In this document: positions 1 through 37,559 of the stretch, piece by piece
How the letters are laid out: the number at the start of each line of letters is the position of its first letter
Position numbering within the stretch: position 1 is the first letter of the stretch
IMG/VR virus record: IMGVR_UViG_3300001605_000013
Span: 62,001 to 99,559 of that record
From: an uncultured virus (IMG/VR IMGVR_UViG_3300001605_000013)
Taxonomy: Duplodnaviria; Heunggongvirae; Uroviricota; Caudoviricetes
Reading direction: 5' to 3' (one strand)
Length of the DNA stretch: 37,559 nucleotides
Made by a program: the position numbers and the translations under genes
Notes under the pieces: model-generated
What the model saw: only the letters and a program-made list of their open reading frames with translations
Database searches by the model: none
Told to the model about the DNA's origin: nothing

Positions 1-1
1 A

Positions 2-181
2 AGTGTTGCAATCATTGAGGATAAGGCTTATTGGGTTGTTGACAATATGTTCTATCAGGCAGATCTAACTATGGATGGTGAGATTGATAAATCAAGTTCT
101 AGGCCGATTGACGCATTTGAAATGTCTAGCAGGGACGTAACAAAGATGCTTTTTATATTAGACAATCTATCAGAAGGATAA
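2..181 (+). CDS. 5'-truncated hypothetical phage protein
   Basis: Open frame from window edge (SVAIIEDKAYWVVDN...LDNLSEG*) ending just before the next ATG. Confidence 0.75.
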   Translation, partial: SVAIIEDKAYWVVDNMFYQADLTMDGEIDKSSSRPIDAFEMSSRDVTKMLFILDNLSEG

Positions 182-183
182 TA

Positions 184-528
184 ATGAATATCATTGTTCA
201 GGGAACCAAGGAGTTCTCAGACTATAACGTATTTTTGCGTGCCATGGGGGTTGCCCTATCAGATGTCAACGATGGTGAGTTTAACCTCTACTCTGTCGGA
301 CCTTCGCAAATTAACTCTTTTACCGCTGAGTTTTGCAATAGATCGGAAAACAGTTTAAAGCAAAGAGGAATCAAAGCAAAGTTTTTTAGAGTTCCTGCAT
401 CCTTTATTGAAGACAACATGAACACATTTGATTACTTTGCATTTCTTTCAACACCAAATCAAAGGCCATCTAAGTTGGTAGGATCAGCAGAACTGGGCGG
501 AGTAGAAGTTGGAATCTTCAGATACTAG
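184..528 (+). CDS. hypothetical phage protein, possible SLOG/YspA-like fold
   Basis: 114 aa; N-terminal IIVQGTKEFSDY resembles the SLOG start motif; AAGGA RBS. Confidence 0.6.
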   Translation: MNIIVQGTKEFSDYNVFLRAMGVALSDVNDGEFNLYSVGPSQINSFTAEFCNRSENSLKQRGIKAKFFRVPASFIEDNMNTFDYFAFLSTPNQRPSKLVGSAELGGVEVGIFRY

Positions 529-535
529 GAATTTT

Positions 536-916
536 ATGTTGAGCAAGAAAGACAAGGCTTATTTAAGTGTTGCAAGATATTTTGCATTAAAGTCTAGCGC
601 AAGAAATACCCATGGAGCAGTAATTGTAAAGGGAGGCAGGGTAATTGGTACTGGATATAACAGAAATAGAAATCATCCAGCAATAGTTTCTCCAGAACAC
701 ATTAAGACAGATTGCAGCACACATGCAGAAGAATCTGCAATCCGTGATGCACGACATGATGTAAGAAATGCAATTATATATATAGCTAGAGTAAATAAGC
801 ATGGAGAAGATAGGGATAGTGGACCTTGCCCCAGATGTTTAAAGCTAATAAAGAATTCTGGGATAAAGAAAATTATTCACACAACACAATCAGGGAGAGA
901 ATATGTTCGTAACTAG
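536..916 (+). CDS. dCMP/cytidine deaminase family protein
   Basis: HGAVIV, HAEE and PCPRC zinc-deaminase motifs; start moved to ATG 536 after AGGA. Confidence 0.9.
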   Translation: MLSKKDKAYLSVARYFALKSSARNTHGAVIVKGGRVIGTGYNRNRNHPAIVSPEHIKTDCSTHAEESAIRDARHDVRNAIIYIARVNKHGEDRDSGPCPRCLKLIKNSGIKKIIHTTQSGREYVRN

Positions 917-1124
917 TTTGACAGAGATGGAGCAGATAGTTTCCTTTAGACCAGACCTTGAATGGGATGGCTGGAACGTTGTTCACTATAAGAAAAATAC
1001 ATCTGCTCAATTTGATAAAAAGGGAGCATATAAAAATGGTCAATGGTATAAGAGAACAGTTTATGCAATAACAGAAACTGGTTGGTCTATACCCAACTAT
1101 ATGGGGTTGAGAGATGACCTATAA
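903..1124 (+). CDS. hypothetical protein
   Basis: 73-aa ORF overlapping both neighbours, GGGAGA RBS. Confidence 0.75.
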   Translation: MFVTSLTEMEQIVSFRPDLEWDGWNVVHYKKNTSAQFDKKGAYKNGQWYKRTVYAITETGWSIPNYMGLRDDL

Positions 1125-1398
1125 ATGGAAAGATGAGGCTAGATGCCTTGGAATGGATACCAATATATTCTTTGATAAATATGAAGAAGATCAGGCAATT
1201 GCTGCAAGAATAGATAGTTTTTGCAGGGAGTGCCCAGTAAGAAAGCAGTGCTTTGCTGTCGGAGTCTCAAATAAAGAATGGGGAGTCTGGGGTGGTGTTT
1301 ATTTAAAAGAGGGAAATATCGACAGGGAGTTCAACCAGCATAAGACCAAGCAGTCGTGGTTTGATACTTGGCAGTCTTTGACTATGGAGGTAGAATGA
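1114..1398 (+). CDS. whiB: WhiB-family Fe-S transcription factor
   Basis: ARC...FF...CRECPVRKQC...GVWGG signature. Confidence 0.95.
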   Translation: MTYKWKDEARCLGMDTNIFFDKYEEDQAIAARIDSFCRECPVRKQCFAVGVSNKEWGVWGGVYLKEGNIDREFNQHKTKQSWFDTWQSLTMEVE

Positions 1399-1658
1399 TA
1401 TATACACCTAAAATGAAAAAAGAGGTTCACTCAGTTCCAGTCCCTGTTGATTTTGTTATGGATGTTGTAGAATATGAAATGTATCCACCATACATTGGGT
1501 TAAGATTCTATGAGAGTCATTGGAGACATCTAAACGATAATGAAAGACTTAAATGTATCTGGTATATGCAAAGAGTAAAGAACATTATCGAATCTCACGG
1601 AGTTTCCGTCACACTCGATCCAGTATATGACGTTCCTGGAGGACAAAAGCTAGGATGA
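1395..1658 (+). CDS. hypothetical protein
   Basis: ATGA overlap with whiB stop, GGAGG RBS. Confidence 0.75.
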   Translation: MIYTPKMKKEVHSVPVPVDFVMDVVEYEMYPPYIGLRFYESHWRHLNDNERLKCIWYMQRVKNIIESHGVSVTLDPVYDVPGGQKLG

Positions 1659-2611
1659 GTATTTTTATTTCCATTGCATCATACAAAGATACTGAATTAG
1701 TTCCAACAATAAAAAGCTTAATAAAAAATGCAGACAGACCACAAGATCTGTATTTTGGAATTGTTTCACAGGATGTCATTAGCAATCACCCAGATTTATC
1801 TTTTGTAAATAATCTATCATACTTAAAGATGGATTTTAGAGATGCCAGGGGTGCTGGATATGCAAGAAAGCTTGCAATGGAAATGTACAGAGAGGAAGAC
1901 TTTTACTTGCAGATAGACTCCCATATGCGATGCTCTGATGGATGGGATACAAAAATAAAAAACACATATCGTCAATCAGTTGAATTGTCAGGAACAGAAA
2001 AAATAATTCTCAGCCAATATCCAGCAGCATATGAAATACATACTGGAGGAAAAGAATATTTTATTCAGGAGCATGAAGAGCTGTGGAGCGAACCTACTTG
2101 GTCAAGGGTACATAATAGGGACAACGGATCGTGGTCATCTATAAGAGAAAGGTTTGATGATCTCTCTAGCCCACATCCATCACATACCGTTTTGGCTGGA
2201 TACCTATTTGCCCCTGGAATATTTGTAAAAGAAATACCATACGATGAAAGAATATCCTTTATGGGTGAAGAGTTGTGTATAGCTATAAGAGCATATACAA
2301 GGTATTGGAAGATTTATGCGCCAAATGAGATGTTGTTTTGGCACTTTTATAAAAGAAAGCAAAGCCCTAAAATCTGGAATCAAATTGAGGATATCAAGAG
2401 ACCTTTGAAATGGATAGAGATGGAGATGGAATCTAAGCGCATTCAAAAGAATATTCTTACAGGTAAAGAGCAGGGTACCTTTGGTGTAGGAGATTATGAT
2501 AAATATATTGAATATCAAAAACTTATTGGAATTAATTTTAATGAATTCTACAATGAAGAAATAAACAAAAAAGTTAATAAAAATGTAAACACACAAGAAA
2601 TTATATTTTAG
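1655..2611 (+). CDS. GT-A glycosyltransferase of the Skp1/Gnt1-like GlcNAc-transferase (GT60-like) type
   Basis: IFISIASYKD, RGAGYAR, LQIDSH, FMGEE motifs. Confidence 0.85.
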   Translation: MSIFISIASYKDTELVPTIKSLIKNADRPQDLYFGIVSQDVISNHPDLSFVNNLSYLKMDFRDARGAGYARKLAMEMYREEDFYLQIDSHMRCSDGWDTKIKNTYRQSVELSGTEKIILSQYPAAYEIHTGGKEYFIQEHEELWSEPTWSRVHNRDNGSWSSIRERFDDLSSPHPSHTVLAGYLFAPGIFVKEIPYDERISFMGEELCIAIRAYTRYWKIYAPNEMLFWHFYKRKQSPKIWNQIEDIKRPLKWIEMEMESKRIQKNILTGKEQGTFGVGDYDKYIEYQKLIGINFNEFYNEEINKKVNKNVNTQEIIF

Positions 2612-2619
2612 GAGAATCT

Positions 2620-2790
2620 ATGAAGGAACAAGAAGAAAGACTGCTAAGGGATCTAGAGAGTGCTGCTTCTGCTGTCCGTAGAGGCACTGGCGGAAAAGCA
2701 GGAGAGAGTTCAGAAAAGGTATATGGAATAGCATATGCTAAGTGTGTTCAAGCAGGGGTTAAGCCAAAGTTAAGAAATAAGTATAGATAG
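2620..2790 (+). CDS. small basic hypothetical protein (56 aa, not in ORF track)
   Basis: AGGAG RBS; MKEQEERLLRDLESAASAVRRG...KLRNKYR*. Confidence 0.7.
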   Translation: MKEQEERLLRDLESAASAVRRGTGGKAGESSEKVYGIAYAKCVQAGVKPKLRNKYR

Positions 2791-2876
2791 CTGTGACACA
2801 AATAACATACCTTTTAGTTGACTTTTAAACAAAAGTTTGATATTATTAACACATACCCCAAAAGGAGATGATATCT

Positions 2877-3041
2877 ATGAAGACACTTAAAGGTGCCTTT
2901 GAGAATATTTTCACAAAGAAGGTCAAAAGCCATCAGTGGAATGTTTATAAAGAATGGAATTATCAGAGATCTAAAGCCCTTGGTCCTAGCGACTTGGCAG
3001 AGATCGATGCTATCTTTTCTCGTCACATAAATTCTGTTTGA
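2877..3041 (+). CDS. small hypothetical protein (54 aa, not in ORF track)
   Basis: AAGGAG RBS, upstream TTGACT -35-like hexamer; MKTLKGAFENIF...AEIDAIFSRHINSV*. Confidence 0.7.
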   Translation: MKTLKGAFENIFTKKVKSHQWNVYKEWNYQRSKALGPSDLAEIDAIFSRHINSV

Positions 3042-3112
3042 TATTGACATATGTCCACTTTTAATGTAAAATTTAGGAGTGGACAAGTCATATCTATACA
3101 AAGGAGTGTTAA

Positions 3113-3292
3113 ATGTTAGATGCTAGGGGAATTGCAACAAGGGCGTGTCCCAATTGTGGATCTACCTTGTTTACAATCCAAGCCACATTTGATGAAGACT
3201 ACGAGGTTTCAGCATACTTTTTAGATGCAGAGTGTGCTATTTGTACAACAAGGGTGACCGCACCCACACCCCTAGATCTGTTGGAGACATAA
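3113..3292 (+). CDS. small zinc-ribbon protein (59 aa, not in ORF track)
   Basis: AAGGAG RBS; CPNC...CAIC. Confidence 0.75.
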   Translation: MLDARGIATRACPNCGSTLFTIQATFDEDYEVSAYFLDAECAICTTRVTAPTPLDLLET

Positions 3293-3522
3293 TGGAATTT
3301 TATGCAAAGATTACTTTTGTTAACAAGGGGATGTACAGGTGCTGTGCTACAGTATGGAAGTCAGATAATGGGATTGATAGCATTTGGAAGGTAAAGAAGT
3401 TTATAAGATCTGAATCAGCCTACCGATGGGCATCAAGAAATATAATAAAACAAGTATTTGAACAATCAGACTCCCTGTTCATAAAAGAACAGGATATTAT
3501 AAGGAGAAAATGGAATGACTAA
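3292..3522 (+). CDS. hypothetical protein
   Basis: TAATG coupling, GGAG RBS. Confidence 0.65.
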   Translation: MEFYAKITFVNKGMYRCCATVWKSDNGIDSIWKVKKFIRSESAYRWASRNIIKQVFEQSDSLFIKEQDIIRRKWND

Positions 3523-3700
3523 CGAAGATCTATTACAGAAGACACTAAACACAACAATAGAGCGTTTGGCTCGGCAAGCAATTAACTACGAGGCAGAGAT
3601 TGCCAATCTTAATTCTCAGATTTTTATTTTAAATAATAAAATTGAGGAATTGAGCAAGACTCATGCAGAAAAACAAACAAAACAAAACACTGAAAAATAA
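3515..3700 (+). CDS. small coiled-coil protein
   Basis: 61 aa with heptad pattern, AGGAG RBS. Confidence 0.7.
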   Translation: MTNEDLLQKTLNTTIERLARQAINYEAEIANLNSQIFILNNKIEELSKTHAEKQTKQNTEK

Positions 3701-3734
3701 TATTTATTTTAAGAAAATACTCAAAGGAGATTCA

Positions 3735-5366
3735 TTGAAAATTTTAGGAATAAGTCCAGCACACGACAGCAGCGCATGTCTCTATGAGGATGGAGAGATT
3801 GTCGCTTTTTATAAAGAAGAAAGGCTTTCAGGAAAAAAAAGAGACAAGTTTCCAATGCTTTCTGTTCAAAAAATTTTAAAAAACATAGACTACGTTGATT
3901 TGGTGGTTTACTGCGGTGTTGTAAAGCATGAATATGAGTTTAATTATTTTAAAATGGTTGTTAATAAATTTGTAAGATATGATAAAATTATAAATTTTTC
4001 TGATAATCATCATCTACAACACGCTAGTTTAGCATTTTATAACAGTGGCTTTGATAGCGCAGCAGCGATCATAATTGATCGAAATGGATCTATGCTTTTA
4101 AATTCATGTAGGGAGGCAGAGACTATCTATTCTGTTTCGTATCCAGCAAACTTTAAGGAGATATATAAAAGTCTTTGGGTTTTTGAAAATTCTGCTCATG
4201 CTGAAATTAAAATTCTTAATGAAAATGAAGAAGATGATTGCGAATATGAGGCTAAATCAATGTTTGGAATAGTTAAAGTTTATGAAACAGCAACTAACCT
4301 AATTGGTCAACATGTTCTTGAAAATGGAAAAACTATGGGCTTGTCTGCTTATGGAAACAAAAAAAATAAATCTATGGATCTGTTTGTAGATGGAACAAAT
4401 ATCCCCAGCGATTTCCACTTTGGTCATGATGAAAGTCTTGAAGCCATAAATTACCTTTTAGATAAATCAAAAACCTATAATGTTGATCCAAATAACTATC
4501 AGCTATATGCAGACTACGCTTGGCAAGTACAGAAACAAACACAAGAGGCCGTATCCTACTTGATAAGAAAAGCCGTAGATAAAACAGGTAACAAAAATAT
4601 CGTTATTTCTGGAGGATATGGACTTAATGTAGTAGCAAACAGATACTATATTGATAAATTCCCAGAATTAAACTTTTATTTTGAGCCACTAGCAGATGAT
4701 TCTGGAAACAGTATCGGAGGGGCTATGCTTTTCTACCATGAACAAACGCGAGATAAACAGATTCGTCCACTTAAAGACACTTTTTTTCACGGAGAGTCCT
4801 ATCAGATTGACAAAAAAAATGGAACTAAAGTAACCATTTCAGATATAGCAAATAATATTATGTCAAACAAGTCTGTTGCTTTATTTCATGGTAAGGCAGA
4901 AGCGGGTCCAAGGGCTTTAGGTCATAGATCAATTTTGTTTAATGCTATGAATAGCAATGCAAGGGATATTGTAAACAAAATTAAAATGCGTGAATGGTAT
5001 AGGCCATTTGCAGCGGCGGTATTGGAAGAAGATGCTGATCAGTATTTTGATATGGCAGGTATTGGGTCCCCATTTATGACCGTTTCTTTCCCCGTACTCG
5101 ATGGCGTTGCAAAAATGTTTAGCGGTGTCGTTCATGTAGATGGAACCTGTAGAATACAAACAGTAAACAAGGATGTGCCAATTCTTTATCAGCTTCTAAA
5201 AGAAATAAAAAAACTCAGCGGTCATGGTGTTGTTCTTAATACAAGCTTCAATCTTGCTGGAGAGCCATTGGTAGAAACACCAGATGATGCTATAAGGACT
5301 TTACAAAACTCTGAACTTGATGTATTATGGTTTCCTGAAGCAGAAATTGCAATTATCAAGGAGTAG
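3735..5366 (+). CDS. carbamoyltransferase, NodU/CmcH/TobZ family
   Basis: HDSSA, EERLSGKK, HHLQHA, GKTMGLSAYG, GGYGLN, GPRALGHRS, REWYRPFA, LNTSFN; TTG start after AAGGAG. Confidence 0.95.
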   Translation: MKILGISPAHDSSACLYEDGEIVAFYKEERLSGKKRDKFPMLSVQKILKNIDYVDLVVYCGVVKHEYEFNYFKMVVNKFVRYDKIINFSDNHHLQHASLAFYNSGFDSAAAIIIDRNGSMLLNSCREAETIYSVSYPANFKEIYKSLWVFENSAHAEIKILNENEEDDCEYEAKSMFGIVKVYETATNLIGQHVLENGKTMGLSAYGNKKNKSMDLFVDGTNIPSDFHFGHDESLEAINYLLDKSKTYNVDPNNYQLYADYAWQVQKQTQEAVSYLIRKAVDKTGNKNIVISGGYGLNVVANRYYIDKFPELNFYFEPLADDSGNSIGGAMLFYHEQTRDKQIRPLKDTFFHGESYQIDKKNGTKVTISDIANNIMSNKSVALFHGKAEAGPRALGHRSILFNAMNSNARDIVNKIKMREWYRPFAAAVLEEDADQYFDMAGIGSPFMTVSFPVLDGVAKMFSGVVHVDGTCRIQTVNKDVPILYQLLKEIKKLSGHGVVLNTSFNLAGEPLVETPDDAIRTLQNSELDVLWFPEAEIAIIKE

Positions 5367-5370
5367 TAAA

Positions 5371-5865
5371 ATGCAAACATTTGTTCCCTATGCAGATTTT
5401 AACCAATCTGCGTCTGTTCTAGACAACAAAAGATTAAATAAGCAGCTTTTAGAAGGTCGTCAGATTTACAAGATTATTTCTAGCAATCAAACAAAAGGTG
5501 CATGGGTAAATCATCCAGCAGTTAAGATGTGGCGCAACCATGACAATGGATTGTTTGCTTACCTAACTGGCATTCTTAAGGAATGCAACATTAGAGGCAT
5601 TGCAACAGAAAAAAACTGGAATGCTCTTTGTAAAATGCATGAATCAAATTGGAATCGTGGATCAAAAATAACCCTACCTCCTTGGTGGGGGGATAAAAGA
5701 GTTCACCAATCTCATCGTAATAATCTATATCGTAAAGATCCAGAATATTATTCTGAGTTTTCTCAAGATAAATTTATATCTTGTTGTGAAAAGTGTAATT
5801 ACTTTTGGCCTGTATCAAAACATGCCAAAGAATATACATCAGATCCAAATTGGTCTTATGTATAA
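5371..5865 (+). CDS. pyrimidine-dimer DNA glycosylase (DenV/MSMEG_6728-like)
   Basis: MQTFVPY, LDNKRLNKQLLE, HPAVKMW, PPWWG...HQSHRNNLYRKDP. Confidence 0.9.
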   Translation: MQTFVPYADFNQSASVLDNKRLNKQLLEGRQIYKIISSNQTKGAWVNHPAVKMWRNHDNGLFAYLTGILKECNIRGIATEKNWNALCKMHESNWNRGSKITLPPWWGDKRVHQSHRNNLYRKDPEYYSEFSQDKFISCCEKCNYFWPVSKHAKEYTSDPNWSYV

Positions 5866-5884
5866 AAGCATCTAACGATGTTTT

Positions 5885-5958
5885 GCGACAGTAACTCAAT
5901 TGGCTAGAGTTCCTGCCTTCCAAGCAGGGTGTTGTGGGTTCGAGTCCCATCTGTCGCT
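5885..5958 (+). tRNA. tRNA-Gly(TCC)
   Basis: Cloverleaf; anticodon arm CCTGC-CTTCCAA-GCAGG; GTTCGAG T loop. Confidence 0.93.
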
Positions 5959-5962
5959 CTAA

Positions 5963-6035
5963 CTGCATGTAGCTCAACGGATAGAGCAACAGGTTTCTAC
6001 CCTGTCGGTTGGGGGTTCGATTCCCTTCATGCAGA
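5963..6035 (+). tRNA. tRNA-Arg(TCT)
   Basis: Acceptor CTGCATG/CATGCAG; ACAGG-TTTCTAC-CCTGT. Confidence 0.93.
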
Positions 6036-6070
6036 CAATAAAAAAAATAAAAACAAATAGGAGAAAAAAA

Positions 6071-6433
6071 ATGATTAAGAAGTTAATTTCAGTTATTGCT
6101 ATTACAGCAGTTGCTTTTGTTTCAGTACCTGCAGCATCAGCATATCAATCAACAGCCATTGTATCTAAAGCCAGTGATTACAGCTCAAAAAAGAAAAATA
6201 AATTTTGGAGGGTGGCTGTTTCCTTGGAGCCTTCAGTAAAATATGCAAAGAAAAAAGATGTAATTGCCTTGGGAGTGTCAACCTGTGATCTTCTAAGGGC
6301 TGGCGGAGACATGGAAGACCTAGCACTAATTATCTATGAGGCCAATGCTGGATCTGGAGAAGATGCTCTAATTGCTATTGTTGCTTCTGCACCAGTAGTT
6401 CTTTGTACAGATCAACAATATAAGTTTAACTAG
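6071..6433 (+). CDS. secreted protein, DUF732-like
   Basis: Signal peptide ending AASA; ALGVSTCDLLRAG...APVVLC pattern. Confidence 0.65.
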   Translation: MIKKLISVIAITAVAFVSVPAASAYQSTAIVSKASDYSSKKKNKFWRVAVSLEPSVKYAKKKDVIALGVSTCDLLRAGGDMEDLALIIYEANAGSGEDALIAIVASAPVVLCTDQQYKFN

Positions 6434-6467
6434 TAAAAATTCCTAAGCATGAACCAAAACTGCTTAT

Positions 6468-6548
6468 GCTGGATATGCCCCAAGGTGGGGCAGCAGACTG
6501 TAAATCTGTCGCGGTAACGCATGGTTGGTTCGATTCCAACATCCAGCA
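6468..6548 (+). tRNA. tRNA-Tyr(GTA)
   Basis: Acceptor GCTGGAT/ATCCAGC; loop CTGTAAA; long variable arm. Confidence 0.9.
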
Positions 6549-6549
6549 C

Positions 6550-6578
6550 TTGACATATATCTTCGTAATAGATATAAT
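6550..6578 (+). promoter_or_regulatory. consensus sigma-70/SigA promoter
   Basis: TTGACA-17 bp-TATAAT. Confidence 0.85.
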
Positions 6579-6606
6579 ACTCTTAACAACAACAAAGGGA
6601 GATATA

Positions 6607-6843
6607 ATGGATACAATGTTAGAAGAAGTTCAGCAAGAAGAAACTGATCAACTTAATGCACATGACCGTTGTGACTCCTGTCATGCACAGGCATATGTGT
6701 GGGTAGAGGGTGTAAATGGAGATTTGCTTTTTTGTGGTCATCACTTTTCTAAGAATGAAGAAAAGATTCGTGCGTATGCTTTCGAGATAGTTGATGAAAG
6801 ACACAAACTAGAAGTAAAGCGTGAGTCTAGCGCAGCAATTTAA
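6607..6843 (+). CDS. small actinobacterial-type zinc-binding protein
   Basis: DRCDSC...LLFCGHH; GGGAG RBS. Confidence 0.8.
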   Translation: MDTMLEEVQQEETDQLNAHDRCDSCHAQAYVWVEGVNGDLLFCGHHFSKNEEKIRAYAFEIVDERHKLEVKRESSAAI

Positions 6844-6851
6844 CATTGCTC

Positions 6852-6926
6852 GCCTCAATAGCTCAGTGGTAGAGCACTCGCCTTGTAAGCGAGCGGTCAA
6901 CAGTTCAAATCTGTTTTGAGGCTCCA
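6852..6926 (+). tRNA. tRNA-Thr(TGT), CCA encoded
   Basis: Acceptor GCCTCAA/TTGAGGC; CTCGC-CTTGTAA-GCGAG. Confidence 0.95.
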
Positions 6927-6961
6927 TGATATAATTCTTTTATTAATTTAGATGGGAAATA

Positions 6962-7909
6962 ATGGCTAACATAGTTTTTTTGGGTAATTTCAGGGTAGAC
7001 TATTCTACAGAAAGCCATCATGCAAAAACTCTTCAATCTATGGGGCACAAAGTTATTCAGTTACAGGAAACAGAAGCAAAGAGTGAAGAAATTCTTTCTG
7101 CCGCCAAAAAATCAGATTTGTTTATTTGGACTCACACCCATGGATGGAACACGCCAGGAAGAACAAGCATGTCTAATGTATTAAAAGAATTAAAGACTAG
7201 CAATATTCCTACAATGACGTATCATCTTGATCTGTGGTTTGGTTTAAAAAGACAGAAGGATTTATCTTCTGATCCAGTGTATAAGGAGATTGGTCATTTT
7301 TTTACCGTTGACTCAAAGATGGCTGATTGGTTTAACAAAAAAACATCTGTCAAGGGGCACTACCTTCCTGCTGGGGTATACGATAAAGAGGCTACATATA
7401 AACCAGTAAAACAGTTTAAACAAGATGTAATATTTGTTGGAAGCAAAAGGTATCATCCTGAATGGAAATATCGTCCTCAAATAATTAATTGGTTATCTTC
7501 AGCATATGATAAAAAATTTCAACACTGGGGAAATGACGGTCTTGGAGTTGTTAGAGGAAAAAACTTAAACTCATTGTATGCAAGCACAAAGGTCGTTGTG
7601 GGAGACACGTTGTGCCCTAATTTTAATTATCCAGATTATTGGTCGGATAGAGTTTATGAAACTTTGGGCAGAGGAGGATTTATTATTCATCCCTATATTT
7701 CTGGAATGGAAAAAGAGTTTACCGATAAAGAACATTTAGTTTTTTATGAATACAAAAACTTTAAGCAGCTAAAAGAACTAATTGATTATTATTTAGTTCA
7801 TGATGAAGAAAGAGAAGCGATTAGGCTGGCTGGTCATAAACTGGTTAAAGAAAAATATACATACAGAAATAGATGGGAACATATACTCAAAGAACTGGGG
7901 GTATCGTAA
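6962..7909 (+). CDS. GT-B glycosyltransferase, CgeB-like
   Basis: DVIFVGS, YWSDRVYETLGRGGF, IDYYL..DEEREAIR.AG. Confidence 0.88.
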   Translation: MANIVFLGNFRVDYSTESHHAKTLQSMGHKVIQLQETEAKSEEILSAAKKSDLFIWTHTHGWNTPGRTSMSNVLKELKTSNIPTMTYHLDLWFGLKRQKDLSSDPVYKEIGHFFTVDSKMADWFNKKTSVKGHYLPAGVYDKEATYKPVKQFKQDVIFVGSKRYHPEWKYRPQIINWLSSAYDKKFQHWGNDGLGVVRGKNLNSLYASTKVVVGDTLCPNFNYPDYWSDRVYETLGRGGFIIHPYISGMEKEFTDKEHLVFYEYKNFKQLKELIDYYLVHDEEREAIRLAGHKLVKEKYTYRNRWEHILKELGVS

Positions 7910-8397
7910 TGAAATTTTTAGTCACTGGTCTTGAGTCAAGCTCTACAAAAATAGTGTCAAGGATGGTTGCACAAAATCTAAATTTAATAGATAATGTTGA
8001 TAGTTGGGACGGACATGATTTTGTTTTTGATGATAACAATTTAGTGGTTCATCGAAGCATTCCTCACGGTATTGACGATTACTTTGTCGATGATGAATTT
8101 ATTGAAGGATTTGATTTTATTGTTTTATGTACGAGAGATTGGAACTGCTCTCTTTTATCTAAAATAGAGTATCACGAACATAATGTTGTAAAGGCAAACC
8201 AACAACATGTGCAGGGTATTGAGGTAATAAAAAATATTTCAAACAAAAAGAAAACTTTTATATTTTCTGCAGAAACAGCCTTTCTGCTTCAAGAATCTTA
8301 TACTGTTCCCTTTCTAAAATCTATTGGTATAGACAATCCAAAGCACATTAACTTTGAAAACCCCAATAGAAAATACTTAAAAGAAATAGGGCTGTGA
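7909..8397 (+). CDS. hypothetical protein, possibly sulfotransferase/P-loop-like fold
   Basis: FLVTGLESSSTK and IVLCTRDW resemble PAPS-binding motifs; TAATG coupling. Confidence 0.5.
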   Translation: MKFLVTGLESSSTKIVSRMVAQNLNLIDNVDSWDGHDFVFDDNNLVVHRSIPHGIDDYFVDDEFIEGFDFIVLCTRDWNCSLLSKIEYHEHNVVKANQQHVQGIEVIKNISNKKKTFIFSAETAFLLQESYTVPFLKSIGIDNPKHINFENPNRKYLKEIGL

Positions 8398-8405
8398 TTC
8401 TTTAA

Positions 8406-9104
8406 ATGTATAATTCAGAAAATATAGATTACTTAGTATGCATTCCTGTTTATCAGGTCAATGATAGAACCAGGAGATGCATCTATTCCCTAGATAATTA
8501 CGACCAAGTTTTATTAATTGACAATAGTACAAAAAAAGATTGCAGAGAGTTTGAAAGTCTTGGGCTAGAAGTTTCTTATCAGGAAGAAAACATAGGTGTC
8601 CCTAGATCATGGAATATTGGATTAAAAAGAAATCATGAATGGACTTTTGTTGTTTCTAGTTCGATGTTATTTCCTAACGGATTTAAAAAAATAGCAAACA
8701 TGCTTGATGGATATCAAGGTCTCATGTTTAGAACAAGTCATGTATGGCACTGTAATGCAATAAATAAAAAGCTTGTTGAAAAAATAGGATACTTTGATGA
8801 AAATTTTTATCCAGGATATTTTGAAGACTGCGACTGGGATCATAGATGTGGAATAGAAAAAATAGATGAATACGGAAATATTTTAATAGATGCAGAATGT
8901 CAAATAGATGGTGGAGCAACAAGAGATGGATGCCAAGTAAACATTAATGGTGTTCATGATTACTTCAAACAAAAATGGGGAGGTAATAGGACAAGGGATG
9001 GGTGGGGATACTATCAAAATCCATTTGACAATCCAGATTTCCCCATCTCTTATTGGGAACAGAATAGTATAGAAGATTTAAAGAAGAGGTATAGTCTTTC
9101 ATGA
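8406..9104 (+). CDS. GT2-family glycosyltransferase
   Basis: LLIDNS, NIGVPRSWNIG, GYFDENFYPGYFEDCD. Confidence 0.88.
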   Translation: MYNSENIDYLVCIPVYQVNDRTRRCIYSLDNYDQVLLIDNSTKKDCREFESLGLEVSYQEENIGVPRSWNIGLKRNHEWTFVVSSSMLFPNGFKKIANMLDGYQGLMFRTSHVWHCNAINKKLVEKIGYFDENFYPGYFEDCDWDHRCGIEKIDEYGNILIDAECQIDGGATRDGCQVNINGVHDYFKQKWGGNRTRDGWGYYQNPFDNPDFPISYWEQNSIEDLKKRYSLS

Positions 9105-10138
9105 AGCTTGGAATAGTTGTAAGAGCAGATGATACTGGTCTTGGGAATCAGACACATGAATTAGTTAAGATGTTAAATCCAGAAAAGATTCTTATCATTG
9201 ATTCATCAACATTTCATAATAAGAACATGCAGCATTATGAGTGGTATGAGGGAAGGAACATAGTTGTTAGCAAAGGTTTTCCAGACAACAGTATTCTGTT
9301 AAAGTTTTTTGAAGGATTAAGAATTGTTATTAGTTGTGAAACATTTTATAACAAAAGATTTGTTGCCTTGGCAAGAAGAAAAAGAATAAAGACTATTCTT
9401 CAGTATAACTTTGAGTTCTTAGATTATCTGTCTAATGAAGATGCTATGCTCCCCGATGTCTTATTGGCTCCAAGCCTTTGGAGATTTGAGGAGGTAGAGG
9501 AAAGATTTTCAAGCAAGTGTTTAGTAAAATATCTTCCTCCACCAACAGATCAAAAGCTTTTTAGTAAGAACAAGAGGATCAATACAGAAAGAACAAACAA
9601 ACTTCTTCATATAGGAGGTAAGGCAGCAATATACGATAGAAATGGTACAAATAGTGTTGTTGACATGCTTAAATACTCTAAATCTGATTATGAGTTAGTT
9701 ATAAGAAGTCAAACAAATATTGATATAGATTCTTCTGATCCCAGGCTCACTATTTTGGTTGGTAATGAGAGCAATCACGAAGATATGTATCGTGGTTATG
9801 ATGCTATGATTCTTCCTAGAAGGTATGCTGGTCTATGTCTGCCCATGAATGAGGCATTAATAAGTGGTCTACCAGTATTTATGACAGACATATCACCAAA
9901 CAACCTGATTCTTCCTCAAAAATGGCTTTCAAAGAGTTATTTTGTTAAAGAGTTTATGACTAGAATTGGAGTGAACTTGTATGAGTCTGATCCAAAATCT
10001 TTAGCCAAAGTAGTTGACAGATATTTTTTACAGGATGACTTGTCTAATGATAAAAAAGAAGCTTTTAACATTGGATACAGCAATTTTTCTTCAAAAAAAC
10101 TTAAGGAACGATACATTGATTTAATCAACAGCCTATAG
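9101..10138 (+). CDS. GT-B (GT4-like) glycosyltransferase
   Basis: RADDTGLG; DAMILPRRYAGLCLPMNEALISGLPV. Confidence 0.88.
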   Translation: MKLGIVVRADDTGLGNQTHELVKMLNPEKILIIDSSTFHNKNMQHYEWYEGRNIVVSKGFPDNSILLKFFEGLRIVISCETFYNKRFVALARRKRIKTILQYNFEFLDYLSNEDAMLPDVLLAPSLWRFEEVEERFSSKCLVKYLPPPTDQKLFSKNKRINTERTNKLLHIGGKAAIYDRNGTNSVVDMLKYSKSDYELVIRSQTNIDIDSSDPRLTILVGNESNHEDMYRGYDAMILPRRYAGLCLPMNEALISGLPVFMTDISPNNLILPQKWLSKSYFVKEFMTRIGVNLYESDPKSLAKVVDRYFLQDDLSNDKKEAFNIGYSNFSSKKLKERYIDLINSL

Positions 10139-10154
10139 TATAATTTATACTCAA

Positions 10155-10226
10155 TGGCGCGTAGCTCAATGGCAGAGCAATCGACTGTTAATCGATGGGT
10201 TAAAGGTTCGAGTCCTTTCGTGCCAG
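10155..10226 (+). tRNA. tRNA-Asn(GTT)
   Basis: Acceptor TGGCGCG/CGTGCCA; ATCGA-CTGTTAA-TCGAT. Confidence 0.93.
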
Positions 10227-10246
10227 CAAAACAGAAGGGTAGATAA

Positions 10247-10771
10247 GTGTCACACAAAGAGCAAAGAGATTTTTTTGAAAAAATAAAAGATATATATCCA
10301 GAATATTTTAAAAATGTATCAGTTATAGAGCTAGGATCACTAAACATAAATGGAACGGTGAGAGATTTTTATGATGCCAACAGGTATGTGGGGGTTGATT
10401 TAGACAACGGTCCTGGTGTTGACTTGGTGTGTGCTGCCCAGGATGTTGATTTCCCAGATAATTCATTTGATATTGCGGTTAGTGCAGAATGTTTTGAACA
10501 CAACCCATATTGGAAAGAAACATTTTTAAATATGCACAGAATGGCAGATAAATTTGTTATCTTTACCTGTGCTAGTGATGGTAGGCCAGAACATGGAACA
10601 ACCAGAACTACTCCGAACAATAGCCCTTTTACTTTAAAGTGGGATTATTATTGTAATCTAAATGAACAAGACTTTCGATCAGAGTTTTACTTAGATAAAA
10701 TGTTTAAAAACTATGAGTTTGTTTATAATGAAAAGTCTTTCGATCTTTATTTTTGGGGTTTGGTTAAGTGA
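10247..10771 (+). CDS. class I SAM-dependent methyltransferase
   Basis: VIELGS, YVGVD, SFDIAVSAECFEH. Confidence 0.9.
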   Translation: MSHKEQRDFFEKIKDIYPEYFKNVSVIELGSLNINGTVRDFYDANRYVGVDLDNGPGVDLVCAAQDVDFPDNSFDIAVSAECFEHNPYWKETFLNMHRMADKFVIFTCASDGRPEHGTTRTTPNNSPFTLKWDYYCNLNEQDFRSEFYLDKMFKNYEFVYNEKSFDLYFWGLVK

Positions 10772-11856
10772 GCAAAAGATCTGTTGCATTTTTAACTATG
10801 GATTGGACAAAAACTACTCCCAAAGAAGCAAATGGTTGCGCTCATTATAGATGCTGTCTTCCATCAGCTGAGCTTAAAAAGTTTGGTTGGGATACAGAGG
10901 TAGAATATCCAGAATATAATCCAAAGTTTGGTTTTGGCTCAAACGCTGGAGATAAATTGGCAAATTATGGATGGGATATAGTTGTATTTAAGTTAATAAT
11001 GCTTAGATCAGTTGCAGAAATAATGGAAAATGCCAAGCCAAATCAAAAGGTAGTCGTTGATGTTGATGATTTTTATGAGGGGCTTCAGGAAACAAACCTT
11101 GCATATAAAAATACAGATCCAGAGGCTCACCCAGAAAATAACAGAGATCATTACTGGAAGATAATTGATTTAGCAGATGCAATAATAACATCTACTCAGT
11201 TCTTGTATGACTTCTACACAAAAGAAAAAGGAAAGACAAATGTATTTCTAGTTCGTAATGGAATAGATATTGATAGATGGAGAAGAAAGCAGGATTATTC
11301 TCGATACCTTCCTACTGTTGGCTGGGTAGGGGCTCTCCCTTGGAGATCAGGGGATCTAGAAACTCTTAGACCTTTTCTAGGAGAGTTTCTTGAAAAAAAT
11401 AGACTAACCTTTCATCATTCTGGTCATATAAAGGAAATGAATCTAGATATAACTGATCTATCAAACATTCCTAAATCAGTTAAGTTTACCCATGAACCAA
11501 GAAAGATTATTAGCCAGTATCCACAAATGTTTAGGAAGATTGATATTGGTCTAGTTCCTCTTAATAATCTTCCCTTTAATCATGCCAAGTCAACGATAAA
11601 GGGTTTAGAATATACCGCTGCAGGGGTTCCATTTATTTCATCATATAGCCCAGAATATGAGCTTTTAACAAGTGAAGGTGTGGGCAGGGTTGCATACAAT
11701 AAAGATGATTGGATTAGGCATTTGACGGAACTACAAGATCCCAAAGTACGAAAAGACGACATAGAGAAAAATTATGAAAATGTAAAAAAAATGCATACCA
11801 TGGAAGTTCGTGGAAAAGATTGGGACAAAACCCTTACAGATATACTTGACATATAA
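10768..11856 (+). CDS. GT-B glycosyltransferase
   Basis: GCAHYRC, VVDVDD, VGWVG, DIGLVPL..LPFNHAKSTIKGLEY. Confidence 0.88.
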   Translation: MSKRSVAFLTMDWTKTTPKEANGCAHYRCCLPSAELKKFGWDTEVEYPEYNPKFGFGSNAGDKLANYGWDIVVFKLIMLRSVAEIMENAKPNQKVVVDVDDFYEGLQETNLAYKNTDPEAHPENNRDHYWKIIDLADAIITSTQFLYDFYTKEKGKTNVFLVRNGIDIDRWRRKQDYSRYLPTVGWVGALPWRSGDLETLRPFLGEFLEKNRLTFHHSGHIKEMNLDITDLSNIPKSVKFTHEPRKIISQYPQMFRKIDIGLVPLNNLPFNHAKSTIKGLEYTAAGVPFISSYSPEYELLTSEGVGRVAYNKDDWIRHLTELQDPKVRKDDIEKNYENVKKMHTMEVRGKDWDKTLTDILDI

Positions 11857-11912
11857 AAAAGTTTTCTGTATAATAATTATACGGAAACTGGCGCAAGAGT
11901 TATGGAGAAAAA

Positions 11913-12080
11913 ATGGGACGGCAGAGGAAGGTAAAAGATCTTACAACACCAATCCCTACACCAGAAAGACAACTAAATGGTCCTAGTGGCTTTTGCATTA
12001 CGGGACATCACGGAACATGCAAGTATCAATTTAACCATGGCAAATGTGGATGCAAATGCCATAAATCGAGAGGAATATAA
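11913..12080 (+). CDS. small Cys/His-rich protein (55 aa, not in ORF track)
   Basis: GGAG RBS; GFCITGHHGTC...CGCKCH. Confidence 0.7.
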   Translation: MGRQRKVKDLTTPIPTPERQLNGPSGFCITGHHGTCKYQFNHGKCGCKCHKSRGI

Positions 12081-12457
12081 TGTCTAAATCAAAATTTGGA
12101 GGAAGCAATCTCTACATGACTACCCGTGAGTTTGCTGATCTTGTTGTTACTGCCCTTGAAGATCAAAATTATTTTAGAAGTACAGATCCCTGTCATCCCC
12201 AGGATATTGCACAGGCATTTGTTACGGTTGGGGAGACTATTGGTTCTGCTATGGCTTGGGCGATCAAGGAAGAGCATGAGGCCAAGAATAAGATAAAGGA
12301 AGCCGTTATGAAAGCTGGAGATCTATCCAAGAATATTTCTGGATCTTGGTCAAGTGCATCTTCTTCCTCAGAACATAGGTATGCTCTACCCATTGATGAA
12401 GAAATTTCTCCACAAGAAAGTGGATACTCAGAGTGGAAGCTGAAGGGATATCTATAA
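12080..12457 (+). CDS. hypothetical protein
   Basis: 125 aa, GAGG RBS, TAATG coupling. Confidence 0.75.
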   Translation: MSKSKFGGSNLYMTTREFADLVVTALEDQNYFRSTDPCHPQDIAQAFVTVGETIGSAMAWAIKEEHEAKNKIKEAVMKAGDLSKNISGSWSSASSSSEHRYALPIDEEISPQESGYSEWKLKGYL

Positions 12458-12522
12458 TGGTAAAGATGAAAGACTTATACTTGATTCATGGAATTGAGAA
12501 TATTGACGAGGATGATGACTGA

Positions 12523-12756
12523 ATGAATCCAGATCAACCACAGTTTGAGAAGTATTGGCGTAAGAGGATTGCCGAAGAAACAAAGATCAATAACAAAGAA
12601 ATTGATTTTTACGATTGGGTAAATTTTGGAAAAGATATGGGATGGTGTTCGGATATTGTCTGTGATACCCACGATGGCTTGCCCATGACTGATGAAGAAA
12701 TGGAAGGCTGGGAATTTGGTAATGATGAATGTGTTCCTGCCATTAGGGTTTGGTAA
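12523..12756 (+). CDS. hypothetical phage protein
   Basis: 77 aa, GWCSDIVCDTHDGLP. Confidence 0.75.
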   Translation: MNPDQPQFEKYWRKRIAEETKINNKEIDFYDWVNFGKDMGWCSDIVCDTHDGLPMTDEEMEGWEFGNDECVPAIRVW

Positions 12757-12935
12757 TGCCAACATACTCGTATCAGTGTAATTCTTGTGGCATGATGGAT
12801 ATTCATCAGAGTATCCATGACGGTATTCTAACTAGATGTCCGACATGCAACTCAAGGCAATTCACTAAAAAGATTAGCCTTGCTAATATTCAATTTAAAG
12901 GTAGTGGATTTTATTCAACAGATTCAAAAGGTTAG
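12756..12935 (+). CDS. FmdB-family zinc-ribbon protein
   Basis: MPTYSYQC..C...CPTC...FKGSGFYSTD. Confidence 0.9.
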   Translation: MPTYSYQCNSCGMMDIHQSIHDGILTRCPTCNSRQFTKKISLANIQFKGSGFYSTDSKG

Positions 12936-12949
12936 TGATACAATAAATT

Positions 12950-13822
12950 ATGCTTGGAATGCATTTTAATGATCCACTAGACTCCCCCCCGAAAACTGAT
13001 TGGGTAAGACTTTGGGATTGTGGAGTAACTTGGAAAGATATACATATTGGACCAAACAATTATGATTGGTCAAGATTAGACTATCTAGTAAATCTTTATT
13101 CCGACAGGAATATTTTATACGTCTTTGCTGCAACCCCTAGATGGTTAGCAAAAGATCCTGATGCTCCACACTTTGCTCCCTGGCTTGGACCAGGATCTAA
13201 CTCGTTGCCATATGATATTGATGAATGGAATAAGTTTGTTTGGATGGTATCAAAAAGATATGCTGGAAGAATTAATGCATATGAAATATGGAATGAACCA
13301 CAATTAGCAGACTTTATGTATCCATATGATACTAAAAACATAAATACTTTAGTCACCATGACAAAGAGAGCCTATAACACCATTAAATCTAATGATAGGA
13401 AGGCCATGGTTGTATCAGCATCAGTTTTGCCAAGACTTTCTAGTGGTGGAATGAAAAGAGCTGAGAGATACCTTAAATCTTTAAAAAAGGGTGGTTGGAC
13501 GGTAGATAGGGTATCATGTCACATCTACCCAGAAGTGGGTATGGGGGCTGCATCTTGGTATTCTTATTTGCAGGATGTAAGGAATTCTGTTAATAGACTT
13601 AAGGGTCCTAGATTAATTTGGGTAACAGAAACAAACTATAATCTCTTGGGAAGCATCCTCGATCCAATATCTTCTGAACGCTTAGTTAGAGATACATATC
13701 GATATGCAGGTAATTCTCCAATATTTTGGTATGGTTGGGGTAAAGATGATATCCTGGGTGGTCTGATCATTAAGGAAAATTCTGCGGCTTGGAAAGAAAT
13801 GCAGAAACATCTTGACAGATAG
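12950..13822 (+). CDS. clan GH-A glycoside hydrolase (GH5/GH39-like)
   Basis: VRLWD, YEIWNEP acid/base and IWVTE nucleophile motifs. Confidence 0.88.
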   Translation: MLGMHFNDPLDSPPKTDWVRLWDCGVTWKDIHIGPNNYDWSRLDYLVNLYSDRNILYVFAATPRWLAKDPDAPHFAPWLGPGSNSLPYDIDEWNKFVWMVSKRYAGRINAYEIWNEPQLADFMYPYDTKNINTLVTMTKRAYNTIKSNDRKAMVVSASVLPRLSSGGMKRAERYLKSLKKGGWTVDRVSCHIYPEVGMGAASWYSYLQDVRNSVNRLKGPRLIWVTETNYNLLGSILDPISSERLVRDTYRYAGNSPIFWYGWGKDDILGGLIIKENSAAWKEMQKHLDR

Positions 13823-13840
13823 ATAAATATTCTGTATAAT
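13812..13840 (+). promoter_or_regulatory. consensus SigA promoter
   Basis: TTGACA-17 bp-TATAAT. Confidence 0.85.
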
Positions 13841-13964
13841 CTGTGTGTAGGAAAAAATATTTTAAGATTCGGGTGAAAATAATGGAGCATGATGATCAAT
13901 GCGAAAATAGCAGGGGATGGGTTGGATTCCCTTGCGAGTGTGAAAATAGATCTCAGGATAATTA

Positions 13965-15049
13965 ATGTCCTATTGTAGATTTATAGAAGCAGATGCATAC
14001 ATCTATGATGATGTATATTATGGCCTTTATTGTTGTGCGTGTTCTCTTATGCCTCTCCGCACAGAGTACAGCACATTCTTTAAAGAAGATATCACAATGA
14101 ATGAAAGCTTTGTTGCAGGATACGACTATGACAAAATGCTTGCTCATGTTGCAAAGCATCGTGAAGCAGGAGATTATATCCCAGAAGATGTGGATGAAAG
14201 ATTAATTGAAGAACGAGACTGCAAACATGTGTTTGTTGAAATGAAATATGGAGTACGTTGTGAAAAATGCTGGCGACCTCAAGACATTTAGTTCAGTAGA
14301 ACAATTAATGGAGGATCTTGATAACGTGAAGATAACTAAGACACTACACATAACCTGGTTTTATCAACGGGTTAAGCGTAGTATTCGTAATGCTATTCGC
14401 ACCCCCAAATGGTGGTATCAGCGTGCCAAGCGAGGGTATAGCGATAGGGATGTGTGGAACGCAGACATTTACCTGGCAGGAGTATTCGCAGGAGTTCTTG
14501 ACTGGTATATCCACAATGGCATGGGTGTCTCAATGGCTTACAAAGACCCAAATGACCCATATTGTGAAGATGTAGAAGCCATGGTGATTAGAAGGAATAC
14601 TGATTACTTAAATCACATTGCAATTTTTCAGAAGTATGCAAACAACGGTATTGCTTGGGATGAAGAAGACGCAAAAGAATTTGGCGGGGTACTTGACAAG
14701 GATATCAAGGCTAGCGTACACTGGTTGTCTGAACACTTTACAGAATTGTGGGATTAATATGATTAAAGTAACTACAAGACACGGAACTTACTACATTATT
14801 GATAAGGAAAATCAGATTGCCAAGCGTGTCAAGGGTGATGAACGTAACGAGATGTACGGGGATGAAGAATGGTTTGAGTTTTCATCTGTTCATTCATATG
14901 TGAGAGAAACTAATACGCATGGTGATGACATTGAAATTGGCAAAGATATGTACTTCTTTCTCCGTGGACCCCGTTACTATGACTGGCGCATCAGTACTAC
15001 CGTCACTTCTATTGAGGAAGTTGTTGACAACTACCCCTCACAGGAGTAG
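13965..15049 (+). CDS. three hypothetical proteins (13965-14291, ~14326-14757, 14759-15049)
   Basis: Consecutive ORFs; the start of the middle ORF is uncertain. Confidence 0.7.
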
Positions 15050-15058
15050 AATATTACC

Positions 15059-15331
15059 ATGAACAGACTAAAGAAGGCTCGCGTTAAGAAGTCTCTTGCT
15101 TGGAAGGCAGAGACAATGGATCTTGTCTACCTTGAGAATACAGATATCAAGATTTGGACTCACAAGAAGGAGTTGTGCATGGGACAACACTGTACCGTTC
15201 ATAATCTTTCTAGTCACTCTATGCGCTCATTCCCACAGCATTGGCGAGGGGACAGGGCAATCATGGAGCGTATCTGTCCTCATGGTATTGGACACCCAGA
15301 TCCTGACGAATATAAACTAACTGTACTCTAA
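15059..15331 (+). CDS. conserved-looking phage protein, C-terminus apparently frameshifted
   Basis: CTVHN...MERICPHGIGHPDPD; GIHGCDG continues in another frame. Confidence 0.7.
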   Translation: MNRLKKARVKKSLAWKAETMDLVYLENTDIKIWTHKKELCMGQHCTVHNLSSHSMRSFPQHWRGDRAIMERICPHGIGHPDPDEYKLTVL

Positions 15332-15506
15332 GCATGAGGGTATTCATGGTTGCGATGGATAGCTGTGCGAGATAAAGTTNTCCTTTCGCGTAGAGGAGAC
15401 TTTTATGATGTGTTTATCAATGGAAAGCATCGTGGTTCAGGAACATGGGCATATGTTTCTACCGCCCACGCTTTTTATCTTATGGAAGGAATGAAAGTAG
15501 AAATCA

Positions 15507-16941
15507 ATGAGTGACTATCTAGAACTACCTCTCTATCTTGAGGAAGAAAAGACAGTAGATCTGTGGGTATACACAGAACCAAATAAGTTCTTCATTATTA
15601 AGAATGTTAATTCAGATCCAATTAGATATCAGGGTTGGTGGTCAATTTCGTTTGTTCAATACAATCGTTATGCAACTACCCACATTGAATCGTCTAAAGT
15701 AATGTATTTCGTAACGATAGACAATGAGGACAACACATGAAAGTATACGATACTGCCAGTGCTATTAGTCAGATTGATTGTAATGACTGGGTTAAATTAC
15801 AGGATGTTGAATCTATTATCGCCAAGGTAAGATCAGAATATGTTAACTCTAAATGTGTGTGGGGTGAAGGAGAATGCGTACTTGACTGCCCATCCTGTAA
15901 AAGAATGAACGAGATGCTTGCAGAGCGTGCAGCAGGGGATAGGGAAGGACAACGAGACATGCTTAATAGATGTATTGCAGCAGTAGAAGCAATAGAAAAT
16001 GATTTTAATAGTAGTGCAGAGTGGGATAGAGACTATGATGTAGATCCATCAGGGAATACACGCAATCCTAGAATATGGATTAGAGAAGCAGTCTCTGCCA
16101 TGCGTTCCTTGGAGGTTGAACTATGACATATCCAGAACCATATGGGTTGGAGTGCGGGGCAGGGTGGAAAGATATCGTTGACCGTACCCATGAGAAACTA
16201 AAGTATATTGATCCTGACTATACAATTTTTCAGATCAAAGAGAAGTTTGGCGGCCTCAGATATTATTTTGATACTTCCCTTGAATATGGATCTACCCCTC
16301 ATAATATTATGAATGACATTGTTTCGGCAGCAGAATTTGAAGCATCCAATACCTGCGAAATGTGCGGTACATCTGGAAGAATCAAAGAAGTAGAGCTAAG
16401 AGTAGACCACTATTGGTACTACACATACTGTAAAGAATGTTCTGACAAACACATTGCAGAACGTAACGAAAGATTCGGTCGTAAAAATGATTAAATGTTG
16501 GAACTGTAATATGGAATTAGATACGCCTGTAAGTTCGGCGGAAAAAATAGAGAAACAAGGCCAACCTATAAACACATCCCATCCCTGGTGGAATGGCAAT
16601 GTAGCCATTGACTTTAGCACCGAAGAGTGGGGGTATATTCTTAATGTGTTATCTTCCCTTGTTGAAACTGCTCGCATGTACGGATGGGCAGACACGGTGG
16701 CAGAAGCAGACATTCGTAATATTATGGATCGTATAGAAAAGAACATAGGAGTAGAGTAATGAAAGATAAGTTTATTACATTTGGAATTGGATTGGCGATG
16801 CTTATTGCACTTTCCATACTGATAGTGTTGATTGTTAATACAAGCCTTGGTTTGTGGATTATTTTTGGAATCTTTGTACTTGTAGCATCTTATGTCATGG
16901 GTACTCTTGCTCGTGAAGTCTGGCGACTAAGAAAACTATGA
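15507..16941 (+). CDS. five coupled hypothetical proteins (15507-15740, 15737-16126, 16123-16494, 16487-16759, 16759-16941 membrane)
   Basis: ATGA/TAATG overlaps; 16123 ORF has the common phage motif QIKEKFGGLRYY; the last has two TM helices. Confidence 0.75.
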
Positions 16942-17165
16942 TGGATAATTTATGGTGGGCTAGCTGGGTCTTAGCTGCCTTTGGTGTTTCTACCATGTTT
17001 TTTGCAGGACAAAGAAAGTGGTGGGCATGGTGTATTGGACTCTTGACAGAAGCATTATGGATCTGGTATTCTATAGTTACTAAACAATATGGATTTATTG
17101 TTGCTGCTTTAGCATATATGATGGTATATTTTAGAAATACCCTTAAGTGGAGAGAGAACAGATAA
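16938..17165 (+). CDS. half-size PnuC-like membrane protein
   Basis: 75 aa, three TM segments, KWWAWCIG...LWIWY...QYGF. Confidence 0.7.
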   Translation: MMDNLWWASWVLAAFGVSTMFFAGQRKWWAWCIGLLTEALWIWYSIVTKQYGFIVAALAYMMVYFRNTLKWRENR

Positions 17166-17359
17166 TGATAGAAGAAGAAAAAACCGATAACTATGAAGAA
17201 TTTTTGGAAAAAAGAATAGAAACACTTGAATCTAAGGCTTGTGATCGTAGATACGAGATTACTGTTCTTCGTGCTTGTATTGATCACTTAGTAAAAAAGC
17301 ATTCGATAGAAGAACCTAAAGTAGATGATGTTCCTGTATCTAAATGGACTGCAAGTTAA
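17165..17359 (+). CDS. hypothetical protein
   Basis: TAATG-coupled ORF. Confidence 0.6.
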   Translation: MIEEEKTDNYEEFLEKRIETLESKACDRRYEITVLRACIDHLVKKHSIEEPKVDDVPVSKWTAS

Positions 17360-17463
17360 TGGCACTACTATTGCGTGGCTGCTACAGCAGTGCCAATGGA
17401 ATGGGGATTTGGTCCTTGACATTCCTTAGCAAACAGACGTAATATGTGGTTAGAGGAGGATAA

Positions 17464-17988
17464 ATGAGGTACTTTACATCAGATTTGCATTTTGGGCATA
17501 AAGGTATCCTAAAATACTGCAATAGACCGTTTGCAAACACACAAGAGGGCGACCAGTTTCTTATTGATGCTATCAATGATTTAGAATGTGATGAACTCTG
17601 GGTGCTTGGAGACTTTTGCTTTACTGGCTCCACAAGAGCAGTTGAGATAGTTAATCAACTTAAACCAAATCTAACACTTGTCAGAGGTAATCACGATCAT
17701 GATCGAGTTGTTCGCAGACTTACTGAGAATGGCGTAACTATTCTTGACACACATGATGGAATTATTGCGGGAAGAGAAGTAACAATAAGCCATTATCCCT
17801 TTAATGATTCTCGGTACCCTGACCGCTCTCCTGCTAACGATGGTCGAGTAGTTGTTCATGGTCATATCCACGACATTAGAGGAGTTGCTAAAAATCAGGT
17901 GAATGTTGGTTGGGACTATTGGAACAGATTTCTTAGCGAGGATGAAATTGGGGATTTAATAGATAAGTCCAGAAATTTCATACCTTGA
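17464..17988 (+). CDS. calcineurin-like metallophosphoesterase
   Basis: SDLHFGH, LGD, RGNHD, SHYP, HGHIH. Confidence 0.95.
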   Translation: MRYFTSDLHFGHKGILKYCNRPFANTQEGDQFLIDAINDLECDELWVLGDFCFTGSTRAVEIVNQLKPNLTLVRGNHDHDRVVRRLTENGVTILDTHDGIIAGREVTISHYPFNDSRYPDRSPANDGRVVVHGHIHDIRGVAKNQVNVGWDYWNRFLSEDEIGDLIDKSRNFIP

Positions 17989-18105
17989 AAACCTAAGGCT
18001 TGATGGTCAAAGTTTTATGCCGTATCTACGAAAAAACAATTGCATCATTTGCCTACATTGCGGTATATTTTAAAAATACTATTAGATGGAAGAGGATATC
18101 CAATA

Positions 18106-18420
18106 ATGCATGATGAACTATGCCCTATGGTAAATGAAGATCCCAAAGACTGTAATATATGTAGTCTCATTAGAATGGTTCGTATAGATGAAAAGGACAA
18201 ATTTAGCGGGGATGAAGAATGGGATAGACAATTAGTATCAGAAGAATACTATAACAAAGGATTTGCTGAGGGATCAAAAAGTGTAGTAAAAACTGAGACA
18301 AAAATTGAGGGAGTCCCACTAACTACTATTCATAAATATATCCTGGATGGGATAGCTCAGAGGAACATGAAAGAGACAGAAGCCTTATATAAACTATATG
18401 TTTCCCTTGGTGGAAAATAA
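18106..18420 (+). CDS. hypothetical protein
   Basis: GAGG RBS before MHDELCP; last rightward gene. Confidence 0.7.
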   Translation: MHDELCPMVNEDPKDCNICSLIRMVRIDEKDKFSGDEEWDRQLVSEEYYNKGFAEGSKSVVKTETKIEGVPLTTIHKYILDGIAQRNMKETEALYKLYVSLGGK

Positions 18421-18818
18421 CGGGGTAGATGGTGGATACCCTATCCTTCTCATATATATATAAACATAAAGCATGGTTACATATACCTACAAGTAGTCTT
18501 ATATTTATATATGAATTAGATACACCAGACGATGATTATATACATAAGGTTATCTTTGAGAGACCATAGGAATGCTATCGCATTTCAGGTGAAAACCCCT
18601 CAGATTGGCTTATATGGTCATTAAAATACCCTTTGGAAGTATGATTATGTGTATATATATGTTACTGTGATATTTGCAGTGGAGTGAAATGGTTTGAAAT
18701 GGAGAGATATGGGTAATTGGGTATATATAATAAAACAAAAACTCATTGTTTTTTATTTAAAACACCCCCCAAATCCCCACAAACCAGTTCAGAATATAAT
18801 AAAATATATATAAAACCA

Positions 18819-19610
18819 GGCGAAATATACAATCCTTCGTAATACCTATTGGTTCTTATATGCCATATATGATATATACATTACTATTATGTATATAAGG
18901 AATATTATAAAGATAGGATGTCTATTGGTCCCTGGCAAGTTGGGGAATATGTTGTAGCTGCCCCCAAAGCTAGACCAACCCTTTCTATAGGATCATAGTC
19001 TGTAGATGTATATAGAGAACCTAATGCAAAGTTTCCTCCACTACCTATAGCTACTTCTTTTATTTCAGCTACCCCCCAGTCATCTGTATTGAATTCAAAT
19101 AATCTACCCCCACACCCTATAACAAAATCTGTAGAATCATCATCTTTCGATGATCCATGTGTATCTAAAATAGATTTATAATTCTCTACAACATCCATTC
19201 GTAATACTTTATATATATCATCTGTCTTTTTAATCGGGGGTAGCTCTATAAAATCAAACAACTGTCCATTACCTAAACTACCTGCATAACCATATATCCA
19301 TTCATTCTTTATAACTACCTTTGGTTGTAACATAGATAATATAGAGCTATCATCTGATACCCCCCTGTCCCCACCTATATAGATAACATCATCGTGTACT
19401 ATTCCTACAATAACTGTCATTTATGTATAACACTCATTTCTTCATAGACATCTATATATTTCTTTACAACATAACCATCTGGTGTTTTAACTAACTTCCA
19501 GAAAGTAAAGTACACTTATGTATTATATCCTAATGCTGGCGATTTTTCAAGTCCTTCGTAATACCTTTTTACAAAAACGTGGGCGATTTTGAGTGCCCTT
19601 CGTAATACCT
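18819..19610. repeat. three copies of GGCGA-N10-CCTTCGTAATACCT
   Basis: 18819-18847, 19538-19566, 19582-19610. Confidence 0.85.
18905..19420 (-). CDS. HslV/proteasome-beta-like Ntn peptidase
   Basis: N-terminal Thr (MTVIVG), GGDR, GYAGS, AIGSGGNFALGSL. Confidence 0.88.
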   Translation of the reverse strand: MTVIVGIVHDDVIYIGGDRGVSDDSSILSMLQPKVVIKNEWIYGYAGSLGNGQLFDFIELPPIKKTDDIYKVLRMDVVENYKSILDTHGSSKDDDSTDFVIGCGGRLFEFNTDDWGVAEIKEVAIGSGGNFALGSLYTSTDYDPIERVGLALGAATTYSPTCQGPIDILSL

Positions 19611-19737
19611 TTTTTAATAAAATAGTTTGAAATCCGGCCCGCTTTTTCACAAGACGGAAGCACATGAAACCAAAATGAAAAACAAAGCCACCAGGAATAT
19701 CACGCCAGCGAATAAAGCTGTTAGTGCATCATCACCT

Positions 19738-21730
19738 TTACTCATCCTCTCCACCATCATCATCTAGTTCACCTTCAAGACGTAGCATTTCATCAAGGGT
19801 CTGATACATTGGAACAGGGTATGGATTGACAGCAAGCATAGAACAAAGTTCTTCCCATGTCTGAGTAATCATCTCACTACCCTCTGTTGTCAGAGTAACA
19901 AGATTTTGATTTACCATGTAAGCAAGCGGTAGTCCAATGTCGCAACGCGATATGTAATCACGCCAAGACTTTGGCTGAGATTCATCTTGACCATAAAAAT
20001 ACCAAATGGCAGATAGGATTGCAATTCGCTTAGAAAAGGGTGTCTTGTCCATCTACATCTCCTGAGAAAGGGTTTTCTGAATAATGAATGATTGAGTCTG
20101 CTAACACTAATGCGTTTTTGCGTACCTGCCGTGTGGACAAGTTTACAACGTGAAAGCCAAGGTAGTCAATGTCAGGAACTGAATAACGACCATCAGCAAT
20201 TAGATCAACAATTTTCTGTGCTATTCTCTCCATAGTTTTCCCATCATAGCAGAAAGGGGGCAGAGTGTCAATACCCTACCCCCTCTCATATTGACATTAC
20301 CGACTTGCGATTGCGGGAGCCTTACGCAGACCTGTAAGATTTACAGAATCAACAAACTTCCCATTCTCATCACGAATGACAACTCGTTCCTGCTTACCAA
20401 AGCGAGTGTTCCACTGCTCAAGGTAGGTGTACTTCTTTGCCATGTTATTCTCCTTAGTTAGGTGTAACTGATATATTTTACTGTATTTATTAGAGATTGT
20501 CAACACTATCTTGGATGGAGTCAATCATTTCAACCAGACCCCAAAGCTTAAATCTCTTGTCCTGCTCTTCAATATCCCAGATGGATTCCAGGAGCAATTG
20601 CTTTTGTTCTGACAATAGATCCATGTCTAGTTTCATGTCAACTAACATTATTCTTCATTTTCCTCTTCTTCAACAACATCAACATCAAAAGGTTCTGACC
20701 ACTCTTCATAGAAACAAACTTCACCTGATTCTACATATGAAGTCATTTCAGAAATTGCATTAGCCCACGCTTCATCTGCAACGATAACGAGGCGAACAGC
20801 CTTTACAGTTTTCATTATCCATCCCCTTGCTTAGTTATCAACTGTATCAGTCTAGTGATCTATTACACGGCTGTCAAGTACTTAGCAAACTTATTTATGA
20901 ATGAATCAAATTGCATAACAAACTTAGGCTTAGCATCTATGTCAAACTTTATATCAAATGAATGAGGCAAAAGTCTAACAGTCTGAGTCTTGAAACTTAC
21001 AACGGGAACAGAATGTTCAGAGTCACAAAAATAAGTAGTAAGCCCCCAACCAGTTTCTTGTTTCCACTCATTGTCAATGATAGTGGAGACAGCAATTCTT
21101 GTTGCGTATGACTCATCATTCCAACGTGGGCGTGCAGTTTCAATGGCGGTAGCCAAAGTGTTTAGCATACCCTCGCCTGCCCAATGCCCATACAGATAGA
21201 TAGCATTTCCATCTTCTTGCTCAAATACAAATGTCGCACGATCACCCACAGTTACACTTCCTCCATGTCAATAGATTCTTGAATTTCAGTACCAGTATGA
21301 ATAACGTCTTCGAGGTCAAAGTCTTGTGCCCAAAACTTCTCCTTGGCTTCCTCAAAAGAATCAGCCTGAATGGTGATGTTGTACCAATCTTCCTCAGTGA
21401 AACTAATCATATAATTAGGCATTCTTATTCCCTTGCTAGTAGTTATATGCGGAGCCTACCATATTTATATTTAGTTGTCAAGTGTTAGTCCTCTAACCAT
21501 TCCCCCAAATTTATTTCTTCCTCTACTAGACAATCGTGACAGTAAAGGTATGCACCACTATCTTCAACATGCTCTTCACTATCCTTCTCACCTTCTACAG
21601 CATACAGGTGTCCTTTAATTTCAACTATCTCTGTGATATATCTTGTATCAACAGTTGAGACAATAGAGATAGATAAAGAATGATCTCTATGTGATGCCAT
21701 GAATTCTTGTGTACCGTCAAAATTTGCCAT
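19738..21730 (-). CDS. small leftward hypotheticals (19738-20052, 20030-20233, 20297-20443, ~20650-20816, 20863-21249, 21252-21422, 21485-21730)
   Basis: ORFs with GGAG-type RBS; 20863 ORF has MGDRA...YLYGHWAG. Confidence 0.7.
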
Positions 21731-21788
21731 GCTATCTCCCTTATTAGAGTATGAGGATAACCTATCATCTTTGTGTACCGATGTCAAG

Positions 21789-21862
21789 TGGGGCATGTTG
21801 GACTCGAACCAACGACTACCGAATTATGAGTTCGGGGCTCTAACCAGCTGAGCTAATGCCCC
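21789..21862 (-). tRNA. tRNA with CAT anticodon (probably Ile2; Met not excluded)
   Basis: GGGGCAT/ATGCCCC acceptor; CCGAA-CTCATAA-TTCGG; no initiator features. Confidence 0.9.
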
Positions 21863-22028
21863 CAGGGATATTAAATAATAAAGTAAAACATCCCAAGGAA
21901 TATGAGGACGATAAAGAATAAGCCAACCATTCCAAAACCAACCTCTGCTTTATTGGTCATACGCATAGTTGGGTCTTGGCTCATCCTTCCCATATGCCTA
22001 CCCGCCTTGTATGATCTTCCCATTACCA

Positions 22029-25000
22029 TTATGCTTTCACCCTTCGCTGCTGAGAAACCATGCCAGATACTGTATGGTAGGTTACGTTTACTTTCTCGTA
22101 TTCTATACCCCCAGTTGGTGCGCTGTCAAGTAGGTCACGCATTAGGGCAGCAAGAATAGTGTCTGCTTCCTCTTCTGTGAGTGTTAGGTTTATCATTGAA
22201 CACCTTCCCACCTAGTAAACCCAATGTCATAGACAAAATTATTTACTTTCATCCATGCTGTCTCACCATAGAATAACTTAGAATAATTTTTCTTATTGAC
22301 ATCATGAGGCTTAACAACTACCTTGTAAAAATCAGGGTATGGGTAACCATGAAAAACCTCTACGTCACAGTTAAAATCTTCACCCTTCCAATGATGACAG
22401 TTAGAATCTTCATAGAGCAAGTCCCACTCCTTGACCTGCTTGACGCTAGGACGCTTGCTTGGATACAAAGGCGCGGTACTCATTATATTATTCCTCTTCC
22501 TCAAACAGATTGGCTTCTCTTATCTTATAGATTAAATACTCTGACACATCTTCTGATCCTGCGTCATTCTGTTCCATAGAGGATACAATATCATTCCATT
22601 GGTCAGTTGTCAATTTATCCTCGCCATACATTTCTGTAATATCAGAATCCCACCACATGATATATATTTCTTCATCTGGCTTATATGCCTGGAGCATTTT
22701 AATTGCTTCGCTAACCTTCATTCTTCCTCCTCAACTTCAACCTCAATAACTTCCCCGCCATTAACAAAAACAGATTCAGTTTCTAAATATCTTCCATTAT
22801 GAATTACCCACATAAACTGTTCATCTGTTGTCATGTCGTCCCAGTCTTCTGGGAGTTTGTCTATTACATGTGTGTTGTACTCTATATATTCTGCTGATTG
22901 GTGAACAATAACTTTCATGCTTTCTCCAATGCTAGGTGATATTCCTCGTATTCTAACAGAGTATGGATAACAAAGTCAAGCCCTTGTGCCTTAAGAATAT
23001 CCATATATAGTTCTATCTCATTCCCACTTTCTAGGGTACGAACATAGTTTAAGTCTTGTGAAATTTCTTTATACACATCAAAATAAGTAGTCGCACCATC
23101 ACTACACTCATAGACATGGATCATTAGAATGCCTCCTCGTTCTCATGGACTACAAAGTCTATGTCACTATCTATAAGTTCGTCAAGGTATTTTTGATATT
23201 CTTTTTCTGATGAAAGATCAAATAAGAATTCATCTGACCAGGGCTCACCAATGACAGACTTGAATACCTCCCAAAACCTATGCTCAAGTACATCATTCTC
23301 ACCATAGACATTGCACTCATAGATATGAATCATAGACTATTCCCATTCTCATCCTGAAATATAAGATTATTAGTTCCAAAGTAATCTGCTGAATCTTCTT
23401 CAATATAACCCATGACTGCTTCAATGTCAATGTCTGAGTCTTCCATACCCGAATACTTTAGAGCCTCAACAACATGCTCCACGGTATAGGTCATAACAGC
23501 CATAACGTTGATTCTTTCAGGCAGGGCTTCCATAGTTATACCTCCATTGCTGCTCAGAATAATCAAACTCAATGTCAAATAGTTCTAATTGTTCTTCCAT
23601 CACACCTCCTGCGGTATTGGAAAGGTATCAACAATGTATCCTAGCGTACTGTATAGTTCTGCGTCAAGTAGTTCCTCCTCACTACCCTCTTCTGGATGAA
23701 ACCATCCGTCATACCCAAAATCAGGATCGTTAGATCTGTCAAGAGAAAAGATAGACCCTCCAGGAAAATAAGATGTAGGATCTCCTTCGACAAACCACTT
23801 CTTTAGTTCTGTGTCATATCCAATTACAAGATGGTGTTGCATTAGTCCTCCCACTCATAGATGTTTACGTCTGATACTCCAAACACGATCTGACCTTCTT
23901 CTATCATTGCCTCTACCATAGACTTTGCCTCTTCTAGGTTTTCAGCGGCAACCCCAACGATAGAAACAGATCCATCTATTACAAATGAATACTCTTGCAT
24001 TATGCCTCCTCTGCTGAAAATACATTGACCTCAGTAAACTCATAGGTGATGCCTTCGGAGATAATTTCTGTGGTATCTAGAAATAATTCTTCTGCCATAG
24101 CCTTTGCATCTTCTGGATTGTCTGCCTCAATAAGAAAACTATCTTCCCATGTAGCAGTTAAATAAGTTTGATACAACATTACGCCTCCTGAAAGTTGTAG
24201 TAGAACCTTACACCATTAACATCTGAAAAGTCAAGGGTTCCACGAACTCCATCTGACTTACGCTCAACTACACAAAGATACATAGCAAAGCCAAGAACAT
24301 TGTAGTGCTCCAACATTTGATCTTTAGTTAATCCATCACTCTCAAATGTAAGCATATTCCTCTTCCTCTTCCTCATCACCATAGTCATAGGCTACAATCT
24401 CAAAGAACTCTTCATCTTTCCAAGGAACCTCGCAAACAAAATAGCCTAATCTGTTTACATATGAGTAACCATTTACAAGGATACCCTTTCCATCTACCTC
24501 AACTAATGTCCAGACAAAATTTTCGGGGGTAGCCTCAACAAAATCTACTTCCTCCCCATATGTCTCAAACATAGTTCCATTCCAAGATGCCCCATCAGGA
24601 TCTATGTGATTAGTCTTTGGTTGATAAATACTCCACCATTCATCTTCAGTCATTATAGCCACCACCTATCTTCATGCTTGATCTTGACATCATCTTGTTC
24701 TATTTCTATTTCCCAACCATCTCCATTAGAAACATTAAAGTCAAATGATATTTGATCTTCTAAGTCCTCAATGTCTTGACCAATTGCAATCTCAACTTCG
24801 CCACGGTATGTAACAACAACATCCACAGCATAACGCTTAGTAAGACCAATGTCAAGTATCTCAGCAACATCATATAGTTCTGTTGATAGAGACTTATCAG
24901 ACACTAGGTAGGTCTCTAAGATGTATTCTTTCACATTGTCAATTTTTTCATTAAGTTGATTAAGACTACATCTCTTTAGATAAAGTTCATTATCCAATCT

Positions 25001-25075
25001 TTCTACATCACGCATAAGAGTGTTTATCTTGATAGACAATTCATCGCGGGTAGGCTCATAAATATCTCCAACCAT
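22029..25075 (-). CDS. run of about 13 small, mostly acidic hypotheticals (includes 23842-24000 and 24000-24179, absent from ORF track)
   Basis: Tightly coupled ORFs with GGAGG RBSs, downstream of a TTGACA-18-TAGGGT promoter near 25103-25133. Confidence 0.75.
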
Positions 25076-25301
25076 GACATACCTTTCATTAGTAGATAGC
25101 CTTACCCTATCTCATAAACATAGAAATGTCAAGGGTTTTAGCGAATTTTAGCGATTTTTCTTAATGCTTCGTAAATGAATTTTTATTTATTATTATATAG
25201 AAAAAATGGTCCGGCCCGCAAAAACCGTTGGTATGCAACAGCTTTTGAGAGGTGAGCAGTTTTACATCATGGGGTGCAAAATAGGGTGCTATAATTATAG
25301 T

Positions 25302-25694
25302 ATGAAGATTTGCATTAGGTGTCACAAGAAGTTATCACTAGAAAAATTTGGAAAACATCCAACGTCAAAGGATGGATATAGGAATCAGTGCAATCACTGT
25401 CGATATGAACTACGAAAAGAAAGACCTACATATCAAAAACAAGTTAGACAATATAGGTACGGAATAACTCAAGAAGAATACGATAAAATTTTAAAATCTC
25501 AAAACAACTGTTGTGCCATATGCAAAATAGAATTTTATAAAACTCCGCACATAGATCATTGTCATGAAACTAAAATTGTTAGAGGGCTTTTATGTTCCAA
25601 TTGTAATAGTGGAATAGGATTATTGGGTGACGACCCCCGTAGACTGAGAGCCGCCACCCAATACCTAGAGATTACGCAAAAGCAATCTCTTTGA
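25302..25694 (+). CDS. endonuclease VII-family (free-standing homing-type) nuclease
   Basis: CAIC, HIDHCH...VRGLLCSNCNSGIG; opposite strand to neighbours; TATAAT 6 bp before ATG. Confidence 0.9.
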   Translation: MKICIRCHKKLSLEKFGKHPTSKDGYRNQCNHCRYELRKERPTYQKQVRQYRYGITQEEYDKILKSQNNCCAICKIEFYKTPHIDHCHETKIVRGLLCSNCNSGIGLLGDDPRRLRAATQYLEITQKQSL

Positions 25695-26667
25695 CAATGG
25701 ACATGATTTTATTTTTTGAGGCATTGGTAGCAGCATCAAAACCTGATGCAGCAGCGAGAACAGATTCTGCATTACCACCGCGAGGGTTACGATACCAGTC
25801 AAGACGCTCTGTAATTGCATTCATAGCACCCCACGCGGTTCCCTTGATATTGACACATGTCTCACCAAAATAAATATCGTTGAGAGTGTCAATCTTGGTC
25901 TCCCACTTTGTCATAGCACCCTTTACATCTTCCTCTGGCTTTGCATAGACAGCGGTGATGATGTCAAAGAATTGCTTGTCAGAGATTTCCTTAGCGATCA
26001 TCTCGTTTGCAATTTTGTCGAATGCGTCAAGGTAGGTGTTAGCCATACCCAATGCCTCGCGTGCCGCAGTAACCTTGCCCTGCAAAGTCTGAGTGTGACG
26101 AATGCGGAATGATTGCTTTGCACCACGACCCTTGGAACCAACAGCCATGTTGAGAGTGTTCTGGCAGACAACACGGACAGGTGTAACGCTTGCCTGAATT
26201 GCAAGTGAACCATCATGTGATGTGTGAACCAAAAGATAGTTATTGATTTTGTCACCACGACCCTTGGGATCTAGGTTGGTCTCACGATTGAGAGCGAGGG
26301 AACCAAAAACAACAGTGCCGTTTTTGATTGAGCCAGCGGTCTCCCACTGTCCACCATCAAGAAGGTTATCGCCAAACTGAAAAAGTTCTTCGTTTTGCAA
26401 TACCTTGTAACGCTCACCCACAACACCAAGCACATCATTCTCACCGTCAAAAGGATTGGTGCGAACGGTAGCAAAGTAATCGCGGTGTGATCGACCTGGG
26501 AGTGCTAATTCTTCCACACGAACATCCCAACCTGAGAGGTGTGCTAGACTAAGCATTTCAGAAGTGCTTACGGGTTCGTCAATGACAGTTCCAAGACCAT
26601 GCCAAGCGGGTTGGCGCAAGGAAGCAAAGGAAGCCATTTCGCCATATTGTTCTAACATGTGAGCCAT
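25672..26667 (-). CDS. DUF932 family phage/plasmid protein
   Basis: PAWHGLG, LGVVGERYKVLQNEELF, WETAGS, SHDGS, TPVRVVCQNT, IRHT. Confidence 0.93.
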   Translation of the reverse strand: MAHMLEQYGEMASFASLRQPAWHGLGTVIDEPVSTSEMLSLAHLSGWDVRVEELALPGRSHRDYFATVRTNPFDGENDVLGVVGERYKVLQNEELFQFGDNLLDGGQWETAGSIKNGTVVFGSLALNRETNLDPKGRGDKINNYLLVHTSHDGSLAIQASVTPVRVVCQNTLNMAVGSKGRGAKQSFRIRHTQTLQGKVTAAREALGMANTYLDAFDKIANEMIAKEISDKQFFDIITAVYAKPEEDVKGAMTKWETKIDTLNDIYFGETCVNIKGTAWGAMNAITERLDWYRNPRGGNAESVLAAASGFDAATNASKNKIMSIVKEIAFA

Positions 26668-26828
26668 GTGATTTTCCAATCTCTAGTAGTTGATGTGATA
26701 ACAGTATCAGAATAAGGAAGCATTGTCAATAGATAAATAAGAAAACTAGAGGTATTTTGGTGTGGTCTTAATCACATCGTAAAAGCTTGACAAAAGTGAA
26801 AAAACGGGCCGGGCCCAAAAATTGAGAG

Positions 26829-26874
26829 TCCCCCTAGGGAGCAAGGGTGGGGGGTATGCTCAACCTAGAGGGAC
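26829..26874 (-). terminator. long GC-rich hairpin after tRNA-Asp (terminator or processing stem)
   Basis: GTCCCTCTAGG...CCTAGGGGGAC; only a weak U tail. Confidence 0.5.
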
Positions 26875-26876
26875 AG

Positions 26877-26949
26877 CGATTCTGATGGGATTCGAACCCA
26901 CGACCTCCACCGTGACAGGGTGGCGAGCACTCCGCTGCTCTACAGAACC
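26877..26949 (-). tRNA. tRNA-Asp(GTC), copy 1
   Basis: CCACC-CTGTCAC-GGTGG; acceptor GGTTCTG/CAGAATC. Confidence 0.93.
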
Positions 26950-27006
26950 ATTGTATTATTTTTTATGTAGCACAGGATCTCATGAGTCCTCTCCTTTCAC
27001 TACTCG

Positions 27007-27074
27007 CACCTCGTCTAGGAATTGAACCTAGCAAGACAAGTTTTGGAGGCTCGTCTGTACCCAGTACCCAAGGC
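27007..27074 (-). tRNA. atypical tRNA-Trp(CCA) with reduced D arm
   Basis: T arm CTAGG-TTCAATT-CCTAG, loop CTCCAAA, acceptor GCCTTG/CGAGGT, 68 nt. Confidence 0.65.
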
Positions 27075-27176
27075 TAGAATGTGAAGGTATCTAGGCTTAC
27101 TCCTTCACAATTGACTTGCAGCGAGACAAAACATTTTTTGCCATATCTCTATTATGTTAGTACACTAGACTGCAAG

Positions 27177-27257
27177 TGGGGAAGCGAGTCGAACGCATGA
27201 ATCCCTGATTCACACTTGCCGCAGCCCAATGGCTTTGTCTAGGTCGCATATCCCCAA
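27177..27257 (-). ncRNA. T-loop-containing structured RNA with no recognisable anticodon arm
   Basis: TGGGGA/TCCCCA closing stem, AGCC/GGCT and TGAATC/GATTCA hairpins, GCG-TTCGACT-CGC. Confidence 0.55.
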
Positions 27258-27290
27258 GTCACTATTTAGTTAGAGTTTTATTTTACCAGA

Positions 27291-27437
27291 CTACTTGACG
27301 GTAGTCCAGCGAGTGCCGTTGTCAGTCATCAGACGCAGACGGACGGAACCCGAAGGATTCTGGACGATCTCCTCAATCGTTCCCTGCACACCGCTCTTGA
27401 GGGTGGTGAACTGTGAGCCAACAGTGAGTGTAGACAT
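27291..27437 (-). CDS. 48-aa beta-rich protein (not in ORF track)
   Basis: MSTLTVGSQFTTLKSGVQGTIEEI...RWTTVK*; GAAAGGAAG RBS; TTGACA-18-TAAGGT promoter at ~27477-27506. Confidence 0.8.
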   Translation of the reverse strand: MSTLTVGSQFTTLKSGVQGTIEEIVQNPSGSVRLRLMTDNGTRWTTVK

Positions 27438-27533
27438 TTTGCTTCCTTTCGATTGTTTGTTTGTTGTTATGGTAGAACCTTATCAGATAGGTGGGGTACT
27501 TGTCAAGGACTTTCCCCCACCGTTATCAAATTG

Positions 27534-27833
27534 TTATGAAACTTTTGTAACATCTTCAGGTCTAGATAGATGCCAGTAATATAACTCGCCGTCTATTACT
27601 TTGCTATCCCACCAAGCATTTTTACGCCACGCCCAATAGTGACTATCTTTGTGGCACTTAGTTTGATTCAACTCTTCCCAAGAATAAGTTATTCCAGAGG
27701 GTACTGATATTTTCCATCTATCTTGATAGAATGTTTTTCCTGATACAGTCCAACAGTTCAAACATTCAACAACTATGTTTGCAGTTGGCTCATCAATAAT
27801 TCTTTTTCTATCATATTTGTTTGGAATAATCAC
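27534..27833 (-). CDS. hypothetical protein
   Basis: 99 aa, GAGGGAG RBS. Confidence 0.65.
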   Translation of the reverse strand: MIIPNKYDRKRIIDEPTANIVVECLNCWTVSGKTFYQDRWKISVPSGITYSWEELNQTKCHKDSHYWAWRKNAWWDSKVIDGELYYWHLSRPEDVTKVS

Positions 27834-27856
27834 TCTCCCTCATCATTATCAAATTG

Positions 27857-28342
27857 TTACCAAGAGGCTTGGTAGTAGATTTCCCATTCCCAGTTATCCT
27901 CAGGAATAACAGAGAGAACATGGTCAATCATTTTTATGGTATCGCTTAGATCTTCCATGTACCATTCGTCAATCTCACTACTGCCAAAGAAGAATCCTTG
28001 GGTAGGGGGAAGAACTTCCCCAGCCATAGCAGGCTGAGAAACAGCGGCCTTGCAGAGATCACGCAACTCTACCAATTTCTCACGGGGTACAGGAATCTCT
28101 TGGCACTCATCTACACCACCAGCCAATTCATTAACGAACCAACCATGAATAGCATTAGCCTTGCGCCAGTATCCAACGGGATAAGAAACAGAGATACCAG
28201 CAAATTGAGAATACTTAGTTAGTCCTTCTAACCCTGACATATTGACGAGGGTAGAAAATTCTGGAACCTCTGTGCGAGAGTCACCCTTGTAATTATGTTG
28301 ACTCACATACTTGCGAGCATTGAGATACATGTCCAAACCCAT
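27857..28342 (-). CDS. conserved phage hypothetical protein
   Basis: MGLDMYL...YWRKANAIHGWF...GFFFGS...YYQASW. Confidence 0.88.
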   Translation of the reverse strand: MGLDMYLNARKYVSQHNYKGDSRTEVPEFSTLVNMSGLEGLTKYSQFAGISVSYPVGYWRKANAIHGWFVNELAGGVDECQEIPVPREKLVELRDLCKAAVSQPAMAGEVLPPTQGFFFGSSEIDEWYMEDLSDTIKMIDHVLSVIPEDNWEWEIYYQASW

Positions 28343-28433
28343 TTTGGAACCCACCTTTCCTTTGTTGTATATACACACCCTATCACAGGGGTCTGACATT
28401 TGTCAATAGTTTATTTAGCTTGTTATCAAACTG

Positions 28434-28631
28434 TTATAATTCAGTAAGCAAGGCAAATCGTTTTGTAGCCTCTGCCTCAACATGACGGCGGTATCCTTCT
28501 TCATCCACCAAAACAAAACGGTAGTCAAGACTATCCCCATCTTCAATATCTGTAATACGATATATTGCACCCTGGATAGTAATTTGATCCCCCACTTCAA
28601 GAGAATAGGCTTCCATGTTTTCAGTAGTCAT
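28434..28631 (-). CDS. small SH3/KOW-like protein
   Basis: AYSLEVGDQI...YRITDIE. Confidence 0.7.
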   Translation of the reverse strand: MTTENMEAYSLEVGDQITIQGAIYRITDIEDGDSLDYRFVLVDEEGYRRHVEAEATKRFALLTEL

Positions 28632-29116
28632 TTGATTCCTTCTTCCAACGATTATTTTCACGCTTGCGTATTACCTTAGCAGATTCACGAGGGTAGCAGC
28701 AAGTACACCCCTTATGACCATTTCTTGCTATGTTTTTATTTGATCTAATCATGAATGAAACATATCATAGTTTTTTATGTTTGTCAAGAGCTTTGGCGAG
28801 GTTTTTAGCGATTTCTTAATTGTTTTCTTAATCAAGATGTTTCCAGAAAAAGGGGGGCCGGATTTTTTCCTCAAAAAACCCTTTAATACCAACAGCTTTT
28901 CACACCCAATACAAACTAGCAAAATATATAGCAATACCAATAAGAATTAGCCCGACAATTCCCTTTATTACCACCATTTATTTTCCCGTCTGATTATTTA
29001 TTTCATTATACAAATTTATTATTGTTGTCATGTCAAAGTCGCCATGTGGAGCGTTATGACTTTTTAGAATTTCTAGCAATGCCTCCCACGCTTGCGAGGG
29101 TAGTGTTACAGATATG

Positions 29117-29674
29117 TCATGCATGATTACCCCTAACGACAATCCAGATAAGTGCCTGCGCGGTGCGAGGCGTGATACCAAATTCTTTTGCAACATTGCG
29201 AACAGAATCCGCGAGTGTATTGTATTGTGTTTTATTTACACCCTTGGATGCATCAAGTCCCGCAGCACGAATCATCCAAACGTCAATCACGACAGCGTTA
29301 GGGTCACCTGCAATGGCGCGTGCAAACGCATTAGTCTTTTGACCATTGAGTGCATCGAAACCTAATTCCATTGCAGACTCTGCCATGCGATAGTTATTCT
29401 GTAAACCGCTAACGGGCTTGCCCATTGAGAATGCGAGAGCCTTAGCAACATTGGATGACCAACGCTCACGAGGTGAGAATGCGCTAACGATAGATGCGCC
29501 AACCTCAAGCGATACGCCTAAGTTTTCTGCAACGTCTTCCGCAACTTCCTGCGCCTCGTGATACCATACAGAGGCTTGCTCAAGTTGTCCAAAGTTGGCT
29601 TGCAAGATGCATTGCATGTAGGCATATTCAGAAACCTGGGACAGGACAGCGGGGGTATCAGTAAGTGTGTTCAT
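29117..29674 (-). CDS. phage protein with HhH DNA-glycosylase-like motifs
   Basis: WY, SAFSPRERWSSN, GQKTNAF, VVIDVW, QALIW; leaderless TTGACA/TAGGTT promoter. Confidence 0.7.
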   Translation of the reverse strand: MNTLTDTPAVLSQVSEYAYMQCILQANFGQLEQASVWYHEAQEVAEDVAENLGVSLEVGASIVSAFSPRERWSSNVAKALAFSMGKPVSGLQNNYRMAESAMELGFDALNGQKTNAFARAIAGDPNAVVIDVWMIRAAGLDASKGVNKTQYNTLADSVRNVAKEFGITPRTAQALIWIVVRGNHA

Positions 29675-29691
29675 GTATTTAACCTATCATA

Positions 29692-29832
29692 TTAGTCAGA
29701 GAATGTCAAGCTTTTGTGCTTATTTTTTCTAGTATATTTTTTCTTGTTGGCATGGCGAGAGGCAGCACTAGAACGCCTCAATTCTTGCCAATAGCGAATT
29801 TCCTCAGAGGTTCGCTTTCGATTCTTTATCAT
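29692..29832 (-). CDS. 46-aa highly basic peptide (not in ORF track)
   Basis: MIKNRKRTSEEIRYWQELRRSSAASRHANKKKYTRKNKHKSLTFSD*; leaderless after TAGGAT. Confidence 0.7.
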   Translation of the reverse strand: MIKNRKRTSEEIRYWQELRRSSAASRHANKKKYTRKNKHKSLTFSD

Positions 29833-30549
29833 GTAATTATCCTAACACATGGGTCTGACATTTAGGTGGCAAAATATGAAAATTAGGCAGCAAAAACAGT
29901 GTGTCTTAAATCACTTCTTAAAGACTTGACATTTGTGAAAAATCGTGCCGGGCCGCGAAAAACCGTTGGTATATAAGGGTTTTTTGGTGTATCTCACGAC
30001 TAGCAAAATCCCTTTATTCCCAACTATTTTTCAGCGATGCAAAGTTCGCAAGGCAGCTGTTAAAAACTCCTTTGCTACCAACGGATTTTCAATATTCACC
30101 ATTGCACGTTTGATATTATTTGAGATGTGAAACTCTTTGAGTGTTAGTTCTTTGTTAGTCTTCATCTAACATCTCCCCGCACTTAGAACAAAAAACATCT
30201 TCACCTTCCCAATATGCAGGACGGTTGCAATGTTGGAAACTGATATCCAAACTTTCTGTCATTGTCCAATCATAGATAGTCAACTAAATCACCGTCCATT
30301 ATTTCACTAACGTCTACACCTTTTGCTTCTGCAATTGCTTCCCACAATTCTTCCTCGGAAAAAATTCCATCTTCGGGAAGGTAGTCAAGATAGTCTTTCA
30401 TGCTAACCCACTTTCATAGTTTTTAATTTCATTTCTAATGTTGTCAAGGTTTGCAACTAACATCATTTCATTGCAATACAAACAAACTTCGTCCCACATG
30501 TTTGATCGAGGGTTTTCAGTTGATTCACACATTTCACATACAAAGTCGT

Positions 30550-30753
30550 TCACACTGCACCCCTAAAAAATAGATAAGTCATATTGTGATTGTCAATTCT
30601 GATACCTTTGTGTTCCATTGGATAGACGTTGCAACCTTCTGACATATCCTCTATCAGTTGCTCCCCCGCAATATCCTCAGCAACTAGATACACTTCATCG
30701 CTCAATGGTATAAGTGTCCCAGTTCCCTGGTGGTATATAAATAGTTTTTTCAT
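30550..30753 (-). CDS. hypothetical protein within a cluster of small ORFs (~30250-31130)
   Basis: GGAGG RBS, 67 aa. Confidence 0.65.
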   Translation of the reverse strand: MKKLFIYHQGTGTLIPLSDEVYLVAEDIAGEQLIEDMSEGCNVYPMEHKGIRIDNHNMTYLFFRGAV

Positions 30754-31154
30754 TAGTCCTCCTGATTATCTAGAGCATGATCAATGGTGTCAATAACGTG
30801 ATCAAAGTATGCGAACTTCTCGCTATCCCTTGCGTCTGTCAGGATCATGATAACAGTATCCCAATCTGATCGGGGCATAGAAACTTTTACCATTAGAATG
30901 GAACCTCCACAAATTGTGTTTTACCAATATACAGTGTGCCATCATTGGCATGAAATACCTTGGATTGATCGAAGGCATTTTCCTCAAAGGTTAGATAAAT
31001 ATCTAGCCAAGCGTGCTCAAAGTCATTTGACATTTTCATTTCGATTCCTCTCGACATAGTGGCCAATGCAATGGCCGTGGGGTTGGATTCTCTCGCCAGT
31101 TCTGGCATGTTTCGCATGTTTTCATGGTTTCACCTTAGCATAGGGGTCTGACAT

Positions 31155-31230
31155 TGGCGACCCTGATGGGATTCGAACCCACGACCTCCACCGTGACAGG
31201 GTGGCGAGCACTCCGCTGCTCTACAGGGCC
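31155..31230 (-). tRNA. tRNA-Asp(GTC), copy 2, CCA encoded
   Basis: Same body as copy 1; acceptor GGCCCTG/CAGGGTC. Confidence 0.95.
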
Positions 31231-31237
31231 AAGGTAC

Positions 31238-31438
31238 TTAGCGGCAAGGTTGCTGCCAAGCGTTCCAACTACCGATCTCACAATCGATGCAACGGTAGCA
31301 GTCATCAACTACACCAATACGGTGTGAGGCATCATTAGCCTGACGAACACTTTCAGGGATAGCCTGAAGGCGAGGCTTTTCGATAGTCTGATACCATTCT
31401 CCGTAGGAGAGGTGCATGTATTCCATTCGATTTGTCAT
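31238..31438 (-). CDS. small Cys-containing protein
   Basis: 66 aa, CYRCIDC; GAAAGG RBS behind a box promoter. Confidence 0.75.
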   Translation of the reverse strand: MTNRMEYMHLSYGEWYQTIEKPRLQAIPESVRQANDASHRIGVVDDCYRCIDCEIGSWNAWQQPCR

Positions 31439-31488
31439 TTTTCTAACCTTTCTTTCTATGCCCTAAGGCTATCATAGGGGTCTGACAT

Positions 31489-31635
31489 TTACACCAAGGA
31501 TAGGTGCTTGCCAGACTCTCCGATAGTTTGTACATCAAGCACACGCCCAAAGAATGTGGGGTGCTCGGTTGGGTCACCTTCGGTTTCTACACGCACGGTC
31601 TGACCATTGGTAAGTTTTACGAGGTAAACGAACAT
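31489..31635 (-). CDS. 48-aa protein, paralog A
   Basis: MFVYLVKLTNGQTVRVETEGDPTEHPTFFGRVLDVQTIGESGKHLSLV*. Confidence 0.85.
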   Translation of the reverse strand: MFVYLVKLTNGQTVRVETEGDPTEHPTFFGRVLDVQTIGESGKHLSLV

Positions 31636-31667
31636 TTTATTTCCTAACTTTTCGTTTCTTTCTATGT

Positions 31668-31859
31668 CTAAAGCCTAGCACGGGGGTCTGACATTGGGGG
31701 GTAGATTTGTTCAGAAACAATGCGCTCACGCCAGATAGTTCTGTGCTCTGGCTCGATATGTCCCCGCTCATGTACTCGTGCATATTCTGCCTTCTCAAGC
31801 GTGTCATATGAAGCCGCAAAGTCTCCGTCAAGAGAAACAAAGTAGGTCCATTTATTCAT
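31668..31859 (-). CDS. small leaderless hypothetical protein
   Basis: TAGGAT-6 bp-ATG; 63 aa. Confidence 0.7.
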   Translation of the reverse strand: MNKWTYFVSLDGDFAASYDTLEKAEYARVHERGHIEPEHRTIWRERIVSEQIYPPMSDPRARL

Positions 31860-31887
31860 GATGAAATCCTAGCACTAGGGTCTGACA

Positions 31888-32034
31888 TTACACCAAAGAC
31901 AGGTGCTTGCCATACTCTCCAATAGTTTGGACATCAAGCACTCGACCAAAGAAGGTAGGGTGCTCGGTTGGGTCACCTGCGGTTTCTACACGCACGGTCT
32001 GACCATTGGTAAGGGTAACTAGGTAAATAAACAT
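31888..32034 (-). CDS. 48-aa protein, paralog B
   Basis: MFIYLVTLTNGQTVRVETAGDPTEHPTFFGRVLDVQTIGEYGKHLSLV*. Confidence 0.85.
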   Translation of the reverse strand: MFIYLVTLTNGQTVRVETAGDPTEHPTFFGRVLDVQTIGEYGKHLSLV

Positions 32035-32142
32035 TCTTTATCCTTTCGATCTAGTAATTAGATCCTAACACAGGGGTCTGACATTGGAAGCGTTTACAAT
32101 CCCATATGTCCGATTTTGTTTTATAACAGTTTGGTAACAAAG

Positions 32143-32286
32143 TTATCCACATATCCACAGAAGTTATCCACAAGACGAAAAGTTGTTTATTTGCAAGGGT
32201 TTTTTAGGCTAAAAAGTTGTTGCAATATAAGGGTTTTCAGGGTTTTCCACATAACTACATAAGAGCTGTGGATAACCTGTGGAAAA
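32143..32286. promoter_or_regulatory. DnaA-box cluster 1 (3 perfect, 3 one-mismatch)
   Basis: TTATCCACA 32143 and 32164; TGTGGATAA 32267; variants at 32151, 32243, 32278. Confidence 0.8.
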
Positions 32287-32417
32287 CGGGCCGGGCTGCA
32301 AAATCCCTTTAATACCAACAACTTTTAGACGTTTACTGCATAGACAGCACAACCAATTACAAAAACAAAAACCAAAAATAATGAAGGCACAAAAAACTCC
32401 TTTAGTATCAACAACTT

Positions 32418-33255
32418 TTAGGCGCGGTGGTTATCCAGGAACTGATCTATCAAATTATTAGGAACCCAAGGGTACACACATGTATCTGATTCAGCAGGTG
32501 ATCCATCATGATACTCTGCAAACTCTGGAATGATTTGTGTTACCCATTCATTATCTTTGAAGAATGCTAATTCACTTTGTGTTTTGCTAGAGTAAGTTCC
32601 ATGACCCACAACAACAGAAACAGTATCTGCTAACGCATGATGAATTTTTATTTTCATGATTAACCTTCTAAGTATTGAGCGGTAGCGGAAACAAAATCAA
32701 TCGCGTTAGGTTTGCGATCAAATGCAAACGTGAATGCATCTAGTTCGTTGTTTAGATAGTTGTATACGTTGGCGGTATGCGAACCGTTCCAAACAATTTG
32801 CAGGGTAGGTGTATTGATTTGCATTTCAGACCTCCAACAATTCGAATGATTTGATAGAACTACCTGCGTTAATAACGCCTTGCAAAGTTGCAACGATCAT
32901 TTCTGATTCTGTTGCCAATTCTGGTAGGGGGTGGGTCATGGTGTGTTCACCATAGACACTGACAGATGTTACCTTGAGAGATTTCATTTTTTTTCCTTTG
33001 TTTGTTTAAGTTGATTATATAGTGAGGGTCTGACATTTATGCCCTCATTAGGGGGTATCTAGATAACAGTTAGATAACGGTTATCGTTACGTTTTCCCAA
33101 ACCTCTTGGGCGCAAGTGGAGCAACGCTCACACATTGGCGTAGTTTGGACAGTACCGCTAGACAGTACGCGAGAGACATTCTCTATCGCATTATGACGAG
33201 TAGCAGATGAGAGGCATAGGAAGCCATTGCACTTGATTTTGTTTACAGTGATCAT
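32418..33255 (-). CDS. small hypotheticals (32418-32657, 32660-~32825, 33070-33255 zinc-binding)
   Basis: ORFs with RBS; 33070 ORF has CxxxxC and CxxCxxC. Confidence 0.65.
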
Positions 33256-33594
33256 TTTATGATCCTTTCTTTTGTTTCTTTATCTTGTAGCCCTAGGCTA
33301 TCATAGTTTGTTTAGTTTGTCAAGTTTTTGGGGGTGTGAGTTAGATCACTTTTTTAGATCTTCGTTGCACTTGTAGCAAACCCGATTTACGTTGGTAACA
33401 TGACCTTTACCGTCTAGGCAGAACCCATTAGGTGCTAGTACTTTACCTTCTAGTGTGAAACTGTTGAACATTTTATTTCTTCTTTCTTTCTAACTTGTTT
33501 ATCTTTATGAGTGTAACTCTAGCACACAATTACCAAAAAGTCAAGAGACAAAACGGACATTTAGATGAACAATAGATGAACAACAATTCACAAG

Positions 33595-33692
33595 TTATCC
33601 ACAAGATAGGATGTCAAATCGACACGCCGATTTTAGGGAAATTGTTACATAAGCGTAACCTTAACATAAGCCTGTGGATAACCTGTGGAAAA
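33595..33692. promoter_or_regulatory. DnaA-box cluster 2
   Basis: TTATCCACA 33595; TGTGGATAA 33673; TGTGGAAAA 33684. Confidence 0.8.
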
Positions 33693-33779
33693 CTGTCCGG
33701 CCTCGAAAATCCCTTTAATACCAACAACTTTTCGGTGTATCTCACGACTAGCAAAAAGTTGTTTAGTACCAACGGTTTT

Positions 33780-33986
33780 TTATGGTGTCCAAGTATAGGG
33801 GTAGTCTCCATTAGGTAGTGCATCAAACGAACAGCCTGCATCTAATGCGGCTTGCACGTTATTGCTTGCTTGAAATTTTGCACACTGTTCTTGTGCGTCC
33901 ATCATTCCCGCTACTCCCATGATTGCAACCATGAAAGACAACAGAGCAACGATAGCAACGCGCTCACCTCGTTTAGTTAGATTCAC
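33780..33986 (-). CDS. small single-TM protein
   Basis: GTG start, MNLTKRGERVAIVALLSFMVAIMG. Confidence 0.7.
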   Translation of the reverse strand: MNLTKRGERVAIVALLSFMVAIMGVAGMMDAQEQCAKFQASNNVQAALDAGCSFDALPNGDYPYTWTP

Positions 33987-33987
33987 T

Positions 33988-34152
33988 TCACACCCCCACT
34001 GCTTGCATGAATCGAACGCGATCAAATTTCGGATTATCGTCTGCAAAATAATCTGCAAACTCTTTTGCAATTGCTTGCACCACATCACTAGATTCATCTA
34101 GGTATTCATTTAGAATTTCAGCGGTAACTACATAGTCTTTGCGTGTCATCAT
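33988..34152 (-). CDS. 54-aa conserved phage protein (not in ORF track)
   Basis: MMTRKDYVVTAEIL...DDNPKFDRVRFMQAVGV*; AAGGA RBS. Confidence 0.8.
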   Translation of the reverse strand: MMTRKDYVVTAEILNEYLDESSDVVQAIAKEFADYFADDNPKFDRVRFMQAVGV

Positions 34153-34326
34153 TTTACTGTCCTTTGTTAGTTTTCTTCTTTGTTGAATTCAATTTCTTCT
34201 TGGACTAGTCTAATGACATATCCAAGGATAGTTCCTGTAAGAATAAAGATTGCGACATCTAATAGCATTTCATTTCTCATTTCTTTTTGTTGATTAGATA
34301 TTACCATGGGGGGTATGACAGTGGAG

Positions 34327-34446
34327 TTATGGGCGTACCCACTTTCCATTGACGTTGTTCCATTCGCCACAACCTGGGCACTCCATTGCAACGATAGCAG
34401 GGGCAGGCTTGCCATGACCTTGGCATGGTGTCTTTCGTGTTTTCAT
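34327..34446 (-). CDS. 39-aa Cys-containing peptide
   Basis: MKTRKTPCQGHGKP...ECPGCGEW...VRP*; purine-rich leader. Confidence 0.5.
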   Translation of the reverse strand: MKTRKTPCQGHGKPAPAIVAMECPGCGEWNNVNGKWVRP

Positions 34447-34479
34447 TTTCTATCTCTTTTCTTTCTAGTTTGTGGGGGT

Positions 34480-34546
34480 GAGAGGAGCGATTATTTGCTA
34501 GGCTCATGTCTTTCGACCTTATTTGCTAGGCTCACGCTCTACTCTC
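34480..34546 (-). ncRNA. two-fold symmetric structured RNA
   Basis: Outer stem, two copies of UGAGCCUAGCAAAUAA, inner GUC-GAAA-GAC hairpin; just downstream of a promoter. Confidence 0.7.
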
Positions 34547-34619
34547 TATTTATTTGTAGTCTTAGACTATCATAGGGGTCTGACATTTCAGCCCTTATTT
34601 GAGGGGTGTTTGGTAACGA

Positions 34620-34832
34620 TTAGATAACGGTTACCAGATCAGTGAAGGTGTATCCACTACCGTTAGGGTAGACAACCTTGATGGTGATTCCATCATTGAC
34701 ATTGTGGAAGGCTTCTACCACAGTACCCTCGCCTCTCCATGAGGCTAGGACAGTGCGACCGATCCACTCATGAGCGATAGGACGGGGGGCTATGTGAGAG
34801 CCAACGATTTTTCTAGCGGTTTGGAGATTCAT
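34620..34832 (-). CDS. small SH3-like protein, first leftward gene
   Basis: 70 aa, IGRTV...GEGTVVE. Confidence 0.7.
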   Translation of the reverse strand: MNLQTARKIVGSHIAPRPIAHEWIGRTVLASWRGEGTVVEAFHNVNDGITIKVVYPNGSGYTFTDLVTVI

Positions 34833-35037
34833 TTTCTTACCTAACTTTCTTTCTTACTTTGTTTTATCTTATGGCGACAGTCTAGCACGGGGGTCTGACA
34901 TTGACCGATAATAGGACACATTAGGCAACGGTATCCGCAGATATGACTAGATAAATCAACGAATACAGTTGTATGTATNGGTAATAAAAAATTCTTCAGT
35001 CGACTTTTGATTACTTTGATACGAATATCGTTGATAG

Positions 35038-35057
35038 TTATCCACAGGTTATTCACA
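35038..35057. promoter_or_regulatory. DnaA-box pair 3, beside an AT-rich tract
   Basis: TTATCCACA-GG-TTATTCACA. Confidence 0.75.
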
Positions 35058-35254
35058 AACCAGCGAGGTGGTCACACTATTATAAATCGGACATTTAGTA
35101 CAAAATGCGTACCGTACATTTCCGTAAAATATTAAATTTTACTCAAAACTGAAAATACAAAAATTTTAAACTTTTACCAAATATGAAAATCGAAGGTATA
35201 CAAAAATATTAAACTTTTGTCAAATGTAAAATATTTTTATTGTATAATATATAT

Positions 35255-35728
35255 ATGAAGTTTATAGCAGATATATCAAAAAAAACATGGGAAGTAATAG
35301 AAGAAGAAACTTTTAAATCTCAGCGTCATATATCAATTGGTTTTGTTGACAACAAAAAAGATCAAGTATTTTTCGATAATCTTTTTTTTGGTGCAAATAT
35401 GAAGTGTGGAGATAAAGAGCTATCTTTTTCTTTTCCAAAAAACGGTATATCCTACATATCAACTGATCAAAAAATAATTGAATCTTTTTCTTTTGAGACA
35501 AAAGCTGATGATAATTGGGAAGTAACTGTTTGGGCAGAAAACTCGGGGGAATTAATGACCAAAACAGTAAACATTTTTATTGAAAAACCAGATAAGCCAT
35601 TCGAGTCCTGGTTATGGAATGATGAACTTCAGTTATGGTCTCCTCCCATCCCCTATCCAAAAGATGATCTAAAGTATCTGTGGAATGAAGAAGATAAACA
35701 GTGGAAAATATTTCATCCTGAATCTTAG
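35255..35728 (+). CDS. hypothetical protein with Trp/Pro-rich C-terminal phage domain
   Basis: PFESWLWN...WSPPIPYP...YLWNEE; leaderless after TATAAT 35243. Confidence 0.75.
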   Translation: MKFIADISKKTWEVIEEETFKSQRHISIGFVDNKKDQVFFDNLFFGANMKCGDKELSFSFPKNGISYISTDQKIIESFSFETKADDNWEVTVWAENSGELMTKTVNIFIEKPDKPFESWLWNDELQLWSPPIPYPKDDLKYLWNEEDKQWKIFHPES

Positions 35729-35746
35729 TTGGAGTGTGATACGTAT

Positions 35747-35968
35747 ATGTCATGTTCAAGTTGTAGAAAAAGAGTCACACCATTTGACTTATTAGATAAG
35801 TCTAAATATACAGATGAAAAAACGCGGGATGCCAGATACGATATATGTCTTGGATGCGATAGATTATTCAAGCCAACAAGTACATGTAAAGAATGTAAAT
35901 GTTTTATGAACAGAAAAACATGGCTAAAAGATGCATCATGTCCTTTAGGCAAATGGGATGCTGTATAA
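35747..35968 (+). CDS. Cys-rich small protein
   Basis: RYDICLGC...CKECKCFM..KTWL...CPLGKW. Confidence 0.8.
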   Translation: MSCSSCRKRVTPFDLLDKSKYTDEKTRDARYDICLGCDRLFKPTSTCKECKCFMNRKTWLKDASCPLGKWDAV

Positions 35969-36011
35969 AAAAAATGTTATAATGTATTTACAACTAAAAA
36001 AGGAGTTACAT

Positions 36012-36242
36012 ATGTCACAAGAAACAAAAGCCATGCTTAAGTCATGGCTCAATGTGTTTGTTGCAGCAGTCATCACAGCACTACTTGTTGTTATTGTTGA
36101 TAGTCAAACTCTAGCTCTTGATTGGAAAGCAGTAGAAGCAGTTATCATTGCAGGACTGGTTGCAGTTCTTCCAGTTGTTAAGAACTATTTTGACAAGAAC
36201 GATCCACGCTACGGAAGGGTCTCTTCGGACACTACGGAGTAA
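36012..36242 (+). CDS. probable holin
   Basis: 76 aa, two TM helices, C-terminal YFDKNDPRYG; AAGGAG RBS. Confidence 0.7.
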   Translation: MSQETKAMLKSWLNVFVAAVITALLVVIVDSQTLALDWKAVEAVIIAGLVAVLPVVKNYFDKNDPRYGRVSSDTTE

Positions 36243-36682
36243 TGAATAAAGTTTTAGGGACGCTTCCAGTTGGTTTGAGGGAGCGTCCTTTAGACTTTTA
36301 TACTGTATTCGTGTTATTTTTGGTGGGGGTATATGGAATTGTAGACGACAATTTTCCAGAAAGATTTCAGCAACCCATCTCTGCTATCTTTGTCAATATA
36401 ATATCTGTATATCTTATTATTGCTGCTTCTCTGGTTATGTCGTCATTATTTTGCAATAAGAAAAACAAGCCAGTCTATGCCTATATGACAGAATTCTTTG
36501 GATGGATGCTTATTACTGCGGCTTCTGTAGCAGCATCATTACTATACATAGCCTCCATTGTTTTAGGTTATCCCAATTCCTGGGCTCTGTGGTCTATTTG
36601 GCTTCTTATTTGGATTGGTATGGCAGTTGCATCTTTTATTAGAACGTATGATTTATATAATTTAACAAGGAGATCACGATAA
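36242..36682 (+). CDS. four-TM membrane protein
   Basis: Four hydrophobic segments; coupled to the holin-like gene. Confidence 0.75.
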   Translation: MNKVLGTLPVGLRERPLDFYTVFVLFLVGVYGIVDDNFPERFQQPISAIFVNIISVYLIIAASLVMSSLFCNKKNKPVYAYMTEFFGWMLITAASVAASLLYIASIVLGYPNSWALWSIWLLIWIGMAVASFIRTYDLYNLTRRSR

Positions 36683-36683
36683 T

Positions 36684-37025
36684 ATGGATGCATTATGGAT
36701 AGCGATTGTAGGAGTATTGGCGGCACCGATAGCGGCGTTTGTCACCTGGTTTTTAAATAGGAAGAAGAATTACGCAGACCTATATAGCGTTCTGTCAGAA
36801 TCATCCCAAACAGCGGTAGAAACCATGCAATTGACTATGCAAGAACTACGCATTGAATTAATAGAAGCAAAGAATAAGATAGAAGACCTTATTGTCGAAA
36901 ATGAATTGCTTCGCAATGATCTTCACGAACTAAAAGCACAAAATGAGCAATTGATTCTAGAAAATCGTGCATTTAAGTTAAAGATAGAAGAGCTTACCGC
37001 TACCATTAGAGATATGAACAACTAG
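36684..37025 (+). CDS. membrane-anchored coiled-coil protein (lysis-cassette type)
   Basis: N-terminal TM helix followed by a long heptad region. Confidence 0.75.
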   Translation: MDALWIAIVGVLAAPIAAFVTWFLNRKKNYADLYSVLSESSQTAVETMQLTMQELRIELIEAKNKIEDLIVENELLRNDLHELKAQNEQLILENRAFKLKIEELTATIRDMNN

Positions 37026-37288
37026 TTGCTCTTTCGTGCATGTGTTCGAACAGCATGACAATTTGCACAGACTACTTCACACTTATCCATTTCTTTTTTA
37101 ATAGTTTCCCACGCATAATCACTACGAATAAGATTTGATACGCTTGCTTTTTTATTGTCCTCTATGTGATCAAACTGGAGAGCATATGGACTCTCTTTAT
37201 ACCCGCAATCCTTACACCCTTCAAGTGTTTTAATGATTCCAGAAAGTCTCCACTTTGCAGCGCGTTTTTTCGCACGTTTACTTTTCAT
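37022..37288 (-). CDS. small HNH endonuclease
   Basis: CKDC, LQFDH, CEVVCANCHAVRT. Confidence 0.88.
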   Translation of the reverse strand: MKSKRAKKRAAKWRLSGIIKTLEGCKDCGYKESPYALQFDHIEDNKKASVSNLIRSDYAWETIKKEMDKCEVVCANCHAVRTHARKSN

Positions 37289-37559
37289 GTTTATACCTCC
37301 ATTCTGAAAACAACATATCTTGTTTGCTACAATTACAAGAAATACATAAAATTTGCAAATTTCCTATTCCGTGCGTTCCTCCGCGATTTAGTGGAATTAT
37401 ATGGTCAAGAGATAGCTCTATTTTCGCGCCGCAAAAAAAGCAACAGGACGTATTTAATTTTTTATAATCTTTTTTAGATATATGAAATGATTGAGCATTT
37501 TTTCTTATTGCCCTTCGTCTAGCATTTATTTCATTTACCTTTGTTTTATTTTTCTTTTT

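Follow-up and report, generated by a model that had tools for sequence, protein, structure and literature searches.

CCGG, otherwise purged from an uncultured phage genome, persists in the core of a repeated early-gene cassette

The tetranucleotide CCGG occurs seven times in the DNA studied here, and each copy lies in the GC-rich core of a control cassette repeated between leftward early genes. The window, i.e., the whole stretch that was analysed, is 37,559 bases long and corresponds to positions 62001-99559 of the genome of an uncultured phage, recovered from a metagenome (G000; 99,559 bp). We propose, with a probability of about 0.5, that a restriction-driven purge of CCGG meets in this genome an early control cassette whose core has a sequence-specific protein reader. 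The phage would then represent a natural case in which restriction avoidance collides with a cis-regulatory code. In several lineages the core is the sole refuge of an otherwise purged word (CCGG here; GCGC and CGCG in relatives). This pattern suggests that restriction by the host is able to bring about the concerted exchange of a regulatory word, and presumably its reader is exchanged with it. In genomes of uncultured members of this phage family, the cores also serve to locate the early or terminal-repeat block and to delimit its units. No prior description of the cassette was found in the literature searched.

An exact count placed CCGG at positions 19634, 25211, 26809, 28858, 29948, 32291 and 33697 of the window. 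These are the seven positions to which the sequence-only reading had confined the word, and the complete genome holds the identical seven sites with none outside the window. Dinucleotide-preserving shuffles of the window contained 36.65 copies on average (sd 5.06), and 100 of 100 shuffles had at least seven. When k-mers were counted across the whole genome, 7 copies stood against a second-order Markov expectation of 54.9 (O/E 0.127; Poisson P = 4.9e-16), the lowest ratio of all 256 tetramers, followed by GCGC at 0.55. The base that follows CCG in the window is A, C, G or T in 25, 35, 7 and 43 cases, respectively; the triplets followed by G are the seven sites only, as had been stated. Neighbouring sites are separated by 1090-5577 bp, and all seven fall within 14% of the genome.

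Avoidance of restriction sites (palindromes) is well established for phage genomes. Other words are likewise absent from G000, including GGATCC (0 seen vs 20.5 expected), GCATGC (0 vs 9.4), AGGCCT (0 vs 8.3) and CGWCG (0 vs 18), and the depletion of GCGC (49/89), GGCC (63/111) and CGCG (42/43) is far milder than that of CCGG. CCGG was scarce in all 15 related loci, 10 of which had none against 9-16 expected per locus. The words AGCT, GGCC, CGCG, CATG, GCGC and TGCA were purged in different related loci, by lineage. Even among carriers of the CCGG core, AGCT was nearly eliminated in L008 (0/30), L009 (1/26) and L018 (0/21), and counted 250/378 in G000 and 19/33 in L007. The suggestion that the phage purges restriction sites thus agrees with the absence of other palindromes and with the different sets purged by relatives, which look like avoidance, and we infer that avoidance of host restriction caused the loss of CCGG. 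The genome resembles the established phenomenon in that several short palindromes are strongly depleted and the set varies among related lineages. However, plain avoidance does not include the retention of the purged word at fixed regulatory sites, which is found here and, for GCGC and CGCG, in relatives.

Each of the seven sites is the centre of a run of 6-12 bases composed of G and C only, with A/T (T) runs on both flanks; the GC island bracketed by A/T runs that had been noted was present in 7/7 cases. These islands belong to a cassette placed between leftward early genes. In gene direction, it begins at the end of the upstream gene, where a boxA element or hairpin is often present together with a T run. 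The GC-rich core of 6-12 bp comes next, then another run of T, a single or double TTACGAAG-type box, a box rich in C, and finally a sigma70/HrdB-type promoter with its -35 element about 70-83 nt past the core (measured in M1-M4). The core of this lineage reads GG(G/C)CCGG(A/C)C. The seven modules (M1-M7) have the following features, in window coordinates:

M1 core: 19634..19642, minus strand, GCGGGCCGGAT in gene direction, past the stop codon of the 19738-20052 gene and ahead of an HslV-like gene.
M1 promoter-proximal part: 19522..19613, minus strand, two TTACGAAGG boxes (19598-19605 and 19554-19561), with an ATCGCC box after each.
M1 promoter: 19550-19522, minus strand, sigma70-like TTGAAA-17-TATAAT, abutting the second TTACGAAGG box.
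M2 core: 25211..25219, minus strand, GCGGGCCGGAC in gene direction, upstream of an opposite-strand endonuclease VII gene whose likely start (25302) is 91 nt away.
M2 remainder: 25104..25250, minus strand, boxA-variant hairpin at ~25220-25247, TTACGAAG box at 25167-25174 and ATCGCT repeats.
M2 promoter: minus strand, TTGACA (25132-25127)-17-TAGGGT (25109-25104), preceding the 24653-25075 gene.
M3 core: 26805..26816, minus strand, GGGCCCGGCCCG in gene direction, 60 nt past tRNA-Asp (26876-26949).
M3 remainder: 26701..26804, minus strand, TGTCAA exactly 16 nt past CCGG (plus-strand TTGACA at 26787-26792).
M3 boxes: minus strand, TTACGATG at 26775-26782, then TTAAGACCACAC.
M3 promoter: minus strand, TTGACA (26729-26724)-17-TACTGT (26706-26701), preceding the DUF932 gene.
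M4 core: 28852..28861, minus strand, TCCGGCCCCCC in gene direction.
M4 remainder: 28759..28901, minus strand, boxA at 28875-28900, beginning at the stop of a hydrophobic ORF of 25 codons.
M4 boxes and promoter: minus strand, two TTAAGAA, ATCGCT/CTCGCC, then TTGACA-17-TATGTT (28787-28759).
M5 core: 29944..29957, minus strand, CGCGGCCCGGCACG in gene direction.
M5 remainder: 29899..30032, minus strand, upstream inverted boxA arms at 30000-30032 and 29957-29986 and a 19-nt loop at 29986-30004.
M5 downstream elements: TGTCAA 16 nt past CCGG (plus-strand TTGACA at 29926-29931), then two TTAAGA boxes.
M6 core: 32287..32296, minus strand, GCCCGGCCCG in gene direction.
M6 remainder: 32267..32326, minus strand, boxA at 32300-32326 upstream of the core.
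M6 DnaA-box-like pair: 32286-32267, TTTTCCACA-GG-TTATCCACA, directly downstream of the core.
M7 core: 33693..33705, minus strand, CGAGGCCGGACAG in gene direction.
M7 remainder: 33673..33781, minus strand, boxA copies at 33752-33780 and 33706-33732 around the 19-nt loop of M5 (here 33734-33752), the copies and loop folding together as a long hairpin.
M7 DnaA-box-like pair: 33692-33673, after the core.

The claim that all sites lie between the leftward genes stands in so far as they belong to a repeated intergenic module; on a crude longest-ORF map, however, five of the seven fall within ORF calls. Four of these five calls are frames of 60-80 aa made of the repeated module itself, and the module-derived short frames had no family match in PHROGs (0/5) or Pfam (0/5). 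The fifth is a 5' extension of the endonuclease VII gene, in which translation from the internal ATG at 25302 already covers the full family match. Some modules are recognizably similar, M6 and M7 being 92% identical over 61 nt (with core flanks that differ and CCGG unchanged) and M3 and M5 77% identical over 56 nt. A search of the window against Rfam returned eight tRNAs and no other RNA family. The core was also considered as an intrinsic terminator and rejected: 7 of 28 modules reached -5 kcal/mol, just two of those seven had a T-rich tail, and the folds equalled those of shuffles.

Conservation of the core was established by position. Orthologous flanking genes were used to define four inter-gene positions, and a CCGG core stood at these positions in 20 of 20 cases in the window and four related contigs (L007, L008, L009 and L018), whose marker protein is only 76-83% identical. 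The bases beside CCGG vary at these orthologous positions, and both flanks and neighbouring genes change; the sites therefore remain while their surroundings differ, which was one of the checks that had been proposed. In 40 kb of G003, a 94.7-kb relative, and in 38 kb of G001 the word is again nearly confined to module cores (7/8 and 6/7 CCGG, respectively). Note that invariance of CCGG over the larger set of 28 modules is partly circular, since those modules were collected through CCGG, and that the 20/20 positional test is the unbiased one.

The 28 modules nevertheless define the surroundings of the core. In gene direction CCGG is preceded by the G-rich side (21 of the 28 modules have G at -2), with C at +5 in 16 modules and C or A at +4 in 26. 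The flanks are T-rich: between -10 and -6 each position has T in 10-16/28 modules, and between +8 and +13 in 11-17/28. Spacing is rigid. TGTCAA lies 16 nt past CCGG in eight modules and 17 nt past it in one; TTGACA lies 16-17 nt ahead of CCGG in six and 13 nt ahead in one. In all, a -35-like TTGACA is directed at the core from about 16-17 nt in 16/28 modules. A TTA[CA]GA element was present within 60 nt downstream of the core in 25/28, and the core-to-TTACGA distance differed between lineages (16-20 nt in L009, 26 nt in the window and most others, and 35-36 nt in the M2 set).

Sister lineages carry the cassette with GGGGCGCCCC, GCCGCGCCCC, TGCGCCCC or CCCGAGCC in place of the CCGG core. These cores emerged as the top GC-rich 8-mers of an unbiased search and were also viewed in context. 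The core GGGGCGC(C/T)CC was found in L005, L006 and L016, GCCGCGCCCC in L017 and L010, TGCGCCCC in L011, L013 and L014, and CCCGAGCC in L012, L015 and L019. Counts in L005 and L016 were identical, and the two may be the same virus sampled twice. All GCGC fall within cores in L011, L013 and L014 (11/11 in each), as do all GCGC (10/10) and all CGCG (10/10) in L010, and where a lineage has purged all four GC-only palindromes, its core, CCCGAGCC, contains none of them. Cores of L017 and of the L011 group occur in both orientations. Overall, at least six lineage-specific core versions are present in this family of phages of about 90-130 kb, whose members look like phages of actinobacteria. The proposal that seven retained sites constitute a functional signal must consequently be qualified: the sites are not leftovers and form the invariant centre of a repeated intergenic element, but CCGG as the signal is not universal, since the cassette of sister lineages has another GC-rich core and zero CCGG.

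A related cassette was seen in the public record of Karimac, a cultured Streptomyces phage (cluster BE; Stanwilliamsviridae). Its core GCCGCCCCGG (10 bp) contains CCGG, and all 24 copies are located inside the two terminal repeats, 22 of them on the gene strand; a reversed control pattern gave 0. This core lies between a TTCG-loop GC hairpin and a TTGACN...TAGACT promoter in 11 of 16 intergenic stretches viewed. As in the window, a cassette whose GC core measures ~10 bp comes after each of the small leftward early genes, mostly in one orientation and limited to early-gene gaps (the seven of the window all lie within 19634-33705), and TTACGA(A/T) boxes are present in both. Karimac differs in having AAAAGATCTTG after the core, a distance of ~21 nt from core to -35 (70-83 nt here), a strong TTCG-loop hairpin where the window has boxA, and 6/7 of the TTACGA(A/T) boxes of its 12.6-kb repeat within 660 bp of the genome start. 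It also shows no purge, with 150 CCGG in its first 50 kb against 145.5 expected. Since the Karimac core has CCGG without a purge, the purge and the core signal are separate things that intersect in the lineage studied here. The DUF932 protein of the window is 54% identical to Karimac gp3, which is encoded inside the terminal repeat, and this match shows homology between the early block of the window and that of Karimac, which is terminally repeated; the assembly itself is a single contig without end repeats. Other homologues include the large terminase (about 54%) and DnaE (about 53%). No published description of Karimac-type cassettes was found in the literature searched, and the presence of the cassette in cultured, non-pathogenic Streptomyces phages means that its reader and role can be found at the bench.

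We explain these patterns as follows. The phage, like its relatives, would have been selected to lose short palindromes cut by host restriction enzymes, and CCGG would be gone from every gene because of this selection. Copies of a control cassette are interspersed through its leftward early block, and the purged word would survive only in the core of this cassette because that core is probably read, as double-stranded DNA and sequence-specifically, by a lineage-specific protein. The most likely reader would be a regulator encoded by the phage, which would shut off, activate or insulate all early transcription units simultaneously; the -35-like TTGACA aimed at the core in many modules suggests that this reader possibly works together with RNA polymerase. 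Given the far milder depletion of GCGC, GGCC and CGCG, a GC core free of CCGG would be costless, and the fact that CCGG was kept points to reading of sequence and not of GC content. Several observations speak against this explanation. The ~70-83 nt between core and promoter are long for a classical activator or operator (and the core-to-TTACGA distance varies among lineages), and seven CCGG sites are a real cost if the host cuts CCGG. The searches also yielded no reader: no repressor-like, sigma or RNA polymerase family was detected in the early block with PHROG and Pfam (overlapping sets of 35, 32 and 80 ORFs, most early ORFs having no match), and no protein tracked core type in a co-variation screen of 13 ortholog groups in 7 loci, in which subtracting between-type from within-type identity gave values of -9 to +10 points.

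A parallel to the proposed reader is provided by the stoperators of cluster A mycobacteriophages, the many short, lineage-specific sites for the L5 gp71 repressor that lie in intergenic gaps in one orientation to transcription. Our cores share the multiplicity, the intergenic location, the single orientation relative to transcription and the lineage-specific sequence, but their consensus differs and they are limited to the early block instead of being spread genome-wide. The 35, 32 and 80 ORFs scanned gave no hit to a repressor or integrase family (many small ORFs had no match at all), and the phage looks lytic.

A physical GC clamp could do without a specific reader if a stiff, hard-to-melt block placed after an upstream hairpin slowed or insulated transcription; concerted evolution, in which cassettes copy one another, would then make the cores within each genome identical. 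The T-rich sequence on either side of the core, hairpins or boxA directly upstream in M2, M4, M5 and M7, and the strong hairpin that precedes the Karimac core would all fit, and core type does not follow protein similarity, as expected if cassettes are exchanged. We nevertheless consider the clamp unlikely. Core folds equal those of shuffles (mean -2.55 vs -2.51 kcal/mol), module fold z-scores range from -1.6 to +1.2, the region has no excess of terminator-like sites (9 vs 10.4 expected), and CCGG was kept at 20/20 orthologous positions amid drift of neighbouring bases, although it could be dropped for free if GC content were enough.

The cores could alternatively be sites of a programmed strand break or entry stop, at which a phage enzyme cuts or nicks the DNA or at which cores and DnaA-box pairs hold it while a terminally repeated early region enters stepwise, as in T5. 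Their single polarity relative to genes, the confinement of all Karimac cores to terminal repeats and the homology of our early block to that repeat speak for the idea. So do the DnaA-box-like nonamer pairs that abut the M6 and M7 cores (none adjoins M1-M5) and the concentration of such boxes in the early region, which has 6/7 perfect TTATCCACA of the genome and 14/20 relaxed DnaA-like boxes; more clusters lie at 32143-32172, 33595 and 35038-35057. As precedents, T5-like phages have paired DnaA boxes in inverted repeats of the untranslated part of the left terminal repeat, proposed as an injection stop signal (10.1101/866236), and T5 and BF23 have specific nicks in one strand (PMC10644984). 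The two systems share untranslated and inverted repeats, a terminally repeated early region (here inferred by homology) and closely paired DnaA boxes (spaced by 2 nt here and by 3 nt in T5), but T5 has one complex region, whereas our phage has a cassette before each gene and DnaA-box pairs at M6 and M7 only. Against a cutter specific for CCGG alone, Karimac has CCGG at expected frequency outside its cores, and some lineages purge CCGG though their core lacks it. Furthermore, 7-12 sites between gene end and promoter suit transcription better than entry, and the 12.6-kb Karimac repeat has one relaxed DnaA box and no cluster. We therefore judge a break or entry stop quite improbable. A fuller scheme seems to us even less probable. 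In it the early block would be the terminal repeat, and the cassettes would take part in DNA entry or processing by stages; the cores would be nicked or cut by a phage nuclease specific to the lineage, DnaA-box pairs would tether the entering DNA, as has been proposed for the T5 injection stop, and core and enzyme would change together when host restriction makes the core too costly.

Cassettes might instead be recombination joints, short homologies for early-gene swaps of which the core is merely the best-conserved stretch. Gene content between cassettes varies among relatives while the cassettes stay, and a contig of run X7 joins 29986 to 33671 (M5-M7), skipping 3684 bases, by a weak joint with 21 letters on the shorter side. 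The PeSLs (promoter-stem-loop cassettes) of T4-type phages are described as composite promoter-terminator motifs that mediate shuffling (PMC2839356, PMC4122927). Our cassettes are likewise repeated composite regulatory elements that stay beside small variable early genes as these change. Promoters lie downstream of M1-M4 and gene content varies between cassettes, but the stem-loop is inconsistent among modules. The two systems differ in phage family and promoter type, and PeSLs are not known to have a lineage-specific GC core or a link to a purged restriction word. As the whole explanation, joints are quite improbable: a core of 10 bp is too short for homologous exchange, and shuffling is a consequence of repeated regulatory cassettes that leaves core retention unexplained. 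The reading is compatible with a protein-read core and not opposed to it.

It is very improbable that the core is a species-specific word of the host, either a Chi-like sequence that tames exonuclease at the entering end or a site at which a methyltransferase or regulator of the host acts. In favour, the cores are short and GC-rich, share mostly one orientation and lie near a putative DNA end, and their differences among lineages with differing palindrome purges suggest different hosts. However, the same core persists within the CCGG lineage despite differing AGCT purge profiles, L017 and the L011 group have cores in both orientations, and a Chi-like word needs no fixed place between gene end and promoter. 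That the seven sites have no function and are chance survivors or copies of one recent duplication is barely credible: the identities of M6/M7 and M3/M5 do indicate that some modules are related copies, but the depletion has a P of about 5e-16, 7/7 sites lie in one element type, the core flanks of M6 and M7 differ around an unchanged CCGG, and the word recurs at orthologous positions in four contigs with a marker protein 76-83% identical.

CCGG occurs only seven times in the whole 99,559-bp phage genome (G000), a single contig of which the window forms bases 62001-99559, and all seven copies lie in the window, where dinucleotide-preserving shuffles place 36.65 ± 5.06. The sequence-only reading had located CCGG at seven positions and had claimed that CCG triplets elsewhere are never followed by G; a count over the window matched every coordinate exactly, and the bases that follow CCG (A 25, C 35, G 7, T 43) include G at those seven sites alone. 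The depletion also held across the whole genome, with seven copies against a second-order Markov expectation of 54.9. The resulting observed-to-expected ratio of 0.127 is the lowest among all 256 tetramers (Poisson P = 4.9e-16), with GCGC second at 0.55, and the other GC-only palindromes are far less depleted than CCGG (seen/expected: GCGC 49/89, GGCC 63/111, CGCG 42/43). Longer words are missing as well: GGATCC, GCATGC, AGGCCT and CGWCG (CGACG plus CGTCG) are absent where 20.5, 9.4, 8.3 and 18 copies were expected, respectively, and TACGTA is nearly gone (1 seen, 8.2 expected).

Each CCGG site is embedded in 6-12 consecutive G or C bases, flanked on both sides by A/T runs, so that the GC island noted earlier from the sequence was seen at all seven. 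Between 18400 and 35300 of the window, we judged all six noncoding GC-only runs of at least 7 bases to hold CCGG, as does a 6-base run at 33697. The claim that the sites lie between the leftward genes needs qualifying: two of the seven fall outside ORF calls and five inside them, according to a crude longest-ORF map. Four of these five overlap frames of 60-80 aa composed of the repeated module itself, and searches with the module-made frames returned no family match (0/5 in PHROGs, 0/5 in Pfam). The fifth overlaps an endonuclease VII gene only in its upstream extension; starting at the ATG at 25302, the gene already gives a complete family match.

Genes between 18.9 and 35.1 kb of the window run leftward, and the seven modules or cassettes (M1-M7) share a common order in the direction of the genes: the end of the upstream gene, often a repeated element (boxA), a T run, the GC core, and a second T run. 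BoxA is 27 nt long (AAAAGTTGTTGGTATTAAAGGGATTTT and variants) and starts right at the stop codon. Two inverted boxA arms surround the same 19-nt loop in M5 and M7 (29986-30004 and 33734-33752, respectively) and fold into a long hairpin directly after the stop codon. Downstream of the core, M1 to M5 carry one or two boxes reading TTACGAAG or TTAAGAA, along with a C-rich box, and M1 to M4 a sigma70-like promoter 70-83 nt past CCGG. M6 and M7 have a pair of DnaA-box-like nonamers, TTTTCCACA-GG-TTATCCACA, in place of the boxes and promoter. Six of the seven perfect copies of TTATCCACA in the genome, and 14 of 20 relaxed boxes, are within the early region. Other features of the region are listed below.

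Features of the early region (window coordinates)
25302-25694, plus strand: endonuclease VII / HNH-like gene, on the opposite strand within the leftward early block and adjoining M2
28374-34903, minus strand: 11 copies of box AATGTCAGACCCC, each with TGnTAGnnT ~5 nt later, immediately ahead of small early genes
28900-28977 and 32325-32390, minus strand: tiny ORFs of 25 and 21 codons encoding very hydrophobic peptides, each bounded by boxA
32143-32286, 33595-33692 and 35038-35057: DnaA-box-like nonamers in clusters, commonly paired with 2-4 nt between them
35126-35231: a promoter-like 29-nt repeat in three tandem copies, whose starts are 34 and 43 nt apart

The endonuclease VII / HNH-like gene looks like a homing-type insertion. 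A tiny hydrophobic ORF similar to those of 25 and 21 codons is also present in a related locus, L007. The tandem repeats fill the divergent gap that separates the leftward early block from the rightward genes. At the other end, beyond the last leftward gene, a third promoter-like unit (TTACGAAGG...TTCGCC, 18805-18850) lacks a GC core and any obvious downstream gene, and is followed by a 480-bp AT-rich noncoding stretch (18421-18904).

Conservation was examined in 15 related loci (L005-L019), recovered from viral contigs through the DUF7178 protein that adjoins M4 and M5 (58-83% identity). Modules of the same kind as in the window were found in L007, L008, L009 and L018 (5, 5, 6 and 3 CCGG sites, respectively), and the two CCGG sites of L017 are of a different kind. 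When positions were defined by orthologous flanking genes (the DUF7178 gene, tRNA-Asp, the DUF932 gene and a 140-aa gene), the CCGG core was present at 20 of 20 orthologous inter-gene positions and the bases beside it varied, a positive answer to the question, raised by the sequence-only reading, of whether the sites persist as flanking genes change. Two related virus records agree: G003 (94.7 kb, classed with end repeats) has seven module CCGG and one other in 40 kb, and G001 six module-like CCGG and one other in 38 kb. Over these whole records, SSCCGGMM occurs only at 60.4-69.4 kb in G003 (6 hits) and at 67.8-76.4 kb in G001 (4 hits). In all, 28 modules were collected via CCGG, the positional test alone being the unbiased part of the comparison. 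Their cores are all oriented alike relative to the genes, with the rough form GG(G/C)-CCGG-(A/C)C(C), and their geometry is rigid; TTA[CA]GA occurs within 60 nt past the core in 25 of 28, and a -35-like TTGACA is aimed at the core from 16-17 nt, on either side, in 16 of 28. In relatives, TTATCCACAGG directly adjoins the cores. Scanning viral contigs for an exact boxA 15-mer returned 46 loci with one match each, which we took as chance level.

The 15 related loci are all CCGG-poor, and ten lack CCGG entirely (9-16 expected each). Four-bp palindromes have been lost lineage by lineage, in sets that differ between lineages: AGCT is seen 0, 1 and 0 times in L008, L009 and L018 (30, 26 and 21 expected), GGCC, CGCG and CATG are absent from L011 and L013, and all four GC-only palindromes are absent from L015 and L019. 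Word loss of this pattern is typical of restriction avoidance, the hosts presumably differing in their enzymes.

In relatives free of CCGG the cassette is the same but for its core. All lineages share the TTACGAA box and, ~12 nt beyond it, a C-rich box, and the alternative cores emerged, without prior choice, as the GC-rich 8-mers that occur most often in each locus.

Alternative cores in related loci
L005, L006, L016: GGGGCGC(C/T)CC
L010, L017: GCCGCGCCCC
L011, L013, L014: TGCGCCCC
L012, L015, L019: CCCGAGCC

All 11 GCGC copies lie in cores in each of L011, L013 and L014, and so do all ten GCGC and all ten CGCG copies of L010. This confinement is the same pattern as that of CCGG in the window. 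In L015 and L019, which purge all four GC-only palindromes, the core includes an A and is free of all four. Core type does not track protein similarity (seven loci), and cores are therefore changed or exchanged quickly. We found no published description of the cassette in the literature searched, and a look-up of six terms in PMC5764925 returned none.

An 8-10-mer built of G and C alone will almost always contain one of the four GC-only palindromes, and this explains how a purged word can come to occur in cores alone. However, the depletion of GCGC, GGCC and CGCG in the phage genome is much milder, and a GC core without CCGG would therefore carry no cost. That CCGG is nevertheless kept at every orthologous position speaks for a core that is read sequence-specifically, not for GC content alone. 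We favor a DNA-level site that would be read by a lineage-specific protein acting on all early units, possibly joined by RNA polymerase docked at the -35-like hexamer. The rigid geometry of the modules and a core that is not a hairpin both favor such a site. Family scans identified no candidate reader, and a co-variation screen of 13 ortholog groups in 7 loci gave no clear one.

Nicking, cutting or an entry stop at the cores would be a less likely alternative, and the comparison with Karimac, a cultured Streptomyces phage of cluster BE, bears on it from both sides. The first 12 kb of Karimac (131.9 kb) consist of leftward small genes, and 11 of 16 intergenic stretches examined show a GC hairpin with a TTCG loop, GCCGCCCCGG, AAAAGATCTTG or a close variant, then TTGACN...TAGACT, the core being inverted in two of the 11. 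The core 10-mer has 24 copies in the record, all at 0.7-10.1 kb and 120.0-129.4 kb, that is, in the two terminal repeats; 22 of the 24 are on the gene strand and a reversed control pattern has none. Karimac likewise has TTACGA(A/T) boxes (six within the first 660 bp), and its gp3, encoded inside the terminal repeat, is 54% identical to the DUF932 protein of the window. Homology of the window block to a terminal repeat lends some color to entry or nicking, as do the DnaA-box pairs, which recall the T5 injection-stop region (bioRxiv 10.1101/866236). However, unlike the phage genome studied here, Karimac does not avoid CCGG (150 seen, 145.5 expected), and a cutter with CCGG as its sole requirement is contradicted both by Karimac and by the lineages that purge CCGG and have none in their cores. 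An HNH gene lies at the edge of the Karimac terminal repeat.

A hairpin or terminator at the core was rejected: fold z-scores of the seven modules range from -1.6 to +1.2, the 28 core folds equal those of shuffles with only two resembling a small terminator, and terminator-like sites are not enriched (9 found, 10.4 expected). TTGACA-16/17-CCGG was ruled out as a working promoter because the GC core occupies the -10 place.

The genome is of siphovirus type, with genes for a portal, protease, major head protein, 1962-aa tape measure and large terminase, and for a DnaE-type polymerase, primase, helicase, UvsX-like recombinase, ribonucleotide reductase, thymidylate synthase and dCMP deaminase. It also encodes a WhiB-family protein and a DUF732 protein, and the window has eight tRNAs.

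Features near the start of the window
509-916: dCMP deaminase gene, near the glycosyltransferase block
1114-1398: WhiB-like gene, near the same block
1655-11856: glycosyltransferase block, with five glycosyltransferases, a Nol-like carbamoyltransferase, a small SAM methyltransferase and five interspersed tRNAs

The polymerase and terminase share ~53-54% identity with their counterparts in Streptomyces phages of 120-133 kb, and the promoters follow TTGACA-17-TAGnnT, with a -10 of the Streptomyces type. We infer that the host was an actinobacterium. The source is a metagenome, and near relatives occur in wastewater runs, with smaller shares in soil and freshwater runs; among the 20 sequencing runs listed, none was of RNA. 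When 20 kb were searched for near-identical sequence among 50,697 phage records, a tRNA was the only match, and an Rfam search returned only tRNAs.

Two tRNA-Asp(GTC) copies (26876-26949 and 31155-31230) show 93% similarity, and a small early gene is covered by a direct duplication of 157 nt (31489-31645 and 31888-32044, 88%); both indicate cassette duplication. Among the contigs of four runs, those of relatives show joints 29986->33671 (run X7, skipping 3.7 kb) and 25111->32119 (run X5, skipping 7.0 kb), both weak, with a shorter side of only 21-30 letters.

The boxes upstream of the small early genes are confined to the same region: with at most one mismatch, the 10-mer GTCAGACCCC has 11 matches in the 99.6-kb genome, all within 28374-34903 of the window. 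The spacing of TGTCAG.., 8 nt and TAnnnT fits that of the PafBC/RecA-NDp promoter type. Relatives have ATGTCGGTGGTC at the same place as AATGTCAGACCCC in the window. According to PMC6789036, PafBC works via the non-palindromic RecA-NDp motif.

Follow-up and report, generated by a model that had tools for sequence, protein, structure and literature searches.

An RNA operon of an uncultured phage carrying a widespread leader motif outside described RNA families and a tRNA-Trp with a reduced D arm

The window analysed here, a stretch of 37,559 nucleotides, closes an uncultivated phage record of 99.6 kb. On its minus strand lies a compact polycistronic RNA unit in which promoter(s), two tRNAs, structured modules other than tRNA and a terminator are combined. 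This unit begins with a leader motif (EL1) which, judged by comparison with its relatives, is a widespread single-copy phage motif outside described RNA families, and it includes a shrunken tRNA-Trp(CCA) that is probably a working, or at least a selected, Trp-type tRNA, with putative charging and ribosomal use. A sequence-only reading of the same DNA had listed a promoter, a 48-aa gene, an 80-nt RNA, two stems, an atypical tRNA-Trp, a tRNA-Asp and a long hairpin, and all of these are present on the minus strand where that reading had placed them. The features of the locus, in the order of transcription, are the following:

27521-27490, minus strand: hairpin GGTGGGGG/CCCCACC, enclosing the -35 of the upstream promoter
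27506-27501 and 27482-27477, minus strand: upstream promoter of the 48-aa ORF, TTGACA, 18 nt, TAAGGT, with TGA before the -10 (sequence)
27291..27437, minus strand: 48-aa ORF, small conserved phage protein (ORF call)
27280..27308, minus strand: RNA-operon promoter, TGGACT, 17 nt, TGg-TAAAAT (extended -10; promoter scan)
27257..27273, minus strand: single-stranded 5' leader containing AACUAAAUAGUGAC, its sequence kept in close relatives (alignments)
27177..27256, minus strand: EL1 leader motif (covariance model R1, 52.5 bits; one copy in the genome; no Rfam match)
27256-27251 with 27182-27177, minus strand: EL1 helix P1, UGGGGA/UCCCCA
27250-27248, minus strand: EL1 bulge UAU, opposite U 27183
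27247-27244 with 27187-27184, minus strand: EL1 helix P2, GCGA/UCGC
27243-27242, 27241-27192 and 27191-27188, minus strand: EL1 CC, variable apical insert and CGAC
27114..27177, minus strand: H2, a closing helix of 8-9 bp enclosing two inner hairpins (RNAalifold, 6 sequences)
27177-27170 with 27121-27114, minus strand: H2 closing stem ACTTGCAG/CTGCAAGT
27080..27109, minus strand: H3 hairpin with the invariant loop AAGCCUAGAUA (6 sequences)
27109-27102 with 27087-27080, minus strand: H3 stem TGTGAAGG/CCTTCACA
27074 to about 27007 (27006 in the ARAGORN call), minus strand: reduced-D-arm tRNA-Trp(CCA) (ARAGORN -ps; covariation)
26974..26990, minus strand: spacer hairpin AGGA-CUCAUGAGA-UCCU (sequence)
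26876..26949, minus strand: canonical tRNA-Asp(GTC) (ARAGORN; Rfam tRNA, 59.9 bits)
26828..26874, minus strand: 3' hairpin with the conserved C-rich loop CCCCCCACCC (fold and homologues)
26796..26817, minus strand: intrinsic terminator, hairpin GGGCCCGGCCC at 26817-26805 followed by a T-run (terminator scan)

The upstream promoter was absent from the consensus promoter scan because its -10 is weak (three of the six consensus positions matched), and its layout was found again by alignment in the relatives L003-L005. The -35 of the RNA-operon promoter overlaps the last codons (..R-W-T-T..) of the 48-aa ORF, and the operon transcript probably starts near 27273. Homologues of the ORF product at 56% protein identity were found, with 14 related loci carrying the ORF, evidence by which it is a real gene, as had been supposed; no Pfam or PHROG family matched it and it is missing from the GC-rich contexts of EL1. 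In the relative L013 this ORF is alignable with that of the window over 35 nt only (83%, blastn), compared with 94.8% identity over 77 nt for the EL1 3' core plus H2 and 98.5% for the tRNA-Trp. The operon of the window is short and contains no obvious internal terminator that would need to be overridden. Folded as a whole (501 nt), it gave z = -2.59 with three of 100 shuffles equally stable, and the earlier description of some 430 nt as almost fully paired is thus loosely worded.

In EL1 the core GGA-UAU-GCGACC ... CGAC-UCGC-U-UCC encloses an apical insert of 6-135 nt, and minimal versions of 35 nt are devoid of a T arm. The folding energy of the element taken alone (27256-27177) is unremarkable (z = -1.13, 24 of 200 shuffles as good), and the same holds for the tRNA-Trp (z = -0.87, 43 of 200); what shows both to be real is their conservation and covariation among relatives. 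The EL1 alignment comprises 49 distinct rows, 48 of them credible; over the 48 distinct versions 97.9% of cells are paired, four pairs are changed on both sides and none of 500 shuffles was as good. About 24 nucleotides never vary, namely the upper part of P1, the bulge UAU/U, P2 and CC...CGAC, and the outer stem and apical insert vary freely, P1 being extended outward past GGA/UCC by 3 to 11 pairs in the genome hits and by 13 pairs in L206 according to the alignment. The occurrence of G-U intermediates (GUGA/UCGC) in three sequences and of UUCG and GAAA tetraloops capping short inserts speaks for EL1 being an element of the RNA level rather than a DNA site. A DNA-level role such as a pac site or an origin was set aside on these grounds and on those of the constant promoter orientation and of the mid-genome position of EL1 in G005, a DTR-bounded record.

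The family was assembled by several searches. A first pattern scan of IMG/VR gave 71 matches, eight of which have the 3' partner; the other 63 were set aside as chance, as was the locus L202. The 3' partner is present in 34 of 102 metagenome matches. Among prokaryotes, each species being represented by a single genome, the scan returned 32 matches, 29 of which were regarded as chance, being without a P1 extension or the CGAC core. With the covariance model R1 (cmsearch) 51 matches were obtained and none in five control loci, with one copy per genome in the genomes searched; the genome search missed the long-insert copy of G005, which scored 48.7 bits when its locus was submitted to cmsearch. 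Since most EL1 sequences were gathered by patterns fixing part of the core, the invariance of those positions is partly a matter of ascertainment. When the GGA/UCC ends were left free, GGA/UCC was nevertheless found in all seven contigs returned, a scan that lifts this bias for GGA/UCC alone. In a BLAST search of 50,697 cultured-phage records with the whole region, a 17.5-kb flank and a GC-rich EL1 copy as queries, EL1 was not found at that sensitivity, and nothing but matches to tRNAs and noise (E about 2) came back. The Rfam 15 covariance models matched only tRNA in the window and in five relatives, leaving EL1, H2, H3 and the 3' hairpin unmatched; the non-tRNA part of the operon belongs to families absent from Rfam 15, which agrees with the earlier proposal of an undescribed RNA. 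The general literature on leaders of phage tRNAs yielded no specific match, and in the portions of text consulted the EL1 motif strings matched only unrelated papers, apparently primers.

The more specific proposal of the sequence-only reading, which took the 80-nt element for a mimic of tRNA, something like a Y RNA, or a conformational switch, is by contrast already contradicted by the comparative data and must be considered extremely improbable. The segment GCG-UUCGACU-CGC of the window copy does resemble a T arm, and the proposed pairings of CTAGAC and GCAAGTG with downstream GTCTAG and CACTTGC do exist in the window. However, the T-arm look arises from the invariant core together with an insert present in only two of the 49 rows (the window and L007), and both alternative pairings use this non-conserved insert and are, for that reason, not conserved. 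In addition, EL1 can be as short as 35 nt, it was not called by the tRNA, intron or tmRNA modes of ARAGORN (0 genes with -m), and it has no Rfam tRNA, Y_RNA or tmRNA match; the one tmRNA match, an 11-nt fragment of 6.7 bits at 27018-27028, lies inside the tRNA-Trp and outside EL1. A Y-RNA-like role is also at odds with the lack of a TROVE/Ro gene in the phage genome, in a search in which control genomes were matched.

The position of EL1 is informative with respect to its possible function. In most contexts a sigma-70 -10 element precedes EL1 by about 26 nt: the end of an extended -10 and GGATATG are 25-29 nt apart in 32 of the 50 distinct contexts, and a perfect TATAAT was found in seven more; ten contexts are without a -10 at the usual distance, and in L133 a -10-like word lies just 9 nt upstream. 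Of 36 distinct contexts, 30 have a tRNA-Asp downstream of EL1 and 19 have a Trp(CCA) gene, while on four GC-rich contigs (L198, L204, L206, L207) EL1 heads mRNAs directly behind TATAAT promoters. In the Spongiactinospora provirus (L200/L211/L232) its neighbours are convergent genes and no promoter is visible, which is at variance with a role tied strictly to the vicinity of a promoter.

Based on these patterns it can be tentatively hypothesized, with a confidence that falls a little short of even, that the locus is an early-region RNA operon of a ~100-kb phage in which EL1 serves in cis as the target of a conserved factor. A host-type promoter is located within the end of the 48-aa gene, and a second promoter upstream of this gene. 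The former drives a single untranslated precursor comprising a leader of ~15 nt, EL1, H2, H3, tRNA-Trp(CCA), tRNA-Asp(GUC), the hairpin with the C-rich loop and the terminator, and its helices are all maintained in relatives by compensatory changes. Both tRNAs would be cut out by host RNase P and 3' processing enzymes, and the shrunken tRNA-Trp may supply or replace the host tRNA-Trp during infection. EL1 may act in cis on the nascent transcript, where a conserved factor would dock in a sequence-specific manner; candidates for this factor are RNA polymerase, a factor of elongation or termination, and a conserved protein that binds RNA. Docking would keep the untranslated operon, or an early mRNA in other phages, transcribed or stable, by a logic like that of nut, put or TAR, and H2/H3 and the 3' hairpin would then be optional cargo modules of the EL1 leader system. 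A protein co-occurring with EL1 was sought among the neighbouring genes and none was found: phrog_7971 adjoins EL1 in three of the six genomes checked (G000, G001 and G002, not G003-G005), and the Pfam and PHROG assignments of the neighbours were only DUF932, DUF7178 and L5 gp82-like, none of them given with a function.

In the sections consulted of the account of these systems, put and nut sites are cis-acting folded RNAs located behind early phage promoters in one or two copies per genome that act on the transcribing complex, and the put RNAs of HK022 are ~70 nt long with two stem-loops in a V shape, putL lying directly behind PL (PMC9378689). EL1 resembles them in its promoter-proximal position, downstream of an early promoter as put requires, in its low copy number and in having sequence-specific loops within a covarying helix. 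It differs from put in being a single bulged hairpin with a minimum of 35 nt instead of two stem-loops of ~70 nt, in showing no likeness at the sequence level and in having one copy, that of Spongiactinospora, without a promoter; moreover, a termination effect is here only a candidate function. The joint and more demanding proposition, that EL1 is a 35-nt nascent RNA that binds the host elongation machinery and confers resistance to termination and that the tRNA-Trp is fully translational, seems rather unlikely. If it were true, put-like RNAs would have in EL1 a second class with a much wider distribution than the first, and a tRNA of the bacterial world would work without residues 8/9 and with a D loop of 3 nt. 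If the docking reading itself is true, a compact RNA motif with ~24 invariant nucleotides would be common to very different uncultivated phages, from AT-rich ones of ~100 kb to a provirus of the GC-rich actinomycete genus Spongiactinospora. Its single copy and mostly promoter-proximal location would suggest that phages control or protect an early transcript by an undescribed means involving a conserved partner in the cell.

A different reading is that EL1, alone or together with H2/H3 and the 3' hairpin, is a stable small RNA released by tRNA processing that acts in trans, like an sRNA from an external transcribed spacer, and as a sponge or decoy captures a nuclease, a defence sensor or an RNA-binding protein of the host. 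This possibility is less probable but deserves to be kept in mind, given that an RNase P cut at the first tRNA would free the leader, that the invariant loop of H3 and the C-rich loop of the 3' hairpin resemble interaction surfaces, that L016 has EL1-H2-H3 with no tRNA and with its own U-run hairpin, and that the Spongiactinospora copy has no promoter in front. It is also in line with two metatranscriptome runs (X15 and X16, small and from one study), each of which contains one contig restricted to EL1 plus H2 (27094/27102-27272; 182 and 328 nt, 98-99% identity), although DNA carry-over is a possible source of these contigs. Under the docking reading, too, they count as a hint of expression. 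In run X17 and in parts of X10 some portions of the stretch lack contig cover, gaps that were given no weight. Conversely, in L204, L206 and L207 EL1 leads directly into a ribosome-binding site and a gene, with no processing site or terminator in between; a fixed spacing to the promoter is not needed by an RNA acting in trans; and such an RNA has no known target here.

The invariant internal loops between covarying helices and the free apex of EL1 have the usual look of an aptamer, which raises the idea of a small ligand-sensing element through which a host metabolite would gate the transcription of early genes or of tRNAs. In L008, L100, L102 and L134 a downstream hairpin has a GGGGA strand that could compete with P1, which would suit such a mechanism. 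Nevertheless, neither a terminator nor an SD-sequestering arrangement common to the contexts was found that could serve as expression platform, tRNA genes are unusual cargo for a riboswitch and no Rfam riboswitch matched, making this explanation highly doubtful.

The two stems described before are conserved with compensatory changes in relatives, and a decayed standard tRNA accompanied by unconserved stems, the outcome that would have spoken against the proposed unit, was not what was found. In H2 (RNAalifold, n = 6) the closing helix shows a C-G to U-A replacement and four pairs of an inner hairpin are changed on both sides; in H3 the stems vary freely with covariation among six sequences around a fixed loop, and the fold of H2 plus H3 gave z = -4.13 with none of 200 shuffles as good. 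The long 3' hairpin was likewise confirmed (z = -4.54, none of 200 shuffles as good), with 20 distinct homologous hairpins showing stem changes (22 rows, two judged chance). The spacer hairpin has a counterpart with AGAU/AUCU at the same place in L007, a comparison of two sequences only.

H2 is found in a subset of relatives, and most relatives' operons are without H2/H3. This, together with the modules being shuffled, lost and gained among relatives and with hairpin-rich spacers being common in phage tRNA arrays, would be expected if the non-tRNA hairpins were mere signals for pre-tRNA processing or stability with no specific partner (RNase P/E/III sites, protective hairpins at the 5' and 3' ends). 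This view appears improbable, as generic hairpins would not hold ~24 nt invariant across EL1 segments that range from 41% to 78% GC on the phage contigs, EL1 heads mRNAs too, and a single-stranded leader of ~15 nt before P1, as in the window type, would be a poor protection of the 5' end. The large ornate phage RNAs GOLLD and ROOL also lie near tRNAs, and the EL1 operon resembles them and tRNA-array leaders in placing structured non-coding RNA modules beside phage tRNA genes with mosaic inheritance; EL1 differs from GOLLD and ROOL in being tiny and in heading mRNAs as well, and neither GOLLD nor ROOL was matched at the Rfam gathering score or at E<=10. If the operon reading holds, the locus illustrates how interchangeable the modules of phage tRNA operons are, namely H2/H3, H4, the C-rich hairpin and the EL1 apical inserts.

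The tRNA-Trp was the sole extra call when ARAGORN was run over the whole 99.6-kb genome at a relaxed threshold (-ps), whereas by default ARAGORN did not call it and Rfam RF00005 did not match it at E<=10; the -ps80 and mitochondrial modes (40 and 26 calls, mostly noise) were not used. Like the canonical tRNA-Trp (RF00005), it has a four-arm cloverleaf, a CU-CCA-AA anticodon loop of 7 nt with U33, a canonical T loop, a G discriminator and a location in an operon or array. Unlike it, the linker between acceptor and D stems (residues 8/9) is absent, so that the D stem GUAC/GUAC (4 bp) directly follows the acceptor stem, and the D loop is reduced to UGG (3 nt). The standard core has both residues and 7-11 nt in the D loop, so that positions of the tertiary core are missing here. 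Further differences are an anticodon stem extended to 7-8 pairs, which leaves a variable loop of 2-4 nt, and conserved mismatches at 7:66 (G.A, in an acceptor stem of seven pairs) and 31:39. The T arm is CUAGG-UUCAAUU-CCUAG, the T loop being UUCAAUU, UUCGAUU or UUCGACU across relatives. In 12 distinct sequences the four-helix cloverleaf (24 pairs) is paired in 90.6% of cells and nine pairs are changed on both sides, with none of 500 shuffles as good, which supports the earlier call of an atypical tRNA-Trp; the tRNA-Asp of that reading was recovered as canonical.

Phage tRNAs with altered anticodon-arm features have been proposed to evade host defences that target tRNAs and so to sustain translation while the tRNAs of the host are under attack, according to the sections consulted of a report on such tRNAs (PMC10264068). 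By analogy, a reduced tRNA-Trp with a conserved 31:39 mismatch would fit this logic, with the difference that its change is architectural, in the D arm, and goes beyond the anticodon loop. We know of no tRNA-Trp-targeting nuclease in the hosts of these phages. The parts consulted of the literature on non-canonical phage tRNAs contained nothing on the reduced tRNA-Trp form; if this RNA is indeed a tRNA, the structural limits of bacterial tRNA function may exceed what is assumed.

No second tRNA-Trp was found by ARAGORN in the phage genome. By BLAST, 15 records of Acinetobacter phages contain copies about 83% identical to this tRNA-Trp over 55-63 nt, which lie unannotated inside tRNA arrays and are the only copies with an encoded CCA end. 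As this tRNA-Trp is invisible to default finders and unannotated in those phages, phage tRNA inventories may be under-counted; several relatives' copies escape even ARAGORN -ps. Finally, in L127, L130, L135 and L137 the same operon slot is occupied by a normal-sized tRNA-Trp of 72-73 nt.

The locus is a conserved, modular RNA operon in which an undescribed leader motif, EL1, is followed by a reduced tRNA-Trp and a canonical tRNA-Asp. It lies within a block of small minus-strand genes in a virus record of 99,559 bp (estimated to be 92% complete; the window corresponds to bases 62,001-99,559), and no close match to the region was found in 50,697 cultured-phage records. All the features named in the sequence-only reading were recovered on the minus strand by direct reading, and a promoter scan detected a second promoter that was absent from its list:

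27506-27501 and 27482-27477, minus strand: upstream promoter, TTGACA, 18 nt, TAAGGT, with TGA immediately 5' of the -10 element
27437-27291, minus strand: 48-aa ORF
27308-27280, minus strand: second promoter, within the ORF end, TGGACT, 17 nt, TGg-TAAAAT
27256-27177, minus strand: 80-nt element (EL1)
27177-27170 with 27121-27114, minus strand: helix ACTTGCAG/CTGCAAGT (module H2)
27109-27080, minus strand: hairpin TGTGAAGG/CCTTCACA (module H3)
27006-27074, minus strand: tRNA-Trp(cca), ARAGORN at 95% threshold
26949-26876, minus strand: tRNA-Asp(GTC), ARAGORN; Rfam tRNA, 59.9 bits
26874-26828, minus strand: long 3' hairpin
26817-26805, minus strand: terminator, 3' of the long hairpin

The window-type operon promoter has its -35 element in conserved Arg-Trp-Thr-Thr codons at the 3' end of the 48-aa gene. 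The same operon was recovered on three IMG/VR contigs by a pattern derived from the tRNA-Trp core; among these, together with the window, the 48-aa protein shows 56% identity; 14 loci were retrieved with this protein, the RNA operon being downstream in 8 and other genes in 6. Against the relative L013, blastn aligned the ORF over 35 nt only (83%), the EL1 3' core and H2 with 94.8% identity over 77 nt, and tRNA-Trp and tRNA-Asp with 98.5% and 98.6% identity, respectively. Judging from these relatives, the RNA is more strongly constrained than the 48-aa gene. Compensatory changes convert ACTTGCAG/CTGCAAGT into ACTTGTAG/CTACAAGT and TGTGAAGG/CCTTCACA into GAAAAGG/CCTTTTC. For H2/H3, RNAalifold predicted from six sequences 29 pairs, of which 8 show compensatory change; they make up H3 and, in H2, two inner hairpins within a closing helix of 8-9 bp. 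The H3 loop AAGCCUAGAUA is invariant on differing stems; the 3' hairpin recurs as 20 distinct forms, whose stems vary around a constant C-rich loop. The folding energies of H2+H3 (z = -4.13) and of the 3' hairpin (z = -4.54) were better than those of 200/200 shuffles, and by folding energy alone the 80-nt element (z = -1.13) and tRNA-Trp (z = -0.87) were unremarkable.

Relatives keep only the ends of the 80-nt element; its middle is swapped out. Scanning IMG/VR for the 5' core gave 71 loci, of which 8 also contain the matching 3' core, and a metagenome scan gave 102 loci with the partner present in 34; a two-part pattern added further contigs to these two scans. The collection comprises 49 distinct rows, one locus (L202) being judged a chance match. 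The motif is a bulged hairpin with the following parts:

P1: base helix, its outer part variable in sequence and length
Bulge, above P1: UAU opposite a single U
P2: GCGA/UCGC, GUGA/UCAC in some, with the G-U intermediate GUGA/UCGC in three
Above P2: CC, then the apical part (6-135 nt), then (A)YCGAC

Examples of P1 are UGGGGA/UCCCCA, UUAGGA/UCCUAA, ..CCGGA/UCCGG.. and GGGGGAGGA/UCCUCCCCC. Short apical parts are often a hairpin with a UUCG or GAAA cap, and the smallest forms measure 35 nt. A covariance-model alignment of 48 distinct sequences had 97.9% of cells paired and both-side changes at 4 pairs (20 cells), values matched by 0/500 shuffles; sliding the partners out of register reduced pairing to 45-59%. 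The search patterns fixed part of the core, its invariance being partly by construction, and in a scan with the GGA/UCC ends freed, 7/7 matches were GGA/UCC copies. Neither the window copy of EL1 nor those of five relatives matched Rfam. EL1 is an undescribed, compact and widespread phage RNA motif of which the 80-nt element is one copy.

The sequence-only reading was correct in its observation and right only in part in its interpretation. Its tRNA mimic was suggested by a T-arm look (GCG-UUCGACU-CGC) that consists of the invariant ..CGACUCGC plus an insert common to the window and L007 only (2/49 rows), and the alternative pairings invoked for a switch RNA use this same insert; both readings fall because they depend on it. 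The proposed Y-RNA has no support: a TROVE gene is absent from the genome and no Rfam match was found.

Among 36 distinct window-type contexts, tRNA-Asp(GTC) is located 3' of EL1 in 30 and a Trp(CCA) gene in 19; most carry a hairpin spacer of ~32 nt (H4) ahead of the first tRNA, and H2/H3 is restricted to a subset. In 32/50 contexts an extended -10 element (TGnTAnnnT) ends 25-29 nt 5' of GGAUAUG, and TGGACA/T is frequently present 17 nt upstream of it; 7 more have a perfect TATAAT; the -10 element is absent in 10/50, and in L133 the only -10-like word is a dubious one 9 nt upstream of EL1. In four loci (L198, L204, L206, and L207) the inferred start site lies a few bases at most from the beginning of EL1, and EL1 is followed by a ribosome-binding site and a gene, with no tRNA. 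Genes behind such mRNA-type copies include those for L5-gp82-like and phrog_7971 proteins; a phrog_7971 gene is also found 600 nt 5' of EL1 in the window, and therefore the window and these distant phages have an early-region neighbourhood in common. A Spongiactinospora provirus carries EL1 between convergent genes, and only 3/32 matches in prokaryote species genomes appear real. EL1 occurs as one copy in each genome checked (in G005, detected solely by cmsearch on its locus).

The operon precursor would be processed by host enzymes. Since EL1 is promoter-proximal and single-copy, with sequence-specific internal loops and a freely variable apex, it is predicted to serve a conserved factor as a cis-acting docking site, following a nut/put/TAR-like logic. 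Competing explanations are a released trans-acting small RNA, a riboswitch and plain processing signals. EL1 differs from put RNA, described in PMC9378689 as ~70 nt with two stem-loops, and on this description it is not a put family member.

Two small metatranscriptome runs of one study each yielded one contig over 27094/27102-27272 (98-99% identity), spanning EL1 and H2 from approximately the inferred start onwards, and in another run a relative links tRNA-Asp and the 3' hairpin to a short EL1. These contigs, which attest presence in RNA libraries rather than RNA ends and may include DNA carry-over, are a hint of operon expression.

The "atypical tRNA-Trp" of the sequence-only reading was borne out as the sole extra ARAGORN call in the whole genome at the 95% threshold; default ARAGORN did not call it, and it had no match to the Rfam tRNA model at E<=10. 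In an alignment of 12 distinct sequences, including that of Acinetobacter phage Mithridates, 90.6% of cells of the 24-pair cloverleaf were paired, with both-side changes at 9 pairs, a score reached by 0/500 shuffles; 3/4 pairs of the D stem covary. Residues 8/9 are missing, the D stem lying directly 3' of the acceptor stem, with UGG as the D loop and an anticodon stem extendable to 7-8 pairs; the mismatches 7:66 (G.A) and 31:39 (C.A) are conserved in 11/12 sequences. The tRNA has an anticodon loop CUCCAAA, a canonical T loop and a discriminator G. Because some relatives have a normal-sized tRNA-Trp (72-73 nt) in the same slot, the reduced form is best read as a derived tRNA-Trp. Matches were found in fifteen Acinetobacter phage records: Mithridates and AM24 carry an identical, unannotated gene with a CCA end between two tRNA-Met genes, and in three related records (H13, H18, and H21) a "hypothetical protein" is annotated across it. 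A conserved tRNA-Trp with a reduced D arm that escapes annotation pipelines is, with EL1, one of the two points of interest of this locus. ARAGORN found no second tRNA-Trp in the window's genome; the window's set comprises Gly, Arg(TCT), Tyr, Thr, Asn, Met, two Asp and the reduced Trp. Three of these, Tyr, Asn and Asp, belong to the four tRNAs that have QUN anticodons, a known target group of anticodon nucleases.

Further observations concern other modules. H4 (AUCCU, a covarying 5-6-bp stem, loop UGAUnnnAAAC) is absent from the window; it stands ahead of the first tRNA, as a ~32-nt spacer after EL1, in L100, L103, L122, L126, L083, and L183, and with a U-run it closes the operon in L016, L109, and L137. 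A module resembling a three-way junction (GGGGCCGAAUAGGACUCA..GGCAGGUAGUUGUGAnAACUACCCCC), with no Rfam match, is free-standing upstream of EL1 in L006 and placed inside the EL1 apex in L012 (1671-1838); another upstream module is common to L006 and L016. At 27490-27521 (minus strand) a hairpin, GGTGGGGG..CCCCACC, surrounds the -35 element of the ORF promoter and is kept with a longer stem in L003-L005; its G-rich arm and the 3' hairpin's C-rich loop are complementary.

In the neighbourhood, a second tRNA-Asp(GTC) (31155-31230, minus strand) lies immediately 3' of a CDS and lacks an EL1 leader, and the small minus-strand genes at 30950-31700 are each headed by the repeated promoter-like word AATGTCAGACCCCnnTGnTAnnnT. 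A gene cluster at 1655-13822 (plus strand), comprising glycosyltransferase-like genes and a carbamoyltransferase (Pfam), is interspersed with five plus-strand tRNA genes. Just 3' of the operon terminator, the non-coding word TTTGTCAAGCyTTTAmGATGTGaTTaAGAmCAC (26760-26796, minus strand) is kept in L007, L100, L103, L122, L126, L130, L159, and L199 and might serve the downstream DUF932 gene as a promoter or operator.

Follow-up and report, generated by a model that had tools for sequence, protein, structure and literature searches.

A covarying RNA hairpin with a repeated internal-loop module behind predicted early promoters of uncultured phages

Why should a phage carry two identical 16-nt words inside one short hairpin, directly behind what appears to be an early promoter? 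The question is raised by an element of about 67 nt in the window, by which is meant the whole stretch of 37,559 nucleotides analyzed here, the last 37.5 kb of a 99.6-kb virus record (G000). On the minus strand, positions 34546-34480 read GAGAG-UA-GAGCG, UGAGCCUAGCAAAUAA, G, GUC-GAAA-GAC, A, UGAGCCUAGCAAAUAA, U, CGCUC-CUCUC. The copies of the 16-mer UGAGCCUAGCAAAUAA are at 34534-34519 and 34506-34491, and the whole window contains none beyond these two, even at 3 or fewer mismatches. A sequence-only reading of this DNA had described a promoter-proximal RNA in which the repeats face each other across a symmetric internal loop, and the positions it gave for the element, the two repeats and the -10 sequence are all exact on re-reading. 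The parts of the element and of its predicted transcription unit are as follows.

34561-34588, minus strand: predicted promoter from the sequence, box AAATGTCAGACCCC (34588-34575) and extended -10 TG-A-TAGTCT (34572-34564)
34547-34556, minus strand: A-rich 5' leader CAAAUAAAUA, from the predicted start site (7-nt spacing after the -10) to the outer stem
34535-34546, minus strand: P1 5' strand GAGAG-UA-GAGCG, pairs with 34489-34480 and covaries across the family
34530-34534, minus strand: module 1 (outer loop), 5' strand UGAGC, from reading and family scan
34526-34529, minus strand: P2 5' strand CUAG, pairs with CUAG 34501-34498 in the minimum-free-energy fold; compensatory variants elsewhere
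34518-34525, minus strand: module 2 (inner loop), 3' strand CAAAUAA followed by G, from reading and family scan
34508-34517, minus strand: P3 hairpin GUC-GAAA-GAC, from reading, fold and family covariation
34502-34507, minus strand: module 2 (inner loop), 5' strand UGAGC preceded by A, from reading and family scan
34498-34501, minus strand: P2 3' strand CUAG, partner of 34526-34529
34490-34497, minus strand: module 1 (outer loop), 3' strand CAAAUAA followed by U, from reading and family scan
34480-34489, minus strand: P1 3' strand CGCUC-CUCUC, from reading, fold and covariation
34447-34479, minus strand: A/C-rich unstructured spacer with a purine-rich ribosome-site-like stretch AGAAAGAAAAGAGAUAG, from sequence
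34327-34446, minus strand: opening ORF of the operon, encoding 39 aa that include Cys/His pairs; more tiny ORFs follow down to about 33780

Folded by itself, the window copy reaches a minimum free energy of -17.5 kcal/mol (z -2.39), which is equaled by 4 of 200 shuffled sequences, an only modest advantage; the CUAG tetrads of the two repeats already pair with each other in this fold. That the element is not a product of chance follows instead from comparative evidence, namely the recurrence of paired repeats across viral loci and the covariation of the stems. The sequence-only reading had proposed searching viral contigs with the 16-mer, and this search recovers the exact word in at least 119 loci, mostly as pairs 25-34 nt apart, with stems that covary. 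Paired instances with at most 2 mismatches per copy number 124, of which 98 are distinct, and were aligned with MAFFT using no structure in the fitting. The three-helix model imposed on this alignment gives 85.4% paired cells, compared with 65.6% after shuffling, and 230 cells changed on both sides, compared with 73. The covariation score is 0.360 against 0.094 for shuffled alignments, a value reached by 0 of 500 shuffles, and falls to 0.126 or less when the partners are slid by 1-3 columns.

All three helices contribute to this result. The outer stem averages 4.97 bp, as opposed to 2.52 ± 0.12 when 3' flanks are dealt to other instances, is at least 4 bp long in 88 of the 98 distinct instances, and is built from 55 different stem and closing combinations. 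The apical helix P3 is 2 to 6 bp long and closes loops of 4-8 nt, with examples running from CC-GAAA-GG to UGUGA-CCAGUA-UCACA; it is 92.3% paired, and four of its five pairs have changed on both sides. In P2, the upstream repeat of five distinct instances reads CUAC and the downstream one GUAG, a model-based search of the flanks adds the compensated insertions and substitutions CUAAG/CUUAG, CUUAG/CUAAG, CUAGG/CCUAG, and CUAAU/AUUAG, and one further copy has CUGAG/CUCAG. On these comparative grounds a P2 helix of 4-5 bp between the repeats is proven. Since the CUAG tetrads pair, as the compensatory variants indicate, the unit comprises two 5x7 loops and no open 16x16 loop; the symmetric loop of the sequence-only reading, with the repeats simply opposed across it, is therefore refined to one interrupted by P2.

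The conserved unit is a 5x7 asymmetric internal loop, 5'-(R)UGAGC-3' opposite 5'-CAAAUAA(N)-3', lying between ordinary helices, and the window copy is one coaxial hairpin in which two inverted UGAGC/CAAAUAA loops are separated by the 4-bp CUAG/CUAG helix. Because two loops of about 5-7 layers are joined by a P2 of 4-5 bp, the loop centers would lie about one helical turn apart, as far as simple geometry indicates. The structural identity of the element can be regarded as nearly certain. The strand of the folded molecule is also indicated by the alignment, which contains 27 G-U cells where the opposite strand would give A-C. Together with the constant orientation of the element relative to a promoter-like site and ORFs, these cells identify the folded molecule as the transcript of this strand and not duplex DNA. 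A DNA operator had been named as the alternative in the event that homologs kept the repeats without the stems; they keep both, with compensatory changes in the stems, and the RNA assignment is the one that stands. A double-stranded operator is refuted by the variable spacing, the covarying stems, the G-U pairs on one strand and the fixed orientation.

Most instances were found by way of the exact 16-mer, and conservation of its letters is therefore partly built in. Because seeding with an exact word inflates conservation, two relaxed scans were run, each fixing one strand plus CUAG, so that only one strand is freed at a time. With UGAGC-CUAG fixed (99 distinct matches), the 3' strand of the inner loop is CAAAUAA in 81, CAAGUAA in 3, CGAAUAA in 2 and CGAUUAA in 1, and that of the outer loop is CAAAUAA in 59, CGAAUAA in 27, CAAGUAA in 1 and CGAUUAA in none, the rest being unrelated sequences. 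With CUAG-CAAAUAA fixed (80 distinct matches), UGAGC recurs in 74 outer and 77 inner loops, and AGAGC occupies the outer-loop 5' strand in 3. Approximately 11 of the 12 loop positions are nearly invariant while all helices vary freely, a combination that indicates specific recognition rather than mere stability. The helix-side base beside each loop is mostly a purine that faces another base; at the 5' position it is A in 52, G in 36 and C or U in 10 of 98, and in the RNAalifold model it may pair with the U of the loop. The possibility that the repeat encodes a tiny ORF (AUG/GUG-AGC-CUA-GCA-AAU-AA) was rejected, given that any base precedes UGAGC and that neither a ribosome site nor a wobble pattern accompanies it.

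The number of loops per hairpin is not fixed. One-loop hairpins occur in two viral contigs (L070 and L065) and in the genome of a relative (G007), and a three-loop form, in which the two halves of an additional outer copy enclose the two-loop unit (UGAGC-CUC[...]GAG-CAAAUAA), occurs in 8 of the 98 distinct instances. The loop is thus a modular unit used one, two (inverted) or three times per hairpin, and the existence of all three forms fits autonomous binding sites stacked for avidity. A homodimeric partner had been among the earlier suggestions; two inverted loops spaced by about one turn would accommodate a dimer well, but the one-loop and three-loop forms show that a strict homodimer is not required. 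In one contig (L105), a CCCCC/GGGGG hairpin just 3' of the two-loop element on the minus strand has CCUAGCAAAUA in its loop, and part of the repeat has therefore been reused as a hairpin loop.

The element is predicted to begin about 10 nt past the start site of an extended -10 promoter, with TAGTCT at 34569-34564 and TG upstream at 34572-34571. Across the family, a TGnTAnnnT sequence ends 15-50 nt ahead of the first UGAGC in 85 of 118 distinct members, and AAATA lies in the final 35 nt upstream of the motif in 100 of 118. Downstream, the gap to the first ORF (39 codons, with no match to a PHROG family) is 33 nt in the window, and in 113 of 124 instances a same-strand ORF with a purine-rich ribosome-site-like stretch starts within 150 nt. 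The distance from element to start codon varies from about 12 to 126 nt, and the first ORFs (28-104 aa) belong to many unrelated small families, indicating that the element is not dedicated to one particular gene. Throughout the family it shares the orientation of the promoter-like site and the downstream ORFs. The earlier description of a promoter-proximal RNA is borne out to this extent, and the element is probably transcribed as the 5' leader of an early operon of tiny genes. One metatranscriptome contig matches 34474-34552 without a difference and then runs into the promoter DNA of a relative, which may reflect DNA carry-over or read-through; the RNA evidence consists of assembled contigs of public runs, four of five of which are probably DNA-containing wastewater libraries.

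The surrounding early region has a repetitive organization of its own. A family of box promoters with the pattern AATGTCAGACCCC-N3-5-TGnTAnnnT (repeat families D1 and D3) is present in 8-9 copies on the minus strand at window 28356-34903, with the box too near the -10 for a normal -35; the MotA boxes of T4 offer a comparison, and by analogy the box may be the site of a phage activator. In some other contigs the box lies downstream of the RNA element, and a TTGAC-N17-extended -10 promoter drives the element instead. Repeat families D2, D5, D10, and D12 (25203-33781, including 33706-33781) are long A/U-flanked hairpins of the GUUGUUGG/CCAACAAC type plus a short GC hairpin, and often precede a pair of DnaA boxes. 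They are probably bidirectional terminators punctuating the early units, judging from their sequence and placement; the simple terminator scan does not call them, and the hairpin at 33781-33706 in its 141-nt context folds no better than shuffles (z -1.09). The same scan finds no terminator-like site on the minus strand of the window.

The record, from a siphovirus-like phage of about 100 kb, encodes portal, terminase, a 1962-aa tape measure, a DnaE-like polymerase, ribonucleotide reductase, and glycosyltransferases. Since it carries a WhiB-family gene (window 1126-1311, plus strand; 53.8 bits, above the Pfam cut-off, with control matches in Corynebacterium only), the host is probably an actinobacterium, and probably a freshwater one. 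Eight tRNA genes are distributed over window 5885-31230 on both strands, and those at 26877-26949 and 31158-31230 (minus strand) lie within 80-nt stretches that are 93% identical. Some of the tRNA genes are interspersed in window 1655-11856 (plus strand) among glycosyltransferases, a Nol-like carbamoyltransferase and a SAM methyltransferase, a block that is a large sugar-modification cassette for a phage. In the coordinates of the full record, 13213-16881 (plus strand) is an ORF of 1222 aa between an endonuclease VII-like gene and the portal gene, PHROG-negative at E ≤ 1e-5. The window contains a single N, at 34978, within the ORF 34841-35056.

The element is essentially a phage feature. In prokaryotes (one genome for each of 185,579 species, 596 Gb) the 16-mer occurs at 84 loci, no excess over chance, and among the 80 of these that were modeled only 5 have the real element, all on contigs of metagenome-assembled bins, with 6 matches above 60 bits; the viral loci number at least 119. 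Exactly one copy is found in G000 and one in each of five other genomes of about 100 kb, and some contigs are richer, with two to four copies packed into about 1.5 kb, either in tandem or on opposite strands where the early region is divergent. Thirteen contigs whose DNA polymerase is 66-87% identical to that of G000 were compared. The two-loop element is present in G006 and G014, and G007 has a one-loop hairpin. In G008 and G009, both 100% complete with terminal repeats, the element is absent, and loop-pair patterns that include the known variants give chance matches in coding regions only; the other eight contigs are 47-71% complete, and lack of a match in them says little. G008 has no DNA similarity to the 2.3-kb early region around the element, and G009 shares promoter-sized pieces only, while 55 ORFs are common to all ten whole genomes. 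The element is accessory and rides in a hypervariable early region. Its absence from two complete close relatives indicates that it is dispensable for the basic lytic program, and a dispensable element is a poor candidate for an origin, a packaging RNA or an antiterminator on which the phage depends.

The sequence-only reading did not recognize the family, and database searches give the same outcome. At the gathering threshold, Rfam 15 (4227 models) returns 8 tRNA matches for the whole window and nothing else, and for 34380-34660 at E up to 10 it returns only a chance-level STnc390 match on the opposite strand (13.5 bits, gathering 50); CRISPR direct repeats, ToxI, 6S, riboswitches, and ribozymes are among the models without a match at the element. 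GenBank phages give no blastn match to the region or to the 72-nt element, a search in which the 16-mer cannot reach E ≤ 10. The 16-mer is absent, as DNA or RNA, from the literature searched, in which CAAAUAA and UGAGC occur together in unrelated contexts only, among the matches listed. The motif is likewise absent from the searched passages and six supplementary files of Fremin et al. 2023 (PMC10690425); it may be one of the more than 10,000 unnamed candidates of that study, the alignments of which are probably held in its files 1, 2, and 4. As far as Rfam 15 and the searched literature extend, this is a large RNA family of uncultured phages described nowhere. Few phage non-coding RNAs have a defined fold, and fewer come from phages of the abundant, hard-to-grow freshwater actinobacteria.

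What the element binds was approached through gene content. The most widespread neighboring gene family is present in 33 of 79 loci, and no ORF of G000 follows the motif exactly, occurring in each of the 7 genomes that bear it and in neither of the 2 that lack it; the best tracking ORF, 36 aa and antisense, occurs in 6 of the 7, and the 54-aa third gene of the motif operon in 4 of the 7. The neighborhood and presence/absence comparisons therefore yield no phage-encoded candidate partner. A scan for host mimics with UGAGCC-N4-34-GCAAAUAA matches in 191 of 401 genomes of the class to which the genome G019 belongs, and most of the matches listed lack the internal helix.

The invariance of a two-stranded loop amid free helices, the autonomy of the unit, its variable copy number, the strong early promoter, the lack of a link to any gene and the patchy distribution lead us to favor a docking module. 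The element would be a docking platform or decoy for a conserved trans-acting factor, a tentative reading to which a probability of roughly 40% is assigned on the basis of sequence comparison. Each loop would dock one copy or subunit of the factor, which would more likely be a host than a phage protein, and the RNA, abundant from its strong early promoter, would serve as an accessory binding platform or decoy in host take-over. Its dispensability resembles that of other early take-over or counter-defense cargo, by analogy. A more novel reading, speculative and on balance doubtful, is that UGAGC/CAAAUAA is a natural high-affinity aptamer module that, in 1-3 copies, would capture and neutralize a conserved host component at the onset of infection; the target could be a nuclease or sensor of host defense, a protein associated with RNA polymerase or the ribosome, or a signaling nucleotide of immunity. 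If true, this would be an RNA-only, mix-and-match counter-defense or take-over device of a kind not yet described. Whatever binds the element is likely a central host or phage component of early infection. The element is short enough for immediate biochemistry and structure determination, its invariant loops offer clean mutant controls, its patchy presence among near-identical genomes provides a natural comparison with and without it, and the loop module could become a small orthogonal RNA tag.

Among the rival explanations, an element acting in cis in the manner of put survives best, as an unlikely alternative in which the nascent hairpin would bind host RNA polymerase and make it resist pausing or termination through the punctuated early region. 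The size class of about 70 nt and the site just past an early promoter are as described for HK022 putL in passages of PMC9378689, four contigs (L021, L066, L074, and L084) carry copies on both strands of a divergent early region in a manner comparable to putL/putR, invariant loop letters fit contact with a highly conserved enzyme, and the A/U-flanked long hairpin at 33781-33706 lies about 0.8 kb downstream. This proposal is nevertheless weakened by the two complete close relatives that do without the element, by the architecture of one coaxial hairpin with repeated loops rather than two stem-loops, and by the terminator scan, which is negative on the minus strand. Furthermore, only one of the 8-9 box promoters of G000 carries the element, and the early units, each served by a separate promoter, have no obvious need of read-through.

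A processing or stability element, that is, a site for host RNase III, E or J, or a shield, setting the half-life of the early mRNA, seems quite improbable. Although the position near the 5' end of an mRNA leader would suit this role, and a stack of about two turns interrupted by internal loops is reminiscent of the sites that RNase III recognizes in the early RNA of T7, neither stability nor RNase III calls for 12 fixed letters in every loop, hairpins with a single module fall below the length that RNase III needs, and about 10-20 nt stay unpaired at the 5' end. The further proposal that the loops bind a small molecule or ion, with the leader tuning early genes or soaking up a signaling nucleotide, is improbable to a still greater degree. 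A 5' UTR in which covarying helices frame invariant internal-loop nucleotides is what a riboswitch classically looks like, and repeated modules could bind cooperatively or with high capacity; an expression platform is, however, missing, with no terminator after the element and no pairing to the ribosome site, the distance to the start codon varies as described above, the downstream genes have no shared function, and modules 3-6 bp apart in one helix are unlike the tandem aptamers known to us. A generic riboswitch was rejected on the first two of these grounds.

DnaA boxes are a conspicuous feature of the same early regions. In 248 kb around family members, perfect copies of TTATCCACA, which we take to be the DnaA-box consensus, number 126, compared with 2.8 ± 1.6 after shuffling, a 45-fold excess, and 61 of 134 boxes fall in a peak 100-300 nt upstream of the element. 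In G000, 6 of 7 perfect boxes lie at window 32143-35038, and 1 lies in the other 62 kb of the genome. The boxes mostly form pairs with a spacing of 11-12, 21 or 41-42 nt, placed in the interval that separates a hairpin from the early promoter following it; boxes also lie at 1371-1391 of contig L075 and at most of the loci surveyed. A box occurs at -350 to -60 in 37 of 119 instances, compared with 2 of 73 in the downstream control; the boxes therefore characterize the early region in this lineage and not the RNA itself. This distribution suggests that the early region is controlled by host DnaA or else titrates it, in which case phages may read or tie up the host replication initiator through boxes that punctuate their early promoters. 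The divergent intergenic region at window 34904-35239 has an origin-like layout, with a DnaA-box pair at 35038 and 35049 and three AT-rich direct repeats of about 29 nt at 35126-35231 (periods 34 and 43), and in G001-G003 a dense array of 3-5 DnaA boxes lies about 10 kb from the RNA element. A role at the DNA level, as an operator or iteron, a single-strand origin hairpin or a promoter-stem-loop recombination cassette, might be read into the enriched boxes, the usual single copy per genome and the origin-like stretch 0.5-0.7 kb upstream in the window, but it is very remote given repeats spaced 25 to 34 nt apart with a covarying hairpin between them, G-U pairs on this strand only, an orientation that always tracks promoter and downstream genes, boxes near fewer than a third of instances, three genomes whose denser box array is separate, and absence from complete relatives, which is impossible for an origin.

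Comparison with known systems places the element, read as a docking module, apart from each of them. The ncRNA arrays of UG27 systems have units of about 135-167 nt in the parts of the preprint that describe them (bioRxiv 10.64898/2026.09.22.753630), whereas the element is about 70 nt long and single-copy. A retron msr/msd or a UG27 template RNA was rejected in any case, since G000 has no RVT_1 match (the control matches in 3 genomes). ToxI-like antitoxin RNAs are tandem identical repeats of a whole unit of 34-45 nt. A ToxI or pseudo-ToxI was rejected because only 16 nt are repeated here, with a period of 25 to 34 nt, a spacer unlike the flanks and no match to ToxI in Rfam; a Pfam search of G000 for ToxN gives no match, but as its control matches nowhere either, it carries no weight.

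Kink-turns and UAA/GAN loops serve as protein or tertiary docking sites and are, like the present module, short, asymmetric, purine-rich internal loops between helices. In a kink-turn, a 3-nt bulge leads into tandem sheared G-A and A-G pairs, which call for a G-A step on both strands. In the element the 3' strand is CAAAUAA, without a G, in 81 of 99 inner and 59 of 99 outer loops, CGAAUAA being common in the outer module only, and the tandem core therefore cannot form. UGAGC contains GAN and CAAAUAA contains UAA, a likeness that provides a lead. To our knowledge the use of the same internal loop one to three times in one helix has no described counterpart.

Free-standing bacterial sRNAs such as CsrB and RsmZ present GGA in the hairpin loops of separate stems. 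They and the element both repeat a short invariant motif on a variable scaffold, with a copy number that differs among relatives, but the element, unlike them, uses a two-stranded internal-loop motif, stacks its modules in one helix and would lie in a phage mRNA leader. The PeSL cassettes of T4-type phages also combine a promoter with a hairpin and recur before many unrelated small early genes, but their hairpins are plain stems with a presumed part in gene shuffling. The element differs in its invariant loops, covarying helices and varying number of modules, which indicate that selection acts on the RNA fold itself.

In a nut site, a boxB hairpin whose loop is conserved comes after a conserved boxA. 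The apical hairpin of the element is often GNRA-capped, which is a likeness to nut, but its loop is not conserved (GAAA, GCAA, GACA or loops of 6-8 nt), unlike that of boxB. A nut site was rejected, the only boxA-like letters (CGCUC) being the 3' strand of P1, which unrelated sequences replace in other members. Lambda-type nut (boxA plus boxB) and the element remain alike as promoter-proximal leader signals of early operons, as set out for nut in the Introduction of PMC9378689. The putL and putR sites of HK022, which passages of the same source describe as two stem-loops that bind the zinc-binding domain of the RNA polymerase beta' subunit, resemble the element in being folded RNAs of about 70 nt just past early promoters, with an action that does not, or in the element would not, depend on which genes follow, and with copies on both arms of a divergent early region in some cases (PMC9378689). 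Like put, the element is found on the sense strand downstream of an early promoter, in this case one predicted from sequence, and the length fits, though the fold is not one of two stem-loops. According to those passages put belongs to lambdoid coliphages, whereas the element belongs to phages of probable actinobacterial hosts and is missing from complete close relatives; and put is formed by two separate stem-loops, whereas the element is one coaxial hairpin of three helices with one to three invariant loops (PMC9378689).
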